A stretch of DNA of 47,598 nucleotides from Fidelibacterota bacterium (lineage in GTDB: Bacteria; Fidelibacterota; Marinisomatia; Marinisomatales; TCS55), in assembly GCA_014239505.1 (NCBI GenBank), contig JAAZYT010000173.1, forward strand, positions 1 through 47,598, given 5' to 3'. The notes under the pieces were generated by a model. The model did no database searches, was not told the DNA's origin, and saw nothing but the letters and a program-made list of their open reading frames with translations. Made by a program: the position numbers and the translations under genes. Positions 1 through 47,598 of this stretch are shown here, one piece after another; position 1 is the first letter of the stretch, and every line of letters begins with the position of its first letter.

Positions 1-1
1 C

Positions 2-160
2 CCTGAACATGTAAAAAATGGTGAATATTGGACACAGACAAAATTGGTGATGAAAAATTTAAAAAATGGGCACAGAACAGAATTAGAAATAATTAAAGTT
101 ATCTATGATCAAGGACTTAAAGATAATGTATTTACAGAAAGCTATTTAAAACGAAAATAA
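2..160 (+). CDS. 3' fragment of a CDS that starts before the window; tentatively a LolA-like outer-membrane lipoprotein-sorting protein
   Basis: Frame 2 is open from the window edge to TAA at 158-160. It translates to PEHVKNGEYWTQTKLVMKNLKNGHRTELEIIKVIYDQGLKDNVFTESYLKRK. The family assignment rests only on my recollection of LolA_like C-termini (...T.L......D..FT...L.R). Confidence 0.3.
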   Translation, partial: PEHVKNGEYWTQTKLVMKNLKNGHRTELEIIKVIYDQGLKDNVFTESYLKRK

Positions 161-173
161 TTTTTCTTTCTGT

Positions 174-1103
174 CTAAAAATTGAATTCAAAATTTACTAC
201 AAATTGGGTTTCATTATCCGATTTACGATAATTTGGTGCGATACTTAATCCTTTTCCAGGATTATATTCAATTCCAGTAATTAAATATATTTTATTTTCA
301 TCAGTTTCTTTGGTATTTAAAGAAACAATATCATATTTAAAAAAGATTGCTAAATTTGATTTAGATTGATAATTAGCATATAATGATTTGATCTTTTCAG
401 TAATATCTTTTCCATTATCATTTCTCTGATTCCACTCTATCCCAGTACGAAACGCATTAATGGCATATCCAGCAAATATACCAATAATAGAATTATTTTT
501 TACAGTTAATGAATCAAAATCATAATTTTCAGTAGAATAAATACCACCAATATTCAGACCATCTTTTTTATTTAATTTTTGCTCTCCATAAACAGTAAGA
601 AAAGAGATTTTCTTATGATCATCATCTTCTGCTTTTTTATAACCAGTTCCATTAGTCACCATTGCACTAATGCCTAGTTTATTTATTGATTTGTAATAAC
701 CAAGACCTGTACCAGCAGAACTTGAAAATTTGAACTGATCTAAAGTTGCTTTTTCTATATATCTTTTTCCCCAATTATTTTCTTGTACTTTAAGAATATG
801 CATTCCCTGCATACCAATTACAAATTTTCCATAATTAGTTAGCCAATCAACTTTAGCATTTTTAATATATAAATTTTGAGGTGATGATTTATAATCAACA
901 TCAGCTTGAAATTTGTAGGTAATATTATCTGATAATTTATTTGTTACAGTTAAATAAGCTCGTTTTAACCCAAAGCTAGAAATTGAATTATTGTTATTAG
1001 GATGAGAATAATCATAGAAAATTTTTCCAGAAATTTCTTGAGAAAATGTATCAGATATAAATGTTATTAGAATAATTAAACTATAAATGTAATTATTGAT
1101 AAT
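174..1103 (-). CDS. Outer-membrane beta-barrel porin, possibly phosphate-selective; the 5' end is uncertain
   Basis: The ATG-limited ORF is 174..812. The frame stays open upstream to 1118 (in-frame TAA at 1119-1121) and encodes a signal-like YIYSLIILITFISDTFSQE segment. The C-terminus ...VVNFEFNF ends in Phe, as in beta-barrel OMPs. The gene lies directly downstream of the PhoU and Na/Pi genes. No ATG/GTG/TTG exists in the extension. Confidence 0.55.
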   Translation of the reverse strand: MINNYIYSLIILITFISDTFSQEISGKIFYDYSHPNNNNSISSFGLKRAYLTVTNKLSDNITYKFQADVDYKSSPQNLYIKNAKVDWLTNYGKFVIGMQGMHILKVQENNWGKRYIEKATLDQFKFSSSAGTGLGYYKSINKLGISAMVTNGTGYKKAEDDDHKKISFLTVYGEQKLNKKDGLNIGGIYSTENYDFDSLTVKNNSIIGIFAGYAINAFRTGIEWNQRNDNGKDITEKIKSLYANYQSKSNLAIFFKYDIVSLNTKETDENKIYLITGIEYNPGKGLSIAPNYRKSDNETQFVVNFEFNF

Positions 1104-1121
1104 TCCCCCTCTAATAAATTA

Positions 1122-1796
1122 CTATTTTTTATATCCAATTGAATCGAATGGATTTACTATTGTTGTAGTTATATTTTTTAAATGAGCGCCAATTCTTTTT
1201 AAGTAACGAGCATAAAGAGAAATTGAAGCAGATTTTGAGATTGAACCAAATTCTAATTTTCCACTAATAATAGCATTTACAATTTCATCTGATTTTTGGG
1301 CCATATTTTCTTTGTACCCTTTCATTAGAGAATTTGCCAGGTCCGAATCTTGAGTATGAATAGCTTCCAATGTTTTATCAAAACGTAGTTTGACTTCATT
1401 CTCGATTAAGGCGAGATCTTCGCTAATTTCTTCTGATATTATTTTATCTGAGTAGTTAATTGCTAAATCAAGAATATTTTTGGAATAATCTCCAATTCGT
1501 TCAATATCAACTACCATATTTATTAGTATTAAACCATTTGCCATATCGGATGTTTTTTGTTCAACTGAATAATGAGTTAAAACTTTTCTTCGAACTTCTT
1601 GTTGAAAAGCATTTATCTCACGATCACGTTTTTTAAGTGCTTTGAGTGTCTCAATATTTTCGCCATTACGGAGATATTTAATTGCTTGACTAAAAATTTC
1701 TCGTGAAAGTTCCATCATTTCATAGGAACGGTTCCATGCTTGGGAAAGAAGATCTTCAGCTTTCCATAAATTGACAACATCTTTAATTATAGTCAT
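1122..1796 (-). CDS. PhoU-domain phosphate regulatory protein (two PhoU repeats)
   Basis: 224 aa with a DIERIGDYSKNI-type motif and a second helical repeat. It starts 4 nt after the Na/Pi cotransporter gene. Confidence 0.85.
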   Translation of the reverse strand: MTIIKDVVNLWKAEDLLSQAWNRSYEMMELSREIFSQAIKYLRNGENIETLKALKKRDREINAFQQEVRRKVLTHYSVEQKTSDMANGLILINMVVDIERIGDYSKNILDLAINYSDKIISEEISEDLALIENEVKLRFDKTLEAIHTQDSDLANSLMKGYKENMAQKSDEIVNAIISGKLEFGSISKSASISLYARYLKRIGAHLKNITTTIVNPFDSIGYKK

Positions 1797-1800
1797 AATA

Positions 1801-2940
1801 TTACCTCACGATGAAAATTAGTGATAAGGGGATTAAGAAGAAAACAACAAGTATATAAACAATAGGAATGATACGGTTTACAATTGCTAGTTCAGCAAAC
1901 CATTCTGCTAATTGAATTGGTATATTTCTAATTTTTTCTATTGGCCAGATTAAAGAAATACCAAAAACATTAAAAGCTAAATGGCCAAATGCTACAGCTA
2001 ATGGTGCATGCGTACCTGAAACTAAACTTGCTAGTAGGGCAGTAATAGTTGTTCCAATGTTAGCACCGAGTGTATAAGGAAATATTTGTCGTAATTGTAA
2101 AATTCCAGCTCCAGCTAATGGAATAACAAGCGAAGTTGTTATAGAACTACTTTGCACAAGAATTGTTATGAAGACACCAAAAAACATTGCCCGTATCCAG
2201 GTTTTAAAAATATGTGTATCAAAGAATGCTTCTAACTTTTCCATTACTAGACTGCGAATCAATACAGTAAGGTATTTTAGTGAAATAAATAATAGTATTA
2301 AGGCTACTATTATTAATAGCCAGTTATAATTAACTACATCTTGCATTTTGAAGATATCTTTAATTGCAGTAACCGTGGGTTTGGTAATCATTTTTATTGG
2401 ACTTTTAAATGTGAATGTTCCAGCACCCATAAATAAGCTTGCCATCCAATTAGCCGTTTTACTAATTATTCCAAAATAAAGTTGTAGCGGAAATAGTATG
2501 ATAACGGATAAAACATTAAAAAAATCATGAACAATAGATGCTGAAAAAGCGCGTTTAAATTCGTTTTTATTAACTATATGCCCAAGTGCAACAATAGTAT
2601 TTGTGACGCTTGTACCAATATTGGCACCCATTATGTATGGTATTGCAGCAGTTACTGCTAAAATAGGATCATTACCAAAGGTCCCAGCAGCTACCATTCC
2701 TACAACTAGTGAAGTAGTGGTGGATGAACTCTGAATTAGACTGGTTGCTAAAATACCAATAAATAAACCAATTAAGGGTGCAGCAGAACTTGATAAAAGT
2801 TGTTCAGCAAAACCTCGGCCTAGTCCTTTAAAGCCTAACCCTATCATTCCTATGCTGACAAGGAACATATATAAAATAGATAGTATTGCTACTACTTTTA
2901 AAGTATTTAAAAGTCTAGAACTACTTAGAATTTTATTCAA
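1801..2940 (-). CDS. Na+/phosphate cotransporter family protein (NptA / YjbB membrane domain)
   Basis: Polytopic membrane protein with a duplicated QSSSTTTSLVVGMV / QSSSITTSLVIPLAGAG signature, typical of Na_Pi_cotrans repeats. Confidence 0.85.
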   Translation of the reverse strand: MNKILSSSRLLNTLKVVAILSILYMFLVSIGMIGLGFKGLGRGFAEQLLSSSAAPLIGLFIGILATSLIQSSSTTTSLVVGMVAAGTFGNDPILAVTAAIPYIMGANIGTSVTNTIVALGHIVNKNEFKRAFSASIVHDFFNVLSVIILFPLQLYFGIISKTANWMASLFMGAGTFTFKSPIKMITKPTVTAIKDIFKMQDVVNYNWLLIIVALILLFISLKYLTVLIRSLVMEKLEAFFDTHIFKTWIRAMFFGVFITILVQSSSITTSLVIPLAGAGILQLRQIFPYTLGANIGTTITALLASLVSGTHAPLAVAFGHLAFNVFGISLIWPIEKIRNIPIQLAEWFAELAIVNRIIPIVYILVVFFLIPLSLIFIVR

Positions 2941-3017
2941 TTCTATTCCTTAAATAAATAATTAGCTCAATAACAGTAAATAAAATTAGTTATTAAATTA
3001 TTTACAATAAAACTGTT

Positions 3018-5366
3018 TTAGTTACGCAAAGGCTTACCTTTTTTTAGCATAAATTTAATTCGATCTTGAGATAATCTTTCACCTGCTAATGAAACAAATG
3101 CTTCTCTTTCGATATCCAGTACATATTGCTCATCCACTGATTTAGTAAGTCCAGCTTTATCACCACCAGTAAGAACAAATGCTAATTTTTTTGCAATAAA
3201 TTCATCATGTGCTGATAATTTACCTTGGGCTTTAAATCCTTTTATTGCCATGGCCATTGCTGTGCGTCCACCTGACCCAGGCAACTTTAAATCATCACGG
3301 TATGTTGGTGGTTCATATCCATTATTGATTAATTCTAGGGCTTTTTGCTTTGCCATCCAAATACGATGATCATTGTTTAATATAATTGTATCTGTTTTTA
3401 AAAGATAGCCTAAAAATTTAGCTTCTTCGCCACTAGTAGCAACTTTGGCAAACCCAATAGTTTCGAAAGCTTTTTGTGCTACTTGAAAAGAATTCATTCT
3501 ACCGCTACCACTATTTTCCATTAAATTTAGAATCATACGTAAGTTTCCACCAGCTCCTGGAATCAAACCTACTCCAACTTCAACGAGTCCGACATAGAGT
3601 TCTCCCGCAGCTACGCGATGTGCTGCTGGACCTATTAATTCAAACCCTCCACCTAAAGCGAGATGATGAGGAGCTGCTATAATGGGTGCTTTTGAAAATC
3701 GAATCCGTTGTGTTAGATCTTGTATTTGTTTAACTGCTTTTTCTAGTTTGTCATATTCACTTGCTTCACAGACTTGAATCATGCTTGCTAGATTCGCACC
3801 AGCACAAAAATTAGGTCCCTGATGGCCAACAACCATGGCTTTATATTTTCCAGCATCAAGAAGATCAACACCATCACTTATCGTTTGGGCGAGTGAACCA
3901 TCAATTGGATTTAATGTGGGTTGCAAAACGGAATGGAATTGAACGTTTAACACCCCATCACCTAAGTCAATAAGGCTCGCACTCCAATCTTTTTTAATTA
4001 CGTTTCCACCCGTTTTATGAATATTGAGATTGATTGCTTTTTCATTTCGTTTTTGTATCTTCATAGATGATGATTTAATATCAAAATAATTCAATTGCCC
4101 ATCTTTCATTTGATAAAAATTAGAATGACCTGAAGCCAGCATCTCTTTTACCCATTTAGGAACCTTTTTCTCATCTGCTTCCATTTTTAAGACAGATTCA
4201 GAAACACCTATTGCATCCCAAACTTCAAAAGGGCCCATGTCCCACCCAAATCCCCATTTCATCGCATTATCAATATTGATAATGTCATCACTAATTTCAG
4301 GAATTCGATTGGCTGAATAGATTAAAGATTTAGAAAGGACTTCCCAGAAAAATTTTCCACCTTTATCATCGCTATAAGCCATCGCTTTAATTTTTTCACC
4401 TGGTGATTGCCTATCTTTAGCCAAACGGAATCCATCAAAACGCACTTTTTTTTGTGGTCCGTATTCTCCTGTTTTTAAATCAAGAGAAAGAATTCCATCA
4501 TCTGTCTTTTTGTAAAAACCAGCTTTTGTCTTAGCACCAAGATTCCCATCGTCTACAAGTTTTTGCAGAAAATCAGGAATTTTAAATTGATCTCTTTCTT
4601 CATCATCATCAAGGTTATTATAAGAAGTATTGGATACATTAATCATAGTATCTAACCCAACAACATCAGCTGTTCTAAATGTGGCGCTTTTTGGGCGTCC
4701 AACAACTGTTCCAGTAAGTTTGTCTACCTCTTCAACGGTTAATCCATGCTCAATTGCAGTATTCATAGTTACAGCCATACCATAGACGCCAATTCTATTG
4801 CCAATGAAGTTAGGTGTATCTTTAGCATGGACGATTCCTTTACCAAGTACATCTTCACCTAATCTAGCAATTTCATCATAGACACTATTATCTGTATTAG
4901 GACCTTTTACCAATTCTAATAGGTGCATATAACGAGGTGGATTAAAAAAGTGAGTAATCATAAATCGTTTTTTAAGGTTGTCAGATAGAACTTTAGTGAG
5001 GTCTTCCAATGGAATACCAGAGGTATTAGAAGTAAGTATAACGGATTCTTTCAAATGAGGAACAATATTATTGTACACCGCATGTTTTATATCTAAGCGC
5101 TCTGCCACTGCTTCAATAACTAGATCAACATCCTTTAGTTTTTCAACATGATCATCATAATTGCATGCTGATACTAATTCAGCATTTTTTGGTTTATATA
5201 AAGGAGCAGGTTTTTGCTTGGTAAGGCCATCAACTCCTTTTTGTGCTAGTTCTTGATTTATATCAAAAAGCAGAGCAGTTATTCCCGCATTAGCAAAATG
5301 TCCAGCAATTTGAGCACCCATAACACCGGCACCAAGGACAGCTATTTTTTCAAAATTATTACTCAT
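3018..5366 (-). CDS. Bifunctional 3-hydroxyacyl-CoA dehydrogenase / enoyl-CoA hydratase (FadN-type order: HADH N-terminal, crotonase C-terminal)
   Basis: N-terminal Rossmann motif IAVLGAGVMGAQIAGHFANAG. The C-terminal crotonase fold contains FCAGANL. 782 aa. Confidence 0.9.
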   Translation of the reverse strand: MSNNFEKIAVLGAGVMGAQIAGHFANAGITALLFDINQELAQKGVDGLTKQKPAPLYKPKNAELVSACNYDDHVEKLKDVDLVIEAVAERLDIKHAVYNNIVPHLKESVILTSNTSGIPLEDLTKVLSDNLKKRFMITHFFNPPRYMHLLELVKGPNTDNSVYDEIARLGEDVLGKGIVHAKDTPNFIGNRIGVYGMAVTMNTAIEHGLTVEEVDKLTGTVVGRPKSATFRTADVVGLDTMINVSNTSYNNLDDDEERDQFKIPDFLQKLVDDGNLGAKTKAGFYKKTDDGILSLDLKTGEYGPQKKVRFDGFRLAKDRQSPGEKIKAMAYSDDKGGKFFWEVLSKSLIYSANRIPEISDDIINIDNAMKWGFGWDMGPFEVWDAIGVSESVLKMEADEKKVPKWVKEMLASGHSNFYQMKDGQLNYFDIKSSSMKIQKRNEKAINLNIHKTGGNVIKKDWSASLIDLGDGVLNVQFHSVLQPTLNPIDGSLAQTISDGVDLLDAGKYKAMVVGHQGPNFCAGANLASMIQVCEASEYDKLEKAVKQIQDLTQRIRFSKAPIIAAPHHLALGGGFELIGPAAHRVAAGELYVGLVEVGVGLIPGAGGNLRMILNLMENSGSGRMNSFQVAQKAFETIGFAKVATSGEEAKFLGYLLKTDTIILNNDHRIWMAKQKALELINNGYEPPTYRDDLKLPGSGGRTAMAMAIKGFKAQGKLSAHDEFIAKKLAFVLTGGDKAGLTKSVDEQYVLDIEREAFVSLAGERLSQDRIKFMLKKGKPLRN

Positions 5367-5466
5367 AATATCCTCAAAATTCTAGTTTATTAAATTGGGT
5401 CATAAAATAATTCATGGCAAACGCTTATGCTTTAGTTCTAGTATTATTTAGTCTACTCAATATGTC

Positions 5467-6600
5467 TTATCTTTTAATGATCGTGGAAATACCCTGACCA
5501 GTTCCGATACACATGGTTGCCAGTCCAAGGTGTTTTTCATTTTGTTCCATTACATTAATCAGTGTGCCAATGATTCGAGCACCAGAGCATCCAAGAGGGT
5601 GGCCGAGTGCAATTGCACCACCATTAAGATTTATTTTACTAGAATCCCAACCCCCTTCATTGATTACATAAAGAGATTGCGCAGCAAAAGCCTCATTTAG
5701 TTCAATGATATCAATATCATCCATAGTAAGGTCAGCTTTTTTTAATGCTTTTTCAGTAGCAGGGAGTGGTCCCATACCCATGCGTGTCCAGTCCACACCT
5801 GCAACAGCTCGAGAAACAATTTCTGCTCGAATGGTAAGTCCATTTTCTTTGGCAAAAGATTCAGACGTTATCAGTAAAGCAGCGGCGCCTAATGAAAAAG
5901 GGCTACTTGTTGCAGCAGTCACGGAACCGCCTTCAACAAAAGCAGGATTTAAACTTTTGATTTTTTCTTCATCGGGTTCACGAGGGCCTTCATCTTTAGA
6001 AACTGTAACTTCACCATACATATCAATTGGTATTACTTCATTATCGAAATTACCGGCTTCCCAAGCCGCTAAGGCTTTTTTATGAGAATTCATTGCAAAA
6101 TCCTCTTGAGCTTCTCTTGAAATATTTCCATCATTTGCTAAGTTTTCAGCTGTTTCTCCCATACCTATATAATATTCTTGTTCAGCAAGCTCAGGATGAA
6201 AGTCAGGCGCAAAGCCTCCAGGTGGAATAGAGAACATATCCTCGATACCAGCAGCAATGCCTACTTCAATATCACCACTTTCAATTGCGGTACTCACTTG
6301 ATGTAATGCATCCATCGCTGATCCACAAAAGCGATTTACTACTTTCGCTGGAACTGTTTGAGGTAAACCTGCAAGGGCAACAACAGAACGTCCGATGAGC
6401 ATTCCTTGAGGACCTTCAGGAAATGCGCAACCCATAACTAAATCTTCAACTTGGTCTGAGGTTACTTTGTTATTTCGCTCCATAAGACCTTTGACCACTT
6501 GAGCGGCTAAATCGTCAGGACGAATCCCGACCATTTCTCCATTTTTTATTCCTATTGGTGATCTCGTAGCATCAATAATTACAGCTTTGTTTTCCATCAT
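5467..6600 (-). CDS. Acetyl-CoA C-acyltransferase (3-ketoacyl-CoA thiolase)
   Basis: Thiolase signatures NRFCGSAMDA (active-site Cys), NGGAIALGHPLGCSGARI and CIGTGQG. Confidence 0.9.
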   Translation of the reverse strand: MMENKAVIIDATRSPIGIKNGEMVGIRPDDLAAQVVKGLMERNNKVTSDQVEDLVMGCAFPEGPQGMLIGRSVVALAGLPQTVPAKVVNRFCGSAMDALHQVSTAIESGDIEVGIAAGIEDMFSIPPGGFAPDFHPELAEQEYYIGMGETAENLANDGNISREAQEDFAMNSHKKALAAWEAGNFDNEVIPIDMYGEVTVSKDEGPREPDEEKIKSLNPAFVEGGSVTAATSSPFSLGAAALLITSESFAKENGLTIRAEIVSRAVAGVDWTRMGMGPLPATEKALKKADLTMDDIDIIELNEAFAAQSLYVINEGGWDSSKINLNGGAIALGHPLGCSGARIIGTLINVMEQNEKHLGLATMCIGTGQGISTIIKR

Positions 6601-6606
6601 TATCTC

Positions 6607-8388
6607 CTAATAAGGGTATTTGTTTTTTTCATAAACATGGTTGGCAATATTTCTTTTCAATCCAATAACATTGGTTGATAATCTCATCCGAGATTCAAAC
6701 TCATTAACTTTTTGATTTATTAGAGCCGAAGGTTCTCCATCAAAAATAGCGTTTATGGCCGTATGAAGTTGATTAATAAATCGATTGGTCATTTCAGCTG
6801 TGAAGACTTTAGCAATATCCACTACAGTTGGCTCTGGCGAGTTACTAACCATAATCTTTTGAGCTCTGACTACGGTGCTCTCTGCTGAGTAAATATCCAT
6901 AAAATTATCTGCAAATATTTCGGTTAGTTGTTGTTCATGCTTTAAATCTTGACCATATTTACATAAAGCTTCATTGAAAATGAAAAGCACAAACCGTTTT
7001 GCCATTTCTATAGTTTGGCATTCTTTGGATAATTTTTCATTATCAAGGTCTAATTCTCCATTAGACATAAAATTATCAATTTCACGTATAGCTTCTCGAA
7101 AAGGCAATTCTTCCATGAGAGCTTTTTTCATAATAAATCCTGCGATGATTTGACGATTAACTTCATTAGTGCCTTCCCATATTTGATTTATTCGGTCATC
7201 TCGGTATGCTCCTGCAAGTGGATACTCTTCTAAAAAGCCATAGCCACCAAGAATCTGTAGACCTTGATCAATAACATCATGACTAGTATCACTTCCATAT
7301 ACTTTTGCCATCGAGGTTTCAATCGCATACTTTTCCATAGCTTCACCCATTTGGATATAATAATTATCATCATTTATATCCAATTGATTAATCTCAGATT
7401 GAATAAGTCCCACTGTTCGATAAAGCATACTATCTGTTACAAAAGTACGAATGGTCATATCTGCAATTTTTTTTGTAATTGCATCTAGTTTTGAAATTGG
7501 TTGTCCAAATGCACGTCTTTCTTTAGCATAAGGTGTTACTCCATTGATAACCATTTTTGCGCCACCTAAACTAGAGGCACCAAGTTTCAATCGACCAATA
7601 TTCAAACAATTAAATGCAATATTAGCTCCTTCGCCGATTTTAAAGAGCAGATTATTAACGGGAACTTTAGCGTTTTCAAAAATAAGAGGAGTGGTAGAAG
7701 ATCCCTTCATTCCGAGTTTTTTTTCTTCTTGACCAATAGAAAACCCTTCAGTGTCTCTATCAATAACAAATGCGCTGAATTTGTCGCCATCTATTTGTGC
7801 AAAAACAGTATAGACATCAGCCCAGTTTCCATTAGTTATAAATATTTTTTCTCCATTTAATATATAATGTTCTCCATCTTTTGAAAGAACCGCGGTTGTT
7901 TTTCCATTAGTTGCATCAGAACCAGCAGATGGTTCTGTTAATCCATATGCACACAATATTTCACCCGTAACTATTTTTGGAAGATATTTTTGTTTCTGCT
8001 CTTCAGTCCCAAACCAAACAATGGGAAGGGAGCCAATCCCTGTTTGGACAGCCCATGTAACGGCAAACGATGGACATTGAACTAAAGACTCAGCTACAAT
8101 TATTGTAGTAATTTTATCTAGATTAATTCCACCATATGTTTCTGGAATATCAATCCCCAAAAGTCCTAGTTCGCCCATTTCTTTAATGAGAGATTTAACT
8201 AAAACCGGATTATACTTTTCTATATCCTCTTTTTGCACAAGTATTTTATCGCTATCAAATTCCATTACCATATTATAAATATCGGTATGTTCTTCAGTAA
8301 AGTCTTCCCTGGAATAAACTTTTGCCAATGAGATTGGCTCTAGCAAAAATTGACCTCCTGAATTTGATATTTTTTTTATTTTATTCAT
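6607..8388 (-). CDS. Long-form acyl-CoA dehydrogenase
   Basis: Contains GLTEPSAGSD and QILGGYGF motifs with an extended C-terminal helical domain. It is the first gene of the beta-oxidation operon, after the TetR gene. Confidence 0.9.
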   Translation of the reverse strand: MNKIKKISNSGGQFLLEPISLAKVYSREDFTEEHTDIYNMVMEFDSDKILVQKEDIEKYNPVLVKSLIKEMGELGLLGIDIPETYGGINLDKITTIIVAESLVQCPSFAVTWAVQTGIGSLPIVWFGTEEQKQKYLPKIVTGEILCAYGLTEPSAGSDATNGKTTAVLSKDGEHYILNGEKIFITNGNWADVYTVFAQIDGDKFSAFVIDRDTEGFSIGQEEKKLGMKGSSTTPLIFENAKVPVNNLLFKIGEGANIAFNCLNIGRLKLGASSLGGAKMVINGVTPYAKERRAFGQPISKLDAITKKIADMTIRTFVTDSMLYRTVGLIQSEINQLDINDDNYYIQMGEAMEKYAIETSMAKVYGSDTSHDVIDQGLQILGGYGFLEEYPLAGAYRDDRINQIWEGTNEVNRQIIAGFIMKKALMEELPFREAIREIDNFMSNGELDLDNEKLSKECQTIEMAKRFVLFIFNEALCKYGQDLKHEQQLTEIFADNFMDIYSAESTVVRAQKIMVSNSPEPTVVDIAKVFTAEMTNRFINQLHTAINAIFDGEPSALINQKVNEFESRMRLSTNVIGLKRNIANHVYEKNKYPY

Positions 8389-8399
8389 TATATGCCTTC

Positions 8400-8996
8400 T
8401 TATTTTTTTATCAATAAACCTGCAAGAATAAATTCTGTAATTGTTTCAATATAATCTCTTGCTTTAACACCATGTGGCTCGAAAAGAGTAAACCAATTAA
8501 TGGATTCTATGTTTAACATTATTGACATTGCAGTAATTCTTAAATGTACTTTTTTAAAATCACCATCTTTAACACCTTTGGAAATTATTTTTTCAAGAAC
8601 TTCAAGAAAGTGTGAATATACTTTTTGTAATTTTTTCTTAAAATCAGCATCCTGTTGAGCAATAGACCAAAACTCAGTTAATGCTTTAAATGGATCAGGA
8701 TCAGATTCATATTGATCAATAAAATAATTAAAAAGAGATTTTAATTGATGAGGGGCTGGTTTATTTGTTTCAGCTAAATGATTAATTGTAAAACTATATT
8801 TAGTGACCCAAAAGTTTACTAAATCTAAATATATTTCTTTTTTCGATTTATAATACCAGTAGAGTGCTCCTTTACTTAATTGTGATTCTTTCACAATATC
8901 ATCCATACGAGAATGCTCATATCCTTTATCTATGAGTACGCTTAAAGCCGCATGCAGTATTTGATCTTTTCTCTTATCTTGTTTCTCTTGATTCAT
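8400..8996 (-). CDS. TetR/AcrR family transcriptional regulator, likely the fatty-acid degradation repressor
   Basis: N-terminal HTH (RMDDIVKESQLSKGALYWYYKSKKEIY). It sits 11 nt upstream of the acyl-CoA dehydrogenase gene. Confidence 0.85.
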   Translation of the reverse strand: MNQEKQDKRKDQILHAALSVLIDKGYEHSRMDDIVKESQLSKGALYWYYKSKKEIYLDLVNFWVTKYSFTINHLAETNKPAPHQLKSLFNYFIDQYESDPDPFKALTEFWSIAQQDADFKKKLQKVYSHFLEVLEKIISKGVKDGDFKKVHLRITAMSIMLNIESINWFTLFEPHGVKARDYIETITEFILAGLLIKK

Positions 8997-9002
8997 TTAT
9001 AA

Positions 9003-9016
9003 ACCGACTGGTCGGT
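9003..9016. promoter_or_regulatory. Inverted repeat ACCGAC-TG-GTCGGT, a candidate TetR operator in the tetR-fad leader
   Basis: Perfect 6-bp arms with a 2-nt spacer. It is GC-rich against an AT-rich background and lies 7-20 nt upstream of the TetR start codon. Confidence 0.4.
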
Positions 9017-9065
9017 CTATTTTACATATATGTTGAAAATTAAGCAAATAATTATTAATTATTAT

Positions 9066-9117
9066 TTGTGTTATAGAAATATTTTATTTAATATTGTTAA
9101 TGAGAATTAGTCTCAAT
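9066..9117 (+). promoter_or_regulatory. Candidate promoter (TTGTGT-N17-TAATAT) followed by a Fur-type 19-bp box, AATGAGAATTAGTCTCAAT
   Basis: The box spans 9099-9117 and is a 9-1-9 imperfect palindrome (7-1-7 core TGAGAAT-T-AGTCTCA). It starts 5 nt after the -10-like hexamer. A near-identical copy lies upstream of the next iron gene. Confidence 0.5.
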
Positions 9118-9129
9118 ATCTATTCAAAG

Positions 9130-9206
9130 CGTGTAATACCTTTTGAAGCCTCTGGTGCCTCTATGGCAAACCTCTATTCCCAGAGGCTTTATAAGGAAAC
9201 GTGTAA
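9130..9206 (+). repeat. Hairpin element flanked by 7-bp direct repeats (CGTGTAA), located in the FTR1 leader
   Basis: Arms 9137-9155 and 9180-9198 pair, with a perfect core AAGCCTCTGG/CCAGAGGCTT, two mismatches and one G-U. The loop is 24 nt. CGTGTAA occurs at 9130-9136 and at 9200-9206. Confidence 0.5.
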
Positions 9207-9232
9207 GTATAAAAATATTATAAAGGTTAATA

Positions 9233-10048
9233 ATGGCTGAATTAATAATTGTGTTTAGAGAAGTTTTAGAAGCCTCATTAATAGTGGGCATCTTATATAC
9301 GTACCTTAATCAGACTAATCAAATGGATTCTATAAAATCACTTTGGCAGGGCGTAATTGTTGCTTTAGTTGCTAGTGTCATTGGTTCTTTTTTATTTCAG
9401 AAATTAGCTGGCGGTTTTCAAGGTCAAGCAGAAAAATTATTTGAAGGCTTTGTAATGATAATTGCTGCAATCATTCTAGGCACTATGATTGTTTGGATGG
9501 CAAAAAATAAAAATATTGCTGAAGACTTAAAGAATAAAGCAGATCATGCTTTAGCAAGTTCTAAAGTTAATTATGGAATATTTGCCTTAGCTTTTATTTC
9601 AGTATTTAGAGAAGGTATTGAAACAATACTTTTTCTTTATGGAGTAATGATGAAGGAAGGTAGTTTATCAATTTCGCTTTCATTATTAGGTGCAGTTATT
9701 GGTGTAGGGATTGGTATATTAATATTTGTTCAAGGTAAAAAAGTGCCTTTAAAAACTTTTTTCAATGTTAGTTCTGTTATACTCATTTTCGTAGCAGCTG
9801 GTATGCTTGCTTATGGTGTGCATGAATTAGAATCAGCTGGATTAATCCCAAACTATGGAAGAATATGGGATATCAACCCAGCAAAGTTACTTGATGGGTC
9901 TTATCCATTATTTCATGATAAAGGTCATATCGGTAGTCTATTTAAAGGATTATTTGGATACAATGGAGATCCAAGCCTAATAGAACTTGCTTCATGGTTG
10001 TTAACAATTAGTGTGTTAACAGTTATGTGGAAAAAAAATATAGATTAA
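9233..10048 (+). CDS. FTR1/EfeU-family high-affinity iron permease
   Basis: Two REXXE motifs (REVLEAS and REGIETI) in a 7-TM protein of 271 aa. Confidence 0.85.
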   Translation: MAELIIVFREVLEASLIVGILYTYLNQTNQMDSIKSLWQGVIVALVASVIGSFLFQKLAGGFQGQAEKLFEGFVMIIAAIILGTMIVWMAKNKNIAEDLKNKADHALASSKVNYGIFALAFISVFREGIETILFLYGVMMKEGSLSISLSLLGAVIGVGIGILIFVQGKKVPLKTFFNVSSVILIFVAAGMLAYGVHELESAGLIPNYGRIWDINPAKLLDGSYPLFHDKGHIGSLFKGLFGYNGDPSLIELASWLLTISVLTVMWKKNID

Positions 10049-10051
10049 TTA

Positions 10052-10104
10052 TTGACTAATGTATAATATCAATAGTAATATTAATAATGAGAATAAGTCT
10101 CAAT
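10052..10104 (+). promoter_or_regulatory. Candidate promoter (TTGACT-N18-TAATAT) followed by a Fur-type 19-bp box, AATGAGAATAAGTCTCAAT
   Basis: The box spans 10086-10104 and differs at one position from the copy at 9099-9117. It has the same 4-nt gap after the TAATAT hexamer. It lies 28 nt upstream of the TonB receptor ATG. Confidence 0.5.
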
Positions 10105-10131
10105 TGCAATATAAGCAGGGGAAATTAAAAA

Positions 10132-12582
10132 ATGAAAAAAAATTTAATATTAATTACAATTTTTCTTTCAGTATCAATATTAAGTGCTAGTGAAGTCATA
10201 ATGGGCTATGTAATTAATAGCGCTAGTCAAGAACCATTATCTGATGTAAATGTTATAGTATTAAATCAAGAAGTAGGTTCTTCAACTGATAGTTATGGTT
10301 ATTTTCAAATTCAATTACCTCAAGAATTTTCTGAAGTATTTATTGAAGCATCCGCAGTTGGTTTTTCAAAAGTCAAAAAAAAACTATCTAGAAAAGATTT
10401 AAAAAACACTCTTGTTTTTGAATTGCAATCAGAAGTTATCGAACTAGACCCTATAATGGTAATTAAGAATATCACTAGATTAGATAATGATTTTCTTAGA
10501 CCTCCGGGTTCAATAGATTTAGTAAGCTTTTCAGATTTAAAGAGATATAATGATACAGATGTAAATAGAATTTTAGCAAGAATCCCTGGTGTTTATGTTC
10601 AAGAGGAAGATGGTTTTGGACTGCGTCCTAATATTGGAATGAGAGGTACAGGTGTTGAAAGAAGTTCTAAAATAAATATTATGGAAGATGGAATTCCAAT
10701 TTCACCTGCTCCATATGCTTCACCTGCTGCTTATTATTCGCCAACAGCTGGTAGAATGCATTCACTAGAGGCAAGGAAGGGATCCTCTCAAATTAAGTAT
10801 GGACCTCACTCAACTGGTGGTGCTATAAATTATGTTTCAACACCAATACCCTCAAATTATAAATCAAATTTAAACTTGTTAGGTGGAACAAATAATGCTT
10901 ATACAATTAAAGCAAATATCGGAAAGTCTATTGGTTCATTTGGTTACTTATTTGAAATACTTCACGATGAAAATGATGGTTTTAAGCAATTAGATTTTTC
11001 AAATAATAAGACAGGTTACACTAAAACTGATTTTATGGGAAAACTAAGATATAAGTCAAACCTATTGAATCTCTTTCCAAACGCAATTGAATTAAAATTT
11101 AGTTCAACTAATGAATTAAGTGATGAAACGTATTTAGGATTAACAGAACAGGATTATTCAATAAATCCATATAGGAGATATTCATCATCTCAAAATGATC
11201 AAATGAAGGCAGACCACACGCAGTTTTCTTTAACTAATTCAATTCAGTTTAATAAAAATTCAAACGTGGCATTAGTTATTTATAGAAATGATTTTAAGCG
11301 AAATTGGTATAAGCTATCAAAGGTAAATGGAACTTCAATTGGCTCTCTGTTATCAGTGGGTAATTCTCATAAAAATTATTCATATCTATCGTCTAAAGAA
11401 ACTGAAAATGACGCTTATCAAATTAAAGCAAACAATAGGAAGTATTATTCTCAGGGAATTCAGATTGTATCTAATCTTAAACCAAATATTTCTAGTCATA
11501 ATTTAATGATTGGATTGAGAATACATGAAGATCAAATGGATCGATTTCAAAAAGTAGATAAATATGGCATGCAGAATAGCATTCTTAAGCTAACTACAAA
11601 TGGAATATGGGGTGTTGGATCGAAAAATAATCGTTTAGATAAGGCAACCTCATCTGCATTCTTTATTGAGGATCAATTTTCATTTAATAAATTTATAATT
11701 ACTGCTGGTATAAGATACGAATCGATTGAACTTACGAGGAATGATTGGAAAGGTGACATATCTTTACAAAATTTAAGTTGGAATGATCCTGAAAGAACTT
11801 TAGACCCAACACAAAAAACAAAGAATATTAATATTCTAGTCCCTGGAGCTGGGTTTATTTACCAATTGAATTCAAACGTTGAGATTTTAGCAGGAATACA
11901 TAAGGGCTATTCGCCTCCAGGTCCAGGGAAAGATGATTCACAAGATATCAAACCTGAAGAAAGTATTAATGTAGAGACTGGTTTTGTTATAAAAGATGGA
12001 TTGAATAAAGTTAAAACAGTATTATTTAATAATAGTTATTCAAATCTTCTTGGTGATGATACACAATTTGCTGGAGAAGGGTCTTATGACCAGTTTAATG
12101 CTGGAAAAGTAAACATAAATGGATTAGAGTTTGCTATCAATAGAATTTTTAAAAGAGGGAATCTTTTGGTTCCAATTGAATTTAATTATACTTACACCTC
12201 TACAGAATTTCTTTCAACATTTGAAAGTAGTTTTGAAGCATGGGGATCTGTAAATAAGGGTGATGAATTACCTTATTTGCCAAAATATCAAATGTTTGCT
12301 GAGATTGGAATTATAGCTAGAGATACGCGTTTTTATATGAAATTAAATAATGTAAGTCAAATGAGGACTAAAGCTGGTAGTGGTGCTATTGATGATAAAT
12401 CTGCTACTCAAAAGCTTACTCAAATTGATATATCTGGTGAATATAATTTAACGTCTCAATCAAATTTGTTTTTTTCTATTAAGAATTTAACAAATTCAAA
12501 AGCTATTGTATCTAGAAGACCTGCAGGCTTAAGGCCAACAATGCCTAAAACTTTTTCTGCAGGTATAAGGCTAAACTTTTAA
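10132..12582 (+). CDS. TonB-dependent receptor with an N-terminal CarboxypepD_reg-like domain
   Basis: Signal peptide MKKNLILITIFLSVSILSA. CarboxypepD_reg pattern GYVINSASQEPLSDVNVIV...TDSYGYFQI. Plug and barrel domains are present, and the C-terminus ...GIRLNF ends in an aromatic residue. Confidence 0.9.
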   Translation: MKKNLILITIFLSVSILSASEVIMGYVINSASQEPLSDVNVIVLNQEVGSSTDSYGYFQIQLPQEFSEVFIEASAVGFSKVKKKLSRKDLKNTLVFELQSEVIELDPIMVIKNITRLDNDFLRPPGSIDLVSFSDLKRYNDTDVNRILARIPGVYVQEEDGFGLRPNIGMRGTGVERSSKINIMEDGIPISPAPYASPAAYYSPTAGRMHSLEARKGSSQIKYGPHSTGGAINYVSTPIPSNYKSNLNLLGGTNNAYTIKANIGKSIGSFGYLFEILHDENDGFKQLDFSNNKTGYTKTDFMGKLRYKSNLLNLFPNAIELKFSSTNELSDETYLGLTEQDYSINPYRRYSSSQNDQMKADHTQFSLTNSIQFNKNSNVALVIYRNDFKRNWYKLSKVNGTSIGSLLSVGNSHKNYSYLSSKETENDAYQIKANNRKYYSQGIQIVSNLKPNISSHNLMIGLRIHEDQMDRFQKVDKYGMQNSILKLTTNGIWGVGSKNNRLDKATSSAFFIEDQFSFNKFIITAGIRYESIELTRNDWKGDISLQNLSWNDPERTLDPTQKTKNINILVPGAGFIYQLNSNVEILAGIHKGYSPPGPGKDDSQDIKPEESINVETGFVIKDGLNKVKTVLFNNSYSNLLGDDTQFAGEGSYDQFNAGKVNINGLEFAINRIFKRGNLLVPIEFNYTYTSTEFLSTFESSFEAWGSVNKGDELPYLPKYQMFAEIGIIARDTRFYMKLNNVSQMRTKAGSGAIDDKSATQKLTQIDISGEYNLTSQSNLFFSIKNLTNSKAIVSRRPAGLRPTMPKTFSAGIRLNF

Positions 12583-12665
12583 ATAAAAATAATTTTATTT
12601 GCTCATATATAAACATGTAGTTTAATTTTCGACTTAATATTCGAAACATAAAACGCTAAGTTGAA

Positions 12666-13268
12666 ATGATATCTGATAGACAAACAAAAGAACGCGAATT
12701 TCGTAAAGAACAAATTATAAAAGCAGCTCTCAGTGTTTTTAAAAATAATGGTATTGAAAAAGCTACTATGGATGAAATTGCAAAAGAGGCAGATTTTGGT
12801 AAAGCTACTTTATATTATTATTTTAGTTCTAAAGAAGAAATCTTCATTGAAATATTAAATCGTGGATGGAAGATGATATGGGAATCCATTGAACCGGTTA
12901 TTCATGATAGAGACAAACCAAAAGATACATTTATAGATGCTCTTAATATTATTGGTAGTCTAGTAAGAAATAACCAATCTCTTTTTGAATTTTTATTTAC
13001 TGTTCCTCAAAAAATGCCAAATTCATTAAATGAAGATGCTCATGATTGGAAAGGTTTCCAAAGAAAAATGTATGGTGTTTTTCAGGGTTTGCTTGAAGAT
13101 GGTATGGCTAAAAATCAATTTCCTCAAATGCGTTCTGATATTTTGATGCGGGCAATTGGTGGATTATTTCATGGCTTATTTTTTCTAGGTAATGAAAAAA
13201 AACCTATGTCTAGACAAACGATGGAAGAGTTTATAACAACATTTATTGGAAACTACGGTACTACATAG
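12666..13268 (+). CDS. TetR/AcrR family transcriptional regulator
   Basis: HTH region ATMDEIAKEADFGKATLYYYFSSKEEIF. 200 aa. Confidence 0.85.
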   Translation: MISDRQTKEREFRKEQIIKAALSVFKNNGIEKATMDEIAKEADFGKATLYYYFSSKEEIFIEILNRGWKMIWESIEPVIHDRDKPKDTFIDALNIIGSLVRNNQSLFEFLFTVPQKMPNSLNEDAHDWKGFQRKMYGVFQGLLEDGMAKNQFPQMRSDILMRAIGGLFHGLFFLGNEKKPMSRQTMEEFITTFIGNYGTT

Positions 13269-13293
13269 ATTTTAATTTCGAGCGGGGGAACTA

Positions 13294-15444
13294 ATTTTCT
13301 ATAATATTTCATATATAATTCTAATTTTATTTTCTTTTCTTCATGCAACGCAGGATGTAAATAAAAATAAAATCTCAGGTTTGGTTATTGATGCAAACAC
13401 TGGTCGTGGACTATATCAAGCTAATATTATTATTAATAAGACTGATGGTACATCTACAGATTTAGATGGGAAGTTTATTTTTTCAGGTGAATTTACTTTT
13501 CCAGTAGAATTAACTGTATCACATATTGGATTTAAAGCACAAACAAAATTTTTTGATAAAAAAAATATAGATGAAATCAAATTCATTTTGAAAAGAGAGT
13601 TTATCAAAATGAGTGAATTAGTTGTTACTGGAACGCGAACACAAAAATTACATGATAATGTACCTATAGCAACTGAGGTTATTTCACAAGATGATATTAA
13701 TAATTCGGGTGCGCAAAATATTGCAGATCTATTATCTCAAAGAGCAGGAGTTAGTTTGCAAACCTCTGTTGAAGGAGGTTCTGTTTTGAACATTCTTGGA
13801 ATGGATTCAAGATATATACTTATTTTAATGGATGGACAACCTATTACGGGTCGCTTTAACAATAGAGTTGCTCTTGATCAAATTTTAATTAACAGAGTAA
13901 AAAAGGTAGAGATTGTTAAAGGTCCAAATTCCTCGTTATATGGAAGTGAAGCTATGGCTGGAGTAGTTAATATAATTACTAAGGATACAGATAGCATAGA
14001 ATATATTGATGTATCTGGCCAATATAATAATACACAAAATAAATTTCAAAATACTGGAATAAAAAATGGCTCTCAAAATTTAAGTATCAATGGATATAAA
14101 CCGCTTAATAAAGTAAAAATAAAGTTCAATGCTAATTTAAATCAGATGAAAAATGATAAATCAATTCAATTAATAGAAATTGACAAAGTAGATAAACAAA
14201 TTCTAGGAGGTGGTATTGATTGGGAATTTAATAAGAATCAGAAATTTGATTTAAATATTCAAATGTATAATCAAGATGAAACTGGTAAATCAAAATTGAT
14301 GAATACAAACACAAAAATATTAAGGAACAATTTTTCTTTATCACATAATATTATTACTAAATCTAATTGGAATATTAAACAATCTATGAATTCAAATACT
14401 TACTCTCGTAATTATGTACAGATAAGACCATGGGGGGATGTAGAAAAAGATGATACCACAAATGAAGATTATTCAGAATATGAATTATTAGTAAATAAAA
14501 GTTTTGGTTCAAATGAAATTACTGCTGGTTTTGAGACATATAATGCTACTTACAAGAGTGACCGTATTCTTTCTGGAAAACAAAAGTTAAAGAATCAGAG
14601 TTTATTTGCGCAATATGATAAGGTTTTTTTAAATCAAATAAGTGCAATTATTGGTTTACGTATTGACAATTATAGTGAGTATAGTTCAGTCTTAAGTCCA
14701 AGAGTAGGATTTATGTATAGATTTAAAGAAAACTGGAAATTTAGAACTTCTTGGGGGCAAGGATTTCGAGCTCCATCATTTATGGAAAGGTTCATAGATT
14801 GGAATCATGTTCAATTCAATTATTTAGTTCAAGGAAACCCTGATCTTGAACCTGAAAAATCAGAAGGAATTAATATTGGCATTGAATATGTAAACACTTC
14901 AAAATATCAAATGAGTTTAATGTTCTATCAAACAAAATTTGAAAATTTGATAGAAGATTTTGCTATTAAACCTGGCTTATTAAGTTATCAAAATATTGAT
15001 AAAGCAACTTTCTCAGGATTAGAATTAATGTGCCAATTAAGAATCTCAGATCAGCTAGATAGTAGGTGGGGAATTAACTGGGTAAATAATGTTGATGGTC
15101 AAAATAAAACTATCCCTAATACAATACCTTTATCATTAACTGGCTCTACCAATTATAAACACCCAAAAAAACCTGTTAATTTTTCTATTAATACAAAGTG
15201 GGTAGGCTCTTATAGACCTCAAGAATATGACCCAATAAAAGGATTATTTGTTTTTGCAGAAAAAAAACTAGCTGCTTACAGTTTGATTAGGCTAAAAAGT
15301 ACAATCAAAATTAGTGATTATTTTAATTTAAGTATTGGCGTTAACAATGTGAATAATTACACAAATAATCGTTTTGGTCCGTTTGTAGGGAGATCAGCCT
15401 ATATTGAAATTTCAAGTAAAATAAAAAAGGGGAACAAACAATGA
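13294..15444 (+). CDS. TonB-dependent receptor (CarboxypepD_reg + plug + barrel), possibly a haem/iron receptor; the 5' end is uncertain
   Basis: The track ORF starts at TTG 13381, which falls inside the conserved ISGLVIDANTG...TDLDGKF domain. The frame is open from 13276 and encodes a signal-like segment, YIILILFSFLHA. The plug contains ELVVTGTRT. An ATT at 13294 lies 5 nt after a GGGGG run. Confidence 0.85.
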   Translation: MFYNISYIILILFSFLHATQDVNKNKISGLVIDANTGRGLYQANIIINKTDGTSTDLDGKFIFSGEFTFPVELTVSHIGFKAQTKFFDKKNIDEIKFILKREFIKMSELVVTGTRTQKLHDNVPIATEVISQDDINNSGAQNIADLLSQRAGVSLQTSVEGGSVLNILGMDSRYILILMDGQPITGRFNNRVALDQILINRVKKVEIVKGPNSSLYGSEAMAGVVNIITKDTDSIEYIDVSGQYNNTQNKFQNTGIKNGSQNLSINGYKPLNKVKIKFNANLNQMKNDKSIQLIEIDKVDKQILGGGIDWEFNKNQKFDLNIQMYNQDETGKSKLMNTNTKILRNNFSLSHNIITKSNWNIKQSMNSNTYSRNYVQIRPWGDVEKDDTTNEDYSEYELLVNKSFGSNEITAGFETYNATYKSDRILSGKQKLKNQSLFAQYDKVFLNQISAIIGLRIDNYSEYSSVLSPRVGFMYRFKENWKFRTSWGQGFRAPSFMERFIDWNHVQFNYLVQGNPDLEPEKSEGINIGIEYVNTSKYQMSLMFYQTKFENLIEDFAIKPGLLSYQNIDKATFSGLELMCQLRISDQLDSRWGINWVNNVDGQNKTIPNTIPLSLTGSTNYKHPKKPVNFSINTKWVGSYRPQEYDPIKGLFVFAEKKLAAYSLIRLKSTIKISDYFNLSIGVNNVNNYTNNRFGPFVGRSAYIEISSKIKKGNKQ

Positions 15445-15956
15445 AAAAACTACTAATTGGAGTATCAATGTTAATGATGCTACCATTTATTGCTTGTGAA
15501 GATAATAAAGAAGATGAAGCTCAAAAATCAGTAAATATCATTGAAATAACTACGGATAATGTTAATGATGGTCCGTACTATTTTAATTTTGCAGATGCAG
15601 AAAAAAATAGTACTAATTGGCATTTATCATATCAAAACTTGGATGCTGGCGGTGGTAATTATATGCCAAGTTTCTCACTTGCTAATACAGTGATGTTAAA
15701 TGTAGATAAATCTTTAAGCTTTGAAGATATTAGTGAAATCCCAGAGACAAGCTTATTTGCTCCTTCAAATGGAAAGCTTGGATATATGGGAGAGCATGAA
15801 GTCTTAACGTATGATACGCAAGTGCATAAAATAAACGTTTCAGACAGCAACTATATCATTTATGATACCATCTCTCATAAAGTATTTAAAATTCATTTTG
15901 ATGAGTATAGTTCAGGGGTTGTCATGTTTAGATTTGCTGAATTAGCATCAAATTAA
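15441..15956 (+). CDS. Lipoprotein, tentatively HmuY-like (haem-binding family)
   Basis: Lipobox LPFIAC in MKKLLIGVSMLMMLPFIACEDN. ATGA start/stop overlap with the receptor gene. The C-terminal pattern KVFKIHFDEYSSGVVMFRF resembles HmuY-domain proteins as I remember them. Confidence 0.4.
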   Translation: MKKLLIGVSMLMMLPFIACEDNKEDEAQKSVNIIEITTDNVNDGPYYFNFADAEKNSTNWHLSYQNLDAGGGNYMPSFSLANTVMLNVDKSLSFEDISEIPETSLFAPSNGKLGYMGEHEVLTYDTQVHKINVSDSNYIIYDTISHKVFKIHFDEYSSGVVMFRFAELASN

Positions 15957-16015
15957 TTACTCATATATATTTGATGCTCTTGTAGTCTCAAATAATTAAT
16001 AGTAAGTTTATTTTA

Positions 16016-16091
16016 GGTGCGGGAGCATTTGAAATCAGATTTGTAACCTCCTCATTAACCTCTTTCTTCAAATCAGGTTAGTTTCCGCACC
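16016..16091 (+). ncRNA. Candidate structured RNA element: an 11-bp closing stem around CU-rich anti-SD-like motifs; strand uncertain
   Basis: GGTGCGGGAGC (16016-16026) pairs with GTTTCCGCACC (16081-16091). The interior contains ACCTCCTC and ACCTCTTTC. It lies between the HmuY-like stop codon and a bidirectional terminator. Confidence 0.35.
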
Positions 16092-16101
16092 AAATTATTA
16101 T

Positions 16102-16137
16102 AAAAAAATAGGGCTAATTAATTAGCCCTATTTTTTT
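16102..16137. terminator. Bidirectional intrinsic terminator
   Basis: A7 + perfect 22-nt palindrome TAGGGCTAATTAATTAGCCCTA + T7, located between convergent genes. Confidence 0.8.
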
Positions 16138-16158
16138 ATAATCTATTTCAATAATATT

Positions 16159-17478
16159 TTATTCTTTTAAAATACCCAACTGGCGATATTTTTCCTGATA
16201 TTTGTGATAAAGTATTTTATGTTTATCATTCATATCAACTTTTCTACCTTGTATATAAGCTTGTAGTATATTTGTTCTAATATCTAACGGATCACCATTT
16301 GAAATAAAAAGGGTTGCATCTTTACCTGGATCAAGCGATCCTACTTGTTTATCAATTCCTATAATTTCTGCAGCAGAAAGAGTAACTGACCTTAATGCAA
16401 TTTCTTTTGGAAGGCCATAGGCAGCTGCCATTGCTGCATGATTTGGTAAATTTCTTACGCTATAAGCACCTCCAGCAGATCCAGATGATGCAATGCAGAA
16501 CTGAACTCCAGCTTCATAAAGTAAGGCTGGAGATTTGTACGCTTGATCATAATCTTCAAATCGACGAGATGGCAGTGATGTAACATTTTCGTAAATAACT
16601 GGGATATTATTAGTTTTAAGTAATGTGGTTGTCCTCCATGCATCTCTGCCACCTACAATAATTATTTTTAAGTTATATCGTTTTGACCACGAGACAGCAG
16701 CTTCAATTTGCCTCACTTCATTTGCATGAATGTAGATTGGGAGTTTACCATTCACGTATTCCATAAGACTTTCAAAACGTAAATCTTCATTATGATATTC
16801 TTCTGCCTTTCGAGTCTTGGTTTGTCTGAGTTTAGAATATGCGCGACCTTCTTCTATCATTTTATCTAAACTATATAAAGCTGTTTTTCTTCTTTCAATT
16901 TGACGTTTAGATGACATTTGAAAGCGACCATTAGTTCTTATTCCCATATTAGGCCAATTTATATGAAGTCCACTTGGGTGAATGAGAGTAGCATCCTCCC
17001 ATGTCCATCCATCCATCATCATAATTGAAGATTGACCTGAAACCAAACCAGATCCTGGAATTACATTTGCAACAAGGACACCATTTGATCTTGTTGTTGG
17101 AATTATTTTTGAATCAGGATTATAAGCAACATTTGCTCGAACGTTAGGATTGAAATCACCTCTTTCAGAATGATCATTGGTTACTGGAACTGCATTAATT
17201 TCAACAAGTCCAATTCCAGATACAGCTGCAATTAAACCTGGATAGACATGCTTACCCTTCAAATCAATAACTTTAGTATCTATTGATGGTGAAATATTTT
17301 CTGCTATTCGCATTATTTTTCCATTCTCAAATAAAATAGCACCTTTAATGATTCCATTAGAAACAGTGTGAATCAAACCATTTTTTAATAAAATAGGTTG
17401 TTTTTGCGTGGGGGCAGGAATCTGTTCATTTGCAAAAATGAATGATGAAAAGAAAAGTCCTAATAATAAATTTTTCAT
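16159..17478 (-). CDS. Secreted amidohydrolase-family protein lacking the canonical HxH metal motif
   Basis: Signal peptide MKNLLLGLFFSSFIFA. Amidohydrolase fold, but GKHVYPGLIAAVSGIG occupies the position of PGLIDxHxH. 4-nt overlap with the upstream gene. Confidence 0.7.
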   Translation of the reverse strand: MKNLLLGLFFSSFIFANEQIPAPTQKQPILLKNGLIHTVSNGIIKGAILFENGKIMRIAENISPSIDTKVIDLKGKHVYPGLIAAVSGIGLVEINAVPVTNDHSERGDFNPNVRANVAYNPDSKIIPTTRSNGVLVANVIPGSGLVSGQSSIMMMDGWTWEDATLIHPSGLHINWPNMGIRTNGRFQMSSKRQIERRKTALYSLDKMIEEGRAYSKLRQTKTRKAEEYHNEDLRFESLMEYVNGKLPIYIHANEVRQIEAAVSWSKRYNLKIIIVGGRDAWRTTTLLKTNNIPVIYENVTSLPSRRFEDYDQAYKSPALLYEAGVQFCIASSGSAGGAYSVRNLPNHAAMAAAYGLPKEIALRSVTLSAAEIIGIDKQVGSLDPGKDATLFISNGDPLDIRTNILQAYIQGRKVDMNDKHKILYHKYQEKYRQLGILKE

Positions 17479-20450
17479 TTTTCTTCTCCTTCATAAGTAT
17501 AAGAATCAAAAGCATCGCATGATTCAAAACGATTACCGCTTCTTCCATTCGCTTTCATCTTTTTTCCTCCAAGATCAGGTGATAATAATATCTTTTGAAT
17601 CAGATCATTTCTTATTTTTGAATCCCTTCCCCTTAAGAACTTATCTTGTTCAAGAGAGAAGTATTGTTTACCGTCAAGCCACGTTTGTTCACATATAGAG
17701 TATGAAGATAATGGATGACCTGACCAAATAACAAAGTCAGCATCTTTACCTTCTTCTAAAGAACCAACATATTTATCTATTTTTAATTGTTTGGCTGGAT
17801 TAATGGTGACAAACTTTAAGGCCTCAGATTCTTCTAATCCTCCATATTTTACAGCTTTAGCAGCTTCTAGATTCATACGTCTTGCTAATTCATCACTATC
17901 AGAATTAAATGAAACATTAACTCCAGCATTAGCCATAAGAGTACCATTATAACCAATAGCATCAACTACTTCATATTTATAGGCCCACCAATCAGAAAAG
18001 GTTGATGCACCAGCACCATGTTCAGCTAATCGTTCAGCAACTTTATATCCTTCAAGGACATGTTGAAAAGTAGCAATAGTAAATCCAAAGTCTTCAGCAA
18101 TTCGAGTAAGCATGAGAATTTCATCTTGACGGTAAGAATGAGAATGAACAAGGCGAGTGCCTTCCATAATTTCAACTAAAGCATCAAGTTCAAGATCGCG
18201 TCTAGGAGGAAGAGATGATCTTTGTAGTTTTACATCTTTATTATACGTCTCCCAGCTTTTTTTGTAATCACGAGCAGCCGTAAAAGCATCTCGAATTACT
18301 TGTTCGACACCCATTCGAGTTTCAGGGTATCGACCATAAGAACGTTTGCGCTTTACGTTCTCACCTAAAGCAAATTTAATTCCTTGAGGAGCTTTATTAA
18401 AAATAAGTTTATCTGAAAAGTTACCCCATCGGAGTTTCATAATTACATTTTGTCCTCCAATTGGATTTGCTGATCCATGAAGTAAATTAATTGTAGTTAA
18501 TCCTCCTGCAAGAGCTCTATAAAGAGCAACGTCATTAGGGTCGATGACATCTCTCATTCGGACCTCAGCACTAACATTTTGAAACCCTTCATTAATTGAT
18601 TCACCAGCCATATGACTATGGGCATCAATCAAACCTGGTGTTATATGCTTTCCTTTCCCTTCAATGATTAGAGCTTTTCCACGTGGTAATGAAATATTTT
18701 TTGCAATTTTTTTAACTTTACCATTCTGAAATAGTATATCCCATTCTTTTAATATTCCATTTGGTCCAGATGTCCAAATAGTAGCATCGTTTACTAAAAT
18801 AGTATTTGGGCTTGGAACTGGACTATCTAAACCATAGGCTCCTTCAGGAAAAACTAAGGAAAGGTCACTGGCCTTATCTTTCTTTAGTTTTTTAACTTTT
18901 TCTTTAATGATTGAATCAAACTTGGCTGACCATAATCCGTTTGTTCCATCGGCATAAGTTACACGACCAGATACACTTTTATTTTTTATAATACCTTGAA
19001 ATCGTGTTACACCAGATTGTATTAAAGTATCAGTCTCAATTGAAAATCTAATTCGATCTTGATCTAAATTATAATTTGCTAATTTTATTGATTTACTATC
19101 AGTTTTAAGGGAACCGCCATTTGATGAAATAGTCAATTCCCAAGAATTATTTCCTTCTATTAGTATCCATTTACCTTGAGCATTAATTATTGGATCTGGT
19201 GAGACTTCAAATTTTTCTCCATCTATCCAAACAGCATTAATTTTTGATTTACTTTCAAAATAATTACCATCAACAATAACAAGATTTGCAATAAATCCAG
19301 TTTCTACTTGTCCTAATCTTTTGGCTTGTCCAAACTTTTTTGCAGGGATTGTTGTTAATGCAGCTAAAGCTTTTGATTCATCCAATCCACGATCAATAGT
19401 TCGGGAAAGATTGTTTTTAAAATCTTGTCTATTTTTTAAACCATCGCTTGTTAATGAAAATTCAAATCCTGCTTTAGCAAGTTTTTTTGCATTGTCGGGA
19501 GCCATATCCCAATGTTTTAGTTGTTCTATTGAGTATTGCAGTGAATTATATGGATCAGCTACTTCAGGTTTTCCAGGAAAATTTACTGGAACAATCATGA
19601 ATGAGGCTGGCATTTCATCAATCCGTCTATATTCATATCCATTACCTTTAATCCATAAGTTTATATCAAATTCTTCAGAAATATTATTTGAACGATCAAT
19701 ATATAATTCATTATTTGTTCGAAAAATGAAAGGTTGCTTATTCTTTTTTGCTAAAGCTAAGGATGATAAAGAACGATCCATTTGAATAGGTTCATTGCCA
19801 TCAGGATATTTTTCTAATATTTCAAGACTCTTCTCATACCAACTTGCATCAATGAATCCTTGTCTAATAAATGATATAGTACCTAATAAGGAAGATGGAT
19901 ATTCTTTCCCTTGCCATCCACCTGAAACATATTCAATTACCTGTGCTACGTTATTTGAAAGAACTTTTGGTTTATCTCCAAGTTGTACTAACCCTGAAGC
20001 ACCTTGAAATATTCCACCTTTAGGAACGATGTGAGCTGTAGTAAAGCCAAGCGCTCTCAGATTTTTCATCATTTTATCTTTTGGCTGAAATATATCAGTT
20101 GCATTTAAATATGCGCGCATATTTGAATTCCAATAAGCCTGTAGTGAGGTATCTATTGTAGCAGTTTGTACATCTAGCCAGCTTTCAATAAAACCCGCAT
20201 ATATATGTTTACCATTCATATCTAAGATTGTAGCTTGATTTGGAATTTTTATTTTTGAACCGACATTAGTAATCATTCCATTACGAATAATAACTGTTCC
20301 ATCATTTATTGTTATAGTTGGAGAAGAATGGATAATTGCATTAGTTAATGCCCATACTCGAGGGGGGTTTCTATGTAGTTCTTTAGCTGGCTCAACTTGT
20401 CCAGTAAGAAAAGAAACTAAAACTATAAATAGGATTGTTTTGTATTTCAT
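17475..20450 (-). CDS. Large secreted two-module amidohydrolase-family protein
   Basis: Signal peptide MKYKTILFIVLVSFLTG. The N-terminal module is degenerate (GKHIYAGFIESWLDV). The C-terminal module has HITPGLIDAHSHMAG. Confidence 0.75.
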   Translation of the reverse strand: MKYKTILFIVLVSFLTGQVEPAKELHRNPPRVWALTNAIIHSSPTITINDGTVIIRNGMITNVGSKIKIPNQATILDMNGKHIYAGFIESWLDVQTATIDTSLQAYWNSNMRAYLNATDIFQPKDKMMKNLRALGFTTAHIVPKGGIFQGASGLVQLGDKPKVLSNNVAQVIEYVSGGWQGKEYPSSLLGTISFIRQGFIDASWYEKSLEILEKYPDGNEPIQMDRSLSSLALAKKNKQPFIFRTNNELYIDRSNNISEEFDINLWIKGNGYEYRRIDEMPASFMIVPVNFPGKPEVADPYNSLQYSIEQLKHWDMAPDNAKKLAKAGFEFSLTSDGLKNRQDFKNNLSRTIDRGLDESKALAALTTIPAKKFGQAKRLGQVETGFIANLVIVDGNYFESKSKINAVWIDGEKFEVSPDPIINAQGKWILIEGNNSWELTISSNGGSLKTDSKSIKLANYNLDQDRIRFSIETDTLIQSGVTRFQGIIKNKSVSGRVTYADGTNGLWSAKFDSIIKEKVKKLKKDKASDLSLVFPEGAYGLDSPVPSPNTILVNDATIWTSGPNGILKEWDILFQNGKVKKIAKNISLPRGKALIIEGKGKHITPGLIDAHSHMAGESINEGFQNVSAEVRMRDVIDPNDVALYRALAGGLTTINLLHGSANPIGGQNVIMKLRWGNFSDKLIFNKAPQGIKFALGENVKRKRSYGRYPETRMGVEQVIRDAFTAARDYKKSWETYNKDVKLQRSSLPPRRDLELDALVEIMEGTRLVHSHSYRQDEILMLTRIAEDFGFTIATFQHVLEGYKVAERLAEHGAGASTFSDWWAYKYEVVDAIGYNGTLMANAGVNVSFNSDSDELARRMNLEAAKAVKYGGLEESEALKFVTINPAKQLKIDKYVGSLEEGKDADFVIWSGHPLSSYSICEQTWLDGKQYFSLEQDKFLRGRDSKIRNDLIQKILLSPDLGGKKMKANGRSGNRFESCDAFDSYTYEGEEK

Positions 20451-20458
20451 AAATCTCC

Positions 20459-21289
20459 TTAAAAATTTGGTCCACTTAAATGAGTGGCTCTTATTTTTTT
20501 GGTTAAATATTTATAGGCATCATCAACTGAATCACTAATATGAAATAAATCAAGATCAGATTTTGATATTACGCCTTTTTCAACTAGAAAGTCCCAATTG
20601 ACAACTTTATTCCAAAAGTGACTATCAAAAAGAACAATAGGTATCTTTTTACGCAATTTTTTTGTTTGAATAAGAGTTAAAGCTTCCATTACCTCATCTA
20701 ATGTTCCAACACCTCCTGGCCATACAACCATAGCTTTGGCTAAGTAAAGAAACCAAAACTTTCTCATAAAAAAGTAATGAAAATTTATTTCAAGATCATC
20801 AGAAATCCATTCATTCCCAGATTGCTCAAATGGAAGTGAAATAGATAATCCTACCGCTAGACCTTTTGCTTCTGTTGCGCCACGATTTGCCGCTTCCATT
20901 ATTCCTGGACCACCACCTGAAGTAACAATAAATCTTTTTTTCTTATATTTGAGTTTTTTGCTCCATTTAGTCATTTTATAAGATAGCTCACGAGCTGATT
21001 CATAATAAAAACTCATATCTAAGTCTGTTTCTAATATTTTTTTCTTTTTCTTTGAAATATTTTTTGGGGCATTATTAAGAGCAGCTGTAGCATCTTCTTT
21101 TGATTTTAATCTTGCAGATCCAAAAAAAACAACTGTGTCTTGAATATTGTTGCGTTTAAATCTTTGAAAAGGTCCATAGTACTCTGATAATAATCTAACC
21201 GAACGACCATCGGGGCTTCCAAGGAATTCTTTATTATAATAAAAGCGATCTTTGTTCTCTTTATTCTGATCTTTATTGTCTTTATTCAT
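20459..21289 (-). CDS. LOG-family (TIGR00730) nucleotide 5'-monophosphate nucleosidase-like protein
   Basis: Contains SGGGPGIMEAANRGA and PGGVGTLDE motifs, plus an N-terminal K/D/N-rich low-complexity tail. Confidence 0.85.
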   Translation of the reverse strand: MNKDNKDQNKENKDRFYYNKEFLGSPDGRSVRLLSEYYGPFQRFKRNNIQDTVVFFGSARLKSKEDATAALNNAPKNISKKKKKILETDLDMSFYYESARELSYKMTKWSKKLKYKKKRFIVTSGGGPGIMEAANRGATEAKGLAVGLSISLPFEQSGNEWISDDLEINFHYFFMRKFWFLYLAKAMVVWPGGVGTLDEVMEALTLIQTKKLRKKIPIVLFDSHFWNKVVNWDFLVEKGVISKSDLDLFHISDSVDDAYKYLTKKIRATHLSGPNF

Positions 21290-21394
21290 TATTACACTCC
21301 TAGTGTATTTAGTTTATTCTTTATTATTTTGTTTACAAATTTATAATAAAAAAATAGTAAGTATATTAATAGAATAAAAAATAAGGTTTGTGAA

Positions 21395-21808
21395 ATGAAT
21401 AAGACATCAACAGTAGAATACCTAGGCGAACTTAGAACAAAATTAACGCATATTGAATCAGGTGATAAGATTTTTACTGATGCTCCAAAAGATAATGAAG
21501 GAAGAGGCGAAGCATTTGCTCCAACAGATTTAGTTGCAACTTCTTTAGCTAGTTGTATGATCTCTGTAATGGGAATAAAAGCCCGTAAAAACGATATTGA
21601 TTTATTAGGAACTAAAGCTGAAATTTTAAAAGTAATGCAAGCTAATCCACGGCAAATTTCTAGAATAGAAGTCAAAGTTATTTTTCCTAAAAACTATAGC
21701 GATAAAAATAAAAATATTCTTGAGCGTACTGCTTTAACTTGCCCTGTTGGAAAAAGTCTTAGTAATGAAATTAATCAGGTCATATCATTTATTTATCCAG
21801 ATGAATGA
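21395..21808 (+). CDS. OsmC/Ohr-family peroxiredoxin-like protein
   Basis: FAPTDLVATSLASCMISVMG and LTCPVGKSL, the two conserved Cys contexts of the OsmC family. Confidence 0.85.
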   Translation: MNKTSTVEYLGELRTKLTHIESGDKIFTDAPKDNEGRGEAFAPTDLVATSLASCMISVMGIKARKNDIDLLGTKAEILKVMQANPRQISRIEVKVIFPKNYSDKNKNILERTALTCPVGKSLSNEINQVISFIYPDE

Positions 21809-21858
21809 GATTCTATGTTGGATTCATTTTAGTCTAATACTAAGTTTTCATTATAATT

Positions 21859-22527
21859 ATGACTTCGGAATTCAAGCTAGCCCCATCAATCTTATCCGCT
21901 GACTTTGCAGATCTCAAATCTGCACTAACTCAATGTGAGTCTGGTGGAGCACATTGGATTCATATTGATGTGATGGATAATCAGTTTGTTCCAAACTTAA
22001 CAATAGGTCCACCTGTCGTTAAATCTTTAAGATCAAAAACAAACAAATTTTTTGATGTTCATATGATGGTAATCGACCCGGAAAACCTTGTTGAACCTTT
22101 TGCAAAAGCAGGAGCAGATATGATAACCTTTCATGTCGAAGCAACTAATGACATCCAATCTGTTATTGATCTAATTAAAGCTACAGGAACTCAAGTAGGT
22201 TTATCTATTAAACCATCAACTGAACTTTCATCAATCGAGCCTTATTATGATCAATTAGATCTTATTCTAGTTATGAGTGTAGAACCTGGATTTGGTGGCC
22301 AAGGATATATCAAAAGTTCAACAGAGCGCGTTGTAAAAATAAAAAAAAGATTAACTGAATTATGCCTTCAAGATCAAGTTCTAATTGAAGTTGATGGAGG
22401 AATAAAATTACATAATGCTAAAGAAGTGATTGATGCAGGTGCTGATGTTTTAGTAGCCGGATCTGCTGTTTTTGGAACAAGTGATCCAGTGCAAACAATT
22501 AAAGATTTTTATAATTTATCAAATTAA
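21859..22527 (+). CDS. rpe: Ribulose-phosphate 3-epimerase
   Basis: APSILSADFADL..., HIDVMDNQFVPNLTIGP, MSVEPGFGGQ and VDGGI. Confidence 0.95.
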   Translation: MTSEFKLAPSILSADFADLKSALTQCESGGAHWIHIDVMDNQFVPNLTIGPPVVKSLRSKTNKFFDVHMMVIDPENLVEPFAKAGADMITFHVEATNDIQSVIDLIKATGTQVGLSIKPSTELSSIEPYYDQLDLILVMSVEPGFGGQGYIKSSTERVVKIKKRLTELCLQDQVLIEVDGGIKLHNAKEVIDAGADVLVAGSAVFGTSDPVQTIKDFYNLSN

Positions 22528-22533
22528 AAATAA

Positions 22534-24537
22534 ATGCGATCCTATCTAGATATTGATACGTTTTCTGAATGGACAAATGAAGAGCAAAACCAGTTTGCCT
22601 TATCAGTAACCAAAGGATTGATTATAGATATGGTGCGAAAAGCAAACTCTGGCCATAGCGGTGGACCAATGTCTTCTGCAGATTTTTCTCAAATACTTTT
22701 CACTGAATATTTAAATTTTGATCCAAGTGATCCTGAATGGTTTAATAGAGATAGATTCGTTTTGTCGGCGGGTCATGAATCAGCTTTAATTTATGCGATT
22801 TTAACTCAATTGGGTTGGCTAAACATTGATGATCTTCAAAAATTTAGACAACTTAACAGTCGTACACCAGGTCATCCTGAAGTAGAAATACCTGGTGTAG
22901 AAGCAACGACAGGCCCATTAGGTCAAGGATTTGGTATGGCAGTTGGGATGGCCACAGCAGAATCAATGCTAAGAGCAAGTGTCAGTGAACTAATTGATCA
23001 TTTTACTTATGTTGTGGCAGGAGATGGCGATTTTCAGGAACCTGTAGTTTTAGGTGCAGCATCTATGGCGGGTCACTGGGGTTTATCCAAATTAATTGTG
23101 TTTTACGATTCAAACAATGCACAGATATCTGGAAAAGTTGATAGGTCTGATTCAACAAACTATGCTCAAGTATTTGAAGGATTTGGTTGGCATGTTCAAG
23201 AAATTGATGGACATAATCATGAAGAAATTCGTGAAGCTTTAGAAAAGGCCCAGGTTGTTGACAGACCTAGTCTTATAATAGGAAAGACTATTATGGCTAT
23301 GGGCTCTGCAACAATGGAAGGTGATTATGAAACACATGGAGCTCCTTTACCTCTAGATGAGATTGCTAAGACAAAAGAAAAACTGGGATTACCTTCGGAA
23401 CCATTTTATTTGCCAAATGAAGTTATTTCTCATTTTCAAAACAGATTTAATAGTTTAAAAGAAAAAGTGATTGATTGGAATGAATCTGTAAGTGAATCAT
23501 GTAAAGATAAAAATTTCAAACTACTTTGGAATAATACGGTTAAAGAAGAATTAGATAATATTGACTTACCAGTATTTGAAAGGGGTGCATCAATAGCTAC
23601 CCGTAAAGCTTTTGGTACAACTCTTGATGAATTTGCAAAACAATTACCTTCTCTTGTTGGAGGATCTGCAGATCTTGAACCATCAAATTATACAGGAAAT
23701 TTTGCATCAACCTACGGTGATTTTAGTAAAGATAATCGTTTAGGTAGAAACTTAGCTTTTGGAGTTAGAGAATTTCCTATGGCAGCAGCAATGAATGGTA
23801 TTGCTTTGCATGGTGGATTAATCCCTTTTGGTGGAACATTTCTTGTTTTTGCTGATTATGAGCGCCCTGCTCTAAGGTTAGGTGCGATTCAAAACTGTCG
23901 AGTGATTCATGAATTTACTCATGATTCCTTTTGGGTTGGAGAAGATGGGCCAACTCATCAACCTATTGAACATGCTATGGCTCTTAGAGCCATTCCAAAC
24001 CTTAATGTTTTTAGACCTGCTGATGCACAAGAAACTACTGCTTGTTTTAAAATGTCAATTGAACAAAAAAGTTCACCGAACGCATTACTTTTAACTCGTC
24101 AAGGAGTAAAAGTCCTCGATCAAAGTATGGAAAAAACGATTGATGGAGTTTCAAAGGGTGCATACGATGTTACCAACTGTGATAACCCAGAGCTTATTTT
24201 ATTAGCTACAGGCTCTGAAGTTGGTTTAGCAATGGAAGTTTCTCAATTAATGCAAGATAAAAAAGTACGAGTAGTTAGTATGCCATGTTGGGAAATTTAT
24301 GAAAAGCAGCCAGAAGACTATAAAAGTTTATTAATTCCTAAAAGAGGTGCAATGAAAGTTTCAATAGAGGCTGGAATTACTATGGGTTGGGATAAATATA
24401 TTGGTTCAAATGGCCTAAGTATTGGATTAGACCACTATGGTGCATCTGCACCAGGAAAAGATCTCGCTGAAGAATTTGGATTTACTGCCACTAAAGTTGA
24501 AGCGAAAATTCGTGAGCATTTGAATAAGTTATTATGA
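22534..24537 (+). CDS. tkt: Transketolase
   Basis: ANSGHSGGPMSSAD, GDGDFQEPV and THDSFWVGEDGPTHQPIEH. 667 aa. Confidence 0.95.
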   Translation: MRSYLDIDTFSEWTNEEQNQFALSVTKGLIIDMVRKANSGHSGGPMSSADFSQILFTEYLNFDPSDPEWFNRDRFVLSAGHESALIYAILTQLGWLNIDDLQKFRQLNSRTPGHPEVEIPGVEATTGPLGQGFGMAVGMATAESMLRASVSELIDHFTYVVAGDGDFQEPVVLGAASMAGHWGLSKLIVFYDSNNAQISGKVDRSDSTNYAQVFEGFGWHVQEIDGHNHEEIREALEKAQVVDRPSLIIGKTIMAMGSATMEGDYETHGAPLPLDEIAKTKEKLGLPSEPFYLPNEVISHFQNRFNSLKEKVIDWNESVSESCKDKNFKLLWNNTVKEELDNIDLPVFERGASIATRKAFGTTLDEFAKQLPSLVGGSADLEPSNYTGNFASTYGDFSKDNRLGRNLAFGVREFPMAAAMNGIALHGGLIPFGGTFLVFADYERPALRLGAIQNCRVIHEFTHDSFWVGEDGPTHQPIEHAMALRAIPNLNVFRPADAQETTACFKMSIEQKSSPNALLLTRQGVKVLDQSMEKTIDGVSKGAYDVTNCDNPELILLATGSEVGLAMEVSQLMQDKKVRVVSMPCWEIYEKQPEDYKSLLIPKRGAMKVSIEAGITMGWDKYIGSNGLSIGLDHYGASAPGKDLAEEFGFTATKVEAKIREHLNKLL

Positions 24538-24971
24538 AAATTCATGTTGCGACAGATCATGCTGGGTTAGAATTAAAAAACTCAATAAGAGATTATCTTA
24601 TTAATAATGGGCACGATGTAACAGATCATGGAGCTCATGAGTATGATGCTTTAGATGACTACCCCGATTTTATTTTTCCTTGTGCACATGCAGTAGCTAA
24701 AGACCCTTCAAGTCGTGGTATAATATTAGGAGGATCTGGTCAAGGTGAAGCAATGGCTGCTAATCGTGTTAAAGGTGTAAGAGCAGCAGTGTTTTATAAT
24801 GGGCCTAGTGAAATTGTTAAGCTTTCAAGAGAACACAATAATGCAAATATACTTTCTTTAGGTGCTCGTTTTATGACTGAAGATGAAATACATAGCATTC
24901 TTGAAATGTGGCTTTCGGAACCATTTGGAGAAGGAAGACACCAAAAAAGAATTGATAAACTAGATCAATAG
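24534..24971 (+). CDS. rpiB: Ribose-5-phosphate isomerase B
   Basis: MKIHVATDHAGLELKN..., GILLGGSGQGEAMAANR-like motif, and NILSLGARF. ATGA overlap with tkt. Confidence 0.9.
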   Translation: MKIHVATDHAGLELKNSIRDYLINNGHDVTDHGAHEYDALDDYPDFIFPCAHAVAKDPSSRGIILGGSGQGEAMAANRVKGVRAAVFYNGPSEIVKLSREHNNANILSLGARFMTEDEIHSILEMWLSEPFGEGRHQKRIDKLDQ

Positions 24972-25546
24972 CTTTTATTTATAATACCTTTTAAATCTTT
25001 ACGTGTATTCATATTTGCAAATTCTTTTTGATTGTCATTTATTGGTACATAGTCAGTTTTTATTAATTGCAATATATCAAGAACTTTGAGGTTTTTATTT
25101 ATAAGCTCTTTTTTAATATTTAAATGAGCTTTCTGATTATAAAATGCACAAACAGGGTTGCTTTGCTCTTTAATGATTGGAACAATAGCATCAGCTGACT
25201 TATTTCCATTAGCCCAAATTTTACGAATCATTTCAGAAGACATTAATGGTAGATCGCATGATATTATGAAATTCCATTTTTCTTTGCTGTGACTTAAAGC
25301 TGAATATATTCCATTTAGAGGGGATTGAATTTTTACTATTTCATCCTCAAGAAATGGATATTTAATTTGATTATGCCTTGATTTACCTATTATATATCGT
25401 TTTTTAAAAACTTTGCATATTTTCCATGTATGATCAATTAAACGAACTCCATTTAGTTTTGCTGCCCATTTTGGAGAGCCAAAACGTTTACTTGAGCCTC
25501 CAATAAGAACATATGCATTTGCATTAATTTTTGTAGACGATTGCAT
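24965..25546 (-). CDS. mobA: Molybdenum cofactor guanylyltransferase (MobA-like NTP transferase)
   Basis: N-terminal YVLIGGSSKRFGSPKW (GGxSxRxGxxK). About 190 aa. Divergent from the Mo-enzyme operon. Confidence 0.75.
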   Translation of the reverse strand: MQSSTKINANAYVLIGGSSKRFGSPKWAAKLNGVRLIDHTWKICKVFKKRYIIGKSRHNQIKYPFLEDEIVKIQSPLNGIYSALSHSKEKWNFIISCDLPLMSSEMIRKIWANGNKSADAIVPIIKEQSNPVCAFYNQKAHLNIKKELINKNLKVLDILQLIKTDYVPINDNQKEFANMNTRKDLKGIINKSY

Positions 25547-25597
25547 TATAACTTTTCGTTAATATTTGGTATCTAAATATACGAGATAAGTAAGTAT

Positions 25598-27208
25598 ATG
25601 AATTATGGATTTGTAATAGATAATCGCATGTGCATTGGATGTCATGCTTGTACTGTAGCTTGCAAAAGCGAGCATGATGTTTCGATTGGTGTCAATCGTA
25701 CACATGTTAAGTATATTGAAAAAGGTGAGTTTCCTAATTCAACTCGCGAATTTTCAGTCCATCGATGTAATCATTGTGCTGATGCACCATGTGTAGAAAT
25801 TTGTCCAACAACAGCTCTCTATGATCGAGCTGATGGGATTGTAGATTTTGACAACGATCGTTGCATAGGGTGTAAGTCTTGCATGCAGGCTTGTCCTTAT
25901 GATGCTCTTTATATTGATCCTGATACCAATACAGCAGCAAAGTGTAACTACTGTGCTCATAAAGTTGATTCTGGTTATGAGCCAGCCTGTGTAACAGTAT
26001 GCCCTGTCGAAGCTATCATCTCAGGAGATTTAGATGATCCCAGCACTCATATTTCACAATTGGTTGCAAATGAAAATACGATGACTCGTAAGCCAGAAAA
26101 GATGACGGATCCTAATTTATATTATGTAAATGGCTCAAAAGAAATGCTTGATCCAAATGCAACTTCACAAGAAGACACATATGTTTGGTCCGAACAATCC
26201 CAAGGAGTAGGACATTATGCTAAATATGCAGATAAGAGGTTAGCTGATTCTGATACAGAAAATTTATTAGTGCAATTAGCGATGGAGAATTCAGCTAGAA
26301 CTGGTAAGTCTTTTGATCAAAGAGCAATAGATAATGTAGCTAAAGAAATTCAGCAAGATATAGATCAAGGAGACGCACGTAGAGTTTATGATTCTCCAAG
26401 TAAAGGTGTATTATGGGGATGGGAAGTCTCAGGATATGTATGGACAAAAGCTATGGCAACTGGAACTTTTTTAATGATGGGTTTATGGAATTTTTTAAAA
26501 GGACCTTTAGACAGTTCTTCTGAGTTTTATGGCCTCATAACTACATTAATTTTTATGGGTATTACTGGAGCTCTATTGGTCAAAGATTTGGACCGACCTG
26601 ATCGGTTTCTTTATGTCTTACTACGTCCTCAGTGGAAATCATGGTTAGTTAAAGGAGCGTATATTATTACAATTTTTGGTGGGCTAGTTACGATAAAATT
26701 GATTGATAATATTTATGGGTTTAATTGGAATTGGTTATGGGTGCTAGGTTCAATTTTTTCAGTATTGGGTGCTATTTATACTGCATTTCTCTTTGCCCAG
26801 GCTAGAGCAAGAGATTTGTGGCAATCTAAATGGGTTTCTGCTACTCATATGCTTGTACATGCAATTATTTCTGGCTCTTTTGTTTTGATGATTATTTCAC
26901 CTTTATCCAAAAACTATATGGCTAATTTCCTACTCCTCTCAATCACTATTAATATTATCATTATAATGAAAGAAATACTTTTTCCTCATAATACTCCTGA
27001 TTCAAAGAAAGCTATTCATCTCATGACTAAAGGATATTATTCAAAATATTTTTGGTTAGGTATTACACTTGGAAGTTTTATACCAATTATAATGCTAAGC
27101 ACTCAAATTGGAGAATTAGTAATTATTGCTGGAGTTTTATCATTGATTGGGAATTATTTAACAGAATATGTTCGTATTAGAATACCACAAATGATACCAT
27201 TGAGTTAA
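25598..27208 (+). CDS. Fusion of a four-cluster [4Fe-4S] ferredoxin subunit (PsrB/DmsB/NrfC-like) with an 8-TM NrfD/PsrC-like quinone-interacting membrane subunit
   Basis: Cys clusters CIGCHACTVAC, CNHCADAPCVEICP, CIGCKSCMQACP and CNYCAH...CVTVCP lie in the first ~165 aa. A hydrophilic linker of about 110 aa follows. Then come eight hydrophobic helices starting at GVLWGWEVSGYVWTKAMATG. No signal peptide. Confidence 0.85.
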   Translation: MNYGFVIDNRMCIGCHACTVACKSEHDVSIGVNRTHVKYIEKGEFPNSTREFSVHRCNHCADAPCVEICPTTALYDRADGIVDFDNDRCIGCKSCMQACPYDALYIDPDTNTAAKCNYCAHKVDSGYEPACVTVCPVEAIISGDLDDPSTHISQLVANENTMTRKPEKMTDPNLYYVNGSKEMLDPNATSQEDTYVWSEQSQGVGHYAKYADKRLADSDTENLLVQLAMENSARTGKSFDQRAIDNVAKEIQQDIDQGDARRVYDSPSKGVLWGWEVSGYVWTKAMATGTFLMMGLWNFLKGPLDSSSEFYGLITTLIFMGITGALLVKDLDRPDRFLYVLLRPQWKSWLVKGAYIITIFGGLVTIKLIDNIYGFNWNWLWVLGSIFSVLGAIYTAFLFAQARARDLWQSKWVSATHMLVHAIISGSFVLMIISPLSKNYMANFLLLSITINIIIIMKEILFPHNTPDSKKAIHLMTKGYYSKYFWLGITLGSFIPIIMLSTQIGELVIIAGVLSLIGNYLTEYVRIRIPQMIPLS

Positions 27209-27209
27209 A

Positions 27210-30050
27210 ATGAAAAGAAGTTGGATTGAAACTTTTTCCGAGTCTTTAGGCCTAATATCTAAAATATCAGATAGACCTGATTGGTCTGAAGAGCAAATAA
27301 TGGAAGGGCCAAAAGAACTATATAAATATCCTGACCCAAGTGAATGGGATGACTTTACTGAGCTAGATCCCCTTGCTTGGCCCGAGAAGAAAGAACGTCA
27401 TTATTCAATTGTTCCGACAACTTGTTTTAATTGCGAATCTGCATGTGGTCTATTAGCCTATGTAGATAAAGATTCAAATAAAGTACGAAAGTTTGAAGGT
27501 AATCCACATCACCCTGGTAGTCGTGGAAGAAACTGCGCGAAGGGTCCAGCTACAATTAACCAAATTAATGATACTGAAAGAATTCTTTATCCATTAAAGC
27601 GAGTTGGTAAAAGAGGTGAAGGAAAATGGGAAAGAATATCATGGGAACAAGCCATGAATGAAATTTCAGAAAAGATTGCTTCTTCAATTCGTAAAAGGAA
27701 AGATGGTGTTGTATATCATGTAGGAAGACCTGGACACGAAGGTTATGCCGAACGTGTATTGAAAGCTTGGGGAGTCGATGGTCATAATTCGCATACAAAT
27801 ATTTGTTCAGCTGGTGCACGTACAGGATATGCTTTATGGCATAAATATGACAGACCTAGTCCTGACCATACAAATGCTGAAGTAATTTTATTAGCTTCAT
27901 CACATTTAGAAACAGGACATTATTTTAATCCACATGCACAAAGAATTATGGAAGGTATGATGAAAGGTGCAAAATTAATTGTAATGGACCCACGTCTTTC
28001 CAATACTGCTTCAATGGCAGATGAATGGATGCCGACTTATCCAGGATCAGAATCTGCAGTTTATATGGCAATGGCAAAAATTATTTTAGATGATGAATTA
28101 TATGATCGACATTATATGGAGAACTGGGTTAACTGGGATGAATATCTAAAAAAATTACATCCAAATGATCCATTAGAGTTTGATCAATTTATTAAGCGAT
28201 TAAGTGAAGAGTGGTCCGAATACACACCTGAATATGCAGCTAAAGAAGCTCAAATAGAGGCTGACCAAATAATTAGAGTAGCAAAGATGATTGGTAAAGC
28301 CGGTAGTAAGTTGTCAACCCATGTTTGGAGAGGTGCTTCCATTGGAAACTTAGGTGGTTGGCAGGTTTCTAGAACACTTCACTTATTAAATGTACTAACT
28401 GGATCTGTTGGTACTAAAGGGGGAACATCTCCAAGCGCATGGAATAAATTTCACCCTGAATTTTTTGATAATCCTCCTGGTCCTGATGCTTGGAATGAAT
28501 TGAATTGGCCCAAGGAATACACAATGGCTCATTATGAAATGAGTCAGATTTTACCACACTTAATTAAAGATGGGCGTGGAACATTAGATGTTTACTTTAC
28601 TCGTGTTTTCAACCCTGTTTGGACATATCCAGATGGATTTAGTTGGATAGAAATGCTGTCAGATAAAGAAAAAGTTGGTTGTCATATTGCTTTAACGCCA
28701 ACTTGGAATGAAACGGCATTCTTTGCTGATTATGTTTTACCAATGGGGCATGCATCAGAACGTCATGATTTAAACTCATATGAAACACAAGCTGGTGTTT
28801 GGATAGCTTTTCGACAACCAGTTCTTCGAGAAAAAGCAAGAAGAGATGGTAAAGAGATTAAATTCACACATGAAGTAAATCCAGGAGAAGTATGGGAAGA
28901 AGATGAATTTTGGATTGAGCTTTCGTGGCGGATTGACAAAGATGGTGACCTAGGTATTCGAAAGCATTTCATGAGTCCTTACAGAAAAGGTGAAAAAATA
29001 AACATAGATGAATATTATCAATATATTTTTGAGCATACTAAAGGATTACCTGAGGCTGCAAAATTAGAAGGCCTTAATGCATTAGAATATATGAGAAAAT
29101 TTGGTGCTTTCTTGGTTGATGATGCAGTCTATAAAAATAATGAAAAAGAAATTGAAGAAAGTGAATCACTCGAGCCAAATGGTCAGATTGAAAAAGATGG
29201 AAAAATAGTAGGAATTCATGTTGATGGAAAGAATTATTCAGGATTCCCAACTCCATCAAGGCGTCAAGAAATTTATTCTCAAACTATAGTTGACTTTGGT
29301 TACCCAGAGCATGCAACACCGGGATATAGGATAAAAAGCCATGTCCATAGAGATGAAATGGATTTAACAAAAAATGAATGTGTATTGCTTCCTAATTTTA
29401 GATTACCAACACATATTCATTCACGTTCAGCAAATGCTAAATGGTTAACAGAAATTGCTCATAGAAACCCTATTTGGATTCATACTAAAGATGCAAAAAG
29501 ATTAGGCGTAAAAAATGGTGATTGTTTAAAAATCACAACTGAAATTGGTTGGTTTGTAGATAAAGTTTGGGTTACTGAAGCTATAAAGCCAGGAGTTGTT
29601 GCTTGTTCTCATCATATTGGTAGGTGGCGTCGCCAGCAAGATGAGGGTAATCGTTTTATGACAAATACAGTAGATATTAGCAACTTGGGTAATGGAAAAT
29701 GGAAAATGGAAACTGTAAGAGGTATTGAACCTTGGAAAACAGATGATCCAGATACTAATAGAATATGGTGGCGAGATGGAGGTGTACATCAAAATATTAC
29801 ACATGCAACTAATCCAGACCCAATATCTGGAGCACATTGCTGGCTTCAAAAAATTAGTATTTCTATACCATTAGAAGGTGAGAAATATGGTGATATTTAC
29901 GTTGACACAAATAAGTCTTTTGAGCATTTTAAAAAATGGAATGAGTGGGCTAAGTCCAGAGAAACTCACCCTAATGGAATGCGTAGACCTTTATGGATGG
30001 GACGTCCACTAACTCCACAAAAGAATCAATTTTATTTAGATAATTCTTAA
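27210..30050 (+). CDS. Molybdopterin (bis-MGD) oxidoreductase catalytic subunit, Psr/Phs/Ttr/Soe-like, with no Tat signal
   Basis: N-terminal [4Fe-4S] motif CFNCESAC-X29-C (..HHPGSRGRNCAKG). Candidate Mo-ligand Cys in TNICSAGARTG. 946 aa. The N-terminus MKRSWIETFSESLG has no RRxF(L/I)K motif. An in-frame TGA 9 nt upstream prevents N-terminal extension. Confidence 0.85.
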   Translation: MKRSWIETFSESLGLISKISDRPDWSEEQIMEGPKELYKYPDPSEWDDFTELDPLAWPEKKERHYSIVPTTCFNCESACGLLAYVDKDSNKVRKFEGNPHHPGSRGRNCAKGPATINQINDTERILYPLKRVGKRGEGKWERISWEQAMNEISEKIASSIRKRKDGVVYHVGRPGHEGYAERVLKAWGVDGHNSHTNICSAGARTGYALWHKYDRPSPDHTNAEVILLASSHLETGHYFNPHAQRIMEGMMKGAKLIVMDPRLSNTASMADEWMPTYPGSESAVYMAMAKIILDDELYDRHYMENWVNWDEYLKKLHPNDPLEFDQFIKRLSEEWSEYTPEYAAKEAQIEADQIIRVAKMIGKAGSKLSTHVWRGASIGNLGGWQVSRTLHLLNVLTGSVGTKGGTSPSAWNKFHPEFFDNPPGPDAWNELNWPKEYTMAHYEMSQILPHLIKDGRGTLDVYFTRVFNPVWTYPDGFSWIEMLSDKEKVGCHIALTPTWNETAFFADYVLPMGHASERHDLNSYETQAGVWIAFRQPVLREKARRDGKEIKFTHEVNPGEVWEEDEFWIELSWRIDKDGDLGIRKHFMSPYRKGEKINIDEYYQYIFEHTKGLPEAAKLEGLNALEYMRKFGAFLVDDAVYKNNEKEIEESESLEPNGQIEKDGKIVGIHVDGKNYSGFPTPSRRQEIYSQTIVDFGYPEHATPGYRIKSHVHRDEMDLTKNECVLLPNFRLPTHIHSRSANAKWLTEIAHRNPIWIHTKDAKRLGVKNGDCLKITTEIGWFVDKVWVTEAIKPGVVACSHHIGRWRRQQDEGNRFMTNTVDISNLGNGKWKMETVRGIEPWKTDDPDTNRIWWRDGGVHQNITHATNPDPISGAHCWLQKISISIPLEGEKYGDIYVDTNKSFEHFKKWNEWAKSRETHPNGMRRPLWMGRPLTPQKNQFYLDNS

Positions 30051-30074
30051 TAGATTCTCCACAATCTCTTAGCC

Positions 30075-30180
30075 AAAAAACCTAAATCTAGCTTAATAGA
30101 TATGGTTTTAGGCCGGTACGGTTCTGAAGGAAACATCAGAATTTGCTCCCGATCCTCTTTTTATTAAGAGGTGACTTGGA
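30075..30180 (+). promoter_or_regulatory. Structured, locally GC-rich leader upstream of moaA; candidate Moco riboswitch or SD-sequestering element
   Basis: Hairpin 1 (30081-30112): CCTAA/TTAGG plus ATCTA/TAGAT. Hairpin 2 (30122-30141): TTCTGA/TCAGAA with loop AGGAAACA. Hairpin 3 (30054-30071): CCTCTT pairs with AAGAGG of the SD, AAGAGGTGA. A CTCCCGATCC segment resembles the Moco-motif CUCCGAGCC from memory, but it is in an unexpected position. Confidence 0.35.
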
Positions 30181-31227
30181 ATGAGAATGGAAAATATAAA
30201 TAAAATAAATGCACCCTTGGATAGCAGTGAAAAATCTGTTTATCCTAAAATTGTTGATAAGCACAATCGTTCTTTCAACTATCTTCGCTTAGCAGTAAAT
30301 GAATATTGTAATCTTCGATGTATTTACTGTATGCCTGAAGAAGGCCTTCCTCTAAGGAATAAAAATGAATTACTCTCAAAACAAGAAATAAAAAAACTGA
30401 TTAATATTTCTGCGCAGCTAGGTGTCTCAAAAATAAGATTTACTGGTGGAGAGCCTTTATTGAGAAAAGATATAAATGAACTAGTTAAATATGCAGTAAG
30501 TCTTAATGGTATTGAGTCAGTTAACTTGACTACTAATGGTATTCTTCTAAATAAATATTTAAAAGATTTTGAATTAGCTGGTTTAACAGGAATCAATATT
30601 AGTCTTGATACTTTAAGGCCAGATAGATTTATTAAAATTACAAGAAGGGACAATCTTAGAGAGGTCTTAGATAATATACAGCTAGCAATAAAATCGAATA
30701 TTGCTTCAATTAAAATTAATGTTGTTGTTATGCGAGATTTTAATCACGATGAGCTTATGGATTTTATAAATCTCACGATAGAAAATGATATTACTGTTCG
30801 TTTCATTGAACTGATGCCTTTTGATTCTCATCAAATTTGGAAAACTGGTAAATTTTATAAATCAAAAGATATTTTAAAAGATATTCAAGAAAAATCAAAT
30901 CAAATAAAATTAATTGATGGCTCTAATACAGAATATTATGCTTTGCAAATTCAAGGAGCAAAAGGCAAAGTCGCAGTAATCCCTTCATATACTCGTAGTT
31001 TATGTGGAAAGTGTAACAGAATAAGAATTACAGCTGATGGGAAATTATTAAATTGTCTTTATAGCGAAGACGGATTCAACTTAAAAACAATTATTCAAAA
31101 TGGTGGTACGGATGAAGAGGTAAGATCAATAATCCTAAAATCATTTGTTAATAAATATAAAGATGGTTGGCTAGCTCAAAATAGTAGTGAGAATCAAAGA
31201 GAATCAATGTCTCAAATTGGAGGTTAA
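30181..31227 (+). CDS. moaA: GTP 3',8-cyclase MoaA (radical SAM)
   Basis: CNLRCIYCMPEEG radical-SAM cluster. C-terminal CGKCNRIRITADGKLLNC cluster. Ends ...SQIGG. Confidence 0.9.
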   Translation: MRMENINKINAPLDSSEKSVYPKIVDKHNRSFNYLRLAVNEYCNLRCIYCMPEEGLPLRNKNELLSKQEIKKLINISAQLGVSKIRFTGGEPLLRKDINELVKYAVSLNGIESVNLTTNGILLNKYLKDFELAGLTGINISLDTLRPDRFIKITRRDNLREVLDNIQLAIKSNIASIKINVVVMRDFNHDELMDFINLTIENDITVRFIELMPFDSHQIWKTGKFYKSKDILKDIQEKSNQIKLIDGSNTEYYALQIQGAKGKVAVIPSYTRSLCGKCNRIRITADGKLLNCLYSEDGFNLKTIIQNGGTDEEVRSIILKSFVNKYKDGWLAQNSSENQRESMSQIGG

Positions 31228-31228
31228 A

Positions 31229-32170
31229 ATGGAAGAGTTATCACATTTAGATGAAGAGGGGAACGTTAAAATGGTGGATGTAACGAATAAAACATCAAAT
31301 AATAGAATTGCAAAAGCTGAAGGAAAAATAACAATGCTCCCCGAGACAATTATAGCAATTCAATCAAGTAGCTTGCCGAAAGGGAATGTTTTAACTACAG
31401 CAAAAATTGCTGGAATATTAGCTGCAAAAAAAACCTCAGATTTAATTCCAATGTGTCATCAATTAAACCTTTCTAATATTGATATTGTATTCAAAATTGA
31501 ATCAAAGGCTATAACTATTTCTTCTGAAGTTAAAGTAAAAGAGTCCACTGGTGTAGAGATGGAAGCATTAACTGCAGTTTCAATTACTGCACTCACTATT
31601 TATGATATGTGTAAAGCAATAGACAAATCAATGTCAATTGGTGAAATCAAGTTAATTGAAAAAGTTGGAGGTAAAACTGATCATTTAACAGATTATCGTC
31701 CTAGTATTGGTGTAATTACAATTAGTGATTCTATTTCCAAATCAGAAGCAAAAGATATTTCGGGCTTAATCTTAGCTGATGGATTTAAAGAGGTAGGCTG
31801 TAACGTCGATCATCAATGTATTCTACCTGATGGATCTAAAGAATTATTATCTACGATAAAACTTTGGAGTAACGAAGGAGTTGAATTAATCATTTCAACT
31901 GGTGGAACAGGTTTAGGCCCACGAGATTTAACAATTGAAACATTAGAAAAGCATTTTAATTCAAATTTACCTGGAATAGAGCAAGCATTGCATGCATATG
32001 GACGGTCAAAAGTAAAAACTTCAATTTTGTCAAGGTTGAAAGCAGGATTAATTGATAAAACAATTGTAATTTGTATTCCTGGTAGCCCTAGTGCAGCTAA
32101 GGATGCATTAAATGTTTTAATTCCAACTATTTTTCATTTATTTCATATGATGAAAGGTGAAAAGCATTGA
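31229..32170 (+). CDS. moaC: Fusion of cyclic pyranopterin monophosphate synthase MoaC with a MogA/MoaB domain
   Basis: The MoaC region has MVDVTNKTSNNRIAKAEG and CHQLNLS. The C-terminal MogA-type region has STGGTGLGPRD. I prefer the ATG at 31229 (GGAGGTTAAAATG, right after the moaA stop) over the track start at 31187, which overlaps moaA. Confidence 0.85.
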   Translation: MEELSHLDEEGNVKMVDVTNKTSNNRIAKAEGKITMLPETIIAIQSSSLPKGNVLTTAKIAGILAAKKTSDLIPMCHQLNLSNIDIVFKIESKAITISSEVKVKESTGVEMEALTAVSITALTIYDMCKAIDKSMSIGEIKLIEKVGGKTDHLTDYRPSIGVITISDSISKSEAKDISGLILADGFKEVGCNVDHQCILPDGSKELLSTIKLWSNEGVELIISTGGTGLGPRDLTIETLEKHFNSNLPGIEQALHAYGRSKVKTSILSRLKAGLIDKTIVICIPGSPSAAKDALNVLIPTIFHLFHMMKGEKH

Positions 32171-32907
32171 TAGAAAATATTCTTCCAATACTTTTTTTCA
32201 TAATTGCATTTATTTACTCTTCAGCAGGCTTAGGAGGGGCCTCTTCTTATACAGCAATTATGGCAATTATGGGTATAAGTTATCAGATAATTCCAACTAC
32301 ATCTTTAGCGTTAAATATTGTGGTTACTTTTTTTGGAACAATCAATTATTGGCGTAATGGTTATGGCAAAATAAAATTGGTTGGACCATTCCTTATCACA
32401 TCTATACCTATGGCATATATTGCGGGTTCATTGAATTTAAATGAATTGATGTTCCAGACTGCTTTGTTGGTAACATTAATTTTAGTTGTTATAAGAATTT
32501 ACTTTTTTGATACTTTTACTTTTTCATTTCAATTATCTCCAATAAGAAAATGGATTTTCATTATTCTATTAGGTTCGATACTAGGCTTTAGTGCTGGTGC
32601 GATAGGAATTGGTGGAGGAATTTATCTTGTACCTTTAATAATTATATTTGGCTTGGGATCAGAAAAAGAAGCTGCTGCTGCTGGTGCGACATTTATTTTT
32701 ATGAATTCTTTAGTAGGTTTTATAGCGCGATTTAAATCTGGCACTTTTGATCTTGATTTTATTTTACCATTAATTTGTTCTGTGGCTATTGGAGGTTTTT
32801 TGGGTTCATATTATGGGTCAAAAAAATATGATGCTAAGACAATACAAAAAGTAATGGGTGGAATAATAATTATAGCTATCATTTTATTAACTCAAAAAAT
32901 ATTATGA
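32167..32907 (+). CDS. TSUP-family (TauE/SafE, DUF81) anion permease
   Basis: 8-TM protein with SSAGLGGASS and GAIGIGGGIYLVP repeats. TTG start overlaps the upstream TGA (TTGA). Its stop overlaps the moeA ATG (ATGA). Confidence 0.8.
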   Translation: MIENILPILFFIIAFIYSSAGLGGASSYTAIMAIMGISYQIIPTTSLALNIVVTFFGTINYWRNGYGKIKLVGPFLITSIPMAYIAGSLNLNELMFQTALLVTLILVVIRIYFFDTFTFSFQLSPIRKWIFIILLGSILGFSAGAIGIGGGIYLVPLIIIFGLGSEKEAAAAGATFIFMNSLVGFIARFKSGTFDLDFILPLICSVAIGGFLGSYYGSKKYDAKTIQKVMGGIIIIAIILLTQKIL

Positions 32908-34127
32908 TATCGGTTAATGAGGCTAAATCAATTATCAATAATAATATTATTGAATTAAAACCAGAGTCTGTTGATTTAAGTAATTCGTCTGGAAGAATTT
33001 TAGCACAGAAAACTATAGCTAATCTTTCTTCACCTTCATTTGATAATTCTGCTATGGATGGATTTGCTGTTCGATCATCTGATACAATTGGTGCAACTAA
33101 GAATAATTGCGTATCATTAATAAACATAGATGTGAGTTCTGCTGGATCACCATCTGATTTGGTATTAAAAAAAGGTGAATGTATTCAATGTATGACGGGA
33201 GCAAAAATACCTAATGGAGCTGATGCTATAATTATGGTTGAAGACAGTAGCGGCTTTTCAAATAGCAAAAATGTTCAAATCATGATTGAAGCTCAAGTTG
33301 GACAACATATCCGCAAAATGGGTGAAGAGATTAATAAAGGTGATACTCTAATAAAAAAAGGCACAACATTAACTACTAGTGAAATTGGAGTTTGTGCTTC
33401 TTTTGGTTATAGTCAATTATCAGTCTCAAAAAAACCAAAAGTTGCTATTTTTGCAACGGGGAATGAATTAGTTGAACCAGGGAAAGATTTAAAAGAAGGA
33501 GAAATTTATAATTCAAATCTTTTTCTTTTTGCAGATTTAGTTAAGAAAGCTGGTTCAAAAGTTGTAGTAAGGAATGTAATTAAAGATGATAAATCTTCAC
33601 TCAAATCATTTTTATTTGATGCGCTTGAAACTTGTGATGTGATTATTTCTTCTGGTGGTGTATCTATGGGGCGCTATGATTACGTTAGAGAAGTTTTTAT
33701 AGATTTAGGAGTGAAAGAGCACTTTTGGAAAGTTGCTCAAAAACCGGGTAAACCATTTTTCTTTGGTACTAATAATAAAAGTTTGATCTTTGGATTACCG
33801 GGTAACCCTGTTTCATCTTACATTGGGTTTATGATATGGGTATGGCCTGTACTTAAACAATTAATGGGGTCTATAAAAGATAAGTCCACTAAAGGGATAT
33901 TGTCAGAACCTTTTCCATTAGAAAAATTGAAACAAAGATATCTATTTGGACAATCATGGATAGAGAATGGAGAATTAAGATGTAAAGCTTCTACAAAAAT
34001 AGGTTCTCATATGCTTTCATCAGCATTGGAAGCAAATTGTATCTTAAGTGCAAATAAAGGTAAAGGGTTTTTAAAACCAGGTGATTTTATAGATGTTACC
34101 ATGCTTCCCTGGAAAACTATAAAATGA
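32904..34127 (+). CDS. moeA: Molybdopterin molybdenumtransferase MoeA
   Basis: SPSFDNSAMDGFAV, ISSGGVSMGRYDYV and GLPGNPVSS. Confidence 0.9.
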   Translation: MISVNEAKSIINNNIIELKPESVDLSNSSGRILAQKTIANLSSPSFDNSAMDGFAVRSSDTIGATKNNCVSLINIDVSSAGSPSDLVLKKGECIQCMTGAKIPNGADAIIMVEDSSGFSNSKNVQIMIEAQVGQHIRKMGEEINKGDTLIKKGTTLTTSEIGVCASFGYSQLSVSKKPKVAIFATGNELVEPGKDLKEGEIYNSNLFLFADLVKKAGSKVVVRNVIKDDKSSLKSFLFDALETCDVIISSGGVSMGRYDYVREVFIDLGVKEHFWKVAQKPGKPFFFGTNNKSLIFGLPGNPVSSYIGFMIWVWPVLKQLMGSIKDKSTKGILSEPFPLEKLKQRYLFGQSWIENGELRCKASTKIGSHMLSSALEANCILSANKGKGFLKPGDFIDVTMLPWKTIK

Positions 34128-35092
34128 TTATAACGCCTGAAGTTTTAAATAAACAAAAAAATGACTTCACAATTATTGATGTTCGCTCAGATGAAGAACG
34201 ACAGAATTTTCCATTATTAGGTTTAGATACAATTTTATCTTCGTATGATGAAAGTATAAATGTAGCGGGGAAAAAAGTTTTAGTTTGTCAGTTTGGGATA
34301 GTTACTGAAGGAATGATAATTGAAAAAAATATTAATAATGCATTTAGTTTATTAGGAGGCGCTCAAGCTTGGGTAGAGTATTATAATGAAAATAAAGACT
34401 TAAGTCGATGGACAAGGCAAATTGTCCTTCCTGAGATTGGAATTGAAGGTCAAAAAAAGTTGTTAAATTGTCAGGTTTCAATAATTGGAATGGGAGGGCT
34501 TGGGTGTCCAGTTGCACAGTCGCTTGTCATGGCAGGTATTGGAAAATTAAAATTAATTGATGATGATTTTGTGTCTATTTCTAATCTTCACAGACAACCA
34601 TTATATAGTTTTCAAGATGTAAACAAGAAAAAAATTCTTGCGGCAAAATCAAAATTAAAAGCTTTAAATCCTGAAGTGACAATTGAAACTGATGATGTTT
34701 TTTTTGATGATAAAAATGGAGAAGAACTATTATTAAATACAGATGTGATAATTGATGCTACAGATAATATTAAGAGCAGACAAAGGATTGACCAAATCTC
34801 TAAAAAATTAAAGATTCCAACAGTATACGGCGCGCTTTTTCGATTTGAAGGTCAAGTCTCTATTTTAAATGTAAATGGTAGTGCAGGTTATAATGAACTT
34901 TTTCCAAATTCAAATACTAATGGTGAAGATTCATGTGCAGATGCTGGAGTGTTATCTATGCTGCCGGCTATTATCGGAAATATCCAAGCATTAGAAGCAA
35001 TTAAATTAATTGTGGGTATAAATAATAACTTAATTGGCAAACTATTGATGTACGATGGAATGAATCATAAAACGGAAGTTATTGAATTATGA
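34124..35092 (+). CDS. moeB: MoeB/ThiF-type adenylyltransferase with an N-terminal rhodanese-like domain
   Basis: The first ~90 aa are rhodanese-like (IIDVRSDEE..., KVLVCQFGIVTEG). ThiF signatures follow: IIGMGGLGCPVAQSLVMAGIG, DDDFVSISNLHRQ and CADAGVL. Confidence 0.8.
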   Translation: MIITPEVLNKQKNDFTIIDVRSDEERQNFPLLGLDTILSSYDESINVAGKKVLVCQFGIVTEGMIIEKNINNAFSLLGGAQAWVEYYNENKDLSRWTRQIVLPEIGIEGQKKLLNCQVSIIGMGGLGCPVAQSLVMAGIGKLKLIDDDFVSISNLHRQPLYSFQDVNKKKILAAKSKLKALNPEVTIETDDVFFDDKNGEELLLNTDVIIDATDNIKSRQRIDQISKKLKIPTVYGALFRFEGQVSILNVNGSAGYNELFPNSNTNGEDSCADAGVLSMLPAIIGNIQALEAIKLIVGINNNLIGKLLMYDGMNHKTEVIEL

Positions 35093-35334
35093 TAAATATA
35101 AAAGTTAAGTGTTTTTCACAAGTAAAATATGCTTTAGGTGCTGATGAATTAACCTTTCAATTAGATGATAATACTACTTCAATTGATCTTGAAAAAATTA
35201 TTAGAAAAAAGGCTGGAAAAAAGTTAAACAATGTTTCTCTTCGAATTGCTATAAATAAAAAATATCAAAAAGAAGAGATTGTTCTTCAAAATGGTGATGA
35301 AGTTGTTTTTATTCCTCCTGTGCAAGGAGGTTAA
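35089..35334 (+). CDS. moaD: Molybdopterin synthase sulfur-carrier subunit MoaD
   Basis: 81 aa, ubiquitin-like, ending in ...FIPPVQGG. ATGA overlap with moeB. Confidence 0.85.
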   Translation: MINIKVKCFSQVKYALGADELTFQLDDNTTSIDLEKIIRKKAGKKLNNVSLRIAINKKYQKEEIVLQNGDEVVFIPPVQGG

Positions 35335-35754
35335 ATGGTAATTATCGAAATTATAAATAAACCAATTAAATCATTTCTCATTACTAATGATGCTAATCAA
35401 AATGGAGCAGAATTAGTTTTTAATGGTCGGGTACGAGGGACAGAAAAAGGAAAGCCAATACAATATTTAGAATATGAATATTATGAAGGAATGGCTGAAG
35501 CTGAATTAAAGCTTCTAGCTAATAAAGTTTGTAAAAAATTTACTATAAATCATCTTTATTGCCGACATAGAGTTGGAAAAGTCAAAGCTGGTGAAATTAG
35601 CATTCATATAATTATTTTATCAAAGCACCGCAAAGAAGCAATTAAAGCGATGGATTGGTTCATTATTAAACTTAAAAAAAATGTTCCTATTTGGAAATGG
35701 GCTATTTTAAATGATGGTACGAAAGTTCCGAGTGATTGCATACACCCAAACTAA
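35335..35754 (+). CDS. moaE: Molybdopterin synthase catalytic subunit MoaE
   Basis: GAELVFNGRVRG, LEYEYYEGMAE, RHRVGKVKAGE and PIWKW. The start directly abuts the moaD stop (TAAATG). Confidence 0.8.
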   Translation: MVIIEIINKPIKSFLITNDANQNGAELVFNGRVRGTEKGKPIQYLEYEYYEGMAEAELKLLANKVCKKFTINHLYCRHRVGKVKAGEISIHIIILSKHRKEAIKAMDWFIIKLKKNVPIWKWAILNDGTKVPSDCIHPN

Positions 35755-35778
35755 AATACATCTAAATTCTAGTACGCA

Positions 35779-37194
35779 ATGTTAGCATTTTCAAATAACT
35801 CACTCGCAAATTATCTATTTTGGGTTTCCCGAAAAAAATGGCTAATTATAACATTTTTCTTGAGCATAGGACTTTTTTACTTACCTACTCCTGAAGGATT
35901 ATCCTCAGAAGGGCATCGGACATTGATTATTGTTGTTACAACTTTGATCTTAATTGTATCTGAATCTATCCCCTTACCTGCTGTTGCAATCCTCATTCTT
36001 ATAATGGAGGTCACATTAGGAGTCGATTCACCAGATGGAGTTGCAGCTTCATTTATGAGTGATGCTGTTTTCTTTATAATGGGATCATTAATGCTTGCAG
36101 TCTCAATCGTGCATCAAGGTTTAGATAAAAGGCTCGCACTTGCGATAATTAATATTACTGGGAATAAAACAATAAACATTACTTTTGGCTTTGTAACAGT
36201 ATCAGCATTAATGTCATCATTTATTGGGGAACACACTGTTGCAGCAATGATGCTACCAGTTGTACTTGCATTAATTAAAAATGCAGGTTTGGACACAAGT
36301 AAAGCAACAAAGCTTTCAACATTACTTTTATTTTCTATTGCATATGGTTGTGCTCTTGGATCAATAGGAACACCTTCAGGTGGTGGTCGCAATGTGATTA
36401 TGATTGGTTATTTATCTGAATTTGGCTTAGGAGATATATCTTACTTAGAATGGATGAAATATACTTATCCAATGCTTCTTATTGAAATTCCAATTGCTGT
36501 GACTGTTTTATGGCTTACATTTACACCAAAACAAAAAAGTCTTGATACAGCTATTAGAAAATTAAAAGTCAATGTTGCAAAATCTGGTAAACTTTCTGGC
36601 AAGCAATTAATGGCTATTCTCGTTTTCATTTTAGTTTTCTTAGGTTGGGTCTTTTTAAGCCCTTTTATTGGTTTGGGTATTGTTGCACTTGCAGGTGTAT
36701 TTTTTTATTTAACATTTGGTTTAATTGAATGGCCTGATATTGCTAGAAGAACAAACTGGGGTGTTATTTTATTATTTGGATCAGCTATTTCTTTAGGAAT
36801 CCAAATGAAAGAAACTGGCGCAGCTCTTTACGTTGCTGAGAATGCACTCTATTCGCTTCAATATATTTTTAAAGATATAGAAATAGTTCGTTGGTTCTTC
36901 TCTGTTGTCCTTAGCGCTATACTCACAAATTTATTAAGTAATGCAGCAACAGTTGCTGTCCTGGGTCCAATAGTTTTAGATATGGGTGGCAACCCTATAA
37001 TATTAGGTATTGCGACTTCAGTAGCATCGGCCTTTGCCTATTTAACAATTGTGGCTTCACCTACCTGTATGATTATACATTCAACCGGGTTAGTTAGTTC
37101 AAATGACTATTTCAAAGCAGGTTGGAAATTATTTATTATTTCAATTATCCTTCTTTTTTTAGTTTCATTCTTTTACTGGCCTATATTATTATGA
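35779..37194 (+). CDS. SLC13/DASS-family (ArsB/NhaD superfamily) anion:Na+ symporter; substrate (sulfate or di/tricarboxylate) undetermined
   Basis: Polytopic membrane protein with internal repeats and an LLSNAATVAVLGPI hairpin motif. Confidence 0.7.
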   Translation: MLAFSNNSLANYLFWVSRKKWLIITFFLSIGLFYLPTPEGLSSEGHRTLIIVVTTLILIVSESIPLPAVAILILIMEVTLGVDSPDGVAASFMSDAVFFIMGSLMLAVSIVHQGLDKRLALAIINITGNKTINITFGFVTVSALMSSFIGEHTVAAMMLPVVLALIKNAGLDTSKATKLSTLLLFSIAYGCALGSIGTPSGGGRNVIMIGYLSEFGLGDISYLEWMKYTYPMLLIEIPIAVTVLWLTFTPKQKSLDTAIRKLKVNVAKSGKLSGKQLMAILVFILVFLGWVFLSPFIGLGIVALAGVFFYLTFGLIEWPDIARRTNWGVILLFGSAISLGIQMKETGAALYVAENALYSLQYIFKDIEIVRWFFSVVLSAILTNLLSNAATVAVLGPIVLDMGGNPIILGIATSVASAFAYLTIVASPTCMIIHSTGLVSSNDYFKAGWKLFIISIILLFLVSFFYWPILL

Positions 37195-38075
37195 AAATAT
37201 TAATAGCAGTAAGTAGTAAAAAATATTCAGCTGACACACTTAGTGTTGGTATGAAAGTTGTGAAAGCATTTAATGCATCAACTACAATTGTTGATGTTGG
37301 TGAAAAAATAAATCAGTTTAGTATGAAAGAAGTGGATATGGTTCAAGAGAGAATGGACTCTTGGGATATAGATCGCCCAGGAGTTGATGTTTTAGAATGG
37401 GCTTTTGAATACTTAGCAGAAAAAGAATTAATTAAGACCAATACTATTGAAGCAGGCTTTCCCAAAAACACATTAGTAGAAACTGAGGGTGGGCGTTCAG
37501 AAGTTTTTCTTGAAGGAACTTTTTCTGAAAATTTAAATCTTATTTTACGAAATGGCGATATAGTTGAAGAATTAAAAAACGAAGTTCAAAATCATGGATA
37601 TGATGTTACAATTATTGGTGGAAGTGGAAAACGACGAATGTCACATGACCTTACTCAATATATCAATAGTTCTATATTTGTAGTTAATAATTATAAACCA
37701 AATCAAAACTATCGCTTGTTATTAGCGGTAGATAATTCAGTTGGTACAAAAAAAGCTGTAAAGTATGGTGTTAGAATTGCGCAAGCACTTGATATTGAAG
37801 TTGATATTATAACAGTAAGTAAAACAGACGAATTTAAAGATGATTATAATAAGGCTGCTGATTGGGCTTCAAAATTTTTAAGACGTACAAATATTAATCA
37901 CAAAAAGATTTTCTTAAATGGCAACCCATCAGAATTAATTTCTAGAGAAGCAGGTGATAATCATATTATTGTTATGGGTTCATCTAATAGGAATCCATTA
38001 AAAACATTTTTTCAAGGAAATAAGCCGTTAAAGGTTCTTGAAAATTCTCAATGTCCTATATTAATTGTAAAATGA
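37191..38075 (+). CDS. Tandem universal stress protein (two UspA domains)
   Basis: MKILIAVSS... and LLLAVDNS... domain starts. C-terminal IIVMGSSNRNPL...CPILIVK. I prefer the ATG at 37191 (ATGA overlap with the permease stop) over the track start at 37122. Confidence 0.75.
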   Translation: MKILIAVSSKKYSADTLSVGMKVVKAFNASTTIVDVGEKINQFSMKEVDMVQERMDSWDIDRPGVDVLEWAFEYLAEKELIKTNTIEAGFPKNTLVETEGGRSEVFLEGTFSENLNLILRNGDIVEELKNEVQNHGYDVTIIGGSGKRRMSHDLTQYINSSIFVVNNYKPNQNYRLLLAVDNSVGTKKAVKYGVRIAQALDIEVDIITVSKTDEFKDDYNKAADWASKFLRRTNINHKKIFLNGNPSELISREAGDNHIIVMGSSNRNPLKTFFQGNKPLKVLENSQCPILIVK

Positions 38076-38087
38076 AAGTAGAATAGA

Positions 38088-39671
38088 ATGACTCTTTTTC
38101 AAAATATTGGCTTATTTGTATTAACAAGCCTAATACTTTTAATGATATCAGTCCCGCCGATACTTTTTTTGATTTGGTATTTTTATGATAAAAAACAAAG
38201 TCAACATTCTATTTTGAGAAACTTTCCGTTATTAGGACGTATTCGTTATTTACTTGAAATGCTAGGCCCTGAATTTAGACAATACATGTTTGATTCTGAT
38301 TCAGAAGGAAAACCATTTAGCAGATCAGATTTTTCAAACATTGTTATTCAAGGTAAATACTTAAAAACAGTAATAGCTTTTGGTTCAAAACGTGATTTTA
38401 ATAAACCTGGTTTCTATCTTAGAAACTCAATGTTCCCAAAGCAAAAAGAAGAAATGAAAGTTATGCTTTCACCTAAAATTCCAACAAAGCGTTATGTTGG
38501 AACTGAGGGTTTATTTTCAAGGACAGAGCATTTAGAAGGAGTTGATGTATCTCCATGGACTTTGCCAGATGAAAATGCAATTATTATTGGCTCTAGATGT
38601 AGAGAGCCATGGCATGTGAAAGGACCTGTGGGCATGAGCGCTATGAGTTATGGAGCACTGGGAGAAAATGCAATTAGTTCAATTAGTCATGGTTTAGGAA
38701 TGGCAACAGGTTCTTGGGTTCATACTGGTGAGGGCGGTTTAGCTCCTTATCATACAGTGGGCGGTGGTGATGTAATAATGCAAATAGGTTCTGGTATTTT
38801 TGGTGTACGAAATGAGGATGGTTCTTTTAGTTGGGATAAGTTCAAAGAAAAAGCAGCAAACCCACAATTACGTTGTTTTGAAATTAAATTAGCACAGGGA
38901 GCAAAGATAAGAGGTGGACATGTTGAAGGAAGTAAAGTCAATGAAGAAATTGCTCAAATAAGAGGTGTAAAGCCATGGAAAACTGTTGATTCTCCAAATC
39001 GTCATAATCAATTCCATGATATTAATTCTTTATTTGACTTTATAGATCAAATGAGAGAAGCAGGTGGAAAGCCTGTAGGAGTTAAAGTAGTCATGGGTGG
39101 TCCTGATAGCGCAGATGAACTTTGCCAACATATGTCAGAAACAGGTAGCGGTCCCGATTTTATCACAGTTGATGGAGGCGAAGGAGGCTCGGGCGCAACG
39201 TATCAAGAAATGGCAGATACCATGGGATTGCCCATTAAGTCAGGATTGATTTATTTAGATGATGCCCTAAGAAAAAGTGGGGTTCGTGAAAGGGTTAAAA
39301 TTTTTGCAAGTGGAAAATTATTTAGTCCAGATAAAATTGCACTTGCACTTGCCTCTGGTGCTGATTTAGTAAATATAGCAAGAGGTATGATGATTTCTGT
39401 TGGTTGTATAGGTGCAATGAAATGTCACACGAATACATGCCCAGTGGGCGTTGCGACAACTGATCCTGATCATCAAAAAGCATTAGTTATTGATGAGAAA
39501 AAATGGAGAGTAATGAATTATGTAATAACTTTGAGAAATGGACTTCACACACTTGCAGCTGCTACTGGTATTGATTCATATACTAAATTTAATCGTAATC
39601 ATGTTGTCTATAGTGATCAGTATGGTAAAGTAACTTCTCTTGAAGATTTATTTCCATATCCAACTACTTGA
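38088..39671 (+). CDS. Membrane-anchored FMN-binding glutamate-synthase-family (GltB domain 2-like) protein
   Basis: N-terminal TM segment LFVLTSLILLMISVPPILFLIWYF. Also contains ITVDGGEGGSGA, IFASGKL and CHTNTCPVGVATTDP. Confidence 0.85.
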   Translation: MTLFQNIGLFVLTSLILLMISVPPILFLIWYFYDKKQSQHSILRNFPLLGRIRYLLEMLGPEFRQYMFDSDSEGKPFSRSDFSNIVIQGKYLKTVIAFGSKRDFNKPGFYLRNSMFPKQKEEMKVMLSPKIPTKRYVGTEGLFSRTEHLEGVDVSPWTLPDENAIIIGSRCREPWHVKGPVGMSAMSYGALGENAISSISHGLGMATGSWVHTGEGGLAPYHTVGGGDVIMQIGSGIFGVRNEDGSFSWDKFKEKAANPQLRCFEIKLAQGAKIRGGHVEGSKVNEEIAQIRGVKPWKTVDSPNRHNQFHDINSLFDFIDQMREAGGKPVGVKVVMGGPDSADELCQHMSETGSGPDFITVDGGEGGSGATYQEMADTMGLPIKSGLIYLDDALRKSGVRERVKIFASGKLFSPDKIALALASGADLVNIARGMMISVGCIGAMKCHTNTCPVGVATTDPDHQKALVIDEKKWRVMNYVITLRNGLHTLAAATGIDSYTKFNRNHVVYSDQYGKVTSLEDLFPYPTT

Positions 39672-39741
39672 TTGAACAACATTGCTAACCGTAACTTAAA
39701 ATTCATTTTAAACAGAATATTTATTTATTAAGGAGAAAAAG

Positions 39742-40521
39742 ATGGAACTTATTCACCCAATTTTTAAATGGCTTCATATAATTGCAGGTATAATGTGGAT
39801 TGGATTATTATACTTTTTCAATTTTATAAATGGTCACTTTGCTGCAACTATGGATGGAGACACAAAGAAAAAAGTTGTTCCAGAGCTGATGCCAAGAGCA
39901 CTTTACTGGTTTAGATGGGGAGCTGCTTGGACTTGGATAACTGGCGTCATTCTTCTTCTTGTTGTTTACTATCATGGTGGATTAACATTTGATGAATCTT
40001 CAAGTTGGGGAACAGAAGCATTCATTATGATTGCAGTAACCTTCCTGGGCGTTTATTTATATGATGCACTTTATAAAAGTGGCCTTGCATCAAACCTTCG
40101 CTTAGTTACTATTGTAAGTTTTGCATTAATTGGAGTTGTTGTTTATTTAATGAAAGATTGGGCAGGTTTTAGCTATCGATCATTCAATATGCATTTAGGA
40201 GCTCTTTTTGGAACCAATATGGCATTTAATGTTTGGTTTCGAATCTGGCCAGCACAACAAAAGATTATTTCTGCTATAAAAAATGGAGAAGCACCTGATG
40301 GCTCTTTGGTTTCTTTAGCTGGATTACGTTCGAAACACAATACATATATGAGTGTACCACTAATTTGGACAATGATGAATCAACATACTACTGCTTTGGC
40401 TGGTGGTAATTTTGGAATTACTAGTTCTACAAATTGGTTAGTGCTAATGATAATAGTTGCGTTAGGATGGCATATTGTTTTTCAACTTTATAAAAAATCT
40501 TCAAAGATTCAAGGTTTTTAA
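39742..40521 (+). CDS. Integral membrane protein resembling the PuuD-type (urate hydroxylase) membrane domain, with no cytochrome c domain
   Basis: The N-terminus IFKWLHIIAGIMWIGLLYFFNFINGHF resembles my recollection of PuuD N-termini (WLHVIAGIAWIG..FYF). About 6 TM helices. Good SD (AAGGAGAAAAAGATG). Confidence 0.35.
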   Translation: MELIHPIFKWLHIIAGIMWIGLLYFFNFINGHFAATMDGDTKKKVVPELMPRALYWFRWGAAWTWITGVILLLVVYYHGGLTFDESSSWGTEAFIMIAVTFLGVYLYDALYKSGLASNLRLVTIVSFALIGVVVYLMKDWAGFSYRSFNMHLGALFGTNMAFNVWFRIWPAQQKIISAIKNGEAPDGSLVSLAGLRSKHNTYMSVPLIWTMMNQHTTALAGGNFGITSSTNWLVLMIIVALGWHIVFQLYKKSSKIQGF

Positions 40522-40530
40522 AAGACATAA

Positions 40531-40600
40531 ATATAATCTAAATAAAAAAACCCCCATTTATACATAATATAAATGGGGGTTTTTTATATAATCTAAATAA
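40531..40600. repeat. 15-bp perfect direct repeat (ATATAATCTAAATAA) flanking a 40-nt terminator hairpin cassette
   Basis: The copies lie at 40531-40545 and 40586-40600. The insert between them is 40546-40585. Confidence 0.7.
40544..40585. terminator. Bidirectional intrinsic terminator
   Basis: A-run + 12-bp stem CCCCCATTTATA/TATAAATGGGGG (loop CATAA) + T6, located between convergent genes. Confidence 0.85.
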
Positions 40601-40603
40601 TTA

Positions 40604-40798
40604 CTAGACTTCACAAGCCATATCATGTCCACAGCACATAGGTGATTTTATCTGTCCACATCCATCAGGACATTTTGCAACACTTACCTGAGTTCCATCA
40701 TCTTTAGTGATATGGTCATGTACCAATTCATTGCTGCAATTTGCGCAAGTTAAACCTGTAACACCCATTCCACAATGTTCGCATTTAAAATCTGACAT
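40604..40798 (-). CDS. Small Cys/His-rich metal-binding protein with desulforedoxin-like outer motifs and a nested CxxC...CxxxC site
   Basis: 64 aa with 9 Cys and 4 His. FKCEHCG (C6, C9) and PMCCGHDM (C55, C56) match the Dx pattern KCxxCG...VCCGxxM. CANC (18, 21) and CPDGC (43, 47) lie between them. SD AAGGA sits 10 nt upstream. Confidence 0.6.
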   Translation of the reverse strand: MSDFKCEHCGMGVTGLTCANCSNELVHDHITKDDGTQVSVAKCPDGCGQIKSPMCCGHDMACEV

Positions 40799-40881
40799 TA
40801 ATTTATTCCTTTAATAGTTTTATAAAATTCTTATTATGAATCTACTAAATTTTTCATAATTGAAAGACAAAATTAAACAAT

Positions 40882-40900
40882 AATAGGAATGATTACTATT
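40882..40900. promoter_or_regulatory. 19-bp 9-1-9 palindrome AATAGGAAT-G-ATTACTATT, a candidate PerR/Fur-family operator
   Basis: There is one mismatch between the arms. The 7-1-7 core TAGGAAT-G-ATTACTA resembles the TnnTAATnATTAnnA class. It lies in the divergent intergenic region, 18 nt upstream of the Fur-family ATG. Confidence 0.45.
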
Positions 40901-40917
40901 TATAGTTAATTTTTTGA

Positions 40918-41283
40918 ATGAGATTTAGTTACCAAAGACAAAAGATTCGTGAAATTGTTCATAATACAAATTCTCACCCAACCGCAGATTGGGTTTATTT
41001 AGAAGTAAAAAAATCTATACCTAACATTAGTTTAGGAACAGTTTATAGAAATTTGAAGCAACTAGAAGAATTTGGAGATGTAAAAACAATTTATGATGGA
41101 AATATTGCTAGATATGATTGGAATACTGATCCACATAATCATTTAAAATGTAAAAATTGTGGTGATCTTATCGATATTGTAATATCGGATAAAGCAATGT
41201 ATCCAAAAATAAAAAAAGATTTTAAATTTAGTGTAGATAGAGTAGAAATGCTTATTATCGGCACATGTAAAAAACACGCATAA
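40918..41283 (+). CDS. Fur-family metalloregulator, PerR-like by genomic context
   Basis: HPTADWVYLEVKK...ISLGTVYRNLKQLEEFG winged helix. HNHLKCKNCG and a C-terminal GTCKKH Cys pair. Rubrerythrin follows 15 nt downstream. Confidence 0.85.
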   Translation: MRFSYQRQKIREIVHNTNSHPTADWVYLEVKKSIPNISLGTVYRNLKQLEEFGDVKTIYDGNIARYDWNTDPHNHLKCKNCGDLIDIVISDKAMYPKIKKDFKFSVDRVEMLIIGTCKKHA

Positions 41284-41297
41284 AAAAGGAGAATAGA

Positions 41298-41717
41298 ATG
41301 GCTTTAGAAGGAAGCAAAACACATGAGAATCTAAAAGCTGCTTTTGCAGGTGAATCTCAAGCAAATCGAAGGTACCTATATTTTGCTCGCCAAGCAGATA
41401 TTGAAGGACTACCTGAAGCAGCAGGTGTATTCAAAAATACTGCTGATGGTGAAACTGGTCATGCTTTTGGTCATATTGAGTTTCTAGAAAAAGGTGGGGC
41501 TGGAGATCCAGGCACTGGACTTCCAATTGGCGAAACAGCAGATAATCTTAAAGCAGCTGTTGCTGGAGAAACCTATGAATATACTGAAATGTATCCAGGT
41601 TTTGCAGCGACTGCACGTGAAGAGGGCTTTGATGAAATTGCTGAATGGTTTGAGACTCTAGCAAGAGCTGAAAAATCTCATGCTGGAAAATTTCAACAAA
41701 CTTTAGATAGTTTATAA
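41298..41717 (+). CDS. rbr: Rubrerythrin-family diiron protein without a rubredoxin domain (erythrin type)
   Basis: [39 protein letters not shown] and EKSHAGKF. Only 139 aa, with no C-terminal CxxC pairs. Confidence 0.9.
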
Positions 41718-41725
41718 ACCAAAAT

Positions 41726-41770
41726 AGTGAATAGCGAATTATTAAATTCGCTATTCACTTTATTTTTTAT
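41726..41770 (+). terminator. Strong intrinsic terminator after rbr
   Basis: 15-bp perfect stem AGTGAATAGCGAATT/AATTCGCTATTCACT with a 4-nt loop, followed by TTATTTTTT. Confidence 0.8.
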
Positions 41771-41784
41771 AAATGGGGGGTATT

Positions 41785-43209
41785 ATGTTAAACCATTCTG
41801 ATACCAGTAATACAACATATGATATAAATAATTCATTGTATTGGGACAAATTATCTTTGGACCAAGAAATGAATCGTATTTATGATATCTGCATAGGTTG
41901 TCGTTTATGTTTTAATCTATGTCCTTCTTTTCCAAGTCTTTTTAATGCGATTGATGATGCTGGTGATAATAAAAGAGAAAATGCTGAACTAGAAGGTCGA
42001 GTAGGGAAAGAAGTAGTCCGAGACGATTTTCTTGATTTACCAGAAGGTGAGCATGCAGTAGAAGCGAGTATTGAAGTTGAATTTCGTGGTGAAGTTCATG
42101 ATTTATCAAATAATCAAAAGTGGGAAGTAGTGGATCTTTGCTATCAATGTAAATTATGTGATCCAATTTGCCCTTATACCCCAGATAAAGAGCATGAGTT
42201 CAAACTTGATTTTCCTAAGCTTATGACTAGGGCTCAAGCTATCCGCACAAAAGTAAGAGGTGTTAAAAACAATGATAAATTTTTAACTAATACTGACTTT
42301 GTAGGTAAGATGGCTCCAATTTTTGGAACATTAATTAACTTTTTTAATCGCATAGGTATTGTTCGTTATTTAATTGAAAAGATTATTGGGATTCATAGAA
42401 AGAGGATCTTACCAAAGTTTAATCCAAATACGTTTAAAAAGTGGATTAAAACACATCAATCTTCACTTGACGATCCTATTGATAAAGTGGTTATTTTTAG
42501 TACTTGTTTTACAAATGTACATGATGTTGAACTTGGTAAAGCGTCTATAGAAATATTAAACCATAATAAAGTTGAATACATTTATCCACCGCAACAATGT
42601 TGTGGTGCTCCTTATTTAAGCCCTGGTGATTTCAATGGATTTAAGAAGCAGGCAGATCCAAATATTAATGAATTATACAAATGGGTGATAGATGGATATA
42701 AAATTGTAGTGACTGGTCCACCAACATGTAGCCTAACCTTAAAGAAAGAGTATCCAGATTATTTAGGATTAAATGAAAAAATTCAAAAGATATCTGAAAA
42801 TACTTTTGATATATCTGAATACCTTGTTTATCTAAATAAACAAGGAAAATTGAAGACAGATTTTAAAAAAGATATTGGTACAATTAATTACCATGTAAGT
42901 TGCCATTTAAAAGCACAGAAAATGGGATTTAAAGGAAGAGATCTATTAAAAATAGTTCCTGAAACAAAAGTTAATTTGATTAATCGATGCTCAGGTATGG
43001 ATGGTGGATGGGGTATGAAAGAAGAGTTCTTTGATGTTTCTATAAAAGTTGCAGAAAAATGTGTAAATGATTTGAATCAGAAAGAAGCTAATTCTGTTTG
43101 TTCAGATTGTTCATTAGCAAGTCATCAAATAAATCAAGCAAGTGAAGGTGAGACAAAGCCAATACACCCCATTTTTGAACTTCATAAAGCTTACGGTTTA
43201 AAAGAATAA
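41785..43209 (+). CDS. HdrD/GlpC-like Fe-S oxidoreductase (two 4Fe-4S motifs plus two CCG domains)
   Basis: CIGCRLCFNLCP and CYQCKLCDPICP. CCG-type motifs QQCCGAPY and CSGMDGGWG. I prefer the ATG at 41785 (GGGGGGTATTATG) over the track start at 41773. Confidence 0.8.
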   Translation: MLNHSDTSNTTYDINNSLYWDKLSLDQEMNRIYDICIGCRLCFNLCPSFPSLFNAIDDAGDNKRENAELEGRVGKEVVRDDFLDLPEGEHAVEASIEVEFRGEVHDLSNNQKWEVVDLCYQCKLCDPICPYTPDKEHEFKLDFPKLMTRAQAIRTKVRGVKNNDKFLTNTDFVGKMAPIFGTLINFFNRIGIVRYLIEKIIGIHRKRILPKFNPNTFKKWIKTHQSSLDDPIDKVVIFSTCFTNVHDVELGKASIEILNHNKVEYIYPPQQCCGAPYLSPGDFNGFKKQADPNINELYKWVIDGYKIVVTGPPTCSLTLKKEYPDYLGLNEKIQKISENTFDISEYLVYLNKQGKLKTDFKKDIGTINYHVSCHLKAQKMGFKGRDLLKIVPETKVNLINRCSGMDGGWGMKEEFFDVSIKVAEKCVNDLNQKEANSVCSDCSLASHQINQASEGETKPIHPIFELHKAYGLKE

Positions 43210-43219
43210 AAGGAATAGT

Positions 43220-43804
43220 ATGCAAAAACTAGTAATAAAAGATTTGATGAATATTTTAGAATATGAAAAAGTTAGAAATACGTATAGACAAGAATTGATG
43301 TCCTATAAAAAAGATCGTCGAATTTCTCTTGGTCCTAATATTACTCTTACATTTGAAAATAGAAGAACAATGAAATTTCAGATTCAAGAAATTATGCGCG
43401 CTGAGCGGTTAGTGCATGATGAAACTATTCAAGAAGAAATTGAAGTTTATAATTCACTTTTGCCAAAAAGTAATTCTCTTAGCGCAACTTTATTCATTGA
43501 AGTAACAGAGGAATCAAAGATTAAATCTATTTTAAATCAATTTATTGGCTTAACGGAAGGCGAAAGTTTATTTTTTGAAATTAGAGGACAAAAGATTAAT
43601 GCTGAGTTTGAAGCAGGTCGAGAAGAATCAGATAAAATAAGTTCCGTCCATTACGTAAATTTTAAGATTAATCAAGAATTGATTCCACTTTTTGAGAATG
43701 ATGAAGAAATAAAATTGCAAATTCAATATAAAAATTATTTTCATTCTCAAACTTTATCAAGCAAATCCAAGTTGTCATTATTTAATGATTTAACTAGTAA
43801 ATAG
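43220..43804 (+). CDS. DUF3501-family protein (assigned from memory of the family pattern)
   Basis: 194 aa. RRISLGPNITLTFENRRTMKFQIQEIMRAERL...LSATLFIE matches my recollection of DUF3501 (LGxxxTLxFENRxTxxxQIQEMxRxE). It starts 10 nt after the HdrD-like gene. Confidence 0.5.
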   Translation: MQKLVIKDLMNILEYEKVRNTYRQELMSYKKDRRISLGPNITLTFENRRTMKFQIQEIMRAERLVHDETIQEEIEVYNSLLPKSNSLSATLFIEVTEESKIKSILNQFIGLTEGESLFFEIRGQKINAEFEAGREESDKISSVHYVNFKINQELIPLFENDEEIKLQIQYKNYFHSQTLSSKSKLSLFNDLTSK

Positions 43805-43823
43805 TCTTATTAAAGAGTAAAAA

Positions 43824-46094
43824 ATTAATTTTACCTATAAATTAATTAATAAAATACTTGGTTATCCTAAAGTAACCTTATCGTTATTAATTACTATAAC
43901 CATTATACTTGGTAGTTTTCTACCTAGTATTAAAATGGATTTTTCAATTGAGCAATTATTTAGCCAGAACGATCCAGTCATTAGTAGATATTTAAATTTT
44001 CGTGAAGAATTTGATGGTGTAGATAATAGAATATTTTTACTCTATGAATCAGATGACCCATTTTCATATAATAATTTATTAAAAAATAAAAAAATGGTTC
44101 ATGCTTTTGAGAATATAGAAGGCATAAATAAAGTTATTAGTTTAACAAATATTGACTTATTCACTGATGGAGGTGAATATCTACTTTCTCCAGTCTATGA
44201 ATACATACCACAATCAATCGACTCATTGGAAAATGCAAAAGAACGTATTCTTAATTCTAAATTATTAACGAATTATTTAATCTCAGGTGATGGTAAAATT
44301 GCTTCTATTGTTTTAGAAGTTTCTGATATATATAATGAGCATGATAGTCGAGAATCTATTGTTAGGCAGATTGATGAATTGCAATTAGGAACAGATTGGA
44401 CTTGGCATCAAACTGGTCTTCCAATAATTAGAACTCGTTATGTGCAATATATGATTGCAGATAATATCACTTTTTTGTTTCCAGTTCTAATTATGCTAAT
44501 TTTTTTATTAACAATTTTATTTAGATCTTTAGTAGGATTAGTTTTGCCATTAATTGTTGTTTTATTAACAATAATATGGACACTAGGTTTTATGACTGCA
44601 TCTGGTATAACCATTAATATAATTAGTTATATTATTCCTACCTTATTAATGGTTGTTGGTATAAGTGACTCAGTTCATTTTTTAGTAAAATATTATAATA
44701 CTTTGTATTTAGTTGGAAACAAAAAAGAAGCTTTAACTCAGACATTGCAAAAAATTGGAACAGCTATATTTTTAACAAGTATTACAACCGCAATAGGCTT
44801 TGGTGCTTTATCAATGGTGAATATAGAAATAGTAAAAGAATTTGGTATTTTTACAGCACTTGGAGTTTTTTTTGCATTTATAATTACGGTTTTATTTATA
44901 CCATCAACACTGATGCTATTAAGCAAAACACCTAAAACAAAACTAGATGCATATTCACGCGGCTATAGGGTTAAAGTTGTTAATAGATTAATACTAATAG
45001 TTAGGAATCATCCCAAAATAATAATCTTGACTGGAATTATGATAACTATAATTGGCTTATTTGGAGCCCTTCAAATAAATCCACATTCTAAGTTATTAGA
45101 TGATCTTCGGCCGGGTAATGCTCTTTTAGAAGATATGCGATTAGCTGAAAATAAAATGGGATCTGTTTTACCTGTAGAAATTATTATTTCAATCGATGAA
45201 AATAATAATTTTCAAGACATTCAAGATATAGCAGTTATATCATTTGCAGATGATTTAGCTACATATATTTCAAAAATACCAGAGATTGGCAAAGTAGTTT
45301 CTGTTAGTGATTATTTAAAAGCAATAAACCAAGCCATGAATGAGGGTACTAAATCTTTTTATAGTTTACCGTCATCAAGAGAAGTTATTTCTCAGTATAT
45401 GCTTTTGTATGATAGTGAATTTAATTCACTAATTAATTCAGATTTAACAAAACTTAGGGTAGCAGCACAAATAAAAGATATTGATTCACGCAGAAGTGCT
45501 GAAATTGAAAAAGAAATAAATACATATATAGATACTGTAATTCCAAATGGCATGACCGCTGAAGTAACTGGCACTGCTTTTCTTGCTTTAAGAACAAATA
45601 ATTATTTAGTTAAAAATTTATTAGCGAGTTTTTTGGTTGCATTAATTATTATAACATTCTTGATGGTTATTTTATTTCGATCAATTAAAATGGCTTTCAT
45701 ATCAATTCTTCCTAATATTATTCCAATGATGGTAATGGCTGCAGTTTTAGGCTTTTTACAAATTCCCTTAAGACCTGCAACTGCTATGACTTTTGCAGTA
45801 GCTTTTGGTATAGCCGTAGATGATACACTTCATTACTTAATTCGCTACAGAATGGAACTATCTAATCGACATTATAGAGAAGCGAATGATTCAACAATGT
45901 TAGGAACGGGAATAGCAATGATGTCTACAACGGCTATTCTATCAGCTGGATTTTTAGTGTTAACTTTATCTACTTTCACCCCTACGGTCGAATTTGGAAT
46001 GTTGTCAGTGATAACAATTATTACTGCATTAATTGGAGATCTTACTTTCTTACCAGCTTTATTAAGCCAAATTAAACCCAAGATAAAGAATTAG
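43824..46094 (+). CDS. RND-superfamily exporter (MMPL/HpnN-like, two 6-TM sterol-sensing-type bundles); the 5' end is uncertain
   Basis: Two TM bundles separated by soluble domains. GISDSVHFL and GIAVDDTLHYL motifs. The track starts at ATG 43935, but the frame is open from 43821 and encodes the first TM helix (PKVTLSLLITITIILGSFL). Confidence 0.8.
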   Translation: MNFTYKLINKILGYPKVTLSLLITITIILGSFLPSIKMDFSIEQLFSQNDPVISRYLNFREEFDGVDNRIFLLYESDDPFSYNNLLKNKKMVHAFENIEGINKVISLTNIDLFTDGGEYLLSPVYEYIPQSIDSLENAKERILNSKLLTNYLISGDGKIASIVLEVSDIYNEHDSRESIVRQIDELQLGTDWTWHQTGLPIIRTRYVQYMIADNITFLFPVLIMLIFLLTILFRSLVGLVLPLIVVLLTIIWTLGFMTASGITINIISYIIPTLLMVVGISDSVHFLVKYYNTLYLVGNKKEALTQTLQKIGTAIFLTSITTAIGFGALSMVNIEIVKEFGIFTALGVFFAFIITVLFIPSTLMLLSKTPKTKLDAYSRGYRVKVVNRLILIVRNHPKIIILTGIMITIIGLFGALQINPHSKLLDDLRPGNALLEDMRLAENKMGSVLPVEIIISIDENNNFQDIQDIAVISFADDLATYISKIPEIGKVVSVSDYLKAINQAMNEGTKSFYSLPSSREVISQYMLLYDSEFNSLINSDLTKLRVAAQIKDIDSRRSAEIEKEINTYIDTVIPNGMTAEVTGTAFLALRTNNYLVKNLLASFLVALIIITFLMVILFRSIKMAFISILPNIIPMMVMAAVLGFLQIPLRPATAMTFAVAFGIAVDDTLHYLIRYRMELSNRHYREANDSTMLGTGIAMMSTTAILSAGFLVLTLSTFTPTVEFGMLSVITIITALIGDLTFLPALLSQIKPKIKN

Positions 46095-46150
46095 AATATT
46101 TATCTCATTAAGTATTATTTTAATTCACTTAACGATTAATTGAGTTTATT

Positions 46151-47598
46151 ATGAAATATCTAGTTGTTTGTTTTTTTGTTTTATCAATTACTTTTGTTCA
46201 TTCTCAGGATTATTTTCAACAAAAAGTTGATTATGATATAACTGTAAAACTTGATGATAATAATCATACATTATCTGCTTTTGAAAAAATAATTTATACT
46301 AATAATTCACCTGATGAGCTTTCGTTCCTTTGGTTTCATATTTGGCCTAACGCATATAAAAATGATTCTACAGCTTATGCAAAACAAGCTGGTCCTAATT
46401 CTAAGTTTGCTAATTCTGATTCATTGAGTCGTGGGTTTATTGATAGTCTAGATTTCTCAGTTAATGGTAAGAAAGTGGAATGGTCTTATCATCCTGATTG
46501 GGTTGATGTAGTGAAGTTAAATTTAATTGAACCACTTAACCCGGGTGAATCAATCACAATTGAGACACCTTTTTTTGTTAAATTACCTAAAGTTTTCTCA
46601 AGACTTGGTCATTCAGGTAAACATTATGAGATTACTCAGTGGTATCCTAAGCCAGCTGTTTATGATCGCAAGGGTTGGCATCCAATGCCTTACTTAAATC
46701 AAGGTGAATTCTTTTCTGAATTTGGGACTTTTGATGTAAAAATTACTCTTCCTAAAGATTATAGGGTAATGGCTACAGGAGATATAATAGATGGAGAAAA
46801 GGAATATTCATGGCTAGAGGGCTTAACATCAATAACAGACTCTTTGAATCGCTTACCAAAAAAAGAACTTAGTCAATGGATTAAGAAAAATCAAAAGACA
46901 AAGACTAAAGCGATAAATATAAGTGTAGGAGTTAAGCAAAATCTTTCTCCTCAAAAATCTTCAAAAAACTCTAATGCTGAACTGTCAACTTCTGAAGTTA
47001 AAACACTTCATTTTAGACAAAATAATGTTCATGACTTCGCATGGTTTGCAGATAAGAAATGGCTGGTTCAAAAAGGGGAGTTAACTCTTCCTAATTCATC
47101 TCGGAAAGTTACTTTATGGTCTTTCTATTTGCCAAAGAATGCTGAGACTTGGAGAAATTCAATTGAATATTTGCATGACTCGGGATATTGGTACAGTAGT
47201 TACTATGGTGATTATCCATATAACCATATAACGGCAGTGGATGGAGACTTATCTGCAGGTGGAGGAATGGAGTATCCTAATATTACAGTTATAGCTTCAA
47301 TGCCAAGCAAGCACCTTCTTGAAATGGTGATTATGCATGAGGTTGGGCATAATTGGTTCTATGGTATTATAGGTAGTAATGAACGCTATCATACTTGGAT
47401 GGATGAAGGTTTAAATGAATATTCTAGTATAAGATATTGGCAAGATAAATATAAAAATGATAATGAAAGATTTGTTGTAATTCCTTTAATCCAAGATAAG
47501 CTAGGAATAGCTAAAGACTTAAAATTTAGCTGGTTTGAGTATTTTCAATATTCTTTATCTGCAAAGAGCCAAAACGCTCAACCTTTAAATCTTAAGGC
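46151..47598 (+). CDS. Secreted M1-family (gluzincin) metallopeptidase, 5' partial; it runs off the window end
   Basis: My own translation gives MKYLVVCFFVLSITFVHSQ... as the signal peptide. It contains HEVGHNWFYG and WMDEGLNEY (HEXXH-X18-E). The frame is open to position 47598. Confidence 0.85.
   Translation, partial: MKYLVVCFFVLSITFVHSQDYFQQKVDYDITVKLDDNNHTLSAFEKIIYTNNSPDELSFLWFHIWPNAYKNDSTAYAKQAGPNSKFANSDSLSRGFIDSLDFSVNGKKVEWSYHPDWVDVVKLNLIEPLNPGESITIETPFFVKLPKVFSRLGHSGKHYEITQWYPKPAVYDRKGWHPMPYLNQGEFFSEFGTFDVKITLPKDYRVMATGDIIDGEKEYSWLEGLTSITDSLNRLPKKELSQWIKKNQKTKTKAINISVGVKQNLSPQKSSKNSNAELSTSEVKTLHFRQNNVHDFAWFADKKWLVQKGELTLPNSSRKVTLWSFYLPKNAETWRNSIEYLHDSGYWYSSYYGDYPYNHITAVDGDLSAGGGMEYPNITVIASMPSKHLLEMVIMHEVGHNWFYGIIGSNERYHTWMDEGLNEYSSIRYWQDKYKNDNERFVVIPLIQDKLGIAKDLKFSWFEYFQYSLSAKSQNAQPLNLK

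Follow-up and report, generated by a model that had tools for sequence, protein, structure and literature searches.

A two-gene locus of a marine SAR406 (Marinimicrobia) bacterium encodes a fused iron-sulfur and membrane-anchor protein (BC) followed by a molybdenum catalytic subunit (A), and our results suggest, with a probability of about 60%, that the pair works as a membrane-bound sulfite:quinone oxidoreductase which faces the cytoplasm and is of the PSRLC3 type described in green sulfur bacteria. The window analysed here covers positions 1 to 47,598 of contig JAAZYT010000173.1, and its relevant features are collected in Table 1.

Table 1. Features of the BC-A locus and its surroundings (positions in the window).
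Feature	Position	Strand	Basis or size
mobA, molybdenum cofactor guanylyltransferase, divergent from BC-A	24965..25546	-	Pfam NTP_transf_3, NCBIfam MobA
BC open reading frame	25598-27208	+	536 aa
BC residues 1-165, PsrB/ArrB-like ferredoxin domain, four [4Fe-4S] Cys motifs, no signal peptide	25598..26092	+	Cys positions, PsrB match, Cys conservation
BC residues 166-268, hydrophilic linker from FeS domain to TM1	26093..26401	+	hydropathy, linker lengths, AF2
BC residues 269-536, NrfD/PsrC-type eight-helix anchor	26402..27208	+	Pfam NrfD, AF2, Foldseek, loop charge
A, Tat-less MopB (bis-MGD) catalytic subunit, 946 aa	27210..30050	+	Pfam Molybdop_Fe4S4, Molybdopterin, Molydop_binding
FS0 [4Fe-4S] motif of A, C72-X2-C75-X3-C79-X29-C109	27423..27536	+	Cys spacing
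HNSHTNICSAGAR motif of A with Cys199 (codon 27804-27806), predicted Mo ligand	27783..27821	+	alignment with PsrA Cys173
Probable Moco riboswitch variant without P3 hairpin, A-moaA gap	30054..30186	+	Rfam RF01055
Moco biosynthesis block: moaA, moaC-mog fusion, (tauE), moeA, moeB, moaD, moaE	30181..35754	+	Pfam
TauE/SafE (TSUP) anion permease inside Moco block	32167..32907	+	Pfam TauE E=4e-28
DASS/SLC13 anion:sodium symporter	35779..37194	+	Pfam Na_sulph_symp; NCBIfam DASS above cut-off
Universal stress protein-domain gene after DASS, syntenic with L018	37122..38075	+	Pfam Usp; synteny

Architecture of the BC and A subunits

Domain architecture and cofactor motifs were observed directly. BC is a fusion of a four-cluster ferredoxin domain with an eight-helix NrfD/PsrC-type anchor. 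Its 16 cysteines form four clusters (12/15/18/22, 57/60/65/69, 89/92/95/99 and 116/119/131/135), and all of them, starting with residue 12, are kept in 75/75 fused BC homologues. Pfam recognises Fer4_11 at residues 52-144 and NrfD at residues 269-525 (E=1e-14), and the best solved relative of the FeS domain is Thermus PsrB (2vpw_B, E=8e-47, residues 3-180). The linker, of about 103 aa here and 56-111 aa among fused homologues, contains helices of low confidence in the AlphaFold2 models. The anchor contains GVLWGWEVSGYVW (residues 270-282) and is modelled as eight long transmembrane helices (pLDDT ~90-98 in the NrfD domain), matched by Foldseek to PsrC (2vpw_C, TM-score 0.75 on target) and ActC. 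This anchor is predicted to interact with quinone and to be inverted in the membrane relative to PsrC.

The ATG of A lies one base past the BC stop codon (TAA, 27206-27208), with an in-frame TGA upstream at 27201-27203. Within its ligand motif, TNICSAG holds Cys199, which pairs in the HMMER alignment with Cys173 of Thermus PsrA, the Mo ligand in the PsrABC structure. Throughout the fused clade, Chlorobium, Rhodococcus and archaea included, HNSHTN[IV]CS does not vary and the longer HNSHTN[IV]CS[AS]GAR hardly does. An earlier sequence-only reading had described the four ferredoxin clusters, the hydrophilic linker, the eight helices with an NrfD-like start, and a MopB subunit one nucleotide downstream with a C-X2-C-X3-C-X29-C motif, a candidate Cys ligand and a stop codon ahead of its ATG, and all of these hold.

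None of the NCBIfam models reached its cut-off on A (PhsA 212 versus 694; TtrA 135 versus 1750; Fdh-alpha 153 versus 666 bits; ArrA 127 versus 1600), and the nearest named profiles for the pair, PhsA, TtrB and ArrB/PsrB, are all far under cut-off. In public databases, a Poseidoniales homologue is named "formate dehydrogenase" (NCBI) and homologues appear as "anaerobic selenocysteine-containing dehydrogenase" (JGI).

Orientation in the membrane

Export signals are missing from both proteins: no Tat or Sec signal was found on BC or A, the sequence scan detected the RRxF(L/I)K motif in neither, and the hydropathy profiles show no hydrophobic segment before the first Cys cluster of either protein, nor ahead of TM1 in BC. 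The RR motif is found in 0/75 BC homologues, and the three RR strings among 78 A homologues were judged to be due to chance. The topology read from loop charges is equally direct, with 11-12 K+R on the FeS-side loops of BC versus 0 on the opposite loops, and means of 11.6 versus 0.6 over the 75 homologues. Among Tat-dependent cousins, three of four separate C subunits show a neutral or reversed bias, as does TtrC; the P0277 subunit departs from this. The charge bias, the lack of signal peptides and the reversed bias in these cousins all put the FeS and Mo modules on the cytoplasmic side, in agreement with the sequence-only reading.

A periplasmic location of these modules, reached through a cryptic signal or by hitch-hiking, is hardly credible. 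In its favour, every NrfD-anchored CISM enzyme of known structure (Psr, ACIII) has its peripheral subunits on the outer face, but only eleven residues precede the first cluster Cys of BC, and the RR counts, the absence of a hydrophobic segment before TM1 and the strong positive-inside bias, which most of the tested Tat-dependent cousins lack or show in reverse, all argue against it. To our knowledge, Sec cannot carry a four-cluster FeS domain across the membrane, which argues against that route too.

Distribution of the fused pair and its known relatives

The same fused BC-then-A pair is found in at least 595 GTDB species, with orthologues of 56-89% identity, and its carriers include Marinimicrobia, Marine Group II archaea, Bacteroidota, Chloroflexota, Acidobacteriota, Rhodococcus and green sulfur bacteria. 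BC is immediately upstream of A in 73/80 related loci, the rest being mostly cut by contig ends. This pairing, together with the conservation of the 16 cysteines, indicates that the layout is not due to chance. The earlier proposal of wiring to an NrfD-type quinone module through a single BC polypeptide, encoded ahead of A, is supported.

The sequence-only reading implied that the architecture is unrecognised, which does not hold, since the same Tat-less fused pair is present in classical green-sulfur-bacterial isolates (Pelodictyon luteolum, Chlorobium chlorochromatii and Prosthecochloris aestuarii) as PSRLC3, a two-gene complex "inferred to be sulfite oxidase" in the literature. In PSRLC3 too, a PsrB-PsrC-like fusion protein precedes a PsrA-like subunit and signal peptides are absent, and the complex shares the HNSHTN[IV]CS motif and a downstream TauE gene. 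This orthology was observed directly: the Chlorobiaceae proteins are ~60% identical to A (59-60% in Chlorobium) and ~46-49% to BC. In contrast, the PSRLC3 host is an anoxygenic phototroph with Dsr and its genes are flanked by dsrE-rhd-tusA, whereas BC-A comes from a marine lineage of aerobic or microaerobic heterotrophs and has mobA and a complete Moco biosynthesis block on its two sides. The layout is shared with a known clade whose substrate is proposed rather than characterised.

The BC-A order is not unfamiliar either, as B-C-A is also the order of ttrBCA, which has a similarly large A (~1020 aa) and an NrfD-type anchor. However, TtrA is Tat-exported and 23.6% identical to A, B and C are separate genes, and the TtrC loop charge bias is opposite to that of BC. 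Of the solved structures, Thermus thermophilus PsrABC (PDB 2VPW-2VPZ) comes closest to all three modules, and its PsrA also matches A (E=4e-36) with an aligned Cys Mo ligand; in contrast to BC-A, PsrA is Tat-exported and ~180 residues shorter, and the complex is periplasm-facing and made of three polypeptides.

Outside the fused clade, the nearest proteins are those of Tat-dependent B-C-A(-NarJ/TorD-ferredoxin) enzymes (e.g. P0248, P0283 and a Sulfurovum mangrovi plasmid), 31-44% identical to A and placed with it in a 100%-supported clade. Common to both are the B-C-A order, a PPxExW motif at the N terminus and the ligand motif SHTNICS, but the Tat-dependent enzymes have a twin-arginine signal, separate B and C, a NarJ/TorD-type chaperone and a neutral or reversed anchor charge bias, consistent with a periplasm-facing enzyme.

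SoeABC (Allochromatium vinosum, Aquifex aeolicus, Ruegeria pomeroyi) also combines a cytoplasm-facing Tat-less MopB subunit, FS0 and a four-cluster FeS module with a haem-less anchor of eight helices, for which an inverted membrane orientation has been proposed, and is linked with sulfite-producing pathways and SLC13/TauE-type permeases; it differs in its three separate genes in A-B-C order. That BC-A is simply SoeABC with a soeB-soeC fusion, directly orthologous to the Allochromatium/Aquifex enzyme, is quite improbable, even though orientation, cofactor set and proposed reaction are alike, published work regards the green-sulfur-bacterial complex as Soe-like and reports Soe-like genes as universal in purple and green sulfur bacteria, and twelve positions invariant in the fused clade (including Ser200, His237, His371, Arg731 and Arg932) are common to three putative Soe-type A subunits and rare in 13 other MopB references. 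The putative Soe-type set compared here comprises the Tat-less A-B-C clusters from Burkholderia, Azospirillum and Indioceanicola, whose layout is that published for Soe and which adjoin xsc, and its A subunits share only 22-25% identity with A. In the tree they are placed outside the 100%-supported clade and, with weak support, nearer to TtrA, their anchor belongs to the DmsC Pfam family instead of NrfD, and it is the Tat-dependent enzymes that come nearest to the fused clade (39-44% identity). Judged by these comparisons, A and the classical Soe-type A are not orthologous. The proteobacterial Soe-type cluster adjoins xsc and an SLC13 permease gene, which follows the cluster in Indioceanicola, and therefore both kinds of cytoplasm-facing enzyme share transporter classes.

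Genomic context

The mobA product makes the bis-MGD form of the cofactor required by MopB enzymes, and the mobA<-BC-A arrangement is kept in the closest Marinimicrobia loci (L015 and L016). The genes of the Moco block overlap or abut (intergenic distances -41 to 0). The riboswitch candidate scored under the gathering threshold in the whole-window Rfam scan, and in the local search matched the full-length model with 28.6 bits (gathering score 36; E=6e-5). It probably separates the regulation of the downstream block from that of BC-A and, therefore, whereas the presence of TauE and SLC13 genes noted earlier stands, their co-transcription with BC-A is uncertain. The TauE/SafE permease is a candidate sulfite/sulfate exporter and the DASS protein a candidate transporter of sulfate or another anion tied to BC-A, a tie shown to be conserved by the A-DASS-DASS-usp order in Neomarinimicrobiota L018. 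As both lie downstream of the probable riboswitch, their presence could also reflect oxyanion (e.g. molybdate) supply.

The neighbourhoods of relatives are directly suggestive of sulfur oxidation: ArsR-TusA-DsrE-Rhd/PDO-BC-A-TauE in an MGII archaeon, ArsR-TusA-DsrE-PDO-BC-A-DASS-DASS in L018, BC-A-TauE-DsrE-Rhd-TusA in Chlorobiaceae, PDO, DsrE, TusA, BC and A on Rhodococcus jostii pRHL3, PDO-Rhd, YeeE-like, BC and A in Myxococcota, and PDO-Rhd, SulP and rhodaneses as neighbours in Bacteroidota; Thermomicrobium has a CsoR-like regulator before BC and A. At least one such sulfur-type neighbour lies within 7 kb in 39/80 loci (PDO 28, SulP 18, TauE 8). These persulfide dioxygenase (PDO)-rhodanese, TusA, DsrE, SulP, TauE and DASS genes support sulfite:quinone oxidoreduction, giving the Soe-like sulfite oxidation first suggested from the locus alone a stronger basis.

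Proposed reaction and alternative substrates

The substrate, the catalytic direction, quinone as acceptor and the transporter roles are what we infer from these data. Cytoplasmic sulfite would be oxidised to sulfate at the Cys-ligated Mo-bisMGD site of A, and electrons would pass from FS0 through the four [4Fe-4S] clusters of BC to a quinone site in its NrfD domain; as this domain would be inverted relative to PsrC, the site would lie on the cytoplasmic side. Sulfate or surplus sulfite could then leave through TauE and DASS, or SulP in other phyla. Our literature search found no assay or knockout of any family member.

Several observations weigh against the sulfite reading. The 47-kb window contains no sulfite-generating gene (PDO, Dsr, Xsc, TusA, DsrE or rhodanese), about half of the 80 related loci have no sulfur gene nearby, and A stands apart from classical Soe. 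In addition, PDO-rhodanese fusions can also give thiosulfate, and thus thiosulfate or sulfane sulfur are possible substrates. An enzyme of the same architecture and orientation that oxidises, or reduces with quinol, another cytoplasmic sulfur compound (thiosulfate, persulfide or polysulfide on TusA/DsrE/rhodanese, or tetrathionate) is an unlikely alternative. The nearest named profiles, the Thermus PsrABC relatives, the Tat-dependent enzymes of unassigned substrate within the same clade, and neighbours that handle sulfane sulfur and are able to make thiosulfate would all suit it. Nevertheless, SulP, TauE and DASS suggest an oxyanion product in need of export, many carriers are aerobic heterotrophs with oxygen-dependent PDO, a source of cytoplasmic sulfite, and the literature ties the green-sulfur-bacterial complex to Dsr-made sulfite.

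A function outside sulfur metabolism, for instance as formate dehydrogenase or as a reductase of an oxyanion like arsenate, selenate or nitrate, is very doubtful. The public names and the ArsR-family regulators near some loci point towards it, but the Fdh-alpha and ArrA scores are far from their cut-offs and the neighbourhoods are specific to sulfur. Formate dehydrogenases carry a Sec/Cys-His signature, whereas in A the Cys ligand is followed by Ser. Persulfide sensors also occur in the ArsR family, which weakens the regulators as an argument.

Sulfite:quinone oxidoreduction is therefore our favoured function for BC-A, a real and ecologically interesting enzyme whose family is known and whose function is inferred. 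Its architecture is not new: this marine SAR406 pair is a new member of a family that is very widespread and was first noticed in green sulfur bacteria.

Architecture of the BC-A pair

The sequence-only reading had described a BC protein of 536 aa followed by an A protein of 946 aa, and both ORFs were confirmed, together with the single base separating the BC TAA from the A ATG and the in-frame TGA 9 nt 5' of that ATG. The four ferredoxin motifs of BC comprise 16 Cys, all between residues 12 and 135, residues 1-250 are devoid of any hydrophobic stretch, and eight hydrophobic helices follow in the C-terminal part; accordingly placed Pfam matches are Fer4_11 (residues 52-144) and NrfD (PF03916, residues 269-525). 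The A protein presents the Molybdop_Fe4S4, Molybdopterin and Molydop_binding domains, the motif C72-X2-C75-X3-C79-X29-C109, and a Cys199 within TNICSAG that is aligned opposite Thermus PsrA Cys173, which we take to be the Mo ligand of that enzyme. As previously noted, there is no twin-arginine motif in BC or A. All the defining features of a complex iron-sulfur molybdoenzyme (MopB/DMSO-reductase superfamily) are thus found in BC-A, namely the FS0 Cys motif, MopB and MGD-binding domains, a protein Mo ligand, a four-cluster partner and a haem-less NrfD anchor, and the adjacent mobA gene is consistent with a bis-MGD cofactor. With the NCBIfam library, which includes no Soe model, no model reached its cut-off for A or BC.

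Features of the window and of two related loci
Feature	Position	Strand	Remarks
mobA		divergent	5' of BC-A
BC	25598-27208	+	536 aa
A	27210-30050	+	946 aa
Moco riboswitch-like match	30054-30186	+	RF01055, A-moaA gap
Moco block (moaA to moaE, with tauE)	30181-35754	+	between A and DASS
moaC-mog fusion	31187-32170	+	MoaC fused to MogA/MoaB-type MoCF_biosynth domain, one ORF
moeB	34124-35092	+	ThiF domain at residues 97-320 (Pfam)
Fur-family regulator, rubrerythrin, CCG-domain/4Fe-4S (HdrD-like) protein, DUF3501	40918-43804	+	in a row
A-DASS-DASS-usp, Neomarinimicrobiota locus L018	9850-12208		order of genes
A homologue, related locus L006	10001-12856		no BC gene upstream

Relationship to PSRLC3 of green sulfur bacteria

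This architecture had not been recognised as a characterised one in the sequence-only reading; it is, however, already known, although uncharacterised, as the two-gene polysulfide-reductase-like complex 3 (PSRLC3) of green sulfur bacteria, reportedly defined by its PsrBC fusion. As in PSRLC3, a PsrB-like plus PsrC-like fusion stands beside a PsrA-like subunit, neither protein has a Tat or Sec signal, and the proteins are orthologous to those of the Chlorobiaceae, A being 59.5% identical to the protein of Chlorobium sp. N1 and placed inside the clade of A subunits with a fused BC partner (the fused clade) in the neighbour-joining tree. Three Chlorobiaceae genomes besides that of Chlorobium sp. 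N1 carry the pair at ~60% identity, the Chlorobiaceae loci L072, L073, L076 and L086 all show it (BC of 517-535 aa plus A), and a search with the Chlorobium BC protein as query gave matches from Pelodictyon luteolum, Chlorobium chlorochromatii, Prosthecochloris aestuarii and Prosthecochloris sp. GSB1, the first three with a fused BC. The link to sulfur-oxidation genes is seen at the loci of relatives, whereas the window has only TauE and DASS.

The literature on green sulfur bacteria describes PSRLC3 as a cytoplasm-oriented Psr-like complex, and a genome note lists "2 genes encoding PSRLC3". In one paper it appears as "an alternative sulfite-oxidizing system" and in another it "is inferred to be sulfite oxidase"; a review paraphrasing Dahl et al. 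(2013) presents SoeABC-like genes as universal in purple and green sulfur bacteria. The window enzyme is, in our analysis, a Marinimicrobia member of this known, uncharacterised PSRLC3-type complex. Presumably, C. tepidum CT0494 is instead a three-gene, Tat-type PSRLC1. The "FqoABC" of Calisto and Pereira, which has CT0494 as its template, was not equated with BC-A.

Comparison with SoeABC and other named families

SoeABC was represented by stand-ins, namely A-B-C clusters without a Tat signal from Burkholderia, Azospirillum and Indioceanicola. The subunit sizes of these stand-ins (A ~978-1000, B 247-251 and C 315-321 aa) match the masses reportedly found for Soe. Stand-in clusters directly adjoin the sulfoacetaldehyde acetyltransferase gene xsc (in Azospirillum and Indioceanicola), and the Indioceanicola cluster also has genes for an SLC13 permease and a MoeA-like protein as neighbours. 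Two of these classical Soe-type clusters, on plasmids of Azospirillum brasilense (L103) and Indioceanicola profundi (L104), lie within sulfoacetate/sulfoacetaldehyde catabolism genes (TTT transporter, aldehyde dehydrogenase, CoA ligase, xsc), and their PGAP names are generic only.

The literature leads one to expect of Soe a cytoplasm-facing catalytic module without a Tat signal, and the window enzyme has one. In contrast, soeA-soeB-soeC are three separate genes, whereas B and C are here fused and located 5' of A, and the anchors of the stand-ins belong to the DmsC/YnfH family (PF04976) rather than to NrfD (PF03916). The A proteins of the stand-ins are 22-25% identical to window A, no closer than PhsA, TtrA or DmsA, and they branch outside a 100%-supported clade of the bootstrapped neighbour-joining tree that unites the fused proteins with the Tat-dependent B-C-A enzymes P0248, P0283 and P0277. 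Therefore, judging from stand-in identity, anchor family and tree, the enzyme is putatively Soe-like in its working but falls outside SoeABC in the comparisons run. Twelve positions, among them Ser200, His237, His371, Arg731 and Arg932, are common to the fused clade and the Soe stand-ins and rare in 13 other references, a weak and alignment-dependent hint that their active sites may be similar. Matches on Agrobacterium and Caballeronia plasmids, considered as SoeA, proved to be unrelated, smaller MopB proteins.

Three other assignments were rejected. A Psr/Phs polysulfide/thiosulfate reductase disagrees with the lack of a Tat motif and with a PhsA equivalog score of 212 bits against a cut-off of 694 (identity to Salmonella PhsA, 24.7%). 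The tetrathionate reductase TtrBCA has only the B-C-A order in common with the window enzyme, whose A lacks the Tat signal of TtrA; the scores were 135 against 1750 for TtrA and 170 against 416 for TtrB, with A 23.6% identical. Formate dehydrogenase, the public name of an archaeal homologue, is contradicted by the Fdh-alpha score (153 against 666) and by a ligand motif of Cys-Ser, not Sec/Cys-His.

In the Tat-dependent B-C-A cousins, B and C are encoded separately and a NarJ/TorD-type chaperone is present; an N-terminal PPxExW is common to them and the fused clade, and P0248 and P0283 also share the SHTNICS ligand motif. At the locus of P0248 (L098), the nearest outgroup of the fused clade, as well as on a Sulfurovum mangrovi plasmid (L011) and on pAZKH of Azoarcus KH32C (L010), the genes after B-C-A encode a NarJ/TorD chaperone and a ferredoxin, with an additional cytochrome c at L098.

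Membrane orientation

Only eleven residues precede the first cluster Cys of BC, there is no signal on either protein, and Sec export is impossible for a four-cluster FeS domain. When loops were assigned using helix boundaries from the confident NrfD part of the AlphaFold2 model, the FeS-side loops contained 11-12 Lys+Arg in the window (family mean 11.6) and the opposite loops 0 (family mean 0.6). This bias is neutral or reversed in the equivalent loops of TtrC and of three out of four Tat-type separate C subunits, the exception being the C subunit accompanying P0277, which keeps 8 Lys+Arg on its FeS-side loops. In fold, the anchor model resembles PsrC (TM-score 0.75 on target) and ActC, and the FeS domain of BC matches PsrB (E=8e-47); in the AlphaFold2 runs on BC (32, then 66 sequences) the NrfD domain was well modelled, and the FeS domain and linker had pLDDT <50. 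The lack of signals and the loop bias uphold the earlier proposal that the Mo site faces the cytoplasm, and we regard a cytoplasmic location of the FeS and Mo parts as highly probable.

Distribution of the fused pair

The BC-A architecture is very common. A HMMER search of 1.8 billion cluster representatives retrieved 1022 proteins at E<=1e-30, with fragments of the close clade dominating among the 150 matches listed, and scanning a single genome from each GTDB species for the pattern confirmed at least 595 loci. The best 80 of these loci (56-89% identity to window A) belong to Marinimicrobia, Poseidoniales/Thalassarchaeaceae archaea, Saprospiraceae, Lewinellaceae, Flavobacteriaceae, Chlorobiaceae, Pirellulaceae, Calditrichota, Acidobacteriota, Ktedonobacterales, Chloroflexota and Binatia, cultured Flavobacteriaceae/Lewinellaceae carriers including Lutibacter aestuarii, Gaetbulibacter and Flavilitoribacter nigricans. 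A same-strand BC homologue lies immediately 5' of A in 73 of the best 80 (68 full-length fusions >440 aa, the others cut by contig ends), and the best loci without an upstream BC are mostly contig ends. At 50-54% identity, plasmid records include pRHL3 of Rhodococcus jostii RHA1, whose pair is RHA1_RS43840 and RS43835, the megaplasmid of Thermomicrobium roseum, and several haloarchaea. The fusion was confirmed in the Rhodococcus and Thermomicrobium records, and it is still present at 39-43% identity. The 16 Cys, the position of the first Cys (residue 12) and the absence of an RR motif are constant in 75/75 fused BC proteins, with linkers of 56-111 aa.

The BC-A pairs of Marine Group II archaea (Poseidoniales and Thalassarchaeaceae; loci L020, L022-L028 and L077) are 67-71% identical to that of the window, with shorter linkers (BC of 470-485 aa in total). 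Their sister group, at a bootstrap of 100%, is formed by the Marinimicrobia sequences, a position that indicates a transfer of BC-A between Bacteria and Archaea.

Some relatives depart from this pattern. At L006/L019, an A homologue of 72% identity without an upstream BC gene is preceded by a secreted Ala/Pro-rich protein, with multihaem cytochromes nearby, on a 1.1-Mb MAG contig. The distant fused pairs at L012 (A protein P0244, Myxococcota) and L097 (P0247), of 39-43% identity, have an A without the Cys ligand motif, P0244 reading LANDPHADTPATR at this site; these two may have a different Mo ligand or a different function. L012 nonetheless adjoins PDO-rhodanese (PDO, persulfide dioxygenase) and YeeE-like genes.

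Genomic context of the window

The window has a G+C content of ~32%, and the nearest BC homologues bear Marinimicrobia/Neomarinimicrobiota names, which makes the host a SAR406-type bacterium. Downstream of A, on the same strand, are moaA, moaC-mog, a TauE permease, moeA, moeB, moaD, moaE, a DASS/SLC13 symporter and a Usp-domain gene. The sequence-only reading considered TauE and SLC13 co-transcribed with BC-A. The genes of this block overlap or abut on one strand, but the sole real gap, 130 nt between A and moaA, contains a full-length, sub-threshold Moco riboswitch-like match (28.6 bits against a gathering threshold of 36; E=6e-5 locally), in which the P3 hairpin is absent and whose 3' end overlaps the moaA start. 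The match suggests Moco-dependent control of moaA to moaE, possibly extending to tauE, DASS and usp; the downstream block is therefore probably under its own control, and "co-transcribed" needs qualifying. Nine related loci showed no Moco riboswitch, and promoter/terminator scans gave counts not above shuffles.

The gene order is that of L018, except that the Moco block intervenes between A and DASS. L015 and L016, the closest relatives, have rpe-tkt-rpiB-mobA upstream as in the window, and the downstream Moco block is absent from them. The annotated GTG start of moaC-mog overlaps moaA by 41 nt, an alternative start being the ATG at 31229, and the ~96 aa preceding the ThiF domain of MoeB have a rhodanese-like look (IIDVRSDEE ... 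VLVCQFG). Further away, the row beginning with the Fur-family regulator, next to which comes an MMPL/RND-type transporter, may form a unit for oxidative stress or iron and seems unconnected to the molybdoenzyme.

Functional implications

Sulfur genes surround BC-A in relatives: ArsR-TusA-DsrE-rhodanese/PDO-BC-A-TauE in a Marine Group II archaeon, ArsR-TusA-DsrE-PDO-BC-A-DASS-DASS-Usp in L018 (77% identity), PDO-rhodanese, SulP and rhodaneses on the flanks in Bacteroidota, BC-A-TauE-DsrE-Rhd-TusA in Chlorobiaceae, PDO, DsrE, TusA, BC and A in Rhodococcus, a CsoR-like regulator 5' of BC-A in Thermomicrobium, and PDO-Rhd and YeeE-like genes 5' of BC-A in Myxococcota. Such neighbours occur within 7 kb in 39/80 loci (best 80 of at least 595). 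The cytoplasmic product of PDO is sulfite, and an oxyanion exporter beside a cytoplasm-facing Mo enzyme would fit sulfite to sulfate oxidation. The Soe-like sulfite oxidation favoured by the earlier reading thus gains from the PDO, TauE, DASS and SulP contexts of relatives, but not from the window itself, whose 47.6 kb contain no PDO, TusA, DsrE or rhodanese gene. Thiosulfate or sulfane sulfur is also a possible substrate of BC-A.

We give slightly less than even odds (about 45%) to the following reading centred on sulfite oxidation: the fused BC-A would be a cytoplasm-facing lineage separate from SoeABC, derived from a Tat-exported, periplasm-facing B-C-A ancestor by signal loss, B-C fusion and anchor inversion, that moved between Bacteria and Archaea and constitutes an overlooked sulfite oxidase of abundant marine heterotrophs (SAR406, Marine Group II archaea, Flavobacteriaceae, Saprospiraceae), missed by SoeABC-based surveys. 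The literature search (Marinimicrobia plus soeA) yielded no description of a BC-A cluster in SAR406 or Marine Group II. Published work includes a metagenome study with Marinimicrobia and Bacteroidetes genes or bins labelled "psrA" and a sediment study in which pdo was abundant and SoeABC absent (PMC12345210, PMC7887784). Both observations are consistent with a fused family missed or mislabelled by standard annotation.

The layout is recognisable to a specialist in sulfur metabolism; what goes beyond the routine is the reading as a separate lineage with inverted topology, the transfer between Bacteria and Archaea, and the cultured carriers. These carriers, which are partly tractable (Rhodococcus jostii RHA1, Lutibacter, Gaetbulibacter, Thermomicrobium roseum, Chlorobium luteolum), allow a direct test of the function. 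Persulfide dioxygenase, reverse Dsr and organosulfonate cleavage all inevitably release toxic sulfite in the cytoplasm, and gene surveys often find pdo abundant with few or no "direct" sulfite oxidases. If it oxidises sulfite, the fused family, found in at least 595 species representatives and adjacent to pdo across many phyla, could fill this gap. It would also be a clear case in nature of a respiratory module switching membrane sides, and SAR406 and Marine Group II archaea would join the organisms that return organic and reduced sulfur to sulfate in the ocean.
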